The notes under the pieces are model-generated. The model saw only the letters and a program-made list of their open reading frames with translations, made no database searches and was not told the origin of the DNA. From Botryllus schlosseri (taxonomy: Eukaryota), in contig CM119372.1 in NCBI GenBank assembly GCA_051294905.1, positions 31,994,001-32,058,000 of the forward strand: DNA of 64,000 bases, in the 5' to 3' direction. The position numbers and the translations under genes are program-made. Positions within the stretch are counted from its first letter, which is position 1, and each line of letters starts with the position of its first letter. Positions 1 through 64,000 of the stretch are shown piece after piece.

Positions 1-2
1 AG

Positions 3-1079
3 CTACTTTCAAACAGCGGAGATAAAGTCACAGAACAGGAGTCGCGAGTCGCGTGTAAACGGGAAGGTATTAGATCCGAAGTATCTGCTGCTCTACAGAG
101 AAAAGCCAGCGGCAACGTACTTGACGCCTTGCGTAAGACTGTCATGAGCACTATCGATCACAAAAACGCCATGGAACCCCCATCCGACACGTTTACCTAC
201 CGCAACCCGGCTATGCAAAACCTCACAAAAATCGGGCAAATCTTACCCGACAAGCCGCCCGCCGATACTCGCAAGCCAAAACAAGCGAAACCAGCGGGCC
301 AAGGCGACCTTCAATGCCCCTACTGCCCGAAAGTGTTCAAATACAGAAGCGTGCTGGAAATCCACCTGCGTTCGCACACCGGCGAACGGCCCTACAAATG
401 CCCGCACTGTGACTACGCCGGCACGCAACACAACTGCCTAAAACTACACCTGCAACGGCACCACCCCGCTAAAGACCTCGTCAGTCGCGCCGAACTAGTC
501 GCCGCGGAACCGCACGATTACGGTAACCGCGGCAACGGTCCGTATCCCGTGAATTGCCCGGTATGCGGACGCATGTCGCCCTCTCTAGGCTACCTCAAGA
601 TTCACATGCGATGCCACAAGAACAGCCTGGACCACGTTTGCCACATCTGCGGCCGCGGGTTCAAAGAGTACTGGTACTTGAGCACGCATTTGAGGACGCA
701 CGAACGCGACGGCCACCACTTTGGCCCGTATTTCAAGCCTAGTGCATTTCGGGCTTTCGAGGGCTATGATACGCCGAGCTTGCCCGATTCCAAGCCGTCT
801 TACAACTATCCGGCGGACTATTTTCGAAATTACATCGCAGCCAACGCGCATAATTACAGCGATTCGTCGATTCACGTTAAGAAGGAATATCCATCGCTGT
901 CGCAAACGTCAAGTGCCGGTAATCCGTCTTCGCATAGCTTTGTCGAAGATGTGACGAAGACTGCAAGTTTAGTGGCTTCCGGCTCGCGCCGGCGCAAACC
1001 GGTTCACCCGTCTCGCGTGGTGTCGTCGGCACATGTGGCGAACGAATCATCTCCCGGAATAGCTCCGAAAACCGTACAG
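3..1079 (+). CDS. Large coding exon (5'-truncated by window edge) of a C2H2 zinc-finger transcription factor, ZNF536/ZNF219/ZNF217/ZNF516 family
   Basis: Frame is open from nt 3. Four C2H2 fingers: [50 protein letters not shown] and [49 protein letters not shown]. These match recalled ZNF536/219 signatures ([29 protein letters not shown]). Donor CAG|GTACGA at 1079/1080, phase 0; the ORF-track tail after 1079 is partly intron. Confidence 0.9.
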
Positions 1080-1160
1080 GTACGATACGGTCCCACTATC
1101 TGCATGCATTTAGGTATTGAGTTACCTCGGATTTTTTACCTTGCGTTTTTTTGTTTGCAG

Positions 1161-1197
1161 GCCAATGCGTCGGATTCATTCGTAGCAATTGCGTCAG
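1161..1197 (+). CDS. Zinc-finger gene, small internal exon ([12 protein letters not shown])
   Basis: Acceptor ttttttgtttgcag| at 1160 and donor tcag|gtacgt at 1197; phase 0 in, phase 1 out; in frame with the upstream exon. Confidence 0.7.
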
Positions 1198-1370
1198 GTA
1201 CGTGTTCGAATGCATGTAGTACCGTAGGTCGTCAGCAACGATGTGCTTCTAATTTTTTGAAGTACTCCAATAGTATTTTGCCTACTTGTGCTTCGTAAGT
1301 GGTTGTGATTAGACTAGTTTTACGTCTACCTGAATAATATTAGGCTAACTGCCTGCCTTTTACATTCCAG

Positions 1371-1405
1371 CAAGTAAAACGTGCTTTGGGGATGAGTTAG
1401 CGTGA
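1371..1405 (+). CDS. Zinc-finger gene, candidate proximal terminal exon (ASKTCFGDELA*)
   Basis: Acceptor ttttacattccag| at 1370; phase-1 compatible; ends in TGA. Confidence 0.4.
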
Positions 1406-1756
1406 TAAGCGTCATGTGTAATAGACATCGCAGTAACTGCTCAATGTATTTTCGAATATTTTACCTGCTTGTAGCGTCATTTCTCATTTTGCGTTAGTCG
1501 CACAGATGCGTCTTGCGGTTTGGAAAGTAGCCATCACCGATCAACTGCCAAAATTATGCGAACAACTCGCCCAAACATACTTTTCTAAACTTGTTACTTG
1601 TGTACTTTGTAGACCTTTCATTTATTACTTTCACTTGAAGTTTTTGAATCAAGCCCAAATCCAAGCTTTGAATCAAAATCCGGTTTCACCTCGAGCGTCG
1701 ATCGGTCAAAACTTTTGAACCGGAATTTTTCAAATCTAAATCTGCACACGTGCTTA

Positions 1757-3080
1757 CAGGCGCGTATCCAGAGCGCGAAAAAGGGGGGGGGGTTTGAGTG
1801 AAATCACCTATTATGACGTCATAATTACGATCACTCGTCTACACGCCAAGGCGAATATTTACGATATATTATAGTTCAATAATTAAAAGAGATTTGCGGT
1901 GAGTGGGAGATGTACGAATTCGATACAGACAATGCCTGAAATTTCGTGTTTTTACGTTATGATTGAACGAAATTCGTAAATGCTCACATTTAGTCATGAG
2001 CCGACTAACGCCGCCGGTCTCCAAGCGCCTAGTTCCGACCAGAGATGCACGATTTTGTTAGGTTTTGACTATATTATGCGCACAGCCGGTAGTATCGCAG
2101 CGGACGAACAAGCGCGGAATAGTGCGGTAGCATACACGAGGGCGATCGCGATCGCCACAGAGAGGTGTGGAGTGTACAGCTGCACACGAATGTGTGCATT
2201 TCGATGGCTTTACTAGCCGCACGGTTGAGCGTGTAGTACGCGCGAAGATAATTAGCCCTTAATTGCAGGCACGCAAGTCGCTCTATTAATACAGAGTACA
2301 CACTGGGATAATAACTTGAGCGACAGAGGACCTTGTCAGCCGATATCATTACGTTAACTTTACTAATAGGCCTACTCAATTCTCCCGTTCAGCGGCAACA
2401 TAGGCCTGTATTTGGACGACAGCAAGCCACCTAACAATCGAGAACGTGGATTGCTAGGCTTGTATTTTGAAATGTGAATGTCAATCGTAGGGTAATTCTC
2501 GCCGATAATCGCGAAGACAATGTGGATTTGAGAACAGCATTATCGTACCGGTGCCGCCGTGTCTGCGTCTCGCTGATCAATCAACACGCCGTGCAATTCT
2601 TAATTAGGATTTCAAGGCGAGCAGGTGTAGCGAATTCGCGGGCGATGTTCATTGCCGACAACTTTGTCTTTGCAATTACGTATCGGCGGTATCGCGTCGG
2701 CCAATTAGATTAGATTTTCCTAAAATGCGTCTCTCGTTTTAGCAAGGCGAGAGAGAAATCGAGGGAAGAAAGTTGTGAACGTCAGCATCTGCCACAGCTG
2801 AAATGTAGCTGAACAAGGGCAGAATTCGTACGCAATTAGCGAAATATAACGACCTATTTTATCCTTTCGACTAATTCGGCGAATAATTCCAATATTTTGT
2901 AGGGGTTTTAGTCCCCTTAAATAACATTAAGACGCCATATTCGCCTTCTCATACGTAAAAATGAATATGTTGAACTAATAAATTAGCAAATATTAGAGGC
3001 TATATTTAACATGAATTTTTAGGATTTGGAAAAGGGGGGGGTTCCGACCCCCTAAACCCCCCCCCCTGGATACGCCACTG
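1757..3080. mobile_element. Non-autonomous hAT element
   Basis: TIRs caggcgcgtatccag / ctggatacgccactg; perfect 8-bp TSD cgtgctta (1749-1756, 3081-3088); G/C-run subterminal tracts. Confidence 0.85.
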
Positions 3081-3544
3081 CGTGCTTACTATCATTCCGT
3101 TATATTAATCAGTTACTTGATTGGACGATTAGCGCGTGGGTTCAGTTATGCCTATTTCCTTGGCTGGTCGTTGGAGAAATATTGTACTTTTTACGCAGGA
3201 TCTATTCGATTTATACTACCATTCTTCTTTTAGGAGTATATGCGTCAGTCGTTTCGAAATTTGAAGCTGTGGTGAACGTGAATTTGGAATCAATTCAACT
3301 GGAGTCGAAAATTCTCTCCCGATTTAGATTAGATATTCCAGTGAAGCAGGATTATAATGCGGACATGAGAAATTGAATGCGTTCTCGGTGTCGTGAATGA
3401 TACGAAACGAGTTCCTTTTGATTTGAAGTAAAAGTTGGAGCGGTCTGAAAATATGATTCCGGCCATTTCTGTTCTGTCTAACCATGTAAAAGAAAATATC
3501 ACCTTGGTACTTCTATTCCCGAGTGAGTGCCAGCCTACCATACC

Positions 3545-4407
3545 AGCCATCCGCAAATCCGGGCCGAAAAAGCACTTCGTCAGCCCACCTCCAAAAACGT
3601 TGATCTTGGGGCCCCCACAGGGCGATAAGCCAAACTTCCGGGGGCTTCGCCCCAGGACCCTACACTTGGGTGGATGTTTTCACCTGTACTTGTGATCACA
3701 TTCATTCTACTCAGCGTAAGCAGAGAGTTTACGTAGCTTATCGCGACAATGGCGACAATTTTCGATCATTCACGACTGAAGCACTTTTCTCGCGGTCGAA
3801 TTTTAGGCCCAAATTTCAGAGTCCCATGTGTTAACCTAAACTTCATTATGTGTGGATACGTCGTGGTGCGGCAGTGGCTGACGCCGAAATGCCTATAAAT
3901 TTCTCGGAGAAGGGCACCTAATAAGCAAGACATTTAGGGACACTAAATCGTGCAAAGCCCAAAAAGAAATTGAAAAATGTTGGAAAAAGTTTCAAATAAA
4001 ACGCTATGATTTATATTCATTTGCGCAATAATTTTGGGCCTTTTTCAAGCTCGGCCCCTCTCCAATTGGGCGGTTTGGGGTGCCCCAGTTACGGTCCTGC
4101 ACAAAATAAATGAATCGAAAACCAATGATCAAACTGCGCTGCTTAGCGATGAGTCGGCTCGTATCTGTTCAGTATTTGTCGCTCGCATGTCGTCAAATGA
4201 AACGTCTTGTACTTTAAGTCAAATCGAACATGTTTCTAGCCCTCATGTTACTTCCGGAAGTTTTGAATCAGTTTAAAATTAGATGTTTTATTTATTTTGT
4301 CAAAGGACAAGCCTTCAACATTGCATCTTGAAATTGAAGTATAAAATTGTAATATTCCTCGCGGACCGGCAGGAATGTCGTCGCGGACCGGCGGTTGAGA
4401 ACCACTG
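3545..4407. mobile_element. 5'-truncated copy of the hAT MITE at 55464-56800
   Basis: Colinear similarity to 55950-56800; ends in cgcggaccggcggttgagaaccactg. Confidence 0.8.
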
Positions 4408-6059
4408 CTATAGACAACCTAACACTTTCATGGGGTGAACAGAAAATTTTCAAATTTTTTGTTATTTATTTTTATATAATAAATAGGAACTTCCTTCTCC
4501 TGTAGCAATGTGGCTACTGGTTGGAATTGAACCGAATTCGGTTTGTGGGCCTAAATTAGGTAACCTAATAATTTATCAAGTCGCCAGTACGATTTGAGAA
4601 TAAAAGTCATTTTTGAAGACCCTTAATGCTCATGCTAATATACCAATAATCTTCCGCCACCATCACATCGAGCCACATAGTCTACAAAGCAGTAGTTCCC
4701 AGCCCTTTTATGGTTGTGACCAAATTTTCGATTTGAAAATGTTCCGCGACCCTTCTATAGATTGGGTAAGCAGATTACTAAAAATACATAAAAGGGTCAG
4801 CGGGTCAGCACCTTCTCCCATACCTACTCACGGCGCTTTCGAGAAGCGCTGGTTACTAAAAAAGGTCGGCGAACGCTGAAAGGAGGTAAACGAAGCTCAA
4901 CCACGGCTTTAGAGTTTTCTATTGCAATTAAGAAAGGCGTCGAGGTTGTATACTTGCTAATTTGATATTACCGTTATCTTAAACTATCGACTTATTGGTC
5001 GCGCAATGTGTAGTCACAAGTCTCATACATACATCGAGGACTACCTAACATCAAGTATCCGACTGTGCGTCATTTTATGTGACAAAAGTTGCATTCGGAA
5101 AATATGATGTCAGCAATTTTCCAGCAGTGGATATATAGAGAAAATTTAAAAGTGATGTCGCCAAAATGTAGGGTAATTCTTCTGGCTTTTAAAATGATCT
5201 CCTAATTATGCGGGAAGCAAAAGTATAATCATAGCTGGCGGGTGTTAAAACGTTTTTTAGTTCTTTTGAATTTTTCGTTTCTCTGACGTCAATTTTTGAC
5301 GAATGCCAACATAATGTCGCCTAATATCATGTGATATTCGCGGGTCATTTTTTCCAGTCATTACGAAATGGTGTTCTTAAGGTTCATATATCACGAATTC
5401 CCTAACATACAGCTGTGTACAACCGAATTCACCTCTCGACGGCATGAGTATCTTTGTACAATGAATGACCAACGCATTTGGTACATTACGACATAACACT
5501 CTTACGCCTCTTACATGACCAATGACTAGCCAGTCAACGCAGTCATCAAGCTTACCAGCTAGGTTGACCATTGACCATCGTTCGTTGACTTTCTTGCGAC
5601 TGGTGGGCGTTGGCTATAATCGATGGGCGTGGTCAGTAAACAGGATTGTTGATAATATCTGGTAGCAATTAGTTGTTCGGGTGATGTTCAAAAATGTCTC
5701 CTATTTCTTGCAATGTTAGTCATACTGCATCAGCATCTGGTGTTAGAATTGTAAGGATTACGTTTTTGGAAAATCCGTTTAGGTTCGATTAAATTCGAAT
5801 GCGAATTCCGAATATTCCCCATTTACAGCACACACGAGTCGTGTTCCTAATTGCTCCAGGTCAACCATTAAAACCTACATTTACACGCCGAGGTCAATGT
5901 AATCGACGCATTCAGTGTAATTACAAAAGAGAGACTTATCACGTTTCAAATTCGGAATCCCGTTCGCTTTCGGCCGGCATTTTGCAGAAGGCTTGTACGA
6001 ATCTAGCCGGTTTCCGGAAAACCGGTCGGACATATGTCCGGTTAAAATAATAAAGATAT

Positions 6060-7993
6060 CGTCGCTGGAAAACCAAACTGTCCTATGTCCACTTTTGGTG
6101 ATTTTGACTTTTTTGGTTTCTATTACTATTTGGACATAGGTCTTTCTTTTTAGCCGGGTTTCATGTTTCTAGGTAGTGTGGATCAATGGTCAAGGGGACA
6201 TATACACATGGATTTTCAAGGCAAATTGAAAACCAAACTGGGTTATGTCCACATTATGCTTCTGTTGAAATTTAGATGTTACTCATATCGTGATGTTTTT
6301 ACTGGATTCCTATCAAAATTTGTTGATTACAGCTTTACAGGGATATATTACGGTAATTCCCAGTACTTGTGGTTTAAAAGTGGCAGAATGAATCGAATTA
6401 GAATAAATTCAAGGGTGTCAGCGGAAGCCTGGCAATTCGATGAGAAAAACCAGTTGGACAATGACAGATGGTCTTATATGCATTTTGGAGATAATTGGAG
6501 GGATGCAAGAATACAAGGAACAGTTATAAAAGCTTTGGGATCTAAATGGGAAGTGACAAGTTGTTTCTAGAAGAAATCGCAGATAGAAAAGGAGGAGTTG
6601 CAGTTGAGCCATCTTGTTCTGGTGGTGCTGTAAACAGAGGCAGTGACTCTGACTCTGAGGATCGATTGAATTAAGAAAGATGTGTTTCTGGTAGATGAGC
6701 CTTGTTCGTCAAAACAGACAGATGGTCTTGTTGAAGGAGAGGAGGTATATTTGTGTCATCATTCTATTATTCCAAAAGACTGCGAAATTATAACTTCACA
6801 ATAACTGATATCAATTCAAAGATAACGACATGCTTCCTATGGAATGAAACTGAGGCCAAATTAGGATCCTGTGAGGTTGCTACCGCAGTTTTTCTCCACT
6901 TGAGTGACCATTGAATTACACAGGAAAGAAATCTGTTCATTAATTCTGTGACCGGTGCGGGGGGCAAAATAATAACAGAACGGTTGTTTTAATATTATGC
7001 CATGCTTCCACTGTTTTTGAATTTGAGGAGATAACTTTAAATTTCATGGTAATTGGACATTCACAAAGTGAATATGACAATGCACACTCTGTCATCGAAA
7101 ACGCCACCAGAGGAAAGTGCATATTTACCACAGAACAATGGGAAACGGGCAATAGGAATAAAAATGGCATTCAAGAAGAATTTACCTGAAGTCAATGCCT
7201 TTAATTACAGTGACGTGATTGACTTCAAGTCACCACTGAGTTTTCCGCAGTATGCCTCAATTTGGCAGAGCAAATCCATCATTGATGCTGAGAAAAATGC
7301 CGGTGACAAAATTTACTGGTCAAAAGTGATGCAAATGAAATTTTTGAAGGGTTCCGATTCAACAGTTTTTGTCAAGTATAGTTATAGTGAGCCCTCGTCC
7401 AAAAAATTGCAGCTGTCCAGTTCAAGACCAGCAACTAGGTCAAATGCCACAGTTCTACCACTGCTGTATCAGGAGAGACCAAGGATTCCGGCAGACAAAT
7501 ACAAAGACTAGTCTAAACTCTGTGATAAGAATTTGCTTCCTCCACACTTGCATTCCTTTTACAAAACCCTTCCGGTGGCATGCACTAGTGAAGGGACTGA
7601 CTGAGTTATTCAGTTTCTTTCATTCGTTTCATTTGTTGTGTTCCTGTTTCTTAGTTTGACATCATTATGCCATAAAATGCTGATAAAGTGCATTATTGAC
7701 GCATTGATTGGTAATTTGAAGAGGAATTATGTCCAAGAAAATGCTACTTAGTTGAGGACTATTTGAGAACCAAAGTGGCCTATGTCCAAAATGGGGGCTG
7801 AAAGTGGGGGTTGCTCTTATTTTGAGAAACTAAAAATTATGCGATATCGCAGCTATATGGATATATATCAGTATCCCAGGAGCTCACTGCTGGGGTGTGG
7901 ATAGTGTGAGCATGATAACTATGGGAAATCTTCTTTTTCGATTATCTCAGCTCGCTGTTTTGTGACATAGCGCAGTTTGGTTTTCCAGCGACG
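6060..7993 (+). mobile_element. Decayed Sola1 DNA transposon with transposase pseudogene
   Basis: About 30-bp TIRs cgtcgctggaaaaccaaactg / cagtttggttttccagcgacg; 4-bp TSD ATAT (AWWT). Broken frames give LWNETEAKLGSCEVAT, CDRCGGQNNNR, IGHSQSEYDNAHSVIE and a C-terminal KYKD*SKLCDKNLLPPHLHSFYKTL, all Sola1 DDD-transposase-like, with stops and frameshifts. Confidence 0.85.
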
Positions 7994-8141
7994 ATATATA
8001 CATTTGCACATTTAGACGGTACGGACTACACTCTCAGCGTAGTTGCAGTGTTTAATCTCACAGTGTGCCACTTTTTGTGTCCGCGACGCCATGTGCAGTG
8101 GTATTAAAACCTGCTAGAGTGCGTTTCAAGCCTTCTTGTTT

Positions 8142-8408
8142 CTACGATAATCCGTGGTACAGAAGTACGCGGAAGAACAACTTCGTATTGTAGATGGATT
8201 CAATGTTCGTATTGAAAAAAACCGAATACTTTCGGCTGACACTCGTCAAGGAGTAATCGTCAGCAACTAGTAGAGAATTGGAAAGAAAATTGTTCTCTGC
8301 TAGTTGCTGACAATCACCCCTGACTAGTGTTAACCGAAAATATTCCGGCTTGATTCACTATGAATTCCATTGTATATTTAAGTTCTGTACCACCGGGACT
8401 GTCGTTGA
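8142..8408. repeat. Imperfect long palindrome (fold-back element) in the zinc-finger gene intron
   Basis: Arm ttcggctgacactcgtcaaggagtaatcgtcagcaactagtagagaa pairs with ttctctgctagttgctgacaatcacccctgactagtgttaaccgaa; outer arms gtggtacagaa / ttctgtaccac. Confidence 0.7.
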
Positions 8409-8553
8409 ACTCATTCACTAAGGGATTTTCGACTGACTCTGATCAGTAACGACCGTTGGTATTTGTCAGTACTTGGAGGACTTGCCGTAACTAACCTAAC
8501 CCGAACACCAGCCATAGTCGTGCTCGGTATTGAAATGACTTTTTTCGTTTCAG

Positions 8554-8618
8554 AAGACTTGCCGCTGGACTTGCGGTGCGTATCGAGGAAACGGGAACAG
8601 TCCGGAATGAGCTCTTAA
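8554..8618 (+). CDS. Zinc-finger gene, candidate distal terminal exon (EDLPLDLRCVSRKREQSGMSS*) with PLDL CtBP-type motif
   Basis: Strong acceptor ttttttcgtttcag| at 8553; phase-1 compatible with the donor at 1197. PLDLR resembles the PXDLS CtBP-binding motif typical of this family. AATAAA candidates lie near 10280 and 10400. Confidence 0.65.
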
Positions 8619-9524
8619 ACTCGTCGGGGATGTTTCTAAGGAACTCTTCCAGCAAACGCTGGTACCTCGAAATGCCTGGGGCGGAATGGCACGTTGCTTC
8701 TTGAAACATAACGGTGATTAACAGCCCCGGCAACGTTCGTCAATCACGAGGACGTCTACTGTTAGATTCTCCTCTATCGAGCTTAGAGGAAGATGATTTA
8801 TCACCGCTACTCTATTTGTTTGTCCAACGGCGTTGCCGGATATCGGTAATTATGCGCACTCCAACGGATTCCAAACAATGACGTCATAATGCCTGCCTGC
8901 GTAATTGGGTCGCCCGAGATTTCAGTCTTTCCAACCCGGACGTAGCCAGATTGATGTTTTGTCGGCGATGTAGATGCTGCGCAGCTCATGCTATAACGCG
9001 AATGAGTGCGATTTGAAACATAGTGCGATTCTGTGCCATCCCTAGCCTTGCGCCTCGGCGCCACCGCGTATATTTGGTAGAGTTTAGGCAATCTTCATGA
9101 AATGATGCCACGCTGATGGCGAATTGCGATATTTAATGTTATGAAATCATTGTTTTTCAAGCTTATGTATGATATGTCTTATTTTAAACTGCGTACATGT
9201 CTTTTTATTATTTTTAACCCGTATTGGCCACGCATATCACGTTTTGCGACACTTTCCCTTTCGTTTCCTTAGCGACCTGTGTAACCAGTATCTGTATCGA
9301 GCGAATGAGCAATTGTACCTTATATTCCTTCGAATTCATGAATAGGGAATTACGGATTTTTTGCTTTGTCATGTCTCGTCACCACCTCGTACGTGACGTC
9401 GTGGACTCCACGTCTGTTGCACGGAAGCTTTTCCTATCGAATAAGTTAGGGCGAGATTTTGCGAATCGATTGAACTGACCCCGTCTATTAATGTGAGCAC
9501 GCGACATTTTGACATTGATGTGGG

Positions 9525-9811
9525 CATAGGTGGTCATTAACGAAGTACTTCTACTTTTTCAAGTACTTGAGTAAGTTTAGCCTCATTATCCTACTTACTT
9601 ACCTGCTTACTTAAAAATGGCAACTTTGCGGATAGGGTTGCATCATGTTATGAATTATTGAATATAATTTCAGACATTTTTAAGATCTTCAATTTCTACT
9701 TCAAATTCAAGTCGTTTTGACATGCCTTCAAAATTGCCATTTCTGCTTGCAATCGAGTAAAAATTTACGGTGTTACTCGAGTAGGGACGTCGGCTACTTT
9801 GAACACCTCTG
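9525..9811. mobile_element. Short decayed member of the cagaggtggtca-TIR MITE family (see 39093-40365)
   Basis: Starts cataggtggtcattaacgaagtacttctac and ends ctactttgaacacctctg; TSD not preserved. Confidence 0.65.
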
Positions 9812-10709
9812 GTTTTGTGTTGATATTAAGGAACGTGCTCAAGCGTCGCTGTCGTTAATGATCGTGTCGCATGATCAAATGTCGCAACGAATAAGTATAT
9901 GTCTCTGCTTCCGGTAGTTTAGCTGCATTCAATATCGAGGCGATCCATTTTCTGTGGGATGTTGGTTGGTGTATCTCTGTTCTTTGTCGTGTTTCCTGAT
10001 ATCTCGTTAGCCGCGGTGCTTGTTTTCACGCGAATCATGTAAACGCACATTTCGATATCACTGCTGCTACCGTCTTGAACCTGGGTATGCGTTCGCGTCG
10101 AATGCGATACATTCGATACCAGTGTGCTCTTTGTGGGAATGGGGTTGGACTTACACAGGCTTTGGCGATAGCTTGGGGAAGAAAGTGCAGTGCTTTATAT
10201 TTCGTGTATCCGAGAAACAATGATCGCGCGGTTTGTAGGAATGGCCGGTTTACGCCTCGACGAACGGGCCCCTGTTTGTAATAAAGCAGGCCAAGTGGGC
10301 TAATGTAGCCTCTGGGCCTTGTAGGAAGACTGGTATGCAACAATTCTGTCTGGCGAAACGAGAGTGGATCTAAGAAGAAAGAGCCAGGACCATGAGCAGA
10401 ATAAAATTTATATTTTCGTAATCAGTAAAGCATCAGCTTTTCATTGATACCCGTTTTGTCGGATTTACCGATCGGCAAGCTGGTCAAAAATTGCCGTAGT
10501 TGCCTTTGGTCAAATGGAAAGTATGACGTGACCCAAATGCAGTGAGTCGTTAAGTCTCGCTGTGTCCACACCAGGGCTTTGGAGCAGCCGTAAATATGCA
10601 TTGCTCCGGCTCCGGAGCTTTCTTCTATTATTCATTAGCTCCAACTCCGGAGCCGCATTATTACCAGTGCTCCGGCTCTGAAAACTATCGAAGGTGTCTA
10701 CGTCTATAT

Positions 10710-11407
10710 CAGGGGTGGGCAACCCGCGACCTGCGGGCCATATGTGGCCTGCGAGAAGGTTTTGAGTAGCCCGCGAGCTAATTTCCCTTTATATTATCTA
10801 AATTCTGTTGTATTAACGAAATTGAATTGCTCAGATTGTGAACTTGCAAGGCCAACCAAAAATATGATTAGTCTAGCCGCGACACTTTGGATGTTGATGA
10901 CTAAAATATCAGTTTCGACGCATTGGCAGATCCAGGGTCCCGTCACATTTTTAGTAAATCGTCGTACATTACAATAAACTAAAAGAGTAGTAGAATTTTT
11001 CTTCACGCGCTACGCGTGTTTAATTGTCACACGACTTCTTTCTTTGTAGCCTACCCCCACCTGAAAATGAAAAATCGCCTGATTTAGCCGATTGAGTCTA
11101 ACTATATTCTTAATTACGAGAGAAAGTATTTTCTCGTTTGCGCTCGCAGAAAGATCGTCGGCGATAAAATGTAGGCACAAAATGATTGTCGTATATCAGC
11201 GGAAATCTTCGATATCGATAAGTCCAGATGCCGAATAGTCCTGTCCTTGCAAACTGAGCCCAGCGGGCGGTATACAGTTGACCCGCAATATACCCAAGTA
11301 ATAATAATATTAACTTCGAAAATTTTACGCGCCTGCGAGGCTAGTGGGCAGCGCACTCGTTCGTCAATTTCATGTGGCCCTTTAGCCGAAAAGGTTGGCC
11401 CCCCATG
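10710..11407. mobile_element. hAT (Buster/Charlie-type) MITE
   Basis: TIRs caggggtgggcaac / gttggccccccatg; perfect TSD gtctatat (10702-10709, 11408-11415). Confidence 0.85.
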
Positions 11408-11941
11408 GTCTATATAGATTGCTAATTTACCCGTAGGCTAGTTATCTATAGTAATCTAGAGTAGAGGCCGACCGATTATCGGCTCGCCGATAATGTCGAG
11501 TCGATATCACACTTCGAAAGAAATATCGGTATCGGCCATTGGAGGTAAAAAAATATCGGCCATTTTCGTGACGTCACAACATGGTGGCAGGGAGTCAGAG
11601 AAGACGTGAGGTCTTTCACTGCTTGTCGGTAAATTATAAAAATAAATGGCCAAGCTGCATATAGTGCATACCAGAGATGAGCGGATTTGAAATTTCTATG
11701 TCCTAATCCAATCCAAATCCGAACCTTCAAATCCAAATCCTAATCCATAACTTTTTCATATTCAAGTCCATGTCCAATCCTAATCCGATTCCAACTGGAA
11801 ATTCAGAAAAAATACTAATATATGCAATAGAGGGATTCGAAAATTTTCTTTCACAACCAACGATTCACTTGATTCAAGATAACTTAGTAACCATAAGTAC
11901 AATAATAACTGATCTGAATAAAGTTTGTCGCCATTCGCCAT

Positions 11942-13966
11942 CAGACATGGGGTGATTACTTCAAGAATATAATCGATTGCGATTACGATTACTTCTGATT
12001 CACGCGATTACGATTACGATTACGATTACAGCAAAATCAGGAAGTAGTCGATTACGATTACGATTACATTTGAAAAGTAATCACGATTACTCACGATTAC
12101 ATTTACTTTGCTTCTTAGAACTAATCTTCGAAGATACATTGAAGACAATATAAGGATTGCGTTGAAAAGGCCTAATGAGATAACAACTTTCTCAATAGAT
12201 GATGCGCCATTTGTTACGTCATAATGTACCCAATGCCCAACTTTGCAGGGGACGATTTATCGCTTCCAAAGATTTGCATTCTTGCCAAGTTCGTAACTGC
12301 CGCACCCCAAACTCCCCAATAAGGTGGTGAGCGCGCTTAAAGGGGACTCAAAATTATCTGGTAAAACCAACATAAATTATAAAGTAGATTTATTTAACTG
12401 GAAACTTTTTTTCGGGCTTCGCGATTTAAATGTCTCTGATAGCATGATTTTGAAATGCATGCCTCTCACCCTCATGAAAAATTATGCATAATTTACTGGA
12501 ATAAGCATTTCGGTCCCGGTCATTACCGAGCCACGACATACCAAAAGACAAATGCAGTTTCGGCCAACATACGACTCCAAGAAGTGTATTACTAAAAAAA
12601 GACCTTGGCCAAAACTTTGAGCATGTGTCCAATGTCAATAGCCGCGCTGGGTGTGCGTGACTAATAATCCTATCCTTTAAATCCGAGCCCACAATACAAA
12701 TGCCACCCGGGCCACCCACAGAGGAATAAATAGGCCTACATGGCAATTATTTGTGCGGGCGTCTCACGAAAGTTTTTCTTCTCGTCATCTACGTTTGGGT
12801 GACTGCAATATCTTTTAATGTTATATATAGCAGACCTGCGGTCATGAATTAACAACATACAATGAAGTAATTACAACAACATACCAGATGATATCATTAT
12901 GAATTACGTGCCCCCAGCTGCACTGGTAAATCTATGACTATCGGGGTCTTAGATAGGATTAAAAATGAATAGTAATACGATGCAATTACATGTATTATCG
13001 ACGTTAATTCAGTCGTCAACTTGAAAATTGGCCACCAAATTGGGGCCACTTTGGAGTGCAGGAAGAATTGCTGTTTTGGTCCTCATTCTAGCAGCAACCC
13101 ACGCTAACATGGCATAGAAGCGGATGGCTATGGCGGCAGGTAAAGAATTGCAAAATAACGATTGCCGCCCGTTTCAAGTATCGAGTCAAATGAGAATAAG
13201 ATAAAGTGAACATAAAATTCTGCATTCTACTTAATACAGATACTGCAAGCTGCCGTTACGATAAACGGCAAAGAATGCTATTATGCTGTTATGCTGTTAT
13301 GCTGTTATGATATATATCAGCATCGTGTGGAAATCGTAATGTTAAAATTTCTAATCTTTGCCAGGTGTACCCGTACAATGTACAATTGTACATAAGTACG
13401 TACTATATAGGCCTGCTGCTCGCCAAACACCAACTGACAAACTGCGTCTAACTAAGCATAACTATAAACCATAAACATCAATACATAAGCTACCAGTTGC
13501 AACTACCCAGAATGGTGATTGTTATCCTGCTGCGAGGTATGGCGTCTGGTGTATTGATAACCTGATATATCGCACGCACGCATATATCACGCTACAATGT
13601 ACCGTCTACTCTACGTCGAATATCTATTTACTATGATTGGATACTTCTTACGCAATCATGAGCGAAGCTAATACCTCTGACGTAATAATGAGCAGTGGCG
13701 TTTGTAAATCAGACGTTTGTGCTATCACTAACCTGGTATAATGTATTTTCCTTGTTCACGAATGCTGAGGTTATGTCATAGTCCTTGTACAAATAAAAAG
13801 TAATCGCTCTTTCACAAAGAAATCGATTAGATATAGGAAGTAGTCGATTACGATTACGATTACTTCGGAATTTTTTCGAATGTAATCGATTGCGATTACG
13901 ATTACTCGAAAATGCTGTAATCGTCGTAATCGATTACGATTACTAATCGCGATTACCCCATGTCTG
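11942..13966. mobile_element. hAT non-autonomous element with (GATTAC)n subterminal repeats, nested in 11672-14309
   Basis: TIRs cagacatgggg / ccccatgtctg; TSD ttcgccat (11934-11941, 13967-13974). Confidence 0.85.
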
Positions 13967-14104
13967 TTCGCCATACGACATTTCAATCCCCCAGAAATTA
14001 GGTAAATCCAATCCAAATCCTAATCCGTTCCGAAAAAAATGTCTAATCCAAATCCGACAAAATTTCACAAATCCTGTTTTTTCAAAACCTAATCCTAATC
14101 CATG

Positions 14105-14294
14105 AGAGAGAGAGAGAGAGAGTCTTTATTTTCATCGAACCAAAATACATAACAAACGGCAGTGAATGTGATACAGAAAATATGCATGCACAGTATTCGG
14201 TATTAGATAGGAATGATCGATAAGACCGTGAAGGTCATCTAGTCTGATCACACCAGCATCAAACAGGTACACTTGACTCAGAACAGTGCTCATG
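14105..14294 (-). mobile_element. 5'-truncated non-LTR retroelement (SINE or LINE 3' end) with AATAAA + (TC)n tail
   Basis: Minus strand ends aaaataaagactctctctctc; flanked by ccatg direct repeats; homologous in inverted orientation to ~17207-17381. Confidence 0.7.
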
Positions 14295-14394
14295 CCATGC
14301 TCATCTCTGGTGCATACAGGCGAGTTGGCGTGCATGTGTGAAAAATATACTTTCATCGTTATGCCCCACTGACTTCGTGAGAATCCCCCTGCAG

Positions 14395-14815
14395 CAGAGA
14401 TGAGCATGGATTAGGATTAGGTTTTGAAAAAACAGGATTTGTGAAATTTTGTAGGATTTGGATTGGATTTGGATTAGACATTTTTTTCAGAACGGATTAG
14501 GATTTGGATTGGATTAACCTATTTCCTGGGAGATAGAAATGTCGTGTGGCGAATGGCGACAAACTTTATTCAGATCAGTTATTATTCTACTTATGGTTAC
14601 TACGTTATCTTGAATCAAGTGAATCGTTGGTTGTGAAAGAAAATTTTCGAATCCCTCCATTGCATAAATTAGTATTTTTTCTGAATTTCCAGTTCGAATC
14701 GGATTAGGATTGGACATGGACTTGAATATGGAAAAGTTTTGGATTAGGATTTGGATTTGAAGGTTCGGATTTGGATTGGATTAGGACATGGAAATTTCAA
14801 ATCCGCTCATCTCTG
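14395..14815. mobile_element. Uninterrupted 421-bp cagagatgagc-family hAT MITE, inverted relative to 11672-14309
   Basis: Perfect TIRs; TSD ccctgcag (14387-14394, 14816-14823). Confidence 0.9.
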
Positions 14816-15133
14816 CCCTGCAGTGATCGATCACAAAAGACAGAGAGCAGCTGGATGGATTGGATAGTTGTCTGCAGACTATTTCAATCGATTAGAGAAA
14901 TGAGAACTTCATTCATGTTGGATTGACCCTCGTGATGATAGAGAAAAGCGTCGCGTCCAAACATTTTCTGTAGATAGTGCTGGTGGTGTCTGTGTAAGAA
15001 TCTGACAAGCCAACACTGTTGCCCTACCTCGCCCAGACATTGCTTCATTGATCATTTGCTACCATCGTTTAATTTTTCTTCTATTTTATTTTTTTAACTA
15101 CTGTAATCTTTTTTACAGCCAGACTGTTTAGAG

Positions 15134-17201
15134 CAGTGGTTCTCAACCTTTTTGGCTTTGCGGACCCCTTTTCACCGTGACGGACCTTCGCGGACCCCCT
15201 AAAGCAGTGGTTCCCAACCTTTTTTCACCCACGTACCATTTCGAGGTTTTATACAGTGCTCGCGTACCACCTACATAAGTTGCGCACGCCGAAGGCGATC
15301 GAAAATGTTTCCGTCATTTATGACGTCATAATCACATATTCGACCTATGCCAGGCGTAATAGCAAATGCTATTAAACTAGGCATTATCAGCGAGGGTTGA
15401 TGGGATGCATGGAATTGTTTTTTCACCATCAGTCACAAGAAGAACAACATAATGAAATAACAGCAAACGTCAATTTATTTAATGCGATGGCTGCATTTGT
15501 TTATTTTCCACTGACACGGTGGTTCTTAAACTCTTTTAGACACGCCCCCTTTTATGATAGTCAAAAATTCCGCGCCCCCCTTATCGTCATATCACAAAAT
15601 GCAACCAGAATGCTAGCAATCCCAGCGAAATATTTGATGACATGGAAGTAAACAAGTTAACAGTTAACAAGAGAATTCTCCAAATATGCAATTAGGACTA
15701 CACACAGCAGAAACAATGAAATATGGATAAATCGCGCGGAGCGCGAAAAATTTTGGCAATTGACATATTTTTGCTTGCTGACAGCACATCGAAGTCATTC
15801 TTCGACTTGATAGTCACCAGATATGAAAATCCCTGCTCGCACTACCACGTAGAAGGGAAAATTAGCAGCTGGTGAATAGCGTGAGAAGCTAGAGTCGATT
15901 ACGAGGAAGCCATGCTAAGCCTGACGTTTATTGGAGATCAATCTTTGTGTTCAATCCCACCTGAACTAATACCTCCCTTTGGTCGAAAAAAAAAACAGAA
16001 TCTACTCGTGTACCACCTGGAAGACCTCCGCGTACCACTAGTGGTACGCGTACCGCAGGTTGGGAACCACTGCCCTAAAGTTTTAGTTCAAATTTGGTAC
16101 AATTATGGTGCGACCGTCATCTGTCTTGTGCAAATATAAACTGTAGGCTTGTGATAAACAGCAACTAAATGACTTTTCTTGAAAATAACACTATACTATT
16201 TATGTAGAGATTGGGTAGACTTTTATTATTTAGCTAATTTTGCAGCGATATTTCTTGAAGTAAGTGGTGATATGAACGAGTGCTGAGAATCCCTTTCCAC
16301 AAAGATGGATGGAGGCTAATGTATTAACCAGTAACGCTTCAGACGACACTTGGTGTGCTCGCAACATTTATCGCACCATGATGAAGAAACATATTTTTAA
16401 TGAACATATCACGTCCAGCTTACTCATTTTAATCTAGCATTTCATCTTGAAGTTATTCTGGAACAGTGGCTATGTTAGTAATATTATTATTATCACAACA
16501 CACGACGTTGGTGCTTATAGCCTATTTTAGGGCTTTGTGCTCCACGACAGGATATATTTCACGCAGTTCGATGTATTTTTTCAAGGTCAATTTCTCTTGC
16601 ACTCTCAAAGTCTATTTATCTTCCAGGCTTTCATCAGTTCTTTTGCCGTAAAATTTCAGCTCGACTCACTGTCATTTCTGGGCTTTTTAAGTCACTGCAA
16701 GTGGTTATGTATATCACAGGATAAATGGATTTCGTGGCGAGGTTTCAATCTCTTTTTTGGAAAAAAATAGGAAAACTACTTCGAGTTTTTTATTTCATAC
16801 TACTGTTCACTAATTTGATGACACCGACAACTTTAAATCATAATAATTCTCAAACATTTGCGAAGTCAACCTGGTTGACATTACTATCTCCCTATTTTAA
16901 TTTTTTTCCACAAAGCCCAACAAAACGTCTATAAACAGCAATATGTTTGTATCAGTATTGGCGATTTGGCAATAAAAATGAATGTTCATAGTAAGATATT
17001 TCATGTCAGAAGATTATTCTGATGATGCGAGTTATGAGGGTTTACCAGTTGTGGAGGAAATCTGCCTTATGCTTTCTCTAATTTAAAAACAAAGTAAAAA
17101 TTAGGTTATCAATCATTTTGTAAATTAAAAGGTCTCGCGGACCCCCTGAAATTGCTTCGCGGACCCCCAGGGGTCCGCGGACCCCCGGTTGAGAACCACT
17201 G
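15134..17201. mobile_element. hAT MITE (cagtggttctcaacc TIR) inserted into a retroelement 3' region
   Basis: TSD gtttagag (15126-15133, 17202-17209); gcggacccc subterminal repeats. Confidence 0.85.
15205..16072. mobile_element. hAT MITE nested in 15134-17201
   Basis: TIRs cagtggttcccaacc / ggttgggaaccactg; TSD ccctaaag (15197-15204, 16073-16080). Confidence 0.85.
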
Positions 17202-17381
17202 GTTTAGAGTCAAGTGTACCTGTTTGATGCTGATGTGATCAGACTATAGATGACCTTCACGGTCTTATCGATCATTCCTATCTTTTACCGAATACTGTGC
17301 AAGCATATTTTCTGTACCACCATCACTGCCGTGTGTTAGGTATTTTGGTTGGATGAAAATAAAGACTCTCTCTCTCTCTCT
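17202..17381 (+). mobile_element. 3' end of a non-LTR retroelement with (TC)n tail
   Basis: Ends gaaaataaagactctctctctctctctc; same family as 14105-14294. Confidence 0.65.
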
Positions 17382-18299
17382 CCAAGGCTCGGTACGAACA
17401 GAGCGAAATATACCAGTTGTATGAAGTCAGCTGACTGAGGCCTGAGGAGGGGCCACCATGATAGGTAATATTCGAGCATAGAGTGCAAGAAAATCAAGCA
17501 AAAGTAGAGTAAAGCCAACAGTTGATACGAAAATGTTTGATTCCATGATGGCATGGGCCAATTCTGACGCAAGAGCGTAAAATATTGATCAATTGTTGAA
17601 TTGCCGGTCATGGTCAAGGCCCAAGGGGATGGGTGAAGCAGTAGCAGACGTGAACAATTGGTGTTGTTTTGCGCATTCTCTTCAGCCATTTGTTAATGAT
17701 GTGCTGAAGGCTCCAGGTGCAGTGCCAGAAGAATATCAATATTTGGTGGAACCATTGAAGGAAAGATCCCCTGCAAGGGAGCGGTGGAGCAGAAATGAAG
17801 AAAGATTTCCGATTCTTGCTGTACCACTAACTATGGTACCAAGTGAAAGACTGCTCACTGTGTTTAGTACTATATATATAATTTAGGAAGACCACAGAAG
17901 TTCACTCCTTGGAGAAAGGGCCGAGAAATTGTGATTCGTGAACTGTAATCTGCAACTGCTAGACTGGTGCTATTGATATATTTTATAGCCCCATGATCAT
18001 TTATTTCATGTTCAAGCATAGCAATGACTGTAAAGTTGTTGAAATAAATACTCTGAGGTGTTAAAAACATGGGCCTTGAGCTAGATTCCATATCTTTTGA
18101 ATATCGGCTGAATATATCGGGGTTATCGGTGAAGGTACTGGATATCGGTTTTATCGGTATCGGCTCAGAAATCCAATATCGGTCGGGCTCTAATCTAGAG
18201 TCTGTAAGCCGTCAGTAACATGGGATGCCGCGACGAAGACATAGGTGCCGCTGTACCGGCTTGTGACGACATAATGAATACTTGTCAATTGCCAATAAC

Positions 18300-18816
18300 T
18301 AGGGCTGGGCAAAATCGAGTACCTGAGTGATTCGAATCTGAATCACGTATTAGACGTCGAGTCGAGTATTCGAGTATCACTCATGATGACGTCACAACAG
18401 AATGTACAACGTCCAATTTCAAATATGTACCTTTTATGCCACCACAAAGAATATAATGCCTTTTAACCATCACAATAAAGATATTTTGGTATTTTTTTTC
18501 GACCATACCGATTTCATTGTACTTCTTGACAATGTTGTGGGATGATTATGACTTCAGAAATGTATTGTTTCCGGTAACGTTCGTAGCTTTGTACTATGTC
18601 TGGTATGCTGCGACACGGCCAATCAAGGGTTCAAGGCTTCCTCAATGGAAAATAGTATCAAAACTATAATTCTAGTTAGTAAATTAACTTTCAGTTGCGA
18701 CGAGCGTATAATTTCAGTACTCGAAAAAATCATATTTTACTACTCGACTCGAATCATTAAAATTACTACTCGATTCAGATTCGAGTAGCCTACTCGAATC
18801 ATTGTGCCCAGCCCTA
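18300..18816. mobile_element. hAT-type MITE
   Basis: TIRs tagggctgggca / tgcccagcccta; tcgagta subterminal repeats; TSD degenerate (ccaataac / tcgataac). Confidence 0.7.
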
Positions 18817-20249
18817 TCGATAACATCGTAGTTGCACTAGAACGCACTTTACTCCGTGCCATTGCTGTGTACAGCATTAAAATTCTGATGCGGCGTTTTA
18901 ACACTGGCACTGTACTCGTTAACATTAATTAAGCCATACAGCTCAATTCAATTTTTAAATGTGCGATTATTATTCAACTGTAACTGTAGTAAGAGCCATA
19001 TGGGCGGATATAACGACGTGATCAATAGAAATTGGATTTGTAACAAATGGCCAATGGTTTGACGTTCGATATTGGTGCACTCGTTATCAGTCCATCCGGT
19101 GTCGATCAAGTTCATCTGAATATAATATTTTCCGGTTGAAACAAATCGAATAGTCGAATTAAACACTGTGCCATGCACATTGCGCCATGCACATAGCGAA
19201 TTAAACTATGCAGTATGCACATTGCACATTTACAAGTCACAGTGCGCGATAATCCGTGAATACTAGAGTATTAAGCAGACATCAAGAATGAATTAACGAA
19301 ACAGATGATTACAAATTGGAAATCGCGTATCTAATCAGTAATTTGTCTCCAACATAATATACCACGGGGTTTTGAACGACGATGATGCGCAGTAATGAAT
19401 TCCAATTAGCATGCATAATTGCATACTCAATAACACTGTCCAATTTCGCGGCCCGATTAAAGAACTATCACGAAAGAACGAGTATTTCCTCATCCGATTC
19501 ATAGCAACGATAAGCTGGAATTTCTCGGCTCGTGCTCGTCATGTCGACATGTGCAACGAAATCACGTTTTTATCCTTTCTCCCGTTTCGCGTAATACATA
19601 GTGATCATTATTTTCGAACCGTATACAATTGGCCTACAAGGTTGTGCTGATGATTAAATTGCGGGTATGCCGAATACCCACAATATTCACAGGCATATTT
19701 CGCATACCGAGGTTCGGCACTCATGTATGAAAATTGAACATTGAACATATGACTGCTCTTCTGTTAAATCCCCAGTAACATGGTTAGTCGGAAAAGGTAG
19801 CGCCAAAGAGGAAAAGATTCTTAATTTCGCGAACGCCTGCTATTGAATTATGTGAACTCAGCAGATATGGTTGTTGCATGTATAATAGCATCTTATGAAA
19901 TACGTCGGAGCTGGAGCTACCCCTAATATAACTGGCTCCGGCTCCGGCTGAATTTTATGTAGAGCTCCGGCTCCAGCAAAAATGCACGGCTCCGGCTCCG
20001 TCTCCAAAGCCCTGGTCCACACCATATAGGACACCATGGTGTGGGTTTTTAATGAACGTTTCACGTTCAGCCTAGTCATTTCTATCCAGCATCTCATCTT
20101 GAAGTTATTTGGTGGTTATATATCACTGGAGAAAATGGATTTCGTGGCACCGTTTCAATTCCTTCATTGGGACAGATTAGGATAAGAATTCAGGAATTTA
20201 TATTTCAAACGACTGTTTACTAATTTGCTGAGACTGACAACTCCAAACC

Positions 20250-20862
20250 GAGCGAGGTAGATGTTGTTCGACTCGACCGAAGAGTCATTGGCTGGTGACA
20301 TCGCAATGCGTGCGTTCACGCCGGTGAAGAACGAAGTCGGTGACGTGATATCCTACACTGTCACCATTCGAAACAAGGCACAATTCAACCATGTGCTTGA
20401 TTGTGTTGCTGCAGCTCTCCGCTTTCGTCAGGTTGCAAAGGTCGTGCGATCTTATCGAGAAAATTTGACTGCTGCTGCGAAAGTACGCACCATATCGCCG
20501 GTAGAAGCCTCGAACATGTCGCGTATTGCATGTGCGATTGGTTTGCAGACGATGTCTGAAATCATGAAAGCTCCGTGGGCATTCTTCATTGGCTCGTGTG
20601 GAAGCAGACTTCTCCTTCATCAACTACCGCAAAGACGACTTCAACTCTGCACTCTCTGATTTTTCTCTTGAAGGAGTGTTGTTTGCTCGGCGTGTTTACG
20701 CGAGTAGTGCATTCTACGATATTTTTCCTTACAAAACCAGTGCTTTCAATGCTTTTGGATTTCTATGGGGTGCGATATTTGCGATATATTAAGGGCTCCA
20801 ATCCGCGATATTTTAAGTGTTATATATCGCAATATCGGATTGCGATATACTAAATCGGCCTG
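20250..20862 (+). pseudogene. Internally deleted hAT-like transposase remnant with right terminus
   Basis: YTVTIRNKAQFNHVLDCVAAALRFRQV...RIACAIGLQTMSEIMKAPWAF is joined by a frameshift to ARVEADFSFINYRKDDFNSALSDFSLEGVLFARR; gcgatat subterminal repeats; ends aatcggcctg. Confidence 0.65.
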
Positions 20863-20892
20863 ACCATGATGACTAATTGAGCCAGCCCGTGA

Positions 20893-20900
20893 AATATAAA
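20893..20900 (+). promoter_or_regulatory. Candidate TATA box of the micro-exon gene
   Basis: aatataaa about 40 nt upstream of a donor gaa|gtacgt (~20937). An acceptor cacacag| at 21066 lies just before the ATG at 21077, suggesting a short non-coding first exon. Confidence 0.35.
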
Positions 20901-21076
20901 CACATGATGCCGCGTTACAACACATTCGCGGGCGAAGTACGTATCGGATCTGAACTACACGCAACGGAATGAACGCGTGTTATATCCCCAACGCACATCC
21001 TCGACAAGAGAAATTAGTACCGATATCGTGTCGTTCGCACATTTCACATCATACTTCACCACACAGGTCTCACGTG

Positions 21077-21182
21077 ATGGTACAGTGGAATAGACGGTTT
21101 CTGCTGTTTCAGCTTTGCTGCTCAGTAATATTGCAGCGTGCACTTGCAGGAGTGGTAGAAGAACTTTTAAATGCAGGAAAAG
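21077..21182 (+). CDS. First coding exon with signal peptide (MVQWNRRFLLFQLCCSVILQRALA/GVVEELLNAGK)
   Basis: Basic n-region, hydrophobic core and ALA cleavage motif; phase-1 donor aaag|gtaata. Confidence 0.7.
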
Positions 21183-24100
21183 GTAATAAGCATTGCCCTC
21201 TTTGCAAGGGAATTTAAAGGAACTCGTGACACGTATGCCTATTATGCCTACTCTCTTTGCAACCTGGTATACGAAAGCAGATCAGCCTCGGAACAGAGTA
21301 AACGCGGTATGCCAAAGCTGTAGCCGCGCGTGATTGAAACTTGAAGTCAGGTTTCAAGAGGTGTTAAGCATTAGCATTGCGGCAAGCTCATTCAAACGCA
21401 AGATAATTCAGCTCTCTACTCCAGTGTGATCGATTAGCAATTTCAATTGTTGCGCCTTGAAAATACAGGTTCAAGTTATTGTTTTAGTATACATGGTTTT
21501 TTGACTGCATTGATCATTTTATAGCGGGCTTTTGTTTTTCATTACGTTTCCTGAGCTTCCGACGATTTAGCAAGGCCCACTGTCGTTCTAAACCAGTGGT
21601 TCTCAACCGGGGGTCTGCGAAACCTCCAAGTTTGAACAATGTGTGATAGCTTAATTTCTCTTTTTTTAATTAGAGAAATCGCGAAGCAGTTTCGCTTCAT
21701 AACTGCTAAAACTTCAGGACTCACATAAACAGAATGGCAGTCTGAGATGGAATATTCTACTGTGGAAACTCATTTTAATTGCCAAATGGTCAATAGCCTA
21801 CTGATACAAACATCTTGCTGTTTAGAGATGTTTTGTTGTGGTTTCGGAATAAATTCGCTCGCATCCATTTTCTCCTGAGATATACATAACCGCTATTCCA
21901 GAATAACTTCAAGATAAGCTGCTATATAGAAATGACTATGCTGGACGTTATATTGGTTGCATGTATCTTGCGATCAGACCTAAAGGTGTCGTCGGAAGCG
22001 TTACGCGTTATTATTACATTCGCCACCACCTATATTTGTGCAAATTAATGGATTTACGGCACTCGTTCATGTCAAATCGACGGCGCGGATTTCCGAGACA
22101 CGGCAGTGTATTTCAAGAAATGCAGTCACAGAATTCGCTTTGAAATAAAAAAAACGTATTCCCAATTTCTACATAAATAGTGTGATATTAATTTCAAGAA
22201 AGGTCATTTTGTTGCTGGTTATCACTAGCCTACAGTTAATATTTGCGCAGGAAATATGACGGTTCTACGATAATACAGTTGAATTTCAACTAAAACTAGG
22301 GGTCTGCGGGGTCCGTGACGGTCCAAAGGGGGTCTGCGCAGACAAAAAAGTTTGAAAACCACTGTTTTAAACTTTTCCAAGGCACTGCTTACACTGGTAA
22401 GAAGGAGCCTAAATATGAGTCTAGATCTCATGCGAACACGTAACTCACGGTGTCGCAGCTGTGGGACGTATCACCAAGTCATCCTTCCACAACTGGAGGA
22501 TCAGGCAAACTAATCAGTAAAGCAGTCAGGAGCAAATATTATTATACCATTTCATATTATTTTCAACTTGTATTTATTCGCGCAGCTCCGAACAAACAAG
22601 CGGATGATGTTCATGGCTTTCGTCCTGACGGTGAGATCTCTGAAACCAAGCGTAGCGACACTTTCACGTGACCCCTGTGCTTTTTACTAAGTTTCAGCAC
22701 AACGGGCCGTGATGCAAGGAAATAGCAATTTGGAAGTGCCATCGTTTCCTCGGGAACCAGGTCAGTAATGCAGTTACCGATATTCATAGCACCGTCAATA
22801 TTAAAATGCCGCATAACTTGCATGTGTGCATTCGCATAAAATGATTAGAGAAGGAGATCAAATCGGTGACCACGAATGTTCAAGTTAATATCATAAAAAA
22901 GTTTTATACATGCGTTCCAAAGTCTTCATGTGTGTAATTGCTTTTGACGAGTAATATTCTGATGTGAACATACTGCTTTGGTACTCAAGAAATACCAAGA
23001 CCATTCCATCCGCCAATCGATAGTTCAAGAAACAATGAATTCATGGCGGGAGGACTCGTTATGAGACCAGGGACGGGTAAGTTTCGTTTGATTCGATGTA
23101 AACTTTCATGAATCAATTAAAAAATCAGAACAATCATATGTTCGTATAAAATGGCGTTTAGACATCTGTAAAAGAAATGATATTGTTGAGCCCCATGTAA
23201 AGTTTCGAGATGATTGTTGAGACTTTAACCTACACGCATTTTATATAAATCCGAACAATTTTGCGATATTGCTGTTTCTGCAGTGAAATTTATTTGACTA
23301 ATTCTATGATATTGCGTAATCTATCGCTCCACAATTACCGAATATAGTAATGAAGCTGTTAATAATATTCATAGCACCGTGAATTTTAAAATACCGCATA
23401 ACCTGAATGTTGTCATTAGCATAAAATAACTATAGTCTTGATGCTACTGTATTCACAAAATCAACATACTTTCTGCTTTCACCCCGCACATTATTGAAGG
23501 TGATATCAGAATAGAATAGACCAAATCAGTGACCCAGAAATGACTTGCTGACTTGCATCTCTGGCTTGAGTGTTCATAAGGATTGCAATTGATGTTGAAG
23601 AGCCGTTTTCTGCCCAAAGGTTACTGTTTTGGTATTCAGATATAACAGGCAGGTTGGATCCGCAAATCGAAAGTTCAAGGAACAATGAGTTCATGGCGGG
23701 AGGACACCCTATCAACCCCGGCACAGGTACGTTTCATTTGCTTTCATGTAAAATGTGAAGAATTTGACCCTATAAATCTAGCAATACTTTGGTTGCTGTA
23801 GTGAAAGTAATTTAAGAGGTAATTTTATGTTATGGAAATACAGTAACGAAAACAAAATAAATACTATCACAGAATATGACTTCCACCTCCTGTTTCTGTA
23901 CTCTACAGTAGTGATGGTGTGAACCTTTGAAAGGTTCAGGTTCGTGTGAACGCGAACCTTTTTGAAAAGTTCTGTGTGAATATTATATTGCGTGTATGCG
24001 TACTGACATATTGCTAATTTCAATCCTACATCTCCGTGAATTGATATTTTCATGTACACGATACCTAGCGACGATCCGGGCCACATAATGCCACAATGCG

Positions 24101-27100
24101 GAATTACATAATGACTTTTTAAACATCGCTAAATGTAGCAACTGGAGCAATCAAATGATGTAGTAATCACATAAAATCTATATCTTCCGTCGATTTGCCA
24201 ACAATTTCGACGAAGACTTGCAAGGGAATATAAGCTTACGCCTTAACGGTCTAGGCCAGACCCGACAATGTATCCGGCGTCTGAGTGTTGCTACGTTGAT
24301 AATGATCAGAGTGTAAAACAGGTTTCGGTACTTGCAACCGATATTACCCCATTTAACAAAGTATACAGCAGTAGCCGACACCCCAATCGCATGGATTGGG
24401 TTTTTATGATGCAATAAACATATGAAATCGAGATGGCCCCCGTACGCTTGCAAGATTTTTTACGTCAGACAACGATATCAATTTCATTGATTGGTTGCAT
24501 AAGCATCATTTGCTGACTATACCTACATGTGGCGTATTTCGCTCTTGATGTTGCGTGATTGCGGGTTAAGCTCACAGCATAGAGTCACTAAATATTCACA
24601 AACGGAAAGCTGGATATTTTAAGCAAATTTTTGTTACAAAGCAAGTAAAATTTTTGAGATTGTCAAGGTGTAAGCTTGTTTTATGTTGATTTTTATGCTT
24701 CCATCGCCATGCATCGAGTGGCCCGCAGTTGAAATGCAATAAATTTCAACCCAAGATGTTATAATGACGTGAAAATTACAATATATGAAAAAGGTTCAGA
24801 GTGCAGAGAACCTACAAAGGTTCGTTGGTGAACGTGAACCTCTAAATGTCTGAGGTTCACTCACAGAACGCGAACGTGAAGCTCGCGTACACACCATCCC
24901 TATACTCTGCAGTCTACTTGGTCTGACTCATTTTCTACATCTCCTACTGTAGGCTATGTGCACTGTGCAGCATGCATAAGTTATTAAGTATATATAGAAG
25001 ACAAATATAGTTTAATATATGTGGAAAATTTGATAGTTTCGTCTTTGTCAATGAGAAATATTTTTCCGCATTTACATGCCAACCTTACCTTTTGCGTTGA
25101 AGGGGAAATAGAGAAAAACAGTCCGCATGAGTTTGGCGGGGGTCATCCGACTTTTGTTGAAACGAGCTTTTCAAACCAGCAAACAGGTACGTTGACCGTG
25201 TAGCCAATAAAAATGACGCAGTCTAATGTAGTTCCGGATATTTGTCTGATTATACTCGGTACGACTAGTCTTTTATTGATATAATGTAAAATTTGAATTC
25301 GTGGATCACGTAGATCAGGGGTTCTCAACCCGCGGCAGACGCTTGTTCTGCGGCCCGCGAGCTCTTTCAATATGATCGCAATTACTACCGGCACAGTATT
25401 GTTGCATATTAATTTAGCTACTTAAGCTCTCTTATCGCACCGTCTCTGTTTCGTTTGATTTATTCTCATTCTTCAATGTGTTCTGGTTTCTTGATATATG
25501 GTCGAGTTTAGATTCTTATTGTTTTGAATAGGTCTTCGGACAGTTCCATCTGGAGTTATACATATCACCTGATCTTATAAAAAAGCGTTACTAGCTAGGT
25601 CTGAGGCCCAGCAATCCATATTTTGAGGCATTGTTGAGATTGCCGACGATGTTAAAGACGCATGGTTCAAAATTGCTTGGTATATCGCTAAACCCCCATG
25701 GAATGTGCTAGAAAAAGTGTGTCTCCAACAAAACGTTACTATACTGTGCGAATCTCCGCTGTTTCCGGAATTTAGCAGCAAGGACAACTTCACCTAACAA
25801 ATTTCGAAGCTGCAGTTGTCTGATTCAACCGTGACAAGAAGAGTAACAGCAATGTCAGTTGATCTTTTGTCGCATGTTTTGAAACACGTTGCCGCGTACA
25901 CTACTTTAACCAAACATTGGACAAAATCCACGGACATTGCAACGCTAATTGTATTGGAGTATTCTATCGGAGTGGATATATTTGTAGACGTAATGCTGGC
26001 CGGGAAAACGTGGGGAGAGGGAACTAGCAAACAACATCAACTTGACAAAGCTGACATCTGTAACTATTGGTGCAGAGCATCAGCCACGGAAGGAAAGGAG
26101 AAGGGTTGAATGATTGGTTTGCTCAGAAGTTACCCCGAACAAGAGACTTCTTCTCGTATCACTGAGAGCTCAAAGTGACAATGGCCTCTGTAACGAAAAA
26201 GTTACCGTAATTTTATACTTGCTCGCTCACGCATTAAAACAGAGAGTTCAGTTCTCTGGTGCAAGGGTTTGAAGGTGCACATACCGACTTGGGAACGAAT
26301 GCAATGCACGCTTCATGAAGGGATTTACTTGTTCCGTCGGAAGATAACATAATCTCACTAGAAACAGCAACTGAAAGCTTACGAACGCTGTCTATTAATG
26401 CTGTAGAATGCATACAAATGCACTAAATGCCCATATACGACTGGTAAATAGGCTATATTAGCCTAAATATAATAGTAGTCCACAAATATACGGTAATAAT
26501 ATTCTGCGGCCCGCAGCGGTTTTTGCTGTTAAGATGCGGCCCGTCATGCAAGGAAAGTTGAGAACCTCTGACGTAGATGATAGATTGGTTGGAATTTTGA
26601 CGGGTAGGCCTACTCTCAAAAGCTTAGTCGGAGTATAAGTTGAGATAACCATATTGAGTTTGACAGTGCCGGCAAAACACCTAATATTAATGATCGACAA
26701 ACTGAATATTATAGTCTAAAACAGGAGTCGCGAACATACGGCCGGAAGGCCGTATCCAACCCGAGAAGCAATTCTGAGTAAATGAAACATTTCTTGCATT
26801 ATCCGCCACATTTCTATCAAAGTTTAGATTTTTAATAAGAAATGCTTTCATGTAAATAATTGCTTCAGACATTTTAACACATTATAACCCTGATTTCATA
26901 GTAATGAACCGAATTCCGAAGTTTGCGTTGACAGTTAAATATCTTGTATTCCCCACAACGAATACGGAGCAACGTAGGACCAACAATGTATCACGACTAA
27001 AACAGGTGGAACATAGAGATATGTTAACTTATATAGTTATTCATATATAACGTTGTAGGTTCATGCCACCGTTTTAGCAGTTTATATGTGCGGTCAATCG

Positions 27101-30100
27101 GCCAAATTATCTATTTGTATTAATTCCTTATTTGGCCAAATGGCAATGGCCATTTGGCGAGGTATAGCTGGACTAGATTCTCTGAATAAGTTCTCTATAA
27201 TCCAAAATATTATGCATTGTATATAGGCTTGATAATGAAGGATACCAATAAAAAGAGAGTTTGACAGCCCTGGTCTAAAATTTTCACTCCCTAAGGCCTA
27301 GACCTTCTCACTGTTTATATTAGGTCGTTGCGGCAGCAATATTTGGTGTTTGGGTTTGCAACGTACATCGACATTGTACGTATATATTGCTACTGGCACA
27401 GATGTCTCTATTGAAGTGTATACTCTGCCTTATTAGTAGCACTGTAGTATCTGTCTACCCTCAGTACTGACTCAAGGAATTTTGTCTTCTAACGACTTTC
27501 ACTACGAGTTCAACAATTTTAGGAAACGCGCTACTTTACGTTTCACCGTCTATATTTGGAAAAGTAAAATGTAACCTTTGGATGCATTTGCATCGACTTG
27601 TAAATTGCCGTTATATCCAAGTTATGTAGCCTATGCCAGGGACTACGGGAGCTTCACATTTATATAGAAAGTTGGAAATGTAGCGCCCCTATGCTCAATC
27701 TACACTAGCAACGAGACGGCATGACACGATTCCCCAGAATAAGTTGAATATTCAGCCTAATTTCGAAAATTGTTGCTTGCCATTGGCAAACTATTTCGTA
27801 TTTCGTAATTGCAATCTACTGCTCTAACTTCTCCCTCAAGTAATATTGAAATTTTCCACTTGAGTGCTCCTGCCAGACTTGATCATCAGTGCGTCTTCTG
27901 GTAATTGTGTGGAACTTTGCAACGAGTGCACTTACTATTAGCTGTGAATCATCAATAACTGATAACCACCTTTGAGAATTGGCAGTTCAATTTATTTTTC
28001 AATGTTTGAAGACTCAATAAAAACGCTCGTTTTTAAGGAATATATCTACCGACGCATTCGGACCTGGGTAAGATATCTTTCTGAGCTAGTCGGTATAAAT
28101 TTACCGAGACTCTTCCAATTTGCTGCTCAGGGAATATTTTATTGGGAACTTTCGGTATCTCTGATCCCCATGAGCTGGAAAAGATGTGGCATGTATTTAC
28201 TGGTGAGAGACATTCTTCTTGATTATTTTTCAACTCAAAACTAAGTTAAGGCGTTACAAGACATTGAATTAAAGATTAACACATCCGCGCATCAATCCAT
28301 TCACGTACACATGAACAGATGTACACTTGTAGAGTGTACAATGCTTGCAATTAAGTCTATATCTTTTTCGACAGAAATCGTGCGTAGGGAACAACGCAAC
28401 AGACACATGGAACTAAGTAAGTCATACCCAATTGAGGATATAATAGGGTTGATTTCCACGGATCATTTTTTCAGCGCTTCAGCTGGCACCGTATCCAGGT
28501 GGTAAGTTGTGAAATAATACGTGCAATTTTATGACCATGGGCACGGGATTTTGATTGTGTAATGTAATGGACACGTACAGGGTATCGAGACAGCTAAAAG
28601 CGGTCCATGACAATCACGCCAGCATATTCATATTTTCAGGTTCATGAGCCTCATGTTCACGTTATTTTCGTCGCCTTCTTTCGCGTGCGTCTTTCGTATG
28701 GTCTGCCATCCCTTATGAATAGAGAGTTACAGTTGAGGAGGATCGATCGACACTTGCAAACGCCACAGACCAGAAAGTCGAACCAGTTATCGTCAGCTAA
28801 CGGACTCTTTGTCCAGTGCGCACGGGCTACGAACAGCTTTACCAACGCGCTGTTTTTGTTTAATGCAAACGTTCCTAGCCAATAACCAGGCGTCACGGTC
28901 TATTATTGCTTACACGATAAGCCCCTATTAACCCTTTTAATGGGGGGGGGGGGTCAGTGGTGACCCAAGTTCAAGTTCATCTCTCAATTTCTCCAAATAT
29001 ATATGTCGTAGCGGACTGCTTCTGGTTTCTATGGAAAGCCTGCTATCTTCTGCTTTATATGATACCTAATTTGAACGTATAGGGCATGACAGTTTTCTAA
29101 TACCGACGATCTTACATGAAGAGTTCGGCTGAAAATGCCCATGTCTAAAATTTCCAGATATTTTCCGAGTGGGAAATATAGTCAGAAATTCTGCCAGAAC
29201 ATCAGAAGTCGACTTGTACGGTATTCTGTGTAATTTATCACCGTTTCGAACATCAAACCTTGTTCTGGGGAATTTTGTGAGGGAGTTTGTTAATTGTGGT
29301 CACGCTTCGGTGATTTTCAAAAACATAGTCAAGTTCAAGTCCAAGTTCGCGACGGAATATGACTCATGAACTGGTTTACTATGCCTGCAAATGGTGGGAT
29401 ATGACAGGAGACAGTATACCACGTTGTTTCATGCCATTAACTGGGCGGTAGGGGTCCGATTTGGTATTGATCTTGAACTTGACCATCTTGAACTTGACCA
29501 CTCACTGACCACGCCCATATGTAAATTTTTCATGTATTTTTGATTTTTCGATATCCGGCGAGCCGCGTGGCTTACGGTCATGGTTGACGGCTTGTTTGAA
29601 ACCAGGCAACGGTGGCTACGCACTGAGGCATCATTTTTGACTCTCTGACGCTACCCTGGGGGTCAGTCTAGAAAAATGAGAGAGAGAAAGAGATTTTTCA
29701 GAAAAAAGTTTGTTTATTTAGTCTTATAAAAAACCCTTGACATGGCATGGGGTGTCGATCGAGGGCGGAAACGGTAGATGGCTATACTCCGGCCACTTTT
29801 AAACTGGATCAGCTCAGATTGAAGTCTTGGTGAGGTCACGGTATGAATTTGAAAAGTGATGGTCAGTTCTGCAAAAACTGACCCCCCATTAAAAGGGTTA
29901 AATCTCCTGCCTAACAGATCATCCATATCTAGAAGTACTCTACCTATGGAATGAATATATATAATTGTATCCTGACAAAACTCTTGAATTTAGAACACAA
30001 AAGTCATCCCGATATTGAAGACCACCTCCTTCAAATGCAGAGCGGTAAGAGAGAATGCATATAATCACGTGCACGGGATACTACTAAAAATGCAATAAAT

Positions 30101-33100
30101 GTTAAGTTGTATTGAGTATGCCTACGCTCATAATGCGATCAACCCGCCACTTATGATAACTTGTTAAATTTCAGAGGGAGGGCTGAATCCGGAAGTACTG
30201 AATCATGTAACATATATGGCAATGATGTATGTAAATAGTAAGTACCTTCTGCGCCTAATTTGACATCATATATTTAAGACAGGTACGGGTCAGAGTTTCT
30301 ATGCGGATTCGAATGTAACGTCCGACGATAACGTTAGTTAGGGATATGACTGAGTCCGTATCTCGCTATTTACTCCAGGAACATAAAAGTAGCCAGTATG
30401 ATTTCACGAAAGTATCGGTGAATATAATTTAGGTAGCGGGTTGGCGTGGTTCCGTTCACACCGCATTGTCGCCATTCACCCATATGAAATATTTCATTAC
30501 AGCATATATCGCTTATCATAACGTTTGAAACTGATGTTTCGCAATCTAGTATTTACTTATCATTTCGTAATCTAGCAGTCCATGGCGTGTCCTCATCTGG
30601 AAACGGGGACTCTGACTATTTTTAGTTTTAGAGCAGTTTTAGCATACCACCTTTGAAAATTTCTGGACTAAAGACATTTTCCGCTATTAGAAGTAGTATT
30701 TATACTTCATTTTCAATTCCCAGTATCATATACTTTGAGTTCTAATTAATATCAGTTCTTTTGTTTGGATACCATACATGTTGAAGTATAAAAACAAGTG
30801 TAGTAATGCCTTTAATTTCCAGAAATAAAGCTACACGACATGGCATTTTTGCGATCCGCCATTTTTTTATTAACCTTTACTATCTCGCAAACTGTTTACA
30901 CCGTATCCTATACAACTTATCCGTATTGCTCTGTGACTAAACTACGGGCCGTATGATATGGGGGAGGGCACCATACCATGATATTTTCTGAAACATGCTG
31001 TTTGAGTAAATGAAGGATTAGTATCGCATTTCCATCATATCAATACTATCATTTTCATCCCATTATGCGGACGAATACTTATGCTGTCGAAAATTGGATA
31101 CCTCCTGGTATGTATCAATATGAATCAAGCTCGGCACCTTTCGCATAGCTCAATTTGCAGCTTTTGACAATCCATGCGAACGAAATACGATCGTTTTCAA
31201 ATCTACTCACTTAATTGAGTGGATTTAGAGTCAGTAAATTCTACTTCTACTTCACGTAGTTTTGGGTTGCTTATGGAAGAAGTACTTCTACTTCTACTTG
31301 AGTAGCCGTCTTGACTACTTTGACCACCTCTGATATCCCGCAATTATACAGACACGAGATATTCAAATTCACAATGGCAAACGGTGCTAAAGTATGAAAC
31401 GTTCTAGAATATGAGATGAAGCTCGTGCAAAACTCTCACAGCATGAAAATAATAATGCCATTTCCTGAATTCGACCATTGGAATTTTTTACTGGAGCTCT
31501 ATCGCAGTTAGGGTTGCATTTAAAACAAACGGTGTTTTAAAACACTTTGTTGAAATCATGTTTTAAACAGTGTTTTAAACAATGGCCTTTAAAAAAAATT
31601 GTGTTTGTTTAAGGTGTAAAATTATGCCAGTATTGTGTAAATACTTCAACAAAAAACATGTTGTATGAGCCTACGGACAATTTTAACCGATGTATATAGA
31701 TATGGGATGGTTGGAACCCTCAAAATAGTCGGTTCAACAGCAATAGTGCAGATATTTCGTCAAAAGAGCTATATTTACCCTATATTTTCAATTGTCAATG
31801 TCAATTCACTATGACGTCACTTTTAAATATTCGTGACATCATGGCCTAAAACACAATGAAAAACATGTTTTAAACATGGGCCTTGTTATAAACATGTTTG
31901 TTTTAAATGCAACCCTAATCGCACTGGTTCTCAAACTGGGGGCGCGCCGTCATCATAACATTCGTAAGTGACTTTCTGCATTAATGCATATTGCATTCAA
32001 ACTTTAACAGGGCTGATAGATTTATATATCTATAATTTCGGTATCTATATTGAGGATACACATTTCTATAAATCAAGCGTTTGCGGCTTATATTCGTGAC
32101 ACGCAATCATCTGAAAATTTCGAATAATATGTCTATCCGCAATGGACATACTAAGCAGATACATTACAGTTTCATACCAATATAATTCACTTCCCAGTTA
32201 CTATGCTGCATGTATCTCGTATCGTCTGCAATTCTTTAACGTGTATTTCAGACAACATGAGAGCGCCGAAAGGAATGTATGGACTGCATGGTAAGTCAAA
32301 TATATTATGCCCGACAATCTGCCGATTTGAACTGAAAAGTCCACTACTTTTGAAACCGCATTGTACATAAAATATTATTAAAATAAAATAAATAAAATAG
32401 AAATCCCAAATATCGTCATCTCCGACCTAAAACCTACATATATTCCACATATTGACTTTTTAAGCATACGATAGATTGCTTATCGACAAGAATAAAGCAG
32501 TTTATGCAATTCGTGATGAGTGCTGGTACTGATGTAGCAGTGCACTTGTCGAAAAAGGCACATAGCGTGGTGTGGTGGTAGTAATGGACTAATGGTGTGT
32601 ACCTTGTAGTAGTAGATGCACCAACCGCGACTGTATACATTTCTATGTGAATAACACTGTGGTGAGATATGGCCGTTTTCCCACAGTCCATGATTACGAT
32701 ACTACAGATTTATTTTTAATGATCGTCGCAGTAACAAGTGACGTCACAGTGTTTTTCATGGCTTTTTCGTGGCTGTACTGTGTACGCGTATAGGAAAAAT
32801 AACATTCAGAATTAAGTATTAAAACGACAATTTTACGCTCGAATATTAATTTGAACACAACTCAGATACATCAGATGAATTAATGAATTTTTAACGTGGT
32901 GGTGGCCACCCCCCCACTAATAGAATGGTTAACATTAGGTATACAAGTGTGTTATGCCGATGCTTGAAACCAAATGGTGATTATAAGCTGTTAGCAGCAA
33001 CCACCGGCTCGTCGATTATAGCCAATTCTACTGTCTATTTGCCTCCAGGACACACAACGTTAACCGCACGCTAACGTTAATCGTCAACGTTTTCCGCAAA

Positions 33101-36100
33101 AGGCTGGCAGTATTTGGAAATTTTGTTGTGGCTAATCTAGGACGTGGACTTGCGTTCTTTGCGTTTTCTGTGAAGACGAACTGCTGCCAGACACCCTTCA
33201 CTGTCGTCTTAAACATTTTTTAAATCAATTTATGCGCTTTATTTAGCAATTCATAGTTTGAATAATCAATCAATAATTTGACTTATCGGGTCCGAAGAAT
33301 CCTTTCGAAATGTAGTTCGCATTGATTCATTTATAAAGGAGTATATATTGCTTCACCACCGATGACAGAGAAGAAATAGTTTTCTGTTAATTTCTTATTG
33401 ACCACCGGGCATTCATCTTCTATTTTCGCTATTTGGTCAAGTCGGAAAGTTCGTTGTCGATGACAACGCTGAACAAATTTACACTCTACGAAAGCGAGAT
33501 CTTTTGAAATAAGCACTTCGGTCGGACACTAATAACTTGTCCCACTTGCTAAACATATTCGGGTATTATTTACGTTATTATCCAACTAATGCTGTGAGTT
33601 CACCGCAGCCGAAACTGCGGTCGGGCTAATGCAGAAACAGCAAATATACAACCTACTTCAAAACTATATTATGGCGATAATTTATACTTATAAGATAGAA
33701 TAAACCGAGAAAAGTATTAACTATGTCTTTATATATTTTCGCGAAATTATATCTACATATGATATATCTTTGCTGGAAGCCTTCGCGGGTGGCACAAAGA
33801 GTTGCTGCAGGATGCATGCGACCCACAAGTCGTATTGTTTGCCCAATGTCCTGCTCTACATTGTAAATTGTTCACTCGGAACCTATCATGGATTTGCTCC
33901 TTCGGTAATTCTCATGGCAAGCAATACATGAAGTAACATATAGTCACCAGCGTAATAAACTAATTCCTAGTCCGACTAAAAATTATATTGTAATTAAGCA
34001 TATCCATGTTTTAGTTCAAGTCTGGCAAAGGGAACGACTTAGTGAGTATTAATCTGCCGGTATGAGGGTACAGAATTCTGAATTTACGATTTCGCACGTG
34101 TGATTGTAATTGACAGGCGAAACCTTGAATGCTGAGTTTGGACAACAAGCAAACAGACACTTTAATGGAATGTGGTACCAGTACGTAGGTAAGTGTTAAA
34201 ATACCATGCATCTCCGACAAGGTTGATATCGTATAGTCGATTTACCTCCACGTATTTCGTAACTCACCATGCCCCAACACTAATATTTAACTGAATGCGG
34301 TGATGTCCATGAAAACGCACTATTACTCATTCGCCGATTTGAATACGCAAACCAGACTGTATTTAATATAGGCATTAATGTGATATCTTTGTGCGCGGAA
34401 TATTTGTACATTGTCGGTTAAAACAACTGAGGCCAATTTTAGAACTTTTTATTTCGCTCAAAAATGAATATCAGAGATATCGCACGATTGAGTTAGCAAA
34501 ATCGAACACCCATCAAAAACGCCGAAATGACATGTGACTCGACGGGTAGCATACACTAATCCTTGAGTAGCTGACTATACTTAAAGAATAAAGTCTAACC
34601 TTATCCGCAAATGACTCCTTTACCATAGATAACGTTTTTTGTGGTTAACCTCCATGAACTCCTGATCTAGAGTTTAAATTTGTTGTTCAAGAAAATATAA
34701 TGGAAGTGTGGAAATGCTCATACGACAATATGGTTGTGATTCTATTTCAGACTCTATCGACAAAGCAATGGAGGCACGTAATTTAGCACCAAGTATGACA
34801 ATATCTGTAGTTTTCTAAGAAACTTTGAGAACTAATAATATGTTATTTTTAGTGTTCGTGAGCGTTGAATTACCTCCAGCAGGTAATGTCTCTATAGCTG
34901 AGGATTTTATGGTCAGCCTCAATATTAATTAGTAACTGCATGTAATTTATACGGTTTCACACTTGGTGATGAAATCGAAAGTCCTGACACTCAGTCCTTA
35001 ACGGTATAAAAGTATCAAGCACGTCTGTGATGCAGATGAGAAATGCAACATCCTTCATTATATGTCGTAAGCATGCAAACATAGTCAAAATGAATTCGTC
35101 ACGCGAACAGCTACCGCTACTAACCCGTTCAGGTTACAGTGTAGGCTTGATGCTGCGAATATATTTATTTACTTAGAAATGCGGCACAGGGAGGACATGA
35201 GAAGACGTATGGACCAACTGCTGCAACGTAAGAAAATAGCCTACCTGTGTCGTGGTATAGTCACTGATGTTCCATGGTACGAAACTAAACGTACTGGAAT
35301 TCCTACACAAATAGCATATCAAAAGAATGAAGGATTTCTATGGGGCAACAAATTTATATTAATGCCCCTATAGTCCAGTGTTAACATGGCCCTTAACTTT
35401 GGACTATCGGCGTATAAGCGGTAGTACAACGTCCTTCATAATGCTACAAAGGTGATATAGTGATGGGTACACGACGTTTTACGGCGGTGTAAACGACCAT
35501 TGATACAGTCAAAGATTGAAAGAGACTTATGTGAATGTCATTATAACACCCACAATTGCCTCATACTTGATCTTCTAAAAGCAAATCAATATTATATATT
35601 TCAGAGGGAGACCCTGAAGCGCAAATGATGGCTCGAGTGGAGGAATTATCAATGCAATATATGGATGGTAAGTTTTGAAATATAGCATACACAGTATTTG
35701 AGTTGTTGAGCAATACATGAACGCTTTTAATGACCTCGAAACAGTAGCAATGGTCGAAATTAGGATCAAATCGTGTAGCACTATTTATATACGATAGGAT
35801 ATTGAAATAGGGTCAATACTTAAACATGGGAGCCATCAATAAGGGTGTGCTAATATCAGCATTAATACTTTATGATGCAGCAGTCAATGTACAGTAGAAA
35901 TATAAATCCTGCGAACGCATATACTGACGAGGTTGTCCGTTATTTTGGCATGTAACTTTATAACCTCCCTTCAAAAAAACGAACTCCAACTTAATCATGG
36001 CGAGGATCCTAACACATGCTAAAGCGTCGCATGCCATTGTCTCGCCGCTCGTCACATGTCGGCGAAACAAAATATGCACACCCAGGCACGTACCCAGGAC

Positions 36101-39100
36101 AAGAATTAAATTGAGTCATATGCATTTTTCGGTGGGTAAGACAAGTTAAATTTCCCTATATCATATTAGTATACGTCCATTGTGATTTAATAAACAGACT
36201 GCGTCACAAGGTTTGAGTTGTAAACGTGGGCAAAATGAGCCATTTGCCCATCCTTCTATATTTCTTTGTATACCGCAAAGATCGGCGACTGTATTAACCG
36301 TAAAGAATATTTTGGTACATTTATGTTTTAAATTTCGATTCTTGGGTAGCAGTAGCAAGCCGCCGTGACTGTTCCATCACCGATCACGCATCATTTGGGG
36401 CTCTTCGAAGTAAAATAGGCGCCCTCAATTCACCGCGCCCGGCTTGACAAAAAACCATGGCTGTCACCTAATGAATAATCCGAATCTTTATGCAGGTTTT
36501 CTAAAGGAAGTCGAAATTGAAAGAACGACTCCAGGTTAGAAATGTTCCGGTCGCTCATTTTGCCTTATTTTGCATGAGTAGCAAATTCCACCTTTCTTCG
36601 TCTGATAGTTGTGTACTAATTGATACGCATGGAATATTTGTTGATAATGCTGTATATGGTAACGCACTCGATATTAAACACAGAAACTCCCCGAAATTAT
36701 TGTCAGTAATTTAATCTGCCTATTTTGACCAGATTACATTCGATGAAGACAATGGAGACATGACACTAGTAGCATGTACAAATGATTAATCAGATGTTGT
36801 GGTGGCAATTGAAAGTGGTGTCATCAATGTAGATTCCTCACGAGTCCGAACATGTATATTGTTGATATATTATGAATCGGGTAAATCGATTATTATATAA
36901 TCGGTTAACTTGACTTGACCCCAGTCAAAATGTGCAATGACTCGAAATGACTTGTGACTCGAAGGTATAGTGACTTGATTCCAACACTGCATTCTAGTGT
37001 CATAAATATTGTGACTCAATCATGGATTTTATTTTAATCGATTGGGAATCATTTGAGTGAAGGAACTACGAGCATTTCGATCAACGCCTTGGAAGCTTCT
37101 ATTTAAATTATCTGAGCGAGTCCAACCAATCCTCCAATCCTATCTCAAACTGACTTCTAATGCAAATGAACGCGACACCACCCCACCTTGAACCCAAGCC
37201 TTGATGTTTTTTGACAATTGCCTTGAATCATTGTTACAGTGATGGCGCAAGAACGACGGAAGTTGGGTGAGATCGATGAAGCAACAGCAATCATGTCGAA
37301 ATGTTTTTTCATGTTCCTGAAATTCCTGTTTACAGATTCATTCTTGGACAATAACTTTGAAAATGTGGGATACGAGACGAAAAGAGATATGTGGTATCGC
37401 TACGCATGTGAGTACTGTTTCGATTGAATGTATAGTGATTGAATATCTTTAAATTTCCGCGTAATCTTGAATAAAAACAAGTAATGACTTTTTTGGTGTA
37501 TTGCAGTATTCATATCTAGGCGGAAATATTTTTAAATTGAAAATCATCTCATAAAATACAAAAATTAAATTGCGATATTTAGAATAACAGTTCATAATTA
37601 TAATATCAGGTAGACGGAAAAATAAGCGATGTAGCATGCGCCTGTATAAGTCAAATTCACAAATATAAGATGTACAATTAGTACAAATATATAAATGTCG
37701 GCGGTGATTGAATTATATATGTTAGATGTAGCACTGATCGTTGCTTGCGACGTCAAGTAGAATGAATTAATTTTAAAGTAAAGTTTAAAGACAATTGAGA
37801 AATGTAAGTTGTTGAAAATAAACACTTTATGATAGCGATTAGATATTGACGCACACCATCGAATGAGTGGTGGTTTAAGACACCAAGCCCACAGCCGGTT
37901 GAACTCACCGAAGAAAAATTAGTATCTTACACATTTCCTATAATCAAGCGCCTCGCGCCGTATACGGAGCGCTGGGTTCAAACTATGCAATATGCATCGC
38001 TCAGTCGTTTGTGCGAAACGTCTTCGCTTTTAAAAATGAGAAAAATATATTTCTTTTCATTCTTCACAGCCAGAATTCATGAAGAAATACAGGCATGGAG
38101 ACCGCCAGAAAGACCAAGTATGAAACAATGACAATATTGGTACTTTCTGTTGAGGTGTCTTAAAATGAACAATGGGGTACGTTTCAGATTTTCTGCAACC
38201 GATTCTTCCAATTCGTAAGTAGTATTAAGCTAGGGCATTTCGACACGACAATGACTTCTGGCAAAACATCCCTGCCGACGTTGTAATCATTACCGCGAAC
38301 ATCATTATTTCTCACTATAATTGAAACTCGCGTGTACTTCCGTACTGCAATGATATATTAGGAATATACTCTTCCTTCTGGGTATACTGATGATTCTGTT
38401 TCTTAAGGATATTTAAGCACTGTCATTCTTTAATTCACTAATACCCGTTCTGTTGTTATAGCGTACGCAGACGAGCTTGACTTTCAACGTCATATGAGTC
38501 AAATTCAAAGAGGTAAGATATTGGCAGCTTGTGTTAACATCATTAATTTATCATCAATGAAGATAATGCTTGAAATATATAGTACCCTGCGATTACTCTC
38601 ACATCCTTCGTTTCATACATGTAATCGACTCCATAAGTGACAATCATGTCCCGTTTTGTAATATTGTAAAGTACACTATGTATATCTAAATTGACAGTTG
38701 TGTCGATTACTCTTTTATGGACGTAAAGCTGTGATCTACAACAGGCTGTACCCGAATGGGCGATCGTTTAGTTAGCAATGGCATGTAAATTATTGTCTCA
38801 ATGAATCACGCGAGTTATTGTTAAAAGCTGACCAAGAACACATCTCTATGGGCTATCAGATATACATTTCCTATTTTGTTGTTGTTGAAAACGGTCCCCG
38901 CAAAGCTTTAGTACCGTACATCACATACAAGTGATGCAGCTCCACGGCAACAGCAACTCAGAAAGGCTATTGTGGCTATTGTTACGTTACGTTCGTACAG
39001 GCCTATCACAATATACAAATAGGCTATGTAGGATTGTAGGCCTATACTGTTCATGTTCATAGAGTACCATTGAACTTTTTAGGTTTGATGAACAGAGGTG

Positions 39101-42100
39101 GTCAGTAACGAAGTACTTCTACTTTTTCGAAGTACTCAAGTAGTTTTCCTCTACTTTTGTTACTTACTCAAGCAGATCCGATTTTCGCTACTTCTACTTC
39201 TACTTCGTAATATTTTGTGATCTACTTACTTACTTTTCGCTATTTTCAGTTTGTCAAGTAGAAGTAGTTCAATCTTCCAATCAGGAAGATAGCCTGAGAA
39301 ATTTCGGGGCTGTTTTCACGGAGTATCAACATTTAATTTTCACAAAAGTTGAGTAAAGCCAAGAATTTTCGTCGTGCTTCGCGCGCAGTGGACATGTAGT
39401 CACCAGTATGATTTCACGAAAGTATCGGTGAATATAATTTAGGTCGCTGGTTGGCGTGGTTCCGTTTACACCACATTGTCGCCCTTCGCCCATATGAAAT
39501 AATTCATCACAGTATATATGGCTCATCATAACGTTTGAAACTGATGTTTCGCAATCTAGCATTTACTTGTCATATCGTAATCTAGCATGTCCACGACGTG
39601 TCCTAATCTGGAAACGTGGACTTTTTTTTAGTTTTAGAGCTGTTTTAGCACACCACCTTTGAAACTTTCTGGACTAAAGGCATGAAATACATGCTCTGCT
39701 TTTAGAAGTAGTCTTTATATTTCACTTTTAATTCCCAGTATCATATGCTTTGAGTTATAATTAATATCAGTTCTTTTGTCTAGATAAGATACATGTTGAA
39801 GTATAAAAGCAAGTGTAGTAATGCCTTTAATTTCCGGAAATAAACCTACACAATATGGCATTTTTACGGTCCACCATATTTTTTATTAACGTTTACTAAT
39901 CGCGTGTTTACACCGTATCCTATGCAACTTCTCCGTATTGCTCTTCGACTAAACTACGGGCCTTATAATATGGGGATGGCGCCGTACCATGGTATTTTCT
40001 AAAACGTGGTATTCGAGAAAACAGAGGATTAGAATCGCATTTCCATATCAATACTATCATGATGTTGATGAATGCTTATGCTATCGAAAATTGGATACCT
40101 GTTGGTATGCATCAATATGAATCACGCTCGTCACCTTTCGCATAGCTCAATTTGCACCTTTTTACAATCCATGTGAACGAATTAGGATCGTTTTCACAAC
40201 TACTTACTTACTTGAGTACTTTTAAAGTCAGTCAATTCTACTTCTACTTCAAGTAGTTTTAGGTTGCTTATGGAAGAAGTACTTCTACTCGTACTTGAGT
40301 AGATTTTTTCGTCGCTACTTCTACTTCTACTTGAGTAGCTTTCTTGACTACTTTAACCACCTCTGTTGATGAATGAAACCCCGTTCTTGTTGAGCAGAGT
40401 ATAGTGTCTGTTGTTTAACGTAGGCCTACATAAAGTAACCAAGGTCTATTAGAGCAGTCCTTTTAAATTAAATGGTAACCATTTCGCCATTATTGATATG
40501 TAAGTCAAAAGGGTGTCAATAGGGCAGTGACGATTGAAAATACTAGTTTTAATTTGTGTATTTCCATGCCTAATATGCAAAACTTATCAATTCGTTCCTA
40601 TTATACTGATCGATCTATTTATAGTTTTTTTGGAACTTTCCTTTTCAGACGGGGGACAGGAATCTGAAATCATTCAGGTTGTGGATGCTCTCGCTGATGC
40701 TTTTGTGCTAGGCAAGTATAGAACGAATGTTAGTTAGACTATGAACTAGTTATAGTACATTCTTAGATATATTTTGAACTCGTCACGGCAGATGAGCACT
40801 TGAACGGATTCTTGTTTAGTTTCATGTTTATAATCTGAAATCAATAAGTCAAAACTTTACCAAAATGTTGGATGACTTCTCCAGAAATCGGAACTTTTGG
40901 GTTAAAGTGTGACGTCATTTAACATCCCGAACAATTTACTTCTTTCTCTGTATATTCCAGCTTGATATGGTTGTTCAAAATTGACCAAATTTCAAATATA
41001 AATATAAGTGATCGTTTAGGTCAGGGGCGGGCAACATACGGCCCGCGGACATTTTCCCGTCTTAGTTGATAATGTGGCCCGCCAGCCGGTGTCCCGTCAA
41101 TACCGAGAAAACCATTACCGAGAAAGCCATTACCGAGAATGGACATCATCGAGAATGGATATTACCGAGAATGCAATGTATGCAATGCAGGCATGTTATG
41201 TATATAGACAGGTCGTGTGCATGTGCGTGACGGTTTTGCCACATTCGGTGTCGATTCTCAAATATAAATTTCTTGACAACGGTTCCTCAGTAAGTTAGAT
41301 TCTTGGCATTTACCGTTTTCGGTAATGTCCATTCTCGGTATTGGTATAGAACCGTAAATGCCGATACTGTAAGTCTTCCCGCTTCTACTTACTTACGCGT
41401 GAGCTCCACTCTCGCACGCTGCGCACACACGCAAATAATAACATACAGTCATTAAAATTTGACGTAGTAAGCAAGTAGTGGGGAATCTCGACAGACTTAG
41501 GCCGCGGGGGCTCTATACCAATAAAGAGAAAACTATTACCGAGATGCGCGCGAGAGTGGAGCTTACGCGTAAGTTCGTAGAAGCGAGAAGACTTTCATTA
41601 ACGGCATTTACGATGTACTCAACCCTAATGAATTCATATCTTGTTAAATTTGGGGTACCGGGCTTATCGAACGCCTTGCAATCTAAATTAAGGATTGCAC
41701 CATGTGTTGACTGATCAAAGAGAAGCAGACATGGCGACGCCTGTATGACAATGGTGTTCTCAAATCCACATTGTCTTCGTCATCATCGGCGAGAAATGGC
41801 TTTGAAATGACATTGCTGTCGTTACAATACATTCATTACATGCGATTTATTCCTAGTATATGAGGACAAATGGGCGAATATTGTATCGATTCAGCTATCC
41901 GACCCGCCAAGTATACTTAATTTTCCTACATCCGGCCCGCCGACTGGAGAATTTGCCCGCCCCTGGTTTAGGTTGAAGATCTCAATGTAGCTAACGGTAA
42001 CCGTTAAACAATGAGAGGGGGATTTGCATGGTGCTAAGTATAATAAAAAACTGACAAAGACGTTCTTACGATTCCGTTAAAGAAGCAAAGCTATATTTAG

Positions 42101-45100
42101 ATACAGGTACTGACAAAATTCGGATTTTCAGCCACTTTCAAATAATGCGTCGTGAAATAAAGTGTTTGCATCACAATTTTAAAGCAGTAGTTCTCAACCT
42201 TTTTGACCTCGCGGACCTGTAAAACTGAAATGATAATGTTTGCGGACCGGTGAACCTTCAAAATCTGAATTAACCCTACATCTCATTGGAACAATTACAT
42301 GCAACTCAAATGTAATATTGGAATCTTCATTTTACGCTGCCTTTTTGTTATTAGATATTTATACGTCGTTCTATTTGAAGTTTTTGCAAGGTGAAGCTCC
42401 CGAAGTCCTGTTAATGACCACTAACCTGATTATGATTGTTTGGCATCCTTTGAAAGTAATGCAACTTTGCTCTGGCTATAGCATCTGATATAGCCTACTG
42501 CCACGGGTCGCTAAATTGCACCGCCTGAATTTAACGAAGTTTGATGAAAAATCTCCGCTGTTTTGGCATAAAACTTGTCCAAAGTTGTAGCCCACTTCCA
42601 AGCATTTTCGTATAACAATTTATTTCTGCTGTACGCCCAAAGTGGTCCGTGAACTCTCTATTACTATACCATGCAGAGATGGTTGCATGTTTGCAAATTT
42701 AGAAATCAACTTAGAATATGATGTGGTAACTGCATCTGGTAACTGGTTGTAATCAGTGATATTCTCAAAGTTAGTCAATTCTGAACAACCCCGCTGTATG
42801 TTCACGAGTCAAGGATGTGAAATTGTGGATTCACATTACTATAGGTCGCCTATATTGTGGATTCACATCACTTTAAGTCGCCGGTGTGTCTCAAACTCAA
42901 GACAGCTATAGCTTGTTGTATACGATTCAGCGTCGTCTGATGAGTATTGACGCACAACATCCATTATATGATTGGTTTAATGAATATTCCTGCAAATCAT
43001 TTAGAGGAAAAAAGCATACTATTATTGATTATATCCTTACTAATTTCAGGTTTTGAATCAAAGACACACCACACAGGTAGGAATATTCGGTACAGCGATC
43101 TATATTTGGTCACTTTCATTAGATATTTTCCTAGGTTCCTGTCAAAATCGATGCTACGAAGATTATGATTCTTCTCACCAGGGATGCCACTGCAATAAAG
43201 ATTGCGTGAAGCATGGAGACTGCTGTGCAGATTTCAGAGCCACGTGTAGCTTTGGATGTACGAAACTCACATTTAACAGCACTCCAGTGGTATCTGACAA
43301 ACTTTTAGGCACAATTTGATCCAAGTTCGAAAGACATGAATCGATCTACAATGTTGGATCCGAGTACACGACACCAAAATGATTCTAAATGATTTGAAAT
43401 CAAGATTCCGATTAATGCCGATCCCTTCTCCAAGTCTAAGGGCGTAAATTTGGAATGATTAAAGAGTCGATGATCGCGTTCATCAGGATTTATTATTCCA
43501 AGATTCAGGAATCCGGTTGATCGCTGCGCATACAGTTGATCGAGTTACATTTTTCATACCATGATTTAGCAAACCTCGACAGACTGTAGGCCTACACTTC
43601 ATAAAATTCCTACGCACAAAGACAGACAGACAGACAGATTCTTTATTCGTACGATGATTGTTCACACAAATATGCAAAAATGACAAACACAGCGATATGA
43701 CCACATCAAGATGTGTAGTCTTCAAGTCAGCTGTAGTCAAGGCATAACATTAGAACATTTATATCATGCAACTGTCGGTCAGTAACACTTCAACAAAAGA
43801 TTAAACAGCAAAACGCTAACGCAAAACAGTGGTAGTAGAAAAAAAAAAAAAACTGTAACACTAGTTCAAAATAATACCAGATTATACTCTCAGGTCTCAA
43901 TATGTAGAAATGAGCTGAGACTTAAAATTACGACAGAATGATGCAAATGACAAATCTCTGTGCTCTATTGATAAGGAGTTCCATATCCTTGGACCAACAA
44001 AAGTTAAGGATCTCTGGCACACACTAGCGGCTAAATTCTGTATAAAGATATTTCCAGCAGTGGCGGATCTAGTTCCGTGAGAGTGGACACCGGCAGATGG
44101 CGTAAAGATGCGGCTAAGAGCAGAAGGGAATTCACCATGGTGATATCGGTACATGGTCTTGGCAATTTCATAAGTGCAGAGGTCGCGCACTTTCAATATC
44201 CCCAGGGATTTATATCTTGGAGAAAGACGCTCGTATCGGCCCATGCCACTTATCAAACGGATAGCCCTATTTTGGAGAACTGCGATGTGATTCAAGTAGG
44301 TATCGTAAGTTAACCCCCAAAAGATGATTCCATAGTCGAGGTGAGAGTGGAAGAGTGAAAAATATATGTCTCTTAGTACAGATCTAGGGAGAATATGTCG
44401 CAAGCGAGCTATAATACCTACTGCCTGCGCTAATTTGCTGGCAAGAGCTGCTAGTTGTGGCTTCCAACTCAAATCTTTATCAATACATAGTCCCAAATAT
44501 TTGACATTAGGGACTGCTGATAGTTTATCTTTGCCGATGGTCAAAAAAGGAGAAGGTAACAAGATCTTAGGTCTGACATTGATAAGAAGGACTTGAGTTT
44601 TTGTTGCATTGATATTCAATTTGTTGAGGCTCATCCAATGACAGATTTTTTTCATTTCAATATTGACTGAGTCTTGTAGAATACTCAAATTGTTGTCGGA
44701 TTTATACAGGCAAGTGTCATCAGCAAATAAGGTAGTCGAGAATTTAGATGCACCTGGTAAGTCGTTTATGTAAATGATAAAGAAGAGGGGGCCAAGAGCT
44801 GAACCTTGAGGAACACCGCAAGTTATTTCTCTTAGCTCAGATTTCGTACATTGGTCACCAACAAATTGTTTCCGGCAGTTTAGATATGACTTGAACAAGG
44901 CTAGCGGTGTCCCTCTAACCCCATTGTACCATAGTTTATTCAGAAGTATTGAATGATCTACCGTATCAAATGCTTTTTTCAAGTCAAGAAATATGGAGCA
45001 ACCGACCTCCTTAGATATAATTGTTGATTGGTACTTGAGCATTAGATCTAAAATGGCATGTTGAGTATTGTGATGAGTCCGAAAGCCGAATTGATTGGGC

Positions 45101-48100
45101 CATAATCTGGTTTGAAAAAATTCAGAGAGCCTCGAGTGTAGAAGCTTTTCAAAAAGTATTGCTAGGCAAGATAAGACTGATATTGGTCGGTAATTATTCA
45201 TTGACATTCTGTTTCCTTTTTTGTGTACAGTAACTACTCTGGCTACTTTAAGAGCTTCGGGAAAGATTCCTAAAGCCATGGATTGATTGTAGAGATGGGC
45301 CAATATTGGAGAAATTGCAGGGAAAACTGCCTTTAATATTTGCACAGATAGCCTATCATGACCCTCTGCTTTATTATTTCTCATGTTGGCGACTATTATG
45401 CTAATCTCTCCTATGTTGGTGGGACTCAAGAATATACTGTTGGTACTACTACGTGGTGTACTTTGGTAGTGTTTTGGGGGGAGATTAGGGCAATCAGATG
45501 CAAGTTTTGGCCCAATAGAGGTGAAGTATTTATTTAATGCATTAGCTACATTATTTGGATTGCTAACAGAATTGCCGTTGTCATCAATTACAATAGGCGG
45601 GATGGTGGCATGGGAGCTGGAGGGGTTGATTAGGTTTCTAATAGTTTTCCAAGTTTGGGCTTTATTGTTTCTGCAGTTATGAAAGTGACGAGCGAAGTAT
45701 GATTTTTTTGCCTTCGTTTTAATGTGGCTTAGCTTATTAGCATATGCCTTGTACTGTCGACGTTGCGCTTCAGTACCATTTAAATACCATACACGGTGAA
45801 GCTTATTTCTAGTTTTGATAGACTTCAAGATACCAGTAGTGATCCATGGTTTGCAGTAAAGCTTACGCTGCTTACGAGACAGACATGATAACGGTATATG
45901 ATGATCTACCAAATTCATAAGTTCGGTCATAAAATTATTGAAAGTCATATCAAGTGTGTCATATGTTAATGCTGTCATCTCAAAGGTGCCAAACTGATTG
46001 AATGCAGCATCTTGAAGACTCTTAAGAGAGTTGGTGGTAGGAAGGCGCTTATAGATAGGTTTCTTATTGGATAAAGGAGCTCTTGTGAGACATTTGATCA
46101 AAACTGGAAAATGGTCCGTAAGAGGATATTCGATAACAAAAGGGTATATAGGGCAGGAAGACACATTTGTATAGATATGGTCTAGCAAAGTTGATGAGTG
46201 GTCAGTAAGTCGAGTAGGAAGTGTAATAGTTGGATCTGCACTATGGGATTTCAACATATTGATATAATGTAATATGGGTTGCGATTTCGATAGTAAGTTA
46301 ATATTGAAATTTCCCATGATGAAATACAACTTTTTATTTACATTTAATAGTGATAAAGTTTGTGACAGATGTTCTGAGAAGTCATCAATGTTGGATGAAT
46401 TGGGGTGTCTATAAATGATTCCAACTATTATGGATGTTTCTCTTCCTATGGGACAAGAGATTTCGATCCAGATATCCTCAACCTCAGCCATGTTTAGATT
46501 GTAGCAGTCTGCTACAACGGTGGTACAAGAGGAATTTACAAAGACACCGGTACCCCCAGCATTTGTAGGAGTTGGCTTATGAAAAAACTGATAGCCATCT
46601 AGAGCCAAGCCACCGGTGTCGGGAGTTTTTAGCTTGGTTTCTGATATGCCAAGAATCATAGGCTTGGTATTGAAGAACGAGATAAGATCATTTACATCAT
46701 CTATGTGGTTTCTTAGGGATCTGGAATTGACATGAATGATAGAAAGGTGCATTGAGCTTTTAGTATTGTTTAAATTGGCTGCAACATCTTCAATTGATAA
46801 TGAGGAGCATGAATGGACATTGTCATATTCAAAGTCGGATGTATCTAGCATTGTAACAGAACTATTGGAATAATTGGTGTCCATAGTAGGTAACATTGCT
46901 TACTGGTAGACCATAGGGAAATTGCACGGATGATTGATTCTAGGTCATCTTCTTCAAGTCATCAAAGTTGGAGATCTGGAGCACAGATGACTTTGAGTTC
47001 TTTCTTGTGAGAATTCTTCCATATTTAGTCCACAGGTAATCATAATCATTCTTTCTTTTTAGTTTCCTTGCCTCGAACAGTAGGTTGCGAGTTCTTTCGG
47101 TGAGGTTTTCGACTATGTAAATATCCGAGTAATTTGGAATGCTTGCTGAGTTTTCAACGGAACGAAGCATAGATCGAGATTCAAAGACTTTGTTTCGTAT
47201 TACACGAGATCCAAACTTCACAATGATTGGCGAGGGATTACCATTTTTATCGCTTGTGGGGAATTTCCTGTGTGAGTAGGTGATATCATTGGCCTGAGGG
47301 GGGACCTTTATTTTGGACATGATCTCCTTGATGAGAATATCAGTGTCTTCGGTGGTACTGGTAGGTATGCCGTTGAACTCGAGAAGATCAAGTCTTGATT
47401 GCCTGTCGGTTTCTTCATACTTCTCAGAGAGATCAGTAATTGATTTCTTCTGTTCATTGATAATCAGGGCAAGTTGTTCGATTGACTTCGAATTTTGCTT
47501 TATTGAGCCAGTATTAATCTCCAGTTGTTTTTCCATTTCATCAAACTTATCTGTAATGAATTCTTGGCTCTTCTGAACTTTTGCAATTTCTTCACTCATC
47601 TCTTTCAAGGATGAATTGATATTTGCCAGAGTTTTCTGGACATTCTTCATAGTATTGGTTTTGTTGAATTCTTCAAGACAGTTTTTGATGATGGAGGGAA
47701 TTTCATTTCTTATTTTTTCAAGTATCATCTGTTGTTCCGGGGTCGCCATGCTGTTCTTGGGAGGATCGCTGGGTTTGCTTCTTGTCATTTCACAGTACCG
47801 GTAGCAATTTACAGTAAAGTAGGCTACTGCTAAACCTTAACCTTTAATACAACCAAATACTCCAATCAATCAAATACTCCACAAATATGTCCGATACTGA
47901 CCGTGACGACTGTATCACAGGTTAATGGCTTCACTCAATGAATCAATGAATCATGCACGAACCATTGTAGAGCAATGTATCTTATTTATATTCCATACTC
48001 CGTTGCGTCGCTGCACCGTACTAATTGGACATGACTTTCAATTCGAGATGAGGATAATTCTACCTGTTCAAATCGTTGTATCAGCAGCCGACCGTTTCAT

Positions 48101-51050
48101 TCAACAACCCGATATTAACGCGTTTTCGCACTATGATGCAACAGATAACATCGCACACACCACGTACTTGATTGACAACTCGGGACATCTCGGGCAATCA
48201 TCGTTCGAAACCTCATCCGACTTTATGTGTCCCGATTAATAGTTTTTAATCAGACGATCAGCATTCTCCCAAGTCAGATTTACGATCTCTGTCCAAAATG
48301 CACCACGATTAGCAGTTTCTAATCACGCGATTAGCATTCTGTTGGATCAGCCAACTTCATGATCTCCGCCATTAATGTACCGGACAAATGAACGTCGCAA
48401 ATAAAAGTCTCCGATTGTGCAACTTGTGCACCACGCTTATTTAGTTTCGGAATGAAAACTCATAAGTATTTTATGTGGTTATGGATACATAAAATCGCTT
48501 CTATTGCTTGAGATCGTGTGATAATAAATAATCTTATCTTCGCGACGATTTTCAGATACATGTAGCAAGCGATGCTTCAAAGAACAAGTTATGGATATGC
48601 CGTGTGAATGCGACGATGGATGTATCAAATTGCAGAATTGCTGTCCGGATTATCGGGATGTTTGCTTCAAGGGTGAAAATTTATGCCGAAATTGCTGACT
48701 GTTGCGAGAGTATTGTCATCAAGATCTTTCCTTCGGATATAGCCGAAAATCCAAAACGAACCATAAGGCTGTGGAATCATACATAGCAATTTATGCCCTG
48801 TTCCTCGCACTGTGCTAAATGCGTTAATGTTGTATGTGGTAATGGGAATTATGGGCTTTTCGCAAGAATCATTTCAGTATCCGAATTTCAGATAAGACAG
48901 CAGATAATAGGTACCAGAATCCTGCAAAACCACAGAAATGAAACCGTTTCTGTGTCATGGCAGAATGTAGGTAGACCTATCGTGATATATATCCGTGGAT
49001 GCCTTCCATTGTTACGGATCTAAAAACAACGACAGTTGAAATATTTTGGTTGTTGTGACCTAAGGATGAGCAATGCAAAGAAAACAAAAAAATTGTCAAG
49101 CTCAAGAATAATTTAAAATCTTATAAATAAGAACAATATGGATTTACAGCATGTTACCCGTCCAAATAAGGGAAATCCTATCAATAAGGATGTTATGGTA
49201 ACCCTGCAGATGGGCAATGAGTTTCTCGTCTAGTGTCTAATTTACACTTTTTCTCGCACAGATATTGCTGCAGTGGAAAACATCGATATTAAGATATTGG
49301 AAGATGAAAATGAAGGTATGCCTCGATCGAGTATCGCTTTCGACCCCGAACTATACCTTTTGTTACATTTTACTACCAGTCTACGATGACCTCGTGACGG
49401 AATTCAACTCAGGAGCTCCGAAATCTGAGAGGTTTCCGCTTGAAAGGCGATTTCCTCCTCAATGCGCGGGTTAGCGAATGCTCATTTTTTCAGTCAGGCG
49501 AAGTTTTAATATATTTCCATCAAATCAGCAAATTCACAAATGGGATGTAGCAACGGCCGTTTAGATTATATGGTGTTGGACGAACTGAAGAACTTGAAGA
49601 ATTTCTTGAAGCTATTGTGGATAAGGATTTTGGATGCTAGTAATGACGGTAAGTGTTCCACAGCGACGATTCTTGATGCTGTCAGAATATAACATCATAT
49701 TGCGTCTTCACAGATTTACTCATTTCTGATTATACTACGAAAGAGATTGAGGATGCTTGGAGACACGGCTGGGGACCGGAAAGCTATATGATCATCCAAG
49801 ACGCATTGCGAAAAGCTGAGATTGACCATCCAGATAGTAATATTGATAGCAATGCTGTCATTATTATCTAATAATTGAATTCAGCAACTATGTGGCATAT
49901 TTCTCCATCCCAATGTCTGTATTCGGATATCACAGTCACGGAAGCAACTTGTGTGTGTTATGTAGGAAGTAAATCGTCCACATGCAGAGTGCAGATGGGT
50001 TAAAATTAATTTGTGTATTTACTCAGATCGACCGACGAGCAACGCCCTGGACTACTACTTAATTACAAGTTTCCCCGATACTGGCTTAGCGAATCCCTGA
50101 AGCTCGTGGGAACCCTAGTTAAGAACCATTGATGTTACTAAATATCCCTACAATCCACCGCCAACACTAGCTGCGGAGAGAATTTTCCAGGGGTGACGAA
50201 AAGACTTAGTAAGATGAGCAGTCTTCTTGATTGACTCTCGCGTAACGTCATACTCTCTGTTGATAGGTCGAATGTCGTAGGATTGGCTCCCCGTGTCGAC
50301 GTACACAGTAAAACACAGTAGGTCGTTAAACTAGGCTTTAAAATAAAGTCGCCTGTCGTTAGGGAGATAAACCTATATACAAAACATCTAGCGCCCATAC
50401 ACAACGTATCTAAGAGTAAACGGACCGCAATAACTTACTAAACTAAAGAGACAACGCCCAATCTACATCTATAAGGATAAATCAGAGGTTCCTATCGCAT
50501 CAACTTTGACCATACGACATACCCAAAAACGTTCACCTTATGGCCGACATACAAGAATGGTAAACTGGCCCTAAGTAGACTGAACAAATAATTCGATATC
50601 GCCGGTAATGTAAGCTTTCTTTCAGCTATATTTTTCCGCGACCCGGGATTCTATAACTCTCTCGACATGTTTCGGGATATTATGTGTTCCTTCCGCGAAT
50701 GTAACTCGGGGCAATGTTGGCTTCCTTACGTTTACCATTCGGGAGAGAGAAAAGAGATTGCAGGCGCCATATTGAATGAACATTGGACCACGAAGGAGTT
50801 CACCAATATCGACCCAACACACCCACACTTTGACGACGCATATGGGGCTCAAGTAAATTTCGTTCGACGAAGATATGTTTTCGACATCTGGACTTGCTAC
50901 TTGTGCGCTATACAGGACATGTACGGATCTGCTCAGTTTTTACTGCAATATCCCAGTCAACGTTCATTAGATATGGTGTTACGACTAGGAAGCTATTGTG
51001 AATGTAAGGATGGATTCGGCGGTCCATATTGTAGCGATTGTCCGAAATAA
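21077..51050 (+). CDS. Multi-exon gene for a predicted secreted protein: signal peptide, micro-exon repeat region, 2x somatomedin-B, divergent hyaluronidase(GH56)-like domain with split EGF
   Basis: Hand-built exons, all phase 1-1 unless noted: 21077-21182 (start), 22586-22630, 22698-22760, 22990-23076, 23640-23726, 25103-25186, 27877-27900, 28038-28067, 28131-28202, 28375-28416, 28475-28501, 29994-30044, 30175-30237, 32252-32290, 34015-34041, 34117-34188, 34751-34792, 34853-34882, 35177-35227, 35605-35667, 36496-36534, 37240-37266, 37336-37407, 38070-38117, 38188-38214, 38462-38512, 40649-40711 (GC donor), 43050-43076, 43135-43257, 48556-48672, 49262-49315, 49380-49469, 49529-49648, 49714-49836, 49885-49968, [50027-50485 unresolved], 50486-50559 (phase 2-1), 50626-51050 (stop). 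The resolved exons are stop-free in phase. AATAAA at 51158. Confidence 0.75.
21594..22364. mobile_element. hAT MITE related to 15134-17201 (inverted)
   Basis: TIRs cagtggttctcaacc / gtttgaaaaccactg; TSD ttctaaac / ttttaaac. Confidence 0.75.
22770..23760 (+). repeat. Tandem duplication carrying paralogous 87-nt exons (EIPRPFHPPIDSSRNNEFMAGGLVMRPGT / DITGRLDPQIESSRNNEFMAGGHPINPGT)
   Basis: Flanking intron also duplicated (atattcatagcaccgt...ccgcataac near 22780 and 23365). Confidence 0.8.
23909..24902. mobile_element. MITE with gaacct/aggttc subterminal repeats
   Basis: TIRs tagtgatggtgtg / cacaccatcccta; flanking direct repeat tactctacag / tactctgcag. Confidence 0.7.
25316..26570 (+). mobile_element. 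Deleted hAT Buster/Charlie element with transposase remnants
   Basis: TIRs caggggttctcaac / gttgagaacctctg; TSD acgtagat; remnant ISKLQLSDSTVTRRVTAMSVDLLSHVLK...KSTDIA. Confidence 0.85.
28038..32290 (+). CDS. Micro-exon module 1 (exons of 30/72/42/27/51/63/39 nt; 108 aa)
   Basis: GIYLPTHSDL|GNILLGTFGISDPHELEKMWHVFT|EIVRREQRNRHMEL|TLQLAPYPG|EHKSHPDIEDHLLQMQS|EGGLNPEVLNHVTYMAMMYVN|NNMRAPKGMYGLH. Confidence 0.75.
28932..29897. mobile_element. piggyBac-type MITE (intronic)
   Basis: TTAA TSDs (28928-28931, 29898-29901); TIRs cccttttaatgggggg..tcagt / actgaccccccattaaaaggg. Confidence 0.9.
30393..31332. mobile_element. 5'-truncated copy of the MITE at 39093-40365
   Basis: Colinear with 39403-40365; ends ctactttgaccacctctg. 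Confidence 0.85.
31509..31917. mobile_element. hAT-type MITE with ttttaaaca repeats
   Basis: TIRs tagggttgcatttaaaacaaac / gtttgttttaaatgcaacccta; TSD atcgcagt / atcgcact. Confidence 0.8.
34015..36534 (+). CDS. Micro-exon module 2 (27/72/42/30/51/63/39 nt; 108 aa)
   Basis: VQVWQRERL|SETLNAEFGQQANRHFNGMWYQYV|DSIDKAMEARNLAP|MFVSVELPPA|EMRHREDMRRRMDQLLQ|QGDPEAQMMARVEELSMQYMD|GFLKEVEIERTTP. Confidence 0.75.
37240..43076 (+). CDS. Micro-exon module 3 (27/72/48/27/51/63/27 nt; 105 aa)
   Basis: VMAQERRKL|DSFLDNNFENVGYETKRDMWYRYA|SRIHEEIQAWRPPERP|NFLQPILPI|PYADELDFQRHMSQIQR|DGGQESEIIQVVDALADAFVL|GFESKTHHT. Confidence 0.75.
39093..40365. mobile_element. hAT MITE with (ctactt)n subterminal repeats
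   Basis: TIRs cagaggtggt / accacctctg; perfect TSD ttgatgaa. Confidence 0.9.
41022..41965. mobile_element. hAT MITE containing a small fold-back insertion (~41086-41354, taccgagaa repeats)
   Basis: TIRs caggggcgggcaa / ttgcccgcccctg; TSD gtttaggt; same family as 60388-61929. Confidence 0.85.
42185..42940. mobile_element. Truncated hAT element (left end like 55464 family)
   Basis: Left end cagtagttctcaacctttttgacctcgcggacc; no matching right TIR seen; right boundary approximate. Confidence 0.5.
43135..43257 (+). CDS. Somatomedin-B domain exon 1
   Basis: GSCQNRCYEDYDSSHQGCHCNKDCVKHGDCCADFRATC: canonical 8-Cys SMB spacing; phase 1-1. Confidence 0.9.
43897..46896 (-). CDS. LINE ORF2: apurinic-like endonuclease + reverse transcriptase (999 aa)
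   Basis: APE motifs HVNSRSL, GISET, IYRHP, GNFN, LLDHIY, TDHFP; RT motifs YRPISVL, QFGFR, FLDLKKAFDTV, GVPQGSALGP, FADDT, KYLG. Confidence 0.95.
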   Translation of the reverse strand: MLPTMDTNYSNSSVTMLDTSDFEYDNVHSCSSLSIEDVAANLNNTKSSMHLSIIHVNSRSLRNHIDDVNDLISFFNTKPMILGISETKLKTPDTGGLALDGYQFFHKPTPTNAGGTGVFVNSSCTTVVADCYNLNMAEVEDIWIEISCPIGRETSIIVGIIYRHPNSSNIDDFSEHLSQTLSLLNVNKKLYFIMGNFNINLLSKSQPILHYINMLKSHSADPTITLPTRLTDHSSTLLDHIYTNVSSCPIYPFVIEYPLTDHFPVLIKCLTRAPLSNKKPIYKRLPTTNSLKSLQDAAFNQFGTFEMTALTYDTLDMTFNNFMTELMNLVDHHIPLSCLSRKQRKLYCKPWITTGILKSIKTRNKLHRVWYLNGTEAQRRQYKAYANKLSHIKTKAKKSYFARHFHNCRNNKAQTWKTIRNLINPSSSHATIPPIVIDDNGNSVSNPNNVANALNKYFTSIGPKLASDCPNLPPKHYQSTPRSSTNSIFLSPTNIGEISIIVANMRNNKAEGHDRLSVQILKAVFPAISPILAHLYNQSMALGIFPEALKVARVVTVHKKGNRMSMNNYRPISVLSCLAILFEKLLHSRLSEFFQTRLWPNQFGFRTHHNTQHAILDLMLKYQSTIISKEVGCSIFLDLKKAFDTVDHSILLNKLWYNGVRGTPLALFKSYLNCRKQFVGDQCTKSELREITCGVPQGSALGPLFFIIYINDLPGASKFSTTLFADDTCLYKSDNNLSILQDSVNIEMKKICHWMSLNKLNINATKTQVLLINVRPKILLPSPFLTIGKDKLSAVPNVKYLGLCIDKDLSWKPQLAALASKLAQAVGIIARLRHILPRSVLRDIYFSLFHSHLDYGIIFWGLTYDTYLNHIAVLQNRAIRLISGMGRYERLSPRYKSLGILKVRDLCTYEIAKTMYRYHHGEFPSALSRIFTPSAGVHSHGTRSATAGNIFIQNLAASVCQRSLTFVGPRIWNSLSIEHRDLSFASFCRNFKSQLISTY
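46940..47788 (-). CDS. LINE ORF1 (coiled coil + RRM/CTD-like nucleic-acid chaperone, 282 aa)
   Basis: Heptad-rich N-half; LEFNGIP, PSPIIVKF, IVENLT and YLWTKYGRILTRK motifs typical of CR1/L2-group ORF1. Confidence 0.9.
   Translation of the reverse strand: MTRSKPSDPPKNSMATPEQQMILEKIRNEIPSIIKNCLEEFNKTNTMKNVQKTLANINSSLKEMSEEIAKVQKSQEFITDKFDEMEKQLEINTGSIKQNSKSIEQLALIINEQKKSITDLSEKYEETDRQSRLDLLEFNGIPTSTTEDTDILIKEIMSKIKVPPQANDITYSHRKFPTSDKNGNPSPIIVKFGSRVIRNKVFESRSMLRSVENSASIPNYSDIYIVENLTERTRNLLFEARKLKRKNDYDYLWTKYGRILTRKNSKSSVLQISNFDDLKKMT
48556..48672 (+). CDS. Somatomedin-B domain exon 2
   Basis: TCSKRCFKEQVMDMPCECDDGCIKLQNCCPDYRDVC; acceptor ttttcag and donor g|gtgaaa; phase 1-1. Confidence 0.9.
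50626..51050 (+). CDS. Terminal exon with split EGF-like motif (CSFRECNSGQC...CECKDGFGGPYC), reminiscent of the hyaluronidase HyalEGF domain
   Basis: Acceptor ctttctttcag|; open frame to TAA at 51050; AATAAA at 51158. Confidence 0.75.
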
Positions 51051-51534
51051 TTAATGCTTATAAGTAACAAGTGCATATTATATTTCATGATTGACATTGT
51101 CGTATACACCAATACATATATGAACTATATCCGTATATTTTCCCATATTTTGGGACAAATAAACCCGCGCTTTTTGTGGTTATAGAAAGATTAGGATTCT
51201 ATTTCGGAAATAGAAATTGAGAATTTGAAGGGCAGTTTCAGATAATTTTGATCTTTTTAACGGGATCAGACGCATCCCGGATTGTTGTTGTGTAAGCCTA
51301 AGGTAGCCTACGTGATGCGTTATAACACGGCAGCTGCAGAAAATGAGAGTCAAACTTTTGTGAATAGGTATTATTCTCATTACTACAGCAAATTATTCTT
51401 ATTTTAATCCACGTACAATACACATACGAGGAGTCAAGTCAATACACTTTGAATTTACATTTTATTCCATCATAAACGTTGCGGAAGCAGCACCGGCAAT
51501 AAACGCGTTTACGAATAGTATTTCAATCTTTCCC

Positions 51535-54500
51535 TTAGTAGTCACAAATGTATGCGACCTCTAAGTATTTCACGGTGTGGCGACAGGGATCTCCAAACAC
51601 GTGGTTGTTGGCAGGTACATGACATCGAGACTTTCCGTTGCACTTTAGCGATACGACTTTTTCGCTTCTCGAAGCGCGGCAGTTGGTTGTCTTTGGTCCA
51701 GAGTTGGGACATCTGTTGGATAGATTACAATCATGCCAAAGTTAATATACCCGCGATAAGCAATCTGGTACATGATAGTGCATATATATAGGCTACGGCT
51801 CTGTTGTTGTTTATTATTATGATGTCTCGAGATCTATGGCAAACACGGCCCACGCGATATCGACATCCACATAAACACCGTGTGGTGATGACGCGCCTAG
51901 CGGAAAAACCCAACATTTGTGAAGATATTCTGGAGGCGGGCACACACATGCGACCCATTGGTGATCCAGCAGTCAAACATACTAAAACGCCCTTTGCTAT
52001 TTTTGCTATCATTGAAAAACTATAAGTGTATCTCTCCAGATTCGTAGTAGGCCTATCCGAGCCTTAGAGCGGGCGTGTCAAACTCAACTTGGGTCGCAAG
52101 CAGGATTCACACATTTTGATCGCCTGCGAGCTGGATTGGTCATTTCAAAATGCCACTGGAATTCCTTATAATCAAAGCTATAAACATAATAGTCCAATGG
52201 CATGCAATATTACAGATCATATGACTCTATGCTAGCAACGTCGTTCGTCGCAAATAACGGGATTTTTCAAAAATACGATGATTACATTACAGTTACAAAC
52301 CACTAAAGTAGTAGCTCTAACAACGATATATATGTTGGCATATTTTGTATTCTTCCTTTGCTTTTAGTCGTGATGCGGCGTTGGCCGTGCACATTTGTTG
52401 TAAGGCATGCAAGTGATTTAACTGTAAACGCGAATGATGGAATTTGATTGATTATTTTAAAATCATCCTTCGAGTTTTTCTGGAGATCGGGGCTGGGGGC
52501 TGCGACTGGGGAATTTCGGGTCAGCGTAAGGTATACAACGACGTGACTAAAGATTTTTGAATTGTATTCTTCGTATAACTATTATATTATTCATGTTCCG
52601 TACCTACAACGGCTTCGTATTGGCGTTTTCACCTCAGCGAATAACAATTTTTGGTCCATTTGTCAAAATGTTTCTGAAATCAGTGTGCACTATTTTGTCT
52701 TCCCGGGATGTGGTGTCAATGTCATCTACGGGTGACTGGAGTGAAAACTAAAGACACCCGTCCGATGCGTATAATGTGGCCTATAAACTTGTTCGAGATT
52801 TGCGGTCTTGAAAGATTATATTTACGTTCTACTTAAAATCTCTACTTTGTTAAACAAGTGATGGATACTACAAGCCTTTTTACATTTGCTCAGACTTGCT
52901 TTGCGGGCCGTATTTTTTTCAACCATGGTTTATAGCAGTGTTTCCCAAACTTTTTTAAGCTACCGCCCCCCTGGCAGGGTTGTAACCAAGTCACATGGTT
53001 CCGAGTCACGAGTCAATCATACTTTTGTGGTTTTGACTCGAGTCGAGTCGAGTCATTTTCAATTCATCACAGACTCGAGTCCGAGTCCAAGTCACCGTTT
53101 AAAGGGTCAAGTCCGAGTCATGGTGTTATGACTCGAGTCGAGTCCAAGTCACAGTATTGAAGTCATGTTCAACTCATGTTTTCAATCCTGCTTGGGTGAT
53201 ATCGAATTCCCTGTTTGCGAAACATGCTCATTTTGTCCCTATCAGAGTCTTGGCACGTGTTTATTTAGGCAGATAACGGACAGGTCCTGGCCTCATTTAC
53301 CGATGCTAAAGATAACTTTACTAATCTTAGAACTTAAAATCAAATATCTCTCTTGTCAGTCTGATACATCACCAATACAAGCATTTAGTTTTTATTACGA
53401 ACACATCGACGATAGCTCACGAATAGCTGATAGAGAACCAACGAATTCACGTCTACATACTATCTGATAGAGAACCAACAAATTCACGTCAAGATACTAG
53501 TTGATAGAGAATCAATAGATGCATGTTTATGTAGAGGTATTTACAACAGGCCAGCATGCTGTAAAAGCGTGCATGCAACTATGTGCATTGTGCAGTGACA
53601 ACAGAACAGATACCTTTTGATTATACTAAAGGTTTTCCCAATTGCATTACCGACTACATCGCAGTTACAGCATTGGAGAAATAATTGTACAATGGGGCTG
53701 TTCAAAAACATTTTTTCAAATTTTCTGGCTACTTCTTAAAATTGCTAGATTGCCAAAAAATCAAATTTAGCTCAATTTCAACCAGTAGAAAGCAATGCTA
53801 TGAAAGAAAATTTTAGACTAATTACAAATAGAGATTTTCGAATTTTACCGGCTATCTCATGATATTGTTACATTTTGTAAAAATATGATTCATAGCAAAT
53901 TTGACTCAATTCCAACTAGAAAAAGTGAAGTTATTAGAGTAGAATGTTTTGGATATGAAATGATAGTCGGCTTACTACTATGTAATTATATTATATGAAA
54001 GAATTTCTCACTAAAATACTCCGTTTATTTTCAAATCCAGAATATTCTCCTCTCAGATCATTGATTCCACTTTTTTCAACTTAAGCCAGATTCAGTGTTC
54101 CTTTTATGCAACATAACAATTTTATCATGTAACCACCCAGTAAAATAAAAAAGAAGTTATTTTAGAACAGCCATATTGTACAAACATCACACAACATTAG
54201 CCATTCATTATTACTCACGTGCACAATGCACATACCTAACAAATCGTCAAATGGACGAAGGGCATTGTGCGTTTTCACAGACAGCAGATCAAATCAATGA
54301 GTTACACCTCAAAAATACTAATGTGGAAAGGAGATCCTCAAATATGTTAAAGCGGCATGGCCGTAGAATGAATCCACATCTACTGAATACACGTTCCACT
54401 AGTGCACTAGATGCAAGAATTGACAAGCATTTTTGAACCACACTGAAGAGCATTGAATACTCATTCTTTCTAGTCGCCCAAAAATGCAAAGAATCATCGC

Positions 54501-57500
54501 CTTCAAATCTACACATGAGCTTATCAGTCTCTTCACCATCTGAGTCATTTCATTGGCTCTAATTGAACTTTGATTCAATTGTTTGCTTGTATAATTGAAA
54601 AGTCTTGAGTACTTTAATTGCGGAGGATCTATTACCTCTTCATCACTGGACGATTTTGTACAATGCATTGCTACTATGTATCATTTTCTGTTGTTTTTAC
54701 GGCGGCATATCTGATATATCAGACAAGTGCAACGAAAGCAGTGGTGACAAATAGCGATGTCGGCAGAATTCGTCGGATGCGTTGATCTAGCCATTATGAT
54801 TCGCAAATTTCTTCATCTTCAAGGCATATAAAATAAGCCGAGTCAATGACTTGGGTCGAGTCATGCGTAATGACTCGAGTACAAGTCGAGTCAATCCAAA
54901 TATTGACTCGAGTCGAGTCGAGTCATTTTCCCATTTCAAGAAAATGACTCGAGTCAAGTCGAGTCATAAAAAAATCGTGACTCGAGTCTGACTCGAGTCG
55001 AGTCATGACTCGAGTCATTACAACCCTGCCCCCTGGACAACGAATAAAGTGCCAGCGCCACCGACCCCCCTCTCCCCTCGCCTAAATCATAAAGCGAAAG
55101 ATGTTCTGCATTTATTACAGCTAATAATGCGACAGATGAAGCTGGTGTATTATTATCATCATCCCCGTCATATTGGGTTTGAGTTTTGATAAAAACAATA
55201 CCTCTTTCTAAAATTCTAGTCTCCACGTCCCGCACTGTCAATCTATTTTGTGGGATTTTCAACTGACAGTACCGGTATTTACAGTGATTCAGAAACTATG
55301 TCTAGGCACTGAAAACACGTTCTATTGAATATGAGCGGGGAAGGGCAACGACGAAAAAGTCAACCCAACTCCAGTGAGAGTATTTCAATTTGATTTAATT
55401 GTATTTCCAAAACGATTGATTAGAGATATTAAACTTTGGGTTGAACTCAAAAGTGTTCTACACCAGTGGTTCTCAACCTTTTTCACCTCGCGGACCGGTA
55501 AAATTTCAAAAAATGTCTGGCGGACCGGTGAACTTTCAAAATTGAAATGAAGCCAAAATGTAAAGTATGCAACCGTTTTCTGCAATTATATTGTGCTGGA
55601 GAGTGACATTTAGAGGGTTTTGATCGTCTTTAATTATATTCATGATGGCATTCAGGTGATTTTATGGTAGTCTGTCTACTGAGTCAAGGTAAAATTTCCT
55701 TGTCCATATAAACGTGCTACCGCCGAGGGTCGTTTACAATCTTTTGCGCCGAAGGTCGTGGGTTTAACCGACCATGCCAACTCGAATAATATTCATCACT
55801 TTGACAATATCGAGAGAAGAAGCGTTTCGGAGTTGAACCAAGTACCTTGTCGTTCTACCCTGCTCATTGCCCACTGCCACCAGACGCATAGGCTACTCCG
55901 GCAACTACGAATACAATGCGTGCCGCAAGACAACACCTTACAGCAACTATACCGCCATCCGCAAATCCAGGCCGAAAAAACACTTCGTCAGGCCACACCT
56001 AAAAACGTTGGTCTTGGGCGCCCACAGAGCGATAAGCCAAACTTCCGGGGGCTTCACCCGCAGACCCTACATTTGGGTGGATGTTTTCACTTTTACTCGT
56101 GAGCACACTCATTCTACTCAGTGTAAGCAGAGAGTTTATGTAGCTTAATCGCGCCAATAGCGAAAATTTTCAATCATTTATGACTGAATCGGTTTTCCCG
56201 CTGCCGAATTTTGGCACACCTTTCGGAGTCCCATGTTAGCCTTAACTTCATTATGTGTTGGTACGTTGCGGCGGGGTAATGGCTGACACCGAAATGCCTA
56301 GTTTTCTAAATCATGCTCGTTTCTCGGAGAAGGCCACCTAATAAGCAAGACATTTACTGACACTAAAGCACGAAAAGAAAACGAAAAATGTTGGAAAAAG
56401 TTTCACAAAAATACGGTATGATTTATGTTCATTTGCAAAATAATTTTGGGCTCTTTTCAAGATCGGCCCCTCTCCAATTGGGCGGTTGGGGGGGGGGGCA
56501 GTTACGGTCCCGCACAAAATGAATGAATCGAAAACGAATAATCGCGCAAACTGCGCTGCTCAGCAATGAGTCAGCTTAGATCTGTTCTGTACTTGTCGCT
56601 CACATGTCGTCTAATGACACGTCTTGAACTTTAAGTGTAATCAAACATGCTTCAAGCTCTAATGTTACCTCACGAAGTTCTGAATCATTTTATCAATGGA
56701 CACGCCTTCAACAATGCATCTTGAAATTAAGGTATGAAATTGTAATATACCTGGCGGACCGGCAGGAATGTCGTCGCGGACCGGCGGTTGAGAACCATTG
56801 TTCTACACTACAAATTTCATGCTCGGAAACTTTACAGAATGGACTCAATATTATCCGGTAAGCAATTTCTAATCGAAGTAGCCTATCTCAAGGAATCAAA
56901 TCACCATATCATCCTGCAGTTTAATAGGGTGATTGATTTATGTTCCTCCCTCAAAATCGGGTATTCAAGATGGACGGGTAGCTCAGGCAATCTTGTGAAT
57001 AGGAACAGTTCAGGCGTCGCAAAATTTCGGGCTTATCACTGAATTCGGACAGTGCCATTTTCACTTTTATCAGGTATCATCATTACTAAGAACGGATGTA
57101 TTTTACTCATAAATTTTGGAAAATATGTCCGTCAAGTGGAAGCGATATCGTTTCTCGCCACCAGAACGCTGTGCCGAAAGCTACGGTCACACTCACAACA
57201 CTGTGGAAAATTCATGATCGTTTGAAACAGAGAATAAAATCACGGAAGACGGTTTCTCTTAAAAAGCCTTGAAGTGAGCAATAACTGCTGACATACTTCG
57301 TAGTCCTCACCTCACACAATGATCCACGCTTCTTAGAAATTCCACCGACTGCTAAATTAGTCCATTGATGACGGGATAAATATTGTCAAGTAACAATGGA
57401 CTTTTTCGGTACAGCTGATTAAATCGACGGCACACCCTGACTTGATCGATTTTGCATTTTTACTGCGTATTTAGCTGCTTTATTTATAAATCGTTTTAAC

Positions 57501-60500
57501 ACTACGCAGCAGTTGCCTTCTAAACCTACGCCGACCCTATTTGCACTCAGCGCCCCCTTACTGCCCAATTTTATAGCCAGCGCCCCTCAATCGCCCATTT
57601 CACAACCAGCGCCCCCTTCACGCTCGCGAACGCCCTCAGGGGGGTGCTGGCTCCCACTTTGGGAACCACTGGTTTATAGAAACGTAGCATTAGTATATCT
57701 TGATTTACTGTCATATCAATAGAGCCAGTCCACTTATCCGTGATCGACCCTCGTGTTTTGGATTATGTGCAGAACCCATGGCGGATCAAGCATTCTCAGA
57801 ACACTCACACCAGCGAGATGCCCAACCGTATAGGTGTGCCCTTGTGAGCAATGTTCCCTAATGGTAAAGAAACACGCGTATACTTACTCATTTTCTTCCG
57901 TTCTCCCGTATAGTGCATCCACTATGTTGATCCTCTGACCGTACGGACACGAAATACCGAGAACTTTATTTTCGCAAGCTCTATGCACCATACCCCCTAA
58001 AAAAATTTTAGAACACATTCGTATGCACTTTCGGAGAATACAAAGCGGTTTTCCGTAGTTTACTGGCAAGGCGCGCACAAGGCGCATATTTCTTGTTAGA
58101 TATGATTTATGCGGCATGCTAGGCATCTATTGGCGTCAAGATATTTATTCTATATTATGCGCTATTAAATCCCGCACAAACTTACGAGCGCAGCGGCCAT
58201 TGAACCTGCTATATCCTCGCTTGCAAACGCATTCTCCATCATCGCAATCTTCGTTTTGTCCGCAGCCGCTGTCGCTACGACACCCATCGCCTGAAATATG
58301 ATATTTTCAGAAAACCGGACCTCGACGGTATAGCAAAACAGGATGTCGTGGACACAATGCTGAAAGATTTGTTCATCTAATACAGTGGTTCTTAACCTTT
58401 TTTCTTCCAGCGCCCCCTTTCAAAAATTATCGTGCTCCAGCGCCCCCCAACTTCATATTGTAAGGAATGTAATAAAGACAATGAGTAAGAGGGAGGGCCG
58501 TAACAGCACTTCGTTAACCCCCCTAAAAACGATTGCCTTGCGCACCCATAGCGTGATAAACCGAACTTCTGAGGACTTCGCCCCCAAGAACCCCATATCG
58601 TGATTTTGATGGACAGCAAAGTTTGTGTGGCCTGATCGCCCTAGGTACCAAAATTTTCCATAATGCATGAATGAATAGGTGGTAATTACATATATAAGTC
58701 GCTATAAACTTTTTATCCTCTCAGCCCACGTAATCATATTTACCAGTAGCACTGAGTGAGCTGTGGTATAGGAAAATAAAGGGCACGTAATTAATAATTA
58801 AACATATTCGGGCGTGCCCGCAGGTACAATTATTCGTTACCAGGGCCGTAACAGCACTTCGTCAGCCCCCCCCCCAAACAAAAAACGTTGGTCCTGGGCC
58901 CCTATCGGGTGATAAACCAAACTTCCGGGGGACTTCACTCCCAGAACCCAATAGGCTGACCGCTATTTGCTGATAGCCTATTAGGTATCTACATTGGGTG
59001 TCGATTTACTGAGGCAGGTATTCTCGCAAAAAATTTCACTAATTAATGATTGTATTGGTCAATATCATCGGGAATTGCGTGTAAATTGAGATCAATTTTT
59101 ATCCTCTCTCTGCTCACGTAAACACATTTACCGGTAGAGCTGAGTGAGGTGCAATGTTCCCGCTAAGCTGCGAACGTGCGCAGTGCTGACACGGTCTCTG
59201 CGCACAGGAAATCTACGTTGCGCACAACAAATCCGGAGTTATTACCTCTTTTTAGTCGTTACGTACTGTTGTCCAAGGGTCAGCGCAGTGAGTTGTTGAG
59301 TGTGCGCAGACTCATCAAAACTTAAAGCGAACATTGTGAGGTTTCTTGAAAACTGTAGGGCCCGTTACTAATAATTGAACATATTCGGGCGGGCGAAACC
59401 GTTGGTATGACTTCGTTGCATAATGTTATTTCGTGACCCCCTGTCTGCAGTAACAAAAAATATAGAATCGCTCAACGGGGATATCGCCTAACAGGAATAT
59501 CCCTGTCGCCCAATCGTACTAACCTAAACTAAAAGACGCACACGATTTCAAATTGGTATTTCTTCACTGACATTTAATTTTTCCCTGCCATATGGAATTC
59601 GTCTTTTGGGGTTCAGATTGCCAAGACAGGAACATTTGATGTCAGTCATTTAGGCGCCCACGGACAATTAAACCTATATGTATTTGAAGGCTATATGTAA
59701 CGAAGTTTTCGGTGTTAATTTGCTCTGAATACTCATTAAGGATATGTCCTATCAACACATCATCTACTGCGAAGCCATTTTTCTCCAGCGCCCCCCATAC
59801 CGCCCCCCTGAGCCCAGCGCCCCCCATATCGCCCCCTGAGCGTTTCCGCCCCCCTTCAAGATCGCCAGCGCCCCCTGGGGGGCGCTGTGGGCAAGGTAAA
59901 GAACCACTGATCTAATACTTTATTTGTCTATAACTACATGGATTGGCTGAGATTTAAATACAATCAAGAACAGATCTACTCTATATTATGAGTAATAACA
60001 TTCAACATCTACTTTCGAACACAGAGGCCGTTAGATCTGCTATATCCTGTCTCGCAAACGCATTCTCCATCATCGCAATCTTCGTTTTCTCAGCCGTCGC
60101 TGTTTCTACGGCACCAATACTCTAAAATGTGTTATCTTCAAATAATCTTGTCAATGTGGCTTAGCAAAGTGACTGGGATCTGAATCCAGTATTTATTCTA
60201 ATGAATATATTCTAGTAATGAGAGATGATTTTTATCGAGTAGCGAAATTGAACCGTTCTTGCAAGTGTGAATTTGTCAACTTAGTCATAGGTTCGATACT
60301 ATTTGCCACATTGGAAGACTATATCATCGACTAATCGTATCGCAGCATACGAAAAATGTCGTCCAAAGCTGGGACCATACTATAGTGCAGGGGCGGGCAA
60401 CTTCTCCAAGTCGGCGGGCCGGATATAGGAAAATTAAGTACTTGGCGGGCCGGATTGCTGAATCGATACATTATTCGCCCATTTATCCACGTATACCAGG

Positions 60501-62346
60501 AATAAATCGTATTTAATGAATGTATTTTAACGACAGCAATGGAACTTCAAAGCCATTTCACGCCAATAATGACGAAGACAATGTGGATTTGAGAACAGCA
60601 CTTTCATATAGCAGGGGTGGTCAATCTTTTTGCCAGTCACGGCCGCATTTCGACTACTCATGTAGCCTACGGTCGCATTCCAGGGAATAGTCGTAATGAA
60701 CTAGCAGGACGCCAAATACTCATGTTAGAGTGTCTATGTCCATTTCCGGCGAACTCCGTACTAATCCCTTAAATAATGTAGGCTGTTCATAGTCGCGCCA
60801 AGCGCGAAATTTTTTTCGGATTCATTCATGGATTTCGTCATTAAAATTTGTAGTTCTACATATTATTTCTCATCCCATGTGATCAGATTCACCGGTAGAG
60901 TTGGTGGAGGGTCGGTCAGGGCATGCCAATTATTATTAGTCACTTTGTTGCATGCTGTTCTTTGCATGTCTTGACCACCCGTCAGGATTGTCGATATAGT
61001 GAGGAGAACACGATTCCGAGTCGGTATTTCTATATGTGGCGCATCTGTTCGCAACTGTACTCTGGGGCTCTGATTGCAAAGTGCGCAACTATATTAAAAT
61101 CGAAAAATTAAGTCGCATTGAATCGCGCGCTGCGCGAAGAAACTTTCAAGAATAATAAAAATCTTTCAAGAAATCGGGAGTCAATTCGTAAATTCAAATT
61201 ATACGTTGACGGCCGACAACACCTACTAATTGAATTACGTGTCCACGGCCGCACAAATTTGCTTCTACGGCCGCAGGTTGGCCACCCCTGTCATACAGGT
61301 ACCACCATGTCTGCTTCTCTCTGATCAATCAACACACGGTGCAATCCTTCATTAAGATTTCAAGGCGTTCAATAAGCCCGGTACCCCAAATTTACCAAGA
61401 TATCAATGCATTAGGGTTAAGTAGGTGACGAGATAGCGTGGTTGTTAAACTGTGCGGCCTGTCTATCTCGATATTGAATTCATGCGGGCCGCGGCCTTGA
61501 AATTTGAAATTGGCATGCGACCCGTATTGAGTTGGCGACACCTGGCATAATCGGTGTCTTATAAAAGCCTAGAAGTGTGCACCGTGCTACAAGTCGGCGG
61601 TTACGGAATCAAAAATAAGAAATATCGGCCTGGTGTAAATGACCATTGTCGTCGACAAACGCCATTATTATCACAAATGACATTAGGGTTCAGTACATCG
61701 TAAATGCCGATAATGCAAGTCTTCTCGCTTCGACGAGCTTACGCGTAAGCTCCACCCTCGCTCGCTGGACATACATATGTATAAAAACATACAATCACTA
61801 AAATGTATGTGAGCAAGTAGTGGGGAATCTCGGAAGACTGGGGCCGGCGGCCCACATTATCATGTAAGACGAAAAACTGTCCGCGGGCCGGACAAAATCC
61901 CTTCGCGGGCCGTATGTTGTCCACCCCTGCTAGTGGAAACGACAAATATGTGAAGTCCTGATCATCACATAGCATTGCCACAAAGTGCAATGGATTAGCT
62001 GTATGGTCTTGAAAATACCCAATTATCATTAATTTGATGTAGAACTTTCGTTATATTCTTTGTGGTCGAATATTCCGAGATCTACTCATCAACGCTAGCT
62101 AGTCACGAACACAGACAATGCTTTGAGATGTTTTTATCTAGCATTCTGTAAGTCCATAATTGCATGGGTTGGCGGATCTTTCAGTCTGATCAGGAACATA
62201 CATATTCTCTTTGATGTATCAGAAAATTTAGCTCTACTTACGAACACAGAGGCCGTTAGATCTGCTGTATCCTCTCTCGCAAACGCACTCTCCGTCATCG
62301 CAATCTTCGTTTTCTCCACAGTCGCTGTCTCCGCGACACCCATCGA
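51535..62346 (-). CDS. EB/EGF-like repeat + SUEL (rhamnose/galactose-binding) lectin gene, 5' end not located (probably beyond window)
   Basis: Exons 62242-62346 and 58186-58290 (105-nt EB/EGF, phase 1-1), probable 58064-58091 (phase 1-2), 57888-57980 (ACENKVLGISCPYGQRINIVDALYGRT, phase 2-2), 51535-51712 (CPNSGPKTTNCRAS...[33 protein letters not shown] DY*). YGR, FGDPC and KYL are SUEL hallmarks. Minus-strand AATAAA near 51461-51466. Confidence 0.85.
52975..55028 (-). mobile_element. Deleted Ac-type hAT element with dimerisation-domain remnant and gactcgagtc palindromic subterminal arrays
   Basis: TIRs cagggttgtaa / ttacaaccctg; TSD ccccctgg; 54289-54516(-) SLHFWATRKNEYSMLFSVVQKCLSILASSALVERVFSRCG. 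Confidence 0.9.
55464..56800. mobile_element. hAT MITE (cgcggaccgg subterminal motifs)
   Basis: TIRs cagtggttctcaacc / ggttgagaaccattg; TSD ttctacac. Confidence 0.9.
58383..59909. mobile_element. hAT MITE with internal tandem duplication and a small nested MITE (~59152-59336)
   Basis: TIRs cagtggttctt / aagaaccactg; TSD atctaata; cagcgcccc repeats. Confidence 0.85.
60017..60121 (-). pseudogene. Dead duplicate of the EB/EGF exon
   Basis: Same 105-nt length, but with an in-frame TGA, loss of the second Cys, and the donor mutated from gtaagt to gaaagt. Confidence 0.8.
60388..61929. mobile_element. hAT MITE (41022 family, inverted) with nested insertions
   Basis: TIRs caggggcgggcaac / gttgtccacccctg; reverse-complement similarity to 41022-41965; TSD degenerate. 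Confidence 0.75.
60612..61290. mobile_element. hAT MITE nested in 60388-61929
   Basis: TIRs caggggtggtcaa / ttggccacccctg; TSD tcatatag / tcatacag. Confidence 0.8.
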
Positions 62347-63391
62347 CTGAAATATTATATTTTCAGAGAACACTCGTCAACGCTAGCATGCCAAGAAGTC
62401 GCAAACACAATGATGTGTAATTTGTTGATCTAATACAGTGGCTCTTGGCACCTTGGTATCAGCGTTTGGCCGTTTGGAAGGGGACGGAAACGCTTAGGGG
62501 GCGCTAGGGGGCGCTCGGACACCATGGGGCGATGAGAAAAAGTCGTGTAGCAGTAAAAGGTGTAGTAGTTCTAATATGGATATATACTATATAGTCCTAT
62601 ATATTCCTGAATTCTCGTTACAAATTTACTTTCGACAAAAAACGTCCAAATTTTTCGTCGAATTCGCACAAAATATACTGACTATGCATGCAGTATGTTT
62701 CCACGAATGTGTGATTGTCAAAATACGTGTAAAATGCGGGTTACGTGCTTCATGCGCGTACTTTCAGGTCACAAAGTCTGCAAGTCCACATGCACTTCCA
62801 TCACACTAGATAGGGGGTTTCTCGACAAAATGCTTCGAACTTGGTATTGTATCAAAATCTGGCAAAGGGGCACAATGCCACTTCTGAGAGTGAGAGCCCG
62901 TTATACAATGCATGCTTTGAAGCATTCTCGACAAAATGATAGACTAAACACAATACCAAACCTTCTATTTGAGAGCTACAAAATTAAATTGACTTTATCT
63001 TTCATCATCGTACCATAAAGAATGATTCTGTTTAGCGTTTCGGCCCACAAAACCTTACATGCACGCTATAAAATAAACGTTGCTTTGTTTGGAGTATATG
63101 CAATTATGCATGGCTAATTCTCGAACAATAGGTGCAGTAGGCTATTACCTCGATTTTACCGATGTAAATTCAGTGTGAGCATTGGTCAATACCACATTTT
63201 CAGTTGATTTCCTATTCACATAAGAAGCAATAAAACAAAACCCAATGCTGCAATACATCAATTGCAGAAGTGAAATCGTGGTGTGTGCAGGCGCTCGAAT
63301 CATTATGGTATGAGCCTGTATCCTACATTTGTTATAACAACTTTGATTTGATCCCGAAAATAATACGTTATATTATTAGATCGTTAATTAG

Positions 63392-63580
63392 CAGAGATGA
63401 GCATGGATTAGAATTAGGATTAGAAAAAAACGGATTTGTGAAATTTTGTCGGATTAGGATTAGATTCGGATTCAAGATTTTTTCTGAACGGATTAGGATT
63501 TGGATTGGATTTGCCGATTTTCTGGGAGATAGATATGTCGTGTGGCGAATGGCGACAAACTTTATTCAGATCAATTACAC
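63392..63580. mobile_element. Left portion of a cagagatgagc-family element (may continue past window)
   Basis: Similar to 14395-14580. Confidence 0.75.
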
Positions 63581-64000
63581 AGATCAACAAAATGAAAAAA
63601 AATTCTAGGCAGAACATCTGAGAGCCGTTTCTGGGGTGTTTGAGGTTGCTGATTCCGAATATCACGTTAGCTTTGTCAGATTGGCTCTTTGTGAGGAGAT
63701 ATGTATAATTGTATATACCCATAAAAAAGCCCAAAATTACTGTATTCACCCTTAAATATTTCACTTGGTAGGAAGAAAATTGTAGTTTTTTCTAATTTTA
63801 TACTGCGCATAAATGGATAATTGACTATGAAGAACCCTCATGTCGTTCTCAGTCATTCTATCAATATTAACATGACATGATGCGAAATATTTGTTTGTCA
63901 TAAAAGCAGTTTGTGAAGCCTAAAAATTGTACTTTTTCACAACGGAAATACATATTCTCCTCTATCAGTCGGCCATTTTCCCATGATTAATGAGGAGTAA

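Follow-up and report, generated by a model that had tools for sequence, protein, structure and literature searches.

Background

The micro-exon genes (MEGs) of schistosomes carry a signal-peptide exon followed by very small symmetric exons and generate secreted variants by exon skipping (PMC4350168). Their exons are mostly of 15 bp (bioRxiv 10.1101/2023.06.21.545858). In tropoelastin (ELN) every splice site is phase 1:1 and cassette-like removal of exons is possible (bioRxiv 10.1101/2024.12.03.626628). In the Botryllus gene fester, 6 of the 11 exons are alternatively spliced, with 64 potential variants (PMC3549757).

Here we describe a gene with a related layout. The window analysed is a stretch of 64,000 nucleotides of Botryllus schlosseri (contig CM119372.1), in which positions 21077-51050 of the forward strand are modelled as one gene of about 33-34 exons with every intron in phase 1. 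The initial annotation of this DNA had pointed to a hidden micro-exon gene in 21077..43076, and this observation is confirmed.

As in MEGs, a leader-like exon is followed by tiny symmetric exons (multiples of 3) with much longer introns between them, the product (here predicted to be secreted) has no relatives beyond a narrow lineage, and the combination of a micro-exon run with conventional domain exons recalls VAL-6 (PMC4350168). There is, however, no apparent sequence relationship between MEGs and this gene, and single micro-exon peptides gave no Pfam match. Its product is about 800 aa long and includes somatomedin-B (SMB) domains, whereas MEG products are small and peptide-like; micro-exons represent 55% of the modelled CDS, compared with nearly all of it in MEGs; and the exons are of 24-87 nt rather than mostly 15 bp, and include a triplicated seven-exon module. 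Published descriptions confine MEGs to platyhelminths, and both the SMB domains and the protein length (about 800 aa) speak against placing this gene among them.

Tropoelastin, a secreted matrix protein with many short exons, shares the phase rule with the present gene (32/32 modelled introns in phase 1). The two are not homologous, however: its pattern of hydrophobic (G/V/P-rich) exons alternating with Lys-Ala cross-linking exons is absent here, where the region is acidic, with much E, R, P and Q, and the repeats are seven-exon modules. Because tropoelastin follows it as well (bioRxiv 10.1101/2024.12.03.626628), an all-phase-1 layout is peculiar neither to MEGs nor to fester. Like the present gene, fester belongs to an invertebrate and its exons can combine in frame (PMC3549757), but it comprises 11 exons and has an SCR/sushi domain together with three transmembrane segments. 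The present gene has about 33 exons, SMB as the only Pfam match on the gene exons tested and the leader as its sole hydrophobic segment.

Gene model and N-terminal exons

The 33-exon model forms a single open frame of 796 codons. Positions 21077-43076 contain exon 1 and 27 micro-exons of 24-87 nt (26-27 in the coding model), close to the 'about 28' exons first proposed; all the micro-exons are multiples of 3 and phase 1-1. The genome carries a single copy of the gene. It is invisible to ORF-based views and its protein, whether transcript-derived or annotated, was not found in large protein collections. The gene thus exemplifies what annotation pipelines overlook.

Phase-1-symmetric candidates exceed the controls. 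With generic splice matrices, 33 phase-1-symmetric open AG..GT pairs are obtained on the forward strand; the other frames give 18 and 21, and the reverse strand 12-15. With gene-trained matrices, after removal of the training exons and at a threshold of 5/5, the figures are 11 loci versus 1-7 in 17 control classes.

Exon 1 (21077..21182, 106 nt, forward strand like all exons below) was read from the sequence and its hydropathy. It starts with an ATG and encodes a signal-peptide-like leader in which a charged n-region precedes a hydrophobic core of 12 residues and an A-x-A site; the exon ends with a phase 1 donor (AAAAG/GTAATA). It is the sole canonical candidate upstream of the array to combine an ATG, a hydrophobic stretch and a phase-1 donor. 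The sequence of a signal-peptide-like exon and a long run of symmetric exons, described in the initial annotation, is supported. Across the modelled protein, a 19-residue window with a mean Kyte-Doolittle hydropathy >1.6 occurs only in the leader. The product, judged in this way, is probably secreted; it would be soluble, since the leader alone has transmembrane-grade hydrophobicity.

Six micro-exons are predicted between exon 1 and the modules. These are a 45-nt exon at 22586..22630 (acceptor 2.7, donor 9.0 with the generic matrices), a 63-nt exon at 22698..22760 (trained splice scores 6.2/6.7), two 87-nt exons at 22990..23076 and 23640..23726 (trained scores 5.8/8.7 for the second), an 84-nt exon at 25103..25186 (from splice scores, with an alternative start at 25037) and a probable 39-nt exon at 26935..26973 (from splice scores, X1 bin depth and the overhang of a 252-nt contig, with alternative acceptors at 26869 and 26902). 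The acceptors at 22990 and 25103 are weak (AAG). The two 87-nt exons are recent duplicates: 22764-23113 and 23346-23763 are 76-79% identical, the central exon core being best kept.

Evidence from transcripts

Public RNA runs X1, X4, X13 and X17 were mapped over a 20-kb stretch (23500-43499), with a 95% likeness filter for contigs; 15 of 34 junction rows are listed. This check yielded spliced contigs, so the gene model is not refuted. The hidden gene is real: spliced X1 contigs join micro-exons to each other and run into the SMB exon at 43135. In one of them (523 nt, at a depth of 9.24) 37240-37266 is followed by 37336-37407, 38070-38117, 38188-38214, 38462-38512, 40649-40711, a 27-letter insert and 43135-43257. 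The insert differs from 43050-43076 at 3 letters and represents an allele of that exon, so that this one contig contains eight consecutive exons. A second (depth 8.59) passes from 34188 through 34751-34792 to 34853, both junctions (34188>34751 and 34792>34853) being GT..AG. In a third (depth 4.73) the aligned piece begins at the 28375 acceptor. These three spliced contigs contain consecutive exons, and the X1 contigs join seven micro-exons at both ends and three more at one end, a total of ten, in genomic order. The chain leading from the micro-exons to the first SMB exon uses GT..AG junctions plus one GC..AG junction (the donor at 40712 is GC, not GT).

The exons bounded on both sides by X1 junctions are of 42, 72, 48, 27, 51, 63 and 27 nt. 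All seven are multiples of 3 and open in phase 1, the frame being fixed by the Pfam SMB match (7/7). The array had been presented as the N-terminus of a protein, but it is not free-standing: it is spliced to an SMB exon and two SMB exons follow it.

The 37407>38070 junction is also present in two raw reads from an independent study, X13, while X4 and X17 show no junction on the gene within 23500-43499. Raw-read coverage amounts to two junction reads, too low for isoform counts. Additional information comes from X1 depths and overhangs. In a 252-nt contig, 134 letters upstream of 28374 remain unaligned, which matches 72+24+38. At 26835-27501 a bin depth of 0.6 requires about 40-50 nt of covered exon, and bin depths in the first module agree with 28131-28202 plus a 24-30-nt exon. 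In the 23640-23726 bin, depth comes mostly from repeats and the reads are uninformative. It may also be noted that branching due to alternative splicing could account for X1 contigs that end at exon borders.

A triplicated seven-exon module

The nature of the array was unrecognised in the initial annotation. In fact, 21 of the micro-exons are three tandem copies of a seven-exon module, of about 105 aa each, to which the recently duplicated 87-nt exon is added. The architecture is interesting and the triplicated module is new here. The earlier remark that the array has no known domain stands: 10 single micro-exon peptides gave no Pfam match.

Copy 1 (27877..32290; splice scores, module similarity, an X1 contig and bin depths) consists of 27877-27900 (24 nt), 28131-28202 (72), 28375-28416 (42), 28475-28501 (27), 29994-30044 (51), 30175-30237 (63) and 32252-32290 (39). 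Copy 2 (34015..36534) consists of 34015-34041 (27), 34117-34188 (72), 34751-34792 (42), 34853-34882 (30), 35177-35227 (51), 35605-35667 (63) and 36496-36534 (39). Its support comes from X1 junctions, an X1 contig of 151 nt spanning 33996-34146, splice scores and paralogy; for the exons at 35177, 35605 and 36496 the basis is splice scores and paralogy to the other copies. These three have zero X1 depth, and may be either skipped or represented by contigs below the 95% likeness filter. Copy 3 (37240..43076) has all seven exons joined in order in the 523-nt X1 contig: 37240-37266 (27), 37336-37407 (72), 38070-38117 (48), 38188-38214 (27), 38462-38512 (51), 40649-40711 (63, with the GC donor) and 43050-43076 (27).

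The similarity between copies is significant. Modules 1 and 2 align with Z 5.5 (a score reached by 1/1000 shuffles), modules 1 and 3 with Z 6.1 (0/1000) and modules 2 and 3 with Z 9.7 (0/1000). Exon boundaries fall at matching positions and exon sizes follow the same order in each copy (24/27/27, 72, 42/42/48, 27/30/27, 51, 63 and 39/39/27 nt). An M-W-aromatic motif closes each 72-nt exon, and specific aromatic and hydrophobic positions are kept in all three modules. No DNA similarity was found among the introns of the three modules; this indicates an old duplication with conserved exons. The significant paralogy also supports those exons for which there is no RNA evidence.

Proposed origin and function

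The micro-exon region (about 440-450 aa, 441 in the model) is acidic and contains no Cys, compared with 26 Cys outside it. It has a GRAVY of -0.74, is rich in E, R, P and Q (with K 2.3%, G 6.6% and V 5.0%) and lacks N-glycosylation sites; hydrophobic-moment values give no clear helix signal in this region. The predicted order of the protein is a signal peptide, this Cys-free acidic array, two SMB knots and a Cys-rich C-terminal domain of about 240 aa.

We consider it likely that this is one lineage-restricted gene for a secreted protein of ~800 aa, with a micro-exon region derived from block duplication and serial inclusion of its exons. The region would have grown by tandem duplication of exon blocks, with an ancestral seven-exon module (~105 aa) now in three copies and the 87-nt exon copied later. 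With each intron placed after the first base of a codon, the products of intron-to-intron crossover stay in frame, and unequal crossover between phase-1 introns would add or remove whole exons in frame. This may explain why the all-phase-1 layout persists and expands, and exon symmetry would be both an enabler and a by-product of block duplication. By default, splicing would include the exons in series. The product may be an extracellular binding or matrix protein, in which the modules, as a conserved spacer or an array for interactions, would display the two SMB domains together with the C-terminal domain. The gene documents the in-frame triplication of a multi-exon block through an all-phase-1 layout, with borders kept and introns erased. 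It offers a clear natural example of 1-1 module expansion of the Patthy type, here within a module and not between domains. For now, this is a well-supported architectural curiosity that belongs to an orphan protein predicted to be secreted.

Alternative interpretations

The initial annotation suggested combinatorial diversification, with MEGs and fester as models. In this reading, micro-exon cassettes would be skipped in many combinations to give variant secreted proteins per individual or tissue, for recognition or immune interplay. The architecture matches and, with all introns in phase 1, any subset of exons could be skipped in frame, for which MEGs (PMC4350168) and fester (PMC3549757) are precedents. 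Three module-2 exons lack X1 depth where their neighbours reach about 9, X1 contigs break at exon borders, and one 58-nt intron (28417-28474) is retained in an X1 contig whose piece starts at 28374. In addition, the 27-nt exon has 3 differences in its X1 allele, and all of them, like one in the next codon, are nonsynonymous, a hint of fast evolution. However, gaps in contig coverage are no proof of skipping, none of the 15 junctions listed (of 34) skips a confirmed exon, and one contig holds eight exons in succession. The exons are also larger than typical MEG exons, mostly of 15 bp (bioRxiv 10.1101/2023.06.21.545858). Conservation of the modules at matching borders suggests that each exon serves a conserved unit and is not an interchangeable peptide. 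We therefore regard such diversification as unlikely. Its fullest form, a cassette system outside flatworms, appears distinctly unlikely: 27 symmetric exons of one single-copy gene, the three paralogous seven-exon modules among them, would be used in many combinations to give an individual- or tissue-specific SMB-bearing repertoire, an internal first exon (ATG 42968/42980) would give an array-less form, and the nonsynonymous allele differences would reflect diversifying selection on a recognition surface. If cassette splicing were demonstrated, an animal lineage unrelated to that of MEGs would have a variation system similar to theirs.

It is doubtful, on balance, that the array is simply an elastin-like or disordered matrix spacer, a low-constraint stalk that has its length set by the number of exons, like tropoelastin or mucin stalks, and has no module-specific fold or partner. 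Its hydrophilic, E/R/P/Q-rich composition without Cys, N-glycosylation sites or a Pfam family would suit such a stalk, as would the absence of a clear helix signal and the phase rule shared with tropoelastin (bioRxiv 10.1101/2024.12.03.626628). Its K, G and V contents, however, are not elastin-like, and the modules keep aromatic and hydrophobic positions although intron similarity is completely lost, which is unexpected for a spacer defined by composition only. A further reading, which we find highly improbable, accepts only the 3' half of the gene. It would start nearer module 1 or 2, or at ATG 42968/42980 in an extended last micro-exon, and the 5' exons, including the 21077 leader, would be due to chance. 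Upstream of 28375 there are indeed no junctions within the 23500-43499 mapped, two N-terminal exons have weak acceptors, and 42968-43076 combines an ATG, a strongly hydrophobic stretch and the same phase-1 donor. Against this, X1 splices 40711 to 43050, and the first SMB piece accounts for all the depth in 42843-43499 and leaves none for 42968-43049. The 134 further letters upstream of 28374, the position of exon 1 as sole canonical leader candidate and the persistence of the phase-1-symmetric excess after removal of trained exons also speak for the longer gene.

Somatomedin-B exons and 3' part

Vitronectin, ENPP1-3, PRG4 and SBSPON are SMB-domain proteins. As in these, two tandem 8-Cys SMB domains are found here, each on its own phase 1-1 exon. 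The first (43135..43257, 123 nt) matches Pfam PF01033 with E 5.8e-11 and is joined by the X1 contig junction; the contig extends 42 letters past it, where there is more than one donor option. The second (48556..48672, 117 nt) matches with E 1.9e-10, and its boundaries are taken from the sequence. The scores of 43 bits and 41.3 bits compare with a gathering cut-off of 23.1. Unlike in the known proteins, the pair lies mid-protein, behind the 440-aa micro-exon region, and the C-terminal domain is an orphan; the 3' exons tested gave no hemopexin, phosphodiesterase, nuclease-like or thrombospondin domain in Pfam. The intron between the SMB exons includes a LINE-type retrotransposon on the reverse strand (43897..47836; frames of 298 aa and 1000 aa) with matches to RVT_1 (1.4e-31), Exo_endo_phos and Baculo_FP_2nd.

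Sequence reading also predicts three phase 1-1 exons at 49262-49315 (54 nt), 49529-49648 (120) and 49714-49836 (123), with no Pfam match, and a terminal exon at 50626..51050 that encodes an orphan Cys-containing domain with an EGF-like end and a TAA stop. Neither the four 3' exons tested nor the 152-aa terminal frame matches a Pfam family, and partner domains of the Vitronectin/ENPP/PRG4 type are absent from them. The predicted structure of the C-terminal domain is unusable (pLDDT 41). Among 1.84 billion representative proteins, the terminal exon has a single relative, P0001, a 142-aa fragment (51% identity, E 5e-45). An AATAAA is located beyond this exon, at 51158.

Evidence for a spliced micro-exon transcript

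A multi-exon spliced transcript joins micro-exons in series to SMB1, the first somatomedin-B exon (43135-43257, + strand; Pfam PF01033). Reads were placed on 23500-43499 only, a stretch picked to test splicing from the array to SMB1; exon 1 lies outside it. The contig sets X1-X8 are guessed to be RNA (shares 0.05-0.12) and the raw RNA-seq runs carry the same species label; in a run search with 21050-31049, no run was on record as holding RNA.

The principal evidence is a 523-nt contig (depth 9.24) from X1, an assembled contig set of a public run. It passes through 37240-37266, 37336-37407, 38070-38117, 38188-38214, 38462-38512 and 40649-40711, continues with a 27-letter insert corresponding to 43050-43076 with three mismatches, enters 43135-43257 and extends 42 letters past 43257. 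The introns spliced out are GT..AG, save one with a GC donor: a GC-AG intron (AG|GCAAGT, exon end 40711, donor 40712), which this spliced contig confirms. An exon finder limited to GT donors overlooks the 40649-40711 exon. A second X1 contig (depth 8.59) joins sequence ending at 34188 to 34751-34792 and then to 34853 onwards. In a 252-nt X1 contig (depth 4.73) the aligned piece opens at the 28375 acceptor, with 134 further letters upstream; it keeps the 58-nt intron 28417-28474, in which the length of a poly-T tract differs by one letter. Other confirmed introns are short too (only 60-73 nt). Raw RNA reads from an independent study (X13) provide the junction 37407>38070 twice. Two further runs (X4 and X17) gave no junction on the gene over 23500-43499, and their depth there is repeat-derived only.

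Depth in this stretch comes mostly from transposons. Away from repeats, bin depths are almost exactly explained by the RNA-confirmed exons (for example, the depth of 1.77 in bin 42843-43499 equals 126 nt at depth 9.24 averaged over the bin). All seven exons with both borders set by RNA (42, 72, 48, 27, 51, 63 and 27 nt) are multiples of 3, for which the chance is (1/3)^7, and all seven are without a stop in the frame set by the Pfam somatomedin-B match.

It is possible to read 42968-43076 (+ strand) as the own first exon of a gene carrying only the somatomedin-B part, alternative or ancestral, or as a chance reading, since it offers an ATG, a strongly hydrophobic stretch and a donor common to the last 27-nt micro-exon. 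However, X1 splices to the 43050 acceptor and no depth remains on 42968-43049; the array and the somatomedin-B exons therefore form one transcript in the X1 sample. The X1 contig thus rejects a separate gene starting at 42968 for the X1 isoform; an alternative promoter may exist.

Exon candidates of the expected type are in excess over controls. A scan of 21183-43076 with generic splice matrices gave 33 AG..GT pairs, each 18-120 nt long, a multiple of 3 in length and open in phase 1, against 18 and 21 pairs of the same length class in the other two frames and 12-15 on the minus strand. Small splice matrices were also trained on exons fixed by RNA or by domain frames. With training exons taken out and overlapping candidates merged, these gave, at threshold 5/5, 11 phase-1-symmetric loci against 1-7 in 17 control classes. 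The phase-1-symmetric loci exceed every control class and the excess is therefore real. Together with the three spliced X1 contigs and the seven exons that are all multiples of 3, it confirms the hidden micro-exon gene proposed in the initial annotation.

A triplicated seven-exon module

When the array exons were ordered on size and sequence, three tandem copies of a seven-exon block of about 105 aa were recognised on the + strand. Copy 1 (27877-32290) has exons of 24, 72, 42, 27, 51, 63 and 39 nt, copy 2 (34015-36534) of 27, 72, 42, 30, 51, 63 and 39 nt, and copy 3 (37240-43076) of 27, 72, 48, 27, 51, 63 and 27 nt. In copy 1, the 51-nt member (29994-30044) came to light only when an exon missing from the series was sought. 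Local alignment of the module pairs, using modelled module sequences, gave Z scores of 5.5, 6.1 and 9.7, values reached by one, none and none of 1000 shuffles, respectively; exon borders fall at matching positions in the alignment. No DNA similarity was found between the introns of the copies. With exons alike and introns dissimilar, the duplication must be old and the exons conserved. The paralogy also supports the exons without junctions of their own in copies 1 and 2. The array DNA, searched against its own genome, returned transposon copies only, and a candidate exon at 29158-29229 was rejected, being inside a 0.98-kb repeat.

Leader and exons upstream of the modules

Exon 1 (21077-21182, 106 nt, + strand) opens with an ATG and ends in phase 1 (AAAAG|GTAATA). 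It reads as a leader made up of a basic n-region, a hydrophobic core of 12 residues and an A-x-A site. The exons between it and the modules are sequence-based predictions on the + strand, starting at 22586, 22698, 22990, 23640 and 25103; a probable exon at 26935-26973 (+ strand) brings their number from five to six if counted. The acceptors predicted at 22990 and 25103 are weak (AAG). The 22990-23076 and 23640-23726 exons sit in a recent segmental duplicate (76-79% identical), the best-kept part of which is the exon core. A candidate at 26517-26603 was rejected because it overlaps a 1.27-kb high-copy repeat. Just past a repeat and short of the probable exon, two low-depth X1 contigs contiguously cover 26574-26862; they may represent RNA that is unspliced, an exon longer than modelled or a repeat of low copy number.

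The whole gene and its predicted product

Downstream of SMB1, a 5.3-kb intron containing a minus-strand LINE precedes the second somatomedin-B exon (SMB2, 48556-48672, + strand). Three phase 1-1 exons and then a terminal exon (stop codon TAA at 51048-51050, AATAAA at 51158) are predicted from sequence on the same strand. Exon 1 and the 3' exons, which lie outside the read-placed stretch, are predicted, as are the N-terminal micro-exons.

The 33-exon model forms a single frame of 796 codons with phase 1 in all 32 introns; these figures leave out the probable exon at 26935, which would add 13 aa. Its micro-exon part (441 aa, 55% of the coding sequence) contains no Cys, is rich in E, R, P, Q and M (pI 5.3, GRAVY -0.74) and gives no clear helix signal in hydrophobic-moment values; the other 320 aa contain 26 Cys. 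In the modelled protein only the leader has transmembrane-grade hydrophobicity, and it would route the protein to secretion. By default the product would carry all exons, with the modules as a conserved repeat array displaying two somatomedin-B knots and an orphan Cys-rich domain extracellularly. Under uniform phase 1, any intron-intron crossover would gain or lose whole exons in frame, and the block in three copies and the 87-nt exon in two may have arisen because this layout keeps crossovers in frame.

The terminal exon matches no Pfam family. Its single relative among 1.84 billion representatives is an unnamed 142-aa fragment (51% identity), and an AlphaFold2 model of the exon with this relative was unusable (pLDDT 41). 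ESM Atlas gave only weak EGF-like neighbours (0.87, under the 0.9 lead level). Searches for homologous proteins at longer lengths found no match for either the terminal frame or the SMB1 exon. The terminal exon is single copy, the own-genome paralogue search returning itself alone.

Exon skipping and comparison with known systems

The initial annotation had likened the gene to the Schistosoma micro-exon genes (MEGs) and suggested combinatorial diversification. The architecture bears out the likeness, but exon skipping is not demonstrated: none of the 15 junctions listed, of 34 in 23500-43499, bypasses a confirmed exon. Diversification would fit the zero depth of three module-2 exons in X1, although this may equally stem from the 95% likeness filter, and the ending of X1 contigs at exon borders. 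It would also fit the X1 allele of 43050-43076, where 3 of 27 letters depart from the reference, as does the first letter of SMB1 (43135), in the next codon; all four changes are nonsynonymous (across the SMB1 piece, 3 of 126 letters are changed). Raw reads across junctions number two, too few for isoforms to be counted. The X1 contig passes over two strong-looking candidates, 39001-39027 and 42355-42390, which are either false or skipped.

The defining features of MEGs (PMC4350168; bioRxiv 10.1101/2023.06.21.545858) are a coding sequence built mostly of very small symmetric exons, a signal peptide, pools of variants produced by alternative splicing, and restriction to platyhelminths. They share their exon architecture with the present gene but not homology, product size or demonstrated skipping; the composite MEG-like VAL-6 is the closest analogue. 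Tropoelastin splice sites are described as exclusively phase 1:1, allowing cassette-like splicing (bioRxiv 10.1101/2024.12.03.626628); the phase is that seen here, whereas the composition differs. The Botryllus allorecognition gene fester (PMC3549757) has 11 exons, 6 alternatively spliced, with an SCR domain and transmembrane segments, both absent from this gene. A literature search for micro-exon genes in tunicates matched one paper, a schistosome phylome.

Repeats and neighbouring genes

The region (GC content about 40%, in an assembly of 495.5 Mb and 219 contigs) holds LINE-type and other high-copy repeats. The LINE-type retrotransposon in the SMB1-SMB2 intron (43897-47836, - strand, antisense to the gene) has a 298-aa ORF1-like frame matching Baculo_FP_2nd and a 1000-aa frame with endonuclease and RVT_1. 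Other intronic repeats are one of about 1.27 kb (25309-26581 and 39093-40365; at least 39 scored copies, 89-97% identity), one of about 0.98 kb (28920-29905; at least 40 scored copies, 86-96%) and one of about 95 nt (36893-37023; 39 scored copies). The intronic high-copy repeats yield nearly all read depth and several chimeric junctions in 23500-43499. About 0.5 kb beyond the stop codon of the micro-exon gene lies an exon of a convergent neighbour gene, encoding a SUEL-type (D-galactoside/L-rhamnose-binding) lectin domain (51535-51741, - strand; Pfam 1.2e-15).

What the first reader, a model, noticed from the sequence alone, without database searches (positions are those of the whole stretch)
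28038..43076. Seven-exon module triplicated with conserved exon lengths but strongly diverged sequence
Seen: exon-length series 30/72/42/27/51/63/39, 27/72/42/30/51/63/39 and 27/72/48/27/51/63/27 (108, 108 and 105 aa). The 72-nt exons keep F and MW at equivalent positions (GTFG..EKMWHVF, AEFG..NGMWYQY, NNFE..RDMWYRY). The 51-nt exons all end at a gtaaga donor, and the 63-nt exons start xG. Inference: an unrecognised ~108-aa, probably helical repeat domain. Low identity despite fixed exon geometry suggests either ancient duplication or diversifying selection.
Basis: partly seen in the sequence, partly recalled or inferred. Interest (0 to 1): 0.75.

Follow-up and report, generated by a model that had tools for sequence, protein, structure and literature searches.

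The report
Triplicated helical module, secreted orphan protein
Three sets of seven small exons encode three related, much-diverged copies of a predicted helical module inside a transcribed 33-exon gene, likely from a sea squirt, for a predicted secreted protein; the module has no known counterpart so far, but growth by internal triplication is a familiar way for genes to evolve.

Summary
All 21 exons are present with the stated lengths, motifs and donors. The period of seven beats 1,000,000 permutations, and the three modules are homologous (19-24% identical in the equal-length exons; leave-one-out 23-35 bits, 0 of 1000 shuffles). They are the middle of a 33-exon, 798-residue open frame: signal peptide, short repeats, three modules, two somatomedin-B domains, orphan tail. 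All 32 modelled introns are phase 1. The 3' part is transcribed and one joint is spliced in single-cell RNA; no read joins module exons. Synonymous sites are saturated or at least as diverged as replacement sites, which favours old duplication and gives no sign of diversifying selection. Each module has amphipathic helices in shared register. The joined module was never folded or scanned against Pfam, so fold and novelty stay open. Triplication with kept exon pattern is known (albumin, schistosome MEG-26). The scan noted this same gene before; look-ups found it on no other DNA. Likely a repeated binding unit of a secreted protein; moderate interest.

The parts
21077..21182 (+). Predicted first coding exon: ATG, signal-peptide-like stretch, phase-1 donor
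   Evidence: most hydrophobic 19-mer starts at residue 9; start suggested by note e1-7884079; no RNA support
22586..25186 (+). Five predicted phase 1-1 exons (22586-22630, 22698-22760, 22990-23076, 23640-23726, 25103-25186), Pro/Gly-rich; the two 87-nt exons are a young tandem duplicate
   Evidence: 75% over 126 nt; dN 0.25, dS 0.52
28038..28067 (+). Module 1 exon 1 (30 nt)
28131..28202 (+). Module 1 exon 2 (72 nt; L, F, MW motif)
28375..28416 (+). Module 1 exon 3 (42 nt)
28475..28501 (+). Module 1 exon 4 (27 nt, Pro-rich loop)
29994..30044 (+). Module 1 exon 5 (51 nt)
30175..30237 (+). Module 1 exon 6 (63 nt)
32252..32290 (+). Module 1 exon 7 (39 nt, linker)
34015..34041 (+). Module 2 exon 1 (27 nt)
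34117..34188 (+). Module 2 exon 2 (72 nt)
34751..34792 (+). Module 2 exon 3 (42 nt)
34853..34882 (+). Module 2 exon 4 (30 nt)
35177..35227 (+). Module 2 exon 5 (51 nt)
35605..35667 (+). Module 2 exon 6 (63 nt)
36496..36534 (+). Module 2 exon 7 (39 nt, linker)
37240..37266 (+). Module 3 exon 1 (27 nt)
37336..37407 (+). Module 3 exon 2 (72 nt)
38070..38117 (+). Module 3 exon 3 (48 nt)
38188..38214 (+). Module 3 exon 4 (27 nt)
38462..38512 (+). Module 3 exon 5 (51 nt)
40649..40711 (+). Module 3 exon 6 (63 nt, GC donor)
43050..43076 (+). Module 3 exon 7 (27 nt, linker)
43135..43257 (+). Somatomedin-B exon 1 (123 nt), 58 nt after module 3
   Evidence: Pfam PF01033 E 2.2e-11; donor at 43257 seen in spliced reads
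48556..48672 (+). Somatomedin-B exon 2 (117 nt)
   Evidence: Pfam PF01033 E 3.6e-10; acceptor seen in spliced reads
49262..49836 (+). Three predicted phase 1-1 exons (49262-49315, 49529-49648, 49714-49836)
   Evidence: no Pfam match for the two scanned; no joint seen
50626..51050 (+). Terminal coding exon: orphan Cys-containing domain ending in an EGF-like piece, then stop
   Evidence: relatives P0002 81% and P0001 51%; RNA depth in X17, X20; 3 of 3 listed read differences synonymous
43897..47867 (-). Intronic LINE retroelement (two ORFs), not part of the host protein
   Evidence: skipped by the 43257>48556 joint

Best explanation
The stretch holds three homologous seven-exon modules that likely arose by an old internal triplication within a gene for a predicted secreted protein, and each module is predicted to fold as a small cysteine-free bundle of amphipathic helices that likely serves as a repeated binding unit. 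Shown: exon geometry, mutual homology, two somatomedin-B domains next door, transcription of the 3' part. Inferred: one transcript through all 33 exons; a fold of three or four helices (short helix, long helix with the invariant Trp, Pro-rich loop, then a helix-Gly-helix pair) packed by the conserved hydrophobic faces; exon lengths survive because intron positions and helix lengths change far more slowly than surface residues; the protein is a multivalent extracellular adaptor or matrix component made by a restricted cell type, in which the somatomedin-B pair docks on a partner and the three diverged modules present three related surfaces.
For: Geometry and conserved short introns. Homology. 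Single 798-residue frame with an N-terminal hydrophobic stretch and none as strong later (max KD19 1.83 at residue 9, 1.13 after residue 30). Phase 1-1 candidates with strong sites: 9 on the gene strand, 1 on its opposite strand, 1 and 1 on the two strands of the upstream 21 kb. Shared-register hydrophobic moment at 100 degrees: 1, 3, 58 and 229 of 5000 shuffles for the four helices, 1480 of 5000 for the loop (segments picked by eye). Second positions better kept than third, pS >= pN in 3 of 3 pairs. No stop or frameshift in 33 exons. Terminal exon conserved in 2 unnamed relatives with all 9 Cys columns of the window copy invariant. Joint 43257>48556 in 4 reads from 3 starts, and terminal-exon depth 2.6 and 0.66 in 2 of 2 single-cell runs, 0 in the 2 bulk runs laid there.
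Against: The charge-hydropathy index is borderline: +0.05, -0.06, -0.07, so the modules may not fold alone. No structure model of a module exists. No relative of a module was found (weak search), so constraint across species is shown only for the tail. M2-M3 has pN close to pS. The binding role rests on architecture only.
Confidence: 0.55

Rival explanations
1. The modules are largely unfolded and form helices only on binding a membrane, a partner or each other, as in a structural tunic, glue or granule protein.
For: Charge-hydropathy index below zero for M2 and M3; no Cys in the 320 residues; symmetric small exons are typical of disordered secreted proteins such as MEGs (bioRxiv 2023.06.21.545858, passages).
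Against: Invariant L, F, M, W, G, V in fixed register and fixed exon lengths after synonymous saturation suggest tertiary packing; composition is not low-complexity.
Confidence: 0.15
2. The modules are small lipid- or hydrophobic-ligand carriers, working like nematode polyprotein allergen units or albumin domains, possibly cut apart after secretion.
For: Tandem, diverged, all-helical units of about 108 residues with one invariant Trp; NPA units also have one conserved Trp and can be highly divergent (PMC3079579, passages).
Against: No K/R-x-K/R-R motif at module borders; the only R-x-x-R is inside a helix of M1. No Cys, whereas NPA halves are defined by a Cys. The gene is intron-rich, whereas repetitive polyprotein regions have few or no introns. 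Exon profiles give no PDB match (weak).
Confidence: 0.12
3. The gene is a micro-exon-gene-like diversifier: because every internal exon is symmetric, exons or whole modules are skipped in combinations to make a family of secreted variants.
For: 32 of 32 modelled introns are phase 1; for 7 independent positions the chance is 2e-4 to 8e-3 at a phase-1 share of 0.3-0.5 (shares assumed). MEG-26 has the same repeated exon-length pattern with an amphipathic helix (PMC5825161 section 19).
Against: No skipped form was seen (no module joint at all). Exon borders cut through predicted helices, so most single skips would break a fold. Only 7 of 33 exons and 8% of the coding length are 36 nt or less, against about 80% in MEGs. 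My exon search favoured phase 1-1 exons.
Confidence: 0.1
4. The modules diverged under diversifying selection, as a recognition or immune protein would.
For: Low identity; M2-M3 pN 0.53 against pS 0.61, pN > pS in 21% of bootstraps; signal seen in single-cell but not bulk runs.
Against: pN > pS in only 1.1% and 0.4% of bootstraps for the other two pairs. The 3 listed read differences in the tail are synonymous. A contig piece over module 2 exons 1-2 differs at 2 of 151 letters, while mostly intronic pieces differ at 16 of 302 and 20 of 294 (different haplotypes, a weak hint).
Confidence: 0.06
5. The module exons are a decayed or mis-assembled prediction and not part of a working gene.
For: No RNA joint among module exons; one GC donor; three AAG acceptors in the model.
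Against: 21 of 21 open, periodic and homologous; no disabling change despite synonymous saturation; neighbouring exons spliced in RNA.
Confidence: 0.02

Closest known systems
Serum albumin gene (PMC8835714, passages read)
   Same: Secreted all-helical protein of three homologous domains whose exons are placed alike in each domain, attributed to triplication of one primordial domain.
   Different: No sequence link shown. Albumin domains are larger and disulfide-rich (recalled); these modules are about 108 residues, Cys-free, cut into seven exons of 27-72 nt, all phase 1, and fused to somatomedin-B domains.
Schistosome micro-exon genes, esp. MEG-26.2/26.4 (PMC5825161, passages and section 19; bioRxiv 2023.06.21.545858, passages)
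   Same: Secreted, symmetric small exons, internal duplication with a repeated exon-length pattern, amphipathic helix.
   Different: MEGs are schistosome-specific, short, with about 80% of the coding region in exons of 6-36 nt and documented alternative splicing; here 8%, an 800-residue mosaic protein, and no skipping seen.
Nematode polyprotein allergens, ABA-1 (PMC3079579, passages)
   Same: Tandem diverged helical units with one invariant Trp.
   Different: No basic cleavage motifs between units, no Cys, many introns, extra domains; lipid binding untested.
Proteins with a tandem somatomedin-B pair (Pfam PF01033; ENPP1-3, EndoU/PP11, PRG4 named from recall)
   Same: Signal peptide plus two adjacent somatomedin-B domains, one exon each.
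   Different: No Pfam match to their catalytic or hemopexin domains in the exons scanned; the pair follows the three modules and precedes an orphan tail.

Membership tests
Internally triplicated gene (albumin-type history) | Three homologous units | tested here: met
Internally triplicated gene (albumin-type history) | Same exon pattern and phase in each unit | tested here: met
   (predicted exons; module joints not seen in RNA)
Albumin superfamily (membership) | Disulfide-bonded domains (recalled feature) | tested here: not met
   no Cys between residues 16 and 480
Schistosome-type micro-exon gene | Symmetric internal exons | tested here: met
   31 of 31 internal exons have lengths divisible by 3, phase 1-1
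Schistosome-type micro-exon gene | About 80% of coding region in exons of 6-36 nt (PMC5825161) | tested here: not met
   8% (7 of 33 exons); 47% (24 of 33) at the looser 81-nt limit
Schistosome-type micro-exon gene | Variants made by exon skipping | tested here: inconclusive
   no coverage of module joints in 6 RNA runs
Nematode polyprotein allergen | K/R-x-K/R-R cleavage motifs between units | tested here: not met
   against the motif in PMC3079579
Nematode polyprotein allergen | NPA fold and lipid binding | not testable with these tools
   the spliced module could not be folded; single-exon profiles gave no PDB hit
Any Pfam repeat or domain (module) | Profile match above cut-off | tested here: inconclusive
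   only exons 2 and 6 of each module (6 of 21 exons) as such, plus three read-through stretches, were scanned: no family
Somatomedin-B domain protein | PF01033 match above gathering score | tested here: met
   44.3 and 40.4 bits against cut-off 23.1
GH56 hyaluronidase (tail; lead from e1-9199235) | Catalytic barrel and profile or fold match | tested here: inconclusive
   no Pfam or PDB sequence match; models too poor to search (pLDDT 42 and 48); only about 100 residues lie between the somatomedin-B pair and the terminal exon

The most novel reading that the evidence does not exclude
A chordate gene in which an undescribed helical domain is cut into seven fully symmetric small exons and triplicated, with all 32 introns in one phase, so that exons or whole modules are skipped or swapped to make a repertoire of secreted recognition proteins: a micro-exon-gene-like diversifier outside schistosomes, with a new fold that may also be buried, Cys-framed, in the gene's own terminal domain.
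Probability: 0.1. Interest if true: 0.72.

Novelty: new variant of a known kind. Interest (0 to 1): 0.42.

Why it matters
It supplies a candidate new extracellular helical repeat in a lineage-restricted protein that automatic gene callers and sequence databases seem to miss, and a clean case of exon geometry outlasting sequence. The unusual part is that a likely folded domain has all its internal introns in one phase; if skipping is found, it would be a protein-diversifying device so far described for schistosomes. If not, it is an orphan secreted mosaic protein with a familiar history.

Full report
Observation. All 21 are there with the stated lengths, each bounded by AG and GT (one GC, at 40711), each phase 1-1 and open. 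The three 72-nt exons share L3, F7, M18 and W19, the three 63-nt exons share G1 and V11, and the three 51-nt exons end at gtaaga. Shuffling the order of the 21 lengths never reached the observed period of seven (0 of 1,000,000).

Homology. Joined in a script, the modules align with z 4.7-8.2 (global) and 6.5-10.0 (local), 0 of 2000 shuffles in each of six tests. In the equal-length exons 2, 5 and 6 they share 11, 14 and 14 of 59 residues without gaps (0 of 10,000 shuffles each). A profile of any two modules finds the third at 22.8, 34.7 and 30.4 bits, with shuffle maxima of 7.8, 17.5 and 8.0. Exons 1 and 7 are not clearly alike and look like linkers. No fourth copy was found in the window.

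The whole gene. The modules sit in a chain of 33 predicted exons from 21077 to 51050 that gives one open frame of 798 residues with all 32 introns in phase 1. The start at 21077 and the first somatomedin-B exon were leads from earlier notes that I then checked. Order: a signal-peptide-like start; about 130 Pro/Gly-rich residues with a young duplicate pair of 87-nt exons; the three modules (residues 159-478, no Cys); two somatomedin-B domains (Pfam E 2.2e-11 and 3.6e-10); about 100 linker residues; and a 141-residue terminal domain ending in an EGF-like piece (E 0.005 for P0001, under the cut-off). My search favoured phase 1-1 exons, so I ran a control: strong-site candidates of that class number 9 on the gene strand, 1 on the opposite strand, and 1 and 1 in the upstream 21 kb. 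Exons of other phases hidden in the long introns are not excluded.

Is it expressed? In single-cell run X17, 4 reads from 3 starts join 43257 to 48556 (GT..AG), linking the two somatomedin-B exons across an intronic LINE. The terminal-exon bin has depth 2.6 in X17 and 0.66 in X20, on one strand, and 0 in bulk runs X21 and X24. That the strand is + rests on my recall that the second mate is sense in such libraries. The three read differences listed in the terminal exon are all synonymous (40 of 278 rows were shown). No read joined module exons in X17, X20, X21, X24 (region 32101-52000) or among the rows shown for X19 and X23 (region 21501-41500, 15 of 252 joints shown). Only 3-13% of each run was read, and 6 of the 8 raw RNA runs offered were laid. 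So the gene's 3' part is transcribed, while the splicing of the modules and their link to the 3' part (a 58-nt intron) are inferred.

Relatives. The terminal exon has two unnamed relatives from assembled public runs, P0002 (81%) and P0001 (51%); all nine Cys columns of the window's copy are invariant. No long relative and no relative of a module was found, and look-ups in earlier scan notes found no look-alike in other genomes. The organism is likely an ascidian. This rests on earlier AI notes (unchecked) and on a 26-nt leader that begins hundreds of RNA reads with diverse continuations, which differs from the 16-nt Ciona leader in PMC7986045 (passages) and resembles, from recall only, that of stolidobranch ascidians.

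Old duplication or diversifying selection? Identity by codon position in exons 2, 5, 6 is 36/49/27%, 41/54/29% and 46/47/42%; flanking intron identity is 28-32%, about background. Nei-Gojobori gives pS 0.83, 0.83, 0.61 and pN 0.58, 0.53, 0.53; pN exceeds pS in 1.1%, 0.4% and 21.1% of bootstraps, and dS is saturated in two pairs. The data therefore show an old event with constraint at second positions; M2 and M3 look closest. They give no sign of positive selection, but 59 codons at saturation cannot exclude it.

Likely structure. Averaged over the three copies, hydrophobicity peaks at helical periodicity in four segments: a long one with the MW motif (1 of 5000 shuffles), the last (3), the third (58) and a short first one (229); the Pro-rich loop does not (1480) (segments chosen by eye). 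This fits a three- or four-helix bundle around an invariant Trp. Against it, the charge-hydropathy index is borderline (+0.05, -0.06, -0.07). The spliced module was not folded or scanned whole. Single-exon scans found nothing in Pfam or PDB and have little power. Two models of the terminal domain were too poor to use (pLDDT 41.7 and 47.9; searches). One odd lead: the module profile matches a helix-forming segment of P0001 (3 of 2000 shuffles), but not the window's own tail or P0002, and profile-profile comparison is not significant.

How it most likely works. I commit to a secreted, multivalent adaptor or matrix protein from a restricted cell type, whose three modules are folded helical binding units (0.55). 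Secretion is inferred from the start and the somatomedin-B pair; restriction from signal in 2 of 2 single-cell and 0 of 2 bulk runs at the 3' end; the binding role from architecture alone. Rivals: fold-on-binding helices (0.15), lipid carrier or polyprotein (0.12), exon-skipping diversifier (0.10), diversifying selection (0.06), artefact (0.02).

Comparison with what is known. Triplication of a helical domain with matching exons is the accepted history of albumin (PMC8835714, passages). A repeated exon-length pattern with an amphipathic helix is described for schistosome MEG-26 (PMC5825161, passages and section 19). The gene fails MEG membership on exon size (8% of coding length in exons of 36 nt or less) and NPA membership on cleavage motifs and intron density (PMC3079579, passages). 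PMC3691228 (passages) and bioRxiv 2023.06.21.545858 (passages) were read for context. What is not accounted for is the single phase of all introns inside a likely folded unit: 2e-4 to 8e-3 for seven independent positions at assumed phase-1 shares of 0.3-0.5. No paper on this protein turned up.

Verdict. Real feature, real gene, familiar evolutionary route, candidate new helical repeat with an unusual all-symmetric exon design. New variant of a known kind; interest 0.42.

Noticed in passing
window 47842-47867 (-), at the 5' end of the LINE 43897-47788 (-): An intact two-ORF LINE (999-aa RT/endonuclease, 282-aa ORF1) starts with a 26-nt piece that also begins hundreds of RNA reads right after the template-switch adaptor and continues into unrelated sequences: a spliced-leader-like sequence, with a partial second copy just upstream. 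It suggests a retroelement whose RNA was trans-spliced before insertion. No Rfam match.
   Followed up: partly
window 44296-45232: Reads in all 4 RNA runs skip 935 nt inside the LINE's ORF2 with non-canonical ends: likely a transcribed, internally deleted family member elsewhere in the genome.
   Followed up: no
window 30350-31340 and 39090-40365: Two similar copies of a roughly 1-kb non-autonomous element lie 9 kb apart in module introns (contig joints skipping about 9000 nt); they are insertions unrelated to the triplication, as they sit in non-equivalent places of modules 1 and 3 (after exon 6 and after exon 5).
   Followed up: partly
window 22770-23737: A 650-nt exon-plus-intron tandem duplication made the two 87-nt exons (75-80% identical): a young example of the same growth mechanism in this gene.
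   Followed up: yes
window 50870-50990 and P0001 residues 66-98: A helix-forming segment in the terminal domain resembles module exons 2-3 (aromatic, Trp, Tyr, Ile spacing); significant in 1 of 6 tests only.
   Followed up: partly
window 22387-38486 (contig pieces of runs X11, X12): Mostly intronic pieces from other samples differ from the window by 5-7% (17 of 284, 16 of 302, 20 of 294): a highly polymorphic species or cryptic lineages.
   Followed up: no
window 6400-7600: A decayed transposase-like coding stretch with stops, seen while reading.
   Followed up: no

Follow-up and report, generated by a model that had tools for sequence, protein, structure and literature searches.

Does an ascidian gene with two somatomedin-B domains end in a hyaluronidase-like domain? 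Exon structure and profile analysis of a locus of Botryllus schlosseri

A 64,000-nucleotide stretch of the genome of Botryllus schlosseri (hereafter the window) raises the question of whether a gene encoding two somatomedin-B (SMB) domains ends in a derivative of the glycoside hydrolase family 56 (GH56) hyaluronidases. An original prediction, made by eye, described a GH56-like and probably catalytically dead domain in the region 49262–51050, behind the SMB domains. All features described below lie on the plus strand unless stated otherwise.

Gene structure and domain architecture

The locus contains a real many-exon gene, in which a signal-peptide-like exon is followed by 21 phase-1 exons of small size, two SMB exons and further exons that join in frame. 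A total of 28 exons form one open join of 602 codons; all resolved exons are stop-free and phase-compatible, the pattern of exon lengths repeats and the internal similarity is significant. The number of strong exons per strand (21 on the plus and 0 on the minus strand) was rejected as evidence, since the splice matrices had been trained on the same exons and the argument is circular.

The first coding exon (21077–21182, 35 codons, phase-1 donor) is signal-peptide-like by hydropathy and donor scan; it joins in frame to the rest of the gene and lies outside the 19.3 kb used for read mapping. Four small phase-1 exons of 45, 87, 87 and 84 nt are predicted between 22586 and 25186, the last three sharing a short motif; the acceptors of the exons at 22990 and 25103 scored weakly. 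A six-exon unit rich in Glu, Met and Arg is then repeated approximately 2.7 times. Unit 1 (28375–34188) has phase-1 exons of 42, 27, 51, 63, 39 and 72 nt, unit 2 (34751–37407) exons of 42, 30, 51, 63, 39 and 72 nt, and the partial unit 3 (38070–43076) five exons of 48, 27, 51, 63 and 27 nt, with a GC donor at 40711 on the 63-nt exon. The alignment score of 45 between units 2 and 1 was reached by none of 500 shuffles; for unit 3, none of 500 shuffles equalled its similarity to unit 1 and 1 of 500 its similarity to unit 2.

Both SMB exons (43135–43257 and 48556–48672) matched PF01033 in Pfam, with E-values of 2.2e-11 and 3.6e-10 and scores of 44.3 and 40.4 bits against a curated cut-off of 23.1, confirming the two domains originally proposed. 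The intron that separates them holds a LINE retrotransposon on the minus strand (43897–47836; ORFs of 1000 and 298 amino acids; RVT_1 E 1.4e-31, Baculo_FP_2nd E 5.4e-14), which is not part of the protein. An extra exon at 48878–48970 was phase-compatible, but was rejected as it had zero coverage in sequencing run X1.

The predicted architecture of signal peptide (from the hydropathy scan), micro-exon repeats, two SMB domains and a C-terminal domain that closes with a split EGF-like module holds. A literature search found no description of this domain order, and protein searches found no full-length form. Its small exons conceal the protein from ORF-based catalogues. The gene apparently encodes an undescribed, lineage-restricted secreted protein.

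Exons of the C-terminal region and their read coverage

The peptides on which the GH56 claim was based were found where and in the order in which they had been given, in frames that GT-AG, phase-1 splicing connects from 49262 to 49968. Exon A (49262–49315, 54 nt) has strong splice signals and had zero attributable coverage in X1. Exon B (49380–49469, 90 nt) is the best-supported exon of the region: an aligned piece of X1 ends, as placed by two variant rows, at 49469, exactly the predicted donor, and the bin coverage corresponds to 90 nt at a depth of 15.2. Splicing of exon A to a strong acceptor at 49498 was rejected; it requires a stop and a frameshift and scored at noise level, and X1 favours exon B. 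Exon C (49565–49648, 84 nt) is predicted, with a weak acceptor, a strong donor and an alternative acceptor at 49529. Exon D (49714–49836, 123 nt) and exon E (49885–49968, approximately 84 nt, with three cysteines and several possible donors) are likewise predicted. Between 49969 and 50488 there is a strong acceptor at 50027 with several weak sites, giving candidate stop-free chains, no single one of which is supported. Exon J (50489–50559, 71–73 nt) is a putative exon with a weak acceptor; the remaining X1 bin coverage of 1162 fits approximately 71 nt at depth 16. An X1 contig begins at 50626, the start of the last coding exon.

Reads of four runs were mapped onto 19.3 kb of the window; among the runs listed by the run search, none carried an RNA label. 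Coverage in X1 was restricted to exons (Spearman 0.80, p 0.001; 13 of 30 bins) at a depth of 11–19 that was similar for upstream and downstream exons, and is read, as the favoured interpretation, as spliced RNA in preference to multi-copy sequence. Splice joints of the gene were not among the joints listed for the four runs over the 19.3 kb. Two bulk RNA runs, X6 (6% read) and X10 (13% read), yielded almost zero exon reads.

An explanation in which the haplotype carries a decaying copy, or in which the repeats upstream and the SMB/EGF part belong to two different genes, would be consistent with these two runs, with the weak splice sites past 49315 and the ambiguous middle region, and with the 4-kb LINE in the intron that separates the SMB exons. 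By eye, a likeness to a GH56 helix and loop can also be seen in another frame of exon C, at the cost of a stop and a frameshift. The explanation is improbable given the stop-free, phase-compatible exons and the similar X1 depth on upstream and downstream exons; moreover, frameshifted constructs gave no improvement over the intact construct (E 0.09–0.1), and the last exon is both conserved and undamaged.

Profile and motif comparison with GH56

No significant match of the spliced region to GH56 (PF01630) was obtained using Pfam, our own profiles or hhalign; as far as sequence goes, this is the outcome that the original prediction had named as counting against GH56 ancestry. Nine exon or read-through queries of the C-terminal region matched no Pfam family, and phosphodiesterase, EndoU and hemopexin were without a match in the C-terminal pieces. 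A profile built from 101 hyaluronidase sequences gave −2.5 to −3.0 bits against spliced models, with E approximately 0.1 for one comparison, which is noise level. Searches for GH56 in PDB sequences (best E 1.5 and 1.1) and hhalign of the barrel part gave no signal. The profile test detects simulated homologues down to approximately 15% identity and loses power below this: 9 of 10 were detected when a divergent member retained 50% of its residues, 3 of 10 when it retained 40% and 1 of 10 when it retained 30%. A distant, active bacterial GH56 enzyme was detected easily (22 bits, E 2.8e-9).

The proposed motif pairs scored 4.4, 1.0, −8.7 (the D-E-L pair), 4.7 (a 38-residue ungapped helix) and 2.0 bits on the GH56 profile, whereas intronic or out-of-frame sequence reached 10–12 bits by chance; a likeness beyond chance was thus not borne out for these pairs. 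Whole-profile spliced alignment was no better than block-shuffled profiles, of which 10, 14, 12 and 13 of 25 scored as high, and local spliced alignment under four settings was equalled by 3 to 4 of 62 control windows.

On the leading alternative, which is less likely than not, the C-terminal region descends from a GH56 hyaluronidase or chondroitinase that diverged extremely, became shorter and lost catalysis, and was kept as a module for glycan or protein binding. A number of weak motif matches in collinear order, the best at 13.9 and 8.1 bits, are consistent with this, as is a motif-order test in which 2 to 4 of 100 permutations and none of 100 other windows did as well. The best chain in that test passes through introns and wrong frames, however, and exon E aligns equally well with three different parts of GH56. 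One local spliced alignment with frameshifts allowed placed exons D and E in the original register and scored above all 30 permuted profiles, but the effect was lost when the EGF part was removed (7 and 10 of 40 permuted profiles as high, no frameshifts allowed). A barrel takes about 330 residues, and here only approximately 200–260 could contribute to one. Three hyaluronidase-like genes are present in Ciona (PMC3581078), in keeping with such a descent.

The catalytic pair of HYAL1 is Asp129 and Glu131 (PMC4077683). None of the three frames of the region contains the canonical GH56 catalytic motif, which accords with a dead enzyme. The original argument for inactivity, that D-E-L (49579–49587, exon C) replaces D-x-E, is unsupported, because at least three incompatible registers place D-x-E on different residues. 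The D-E-L register scores −8.7 bits over 13 columns and leaves no space for the helix ahead of the catalytic strand; a register on D-Y-T (49728–49736, exon D) scores −18.0 bits over 31 columns. As for equivalents of Tyr202 and Tyr247, a tyrosine of exon E falls at the Tyr247 position in one register (13.9 bits) and not in others. A diverged but active glycosidase with its acid pair in another register, for which the by-eye E-D-E of exon A (49300–49308) ends a strand at a GH56-like distance from the next helix and the 13.9-bit block, is highly improbable, as that register provides no coding sequence for strands one to three of a barrel, the conserved aromatics around the catalytic strand are absent after E-D-E, and even the bacterial enzyme was readily found.

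The last exon and its split EGF-like module

The last coding exon (50626–51050, with stop) encodes a predicted helix, an EGF-like first half (C-x4-C-x4-C), a 93-residue insert predicted to be mostly helical and an EGF/laminin-EGF-like second half. Two unannotated homologues, P0001 (51% identity) and P0002 (81%), are conserved through to the stop. Eight cysteines are invariant in the exon and both homologues, the six with EGF spacing in 3 of 3 sequences, a pattern that corresponds to an EGF module split by the insert. Relatives are rare: only one cluster was found among 1.84 billion representatives and two proteins among 89 candidates, and none of 17 candidates was a longer relative.

The first half with its preceding helix, which carries G-x-Y at the spacing found in GH56, scored 11.6 bits against the GH56 profile, a value reached by 0 of 200 column shuffles, and the second half gave an hhalign E of 0.0057 at a probability of 6%. 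Both halves of the predicted HyalEGF likeness thus stand above noise. The likeness appears weak and not family-specific, since laminin-EGF also fits the second half (PF00053 E 0.0051 for P0001, below cut-off), and the insert, predicted to be helical, compares with 48 columns in the GH56 profile. Judged by sequence, only this tail weakly resembles hyaluronidase; for the wider GH56-like domain no significant profile match was obtained. Folding of the last exon gave a low-confidence model (pLDDT 46.6) with which fold searches are uninformative, such that a missing hyaluronidase there carries no weight. Atlas feature searches returned EGF or laminin-EGF clusters only (top scores 0.86 and 0.85, all below 0.9), which serve as leads only.

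Proposed nature of the protein and comparison with known systems

On sequence grounds, a lineage-restricted, non-enzymatic extracellular binding protein has about an even chance of being the correct description. It would be a secreted mosaic of approximately 900–1000 residues, which arose as phase-1 exons were duplicated and shuffled. Its predicted signal peptide would direct export from the cell, the Glu/Met/Arg-rich units may form an extended or oligomerising stalk, and the SMB domains and the disulfide-clamped C-terminal domain could bind partners in the matrix, the tunic or at cell surfaces, the whole most likely acting as a binding or scaffold protein. The C-terminal 300–350 residues matched no family, the EGF-like clamp being the sole recognisable element.

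Like GH56, as in human HYAL1 with its HyalEGF, the protein is predicted to be secreted and has a C-terminal EGF-like module interrupted between the third and fourth cysteine. It differs in being approximately 70–130 residues too short and in an EGF insert of double the length that carries a further pair of conserved cysteines, and none among the 120 GH56 hits listed has an SMB domain. Non-catalytic GH56 forms exist, namely wasp Ves v 2.0201 and truncated snake-venom forms (PMC4490169 and PMC4077683). They are either closely related to active enzymes or splice variants of these, with the snake form above 83% identity, whereas the present protein is at or below the detection limit. A GH56-derived end domain would represent a non-catalytic derivative far more diverged than these, and a candidate chondroitin-binding module in an animal group in which Ciona is reported to lack hyaluronan synthesis (PMC3581078). 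It is rather doubtful that an ascidian GH56 barrel shrank until nearly unrecognisable, lost its catalytic motif, enlarged its EGF insert to a helical domain and came to lie behind two SMB domains and an exon-duplicated stalk, for glycan recognition in the tunic, gametes or larval adhesive. If the end domain is not GH56-derived, it would be a new extracellular domain.

Tandem SMB domains occur in the secreted proteins ENPP1-3, EndoU/PP11 and proteoglycan 4. As in these, two adjacent SMB domains, one phase-1 exon each, are joined to repeats or a larger C-terminal domain; here they lie mid-protein, after approximately 380 residues of repeats, and the enzymatic and hemopexin domains of those proteins are not matched. 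Botryllus fuhc-sec is similarly a multi-exon, secreted ascidian protein with EGF domains.

Gene structure

The DNA of the window is of a compact animal type (~40% GC) with short introns and numerous repeats. The original prediction placed a probably catalytically dead hyaluronidase (GH56)-like domain behind two somatomedin-B (SMB) domains at 49262..51050; this region forms the 3' part of a single gene on the plus strand. A first exon recognised as hydrophobic by hydropathy (21077-21182, plus strand), 21 small exons (27-87 nt), the two SMB exons (43135..43257 and 48556..48672), both above the Pfam cut-off, and exons A to D (49262..49315, 49380..49469, 49565..49648 and 49714..49836) join at phase-1 junctions into 602 stop-free codons. 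The continuity of these 28 exons is partly by construction, since exons were picked as open and in phase 1. Support independent of exon choice is provided by three repeat units (28375..34188, 34751..37407 and 38070..43076), in which exon lengths recur as 42/27/51/63/39/72, 42/30/51/63/39/72 and 48/27/51/63/27 nt and whose pairwise similarity scores were reached by 0/500, 0/500 and 1/500 shuffles. Exons C, D and E (49885..49968), also on the plus strand, are predicted only, and any exons within 49969-50488 are putative. In repeat unit 3, the donor of the 63-nt exon is apparently a GC site, at position 40711. Two strong acceptors at 49494 and 49498 lead into frames that are all closed by stops; read on in frame from exon A, 49498-49648 (plus strand) looks by eye like a helix and loop of GH56, but it scores as noise.

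The terminal domain

For the last coding exon (50626..51050) two homologues were found, each a single ORF without annotation on a Logan contig. P0001, with 51% identity, was the only match among 1.84 billion representatives; P0002 is 81% identical. None of 17 candidates proved to be a longer relative. Eight cysteines are invariant, three arranged as C-x4-C-x4-C, one within an insert and four as C-x-C-x8-C-x2-C. The end domain is therefore real, conserved and narrowly distributed.

Hyaluronidases carry a HyalEGF module, as described in PMC4077683, and an EGF interrupted at the point seen here is characteristic of these enzymes; the insert position was taken from our own 101-sequence profile. 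The helix and first EGF half scored 11.6 bits against the GH56 tail, above all 200 of 200 column shuffles, and a glycine and tyrosine precede the first cysteine with the spacing of that tail. This resemblance of the tail is the best argument for the original prediction. The insert differs from that of GH56, however, in its length (93 residues against 48 columns) and in being predicted as helical by a low-confidence model. The second EGF half suits laminin-EGF equally, and the tail score covers the hyaluronidase profile alone.

Comparison with GH56

Pfam returned no family for the exons of the region or for three read-through frames. True hyaluronidases were gathered by motif scan (12 of 12 tested belonged to PF01630), the set was extended by a search with 152 matches, 120 of them listed, and a profile was built from 101 of these sequences. 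Scores of the spliced models lay between -2.5 and -3.0 bits (E ~0.1 if counted as one comparison); the predicted GH56 match was not confirmed by either route. As controls, the profile gave 193 bits for a divergent member left out of its construction and 22 bits for a remote bacterial one; among ten degraded copies per level, retaining 80, 60, 50, 40, 30 and 20% of residues, it detected 10, 10, 9, 3, 1 and 0. Since the divergent control is ~28% identical to a typical member, the power of the profile fades near 15% identity, and it is lower still for models of 144 residues. Probabilities from hhalign ranged from 0.15% to 6%, the best being for the second EGF half.

In spliced profile-to-DNA alignments exon choice was left free. 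With the EGF included, the local score was reached by 2/40 and 1/40 permuted profiles, and by 0/30 where frameshifts were allowed; without the EGF it was reached by 7/40 and 10/40. When the whole profile was used with its EGF end fixed, the score was equalled or exceeded in each of four settings by between 10 and 14 of the 25 null profiles. The order of motifs was matched in 0/100 other windows and 2 to 4/100 order permutations, the best chain running through introns and wrong frames. The putative barrel part carries no demonstrable GH56 signal, and such signal as exists stems from the EGF-like tail. A dead GH56 domain is not demonstrated by these comparisons, and an end domain that is a dead GH56 derivative is possible but less likely. 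We favour, with middling confidence, a binding protein without enzymatic activity, the origin of its end domain being unassigned.

Indirect evidence for transcription of the locus

Reads and contigs of four public sequencing runs were aligned to 32100-51400. Repeats dominated the output, and the splice joints listed included none of this gene. In X1, classed as RNA by the index's guess only, an aligned piece terminates at 49469 according to two variant rows, and this position is the donor predicted for exon B; the rule for counting such ends was verified on two further records. At the depth given, coverage of the exon B bin corresponds to 90.2 nt, and the exon is 90 nt long. A contig begins at the acceptor at 50626, and coverage ends at the gene's stop codon. 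Coverage followed exon content (Spearman 0.80) over 13 of 30 bins, 17 dominated by repeats, LINE or SMB flanks being excluded. The two exon B variants shown, one silent and one Ser to Thr, are both compatible with the only open frame. In X3 the correlation was 0.68, and one piece extends 120 nt beyond the stop. The X1 pattern is good but indirect evidence for splicing of the gene, from contigs that cannot tell strand or level. Exon reads were nearly absent from the bulk RNA runs X6 and X10; that the locus is decaying or split is nevertheless unlikely.

Catalytic residues and proposed function

The original prediction read D-E-L in exon C as the remnant of the catalytic acid pair. The canonical GH56 catalytic motif is absent from all frames, which excludes an ordinary active hyaluronidase; an end domain acting as a glycosidase is very improbable. 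The assignment to D-E-L was not supported: this register scored -8.7 bits and sets the catalytic strand three residues past a motif located ~25 residues before it in GH56. Treating exon C as the preceding helix leads to D-Y-T in exon D (-18 bits over 31 columns), and a third register, by eye, to E-D-E in exon A. Programs placed exon E on three different parts of GH56, and the by-eye alignment is unstable. A putative lost catalytic acid cannot be assigned to any particular residue.

SMB domains, internal repeats and a conserved cysteine-rich end domain are established. In the binding-protein reading the product would be secreted, the repeats would form a stalk and the end domain may bind without catalysis. 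The gene product is a mosaic protein that is real, apparently undescribed and probably secreted. No description of it was found in literature, mostly outside subscription journals, on Botryllus and ascidian hyaluronidases, ascidian somatomedin-B proteins or SMB-hyaluronidase architectures. Botryllus fuhc-sec, as presented in PMC12065747, differs from the protein here. Other reports describe the GH56 fold as TIM-barrel-like (PMC12254123), three hyaluronidase-like genes in Ciona with hyaluronan synthase absent (PMC3581078), Ves v 2.0201 as an inactive hyaluronidase-like form (PMC4490169), and the catalytic residues and truncated forms of hyaluronidases (PMC4077683).

Mobile elements and other loci

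A minus-strand LINE (43897-47836) fills the intron that separates the SMB exons. Its 298-aa ORF1 (Baculo_FP_2nd) and 1000-aa endonuclease/reverse-transcriptase frame are both open, and it is therefore probably a recent insertion. A form with a 935-nt internal deletion (44296-45232) was read in X1, X6 and X10, with 28 and 45 reads in the two RNA runs; its ends, TA..GT, are not splice-like, and the reads probably derive from another genomic copy that carries the deletion. A high-copy repeat of ~1 kb occurs twice, in an intron of unit 1 (30388-31332) and in unit 3 (39398-40365), with 74-94% similarity between the copies. By eye, a GC-rich coding exon at 1-1200 (plus strand) encodes several C2H2 zinc fingers and continues past the left end of the window, and short open frames at 7053-7511, 20261-20659 and 25798-26109 (plus strand) resemble transposase remnants. 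Elsewhere, a seawater metagenome encodes a divergent GH56 protein with a complete EGF tail (L051:687-1964, minus strand), and a Phycisphaerales genome a remote GH56-like protein (L061:958-2754, plus strand; PF01630, E 7.2e-6).
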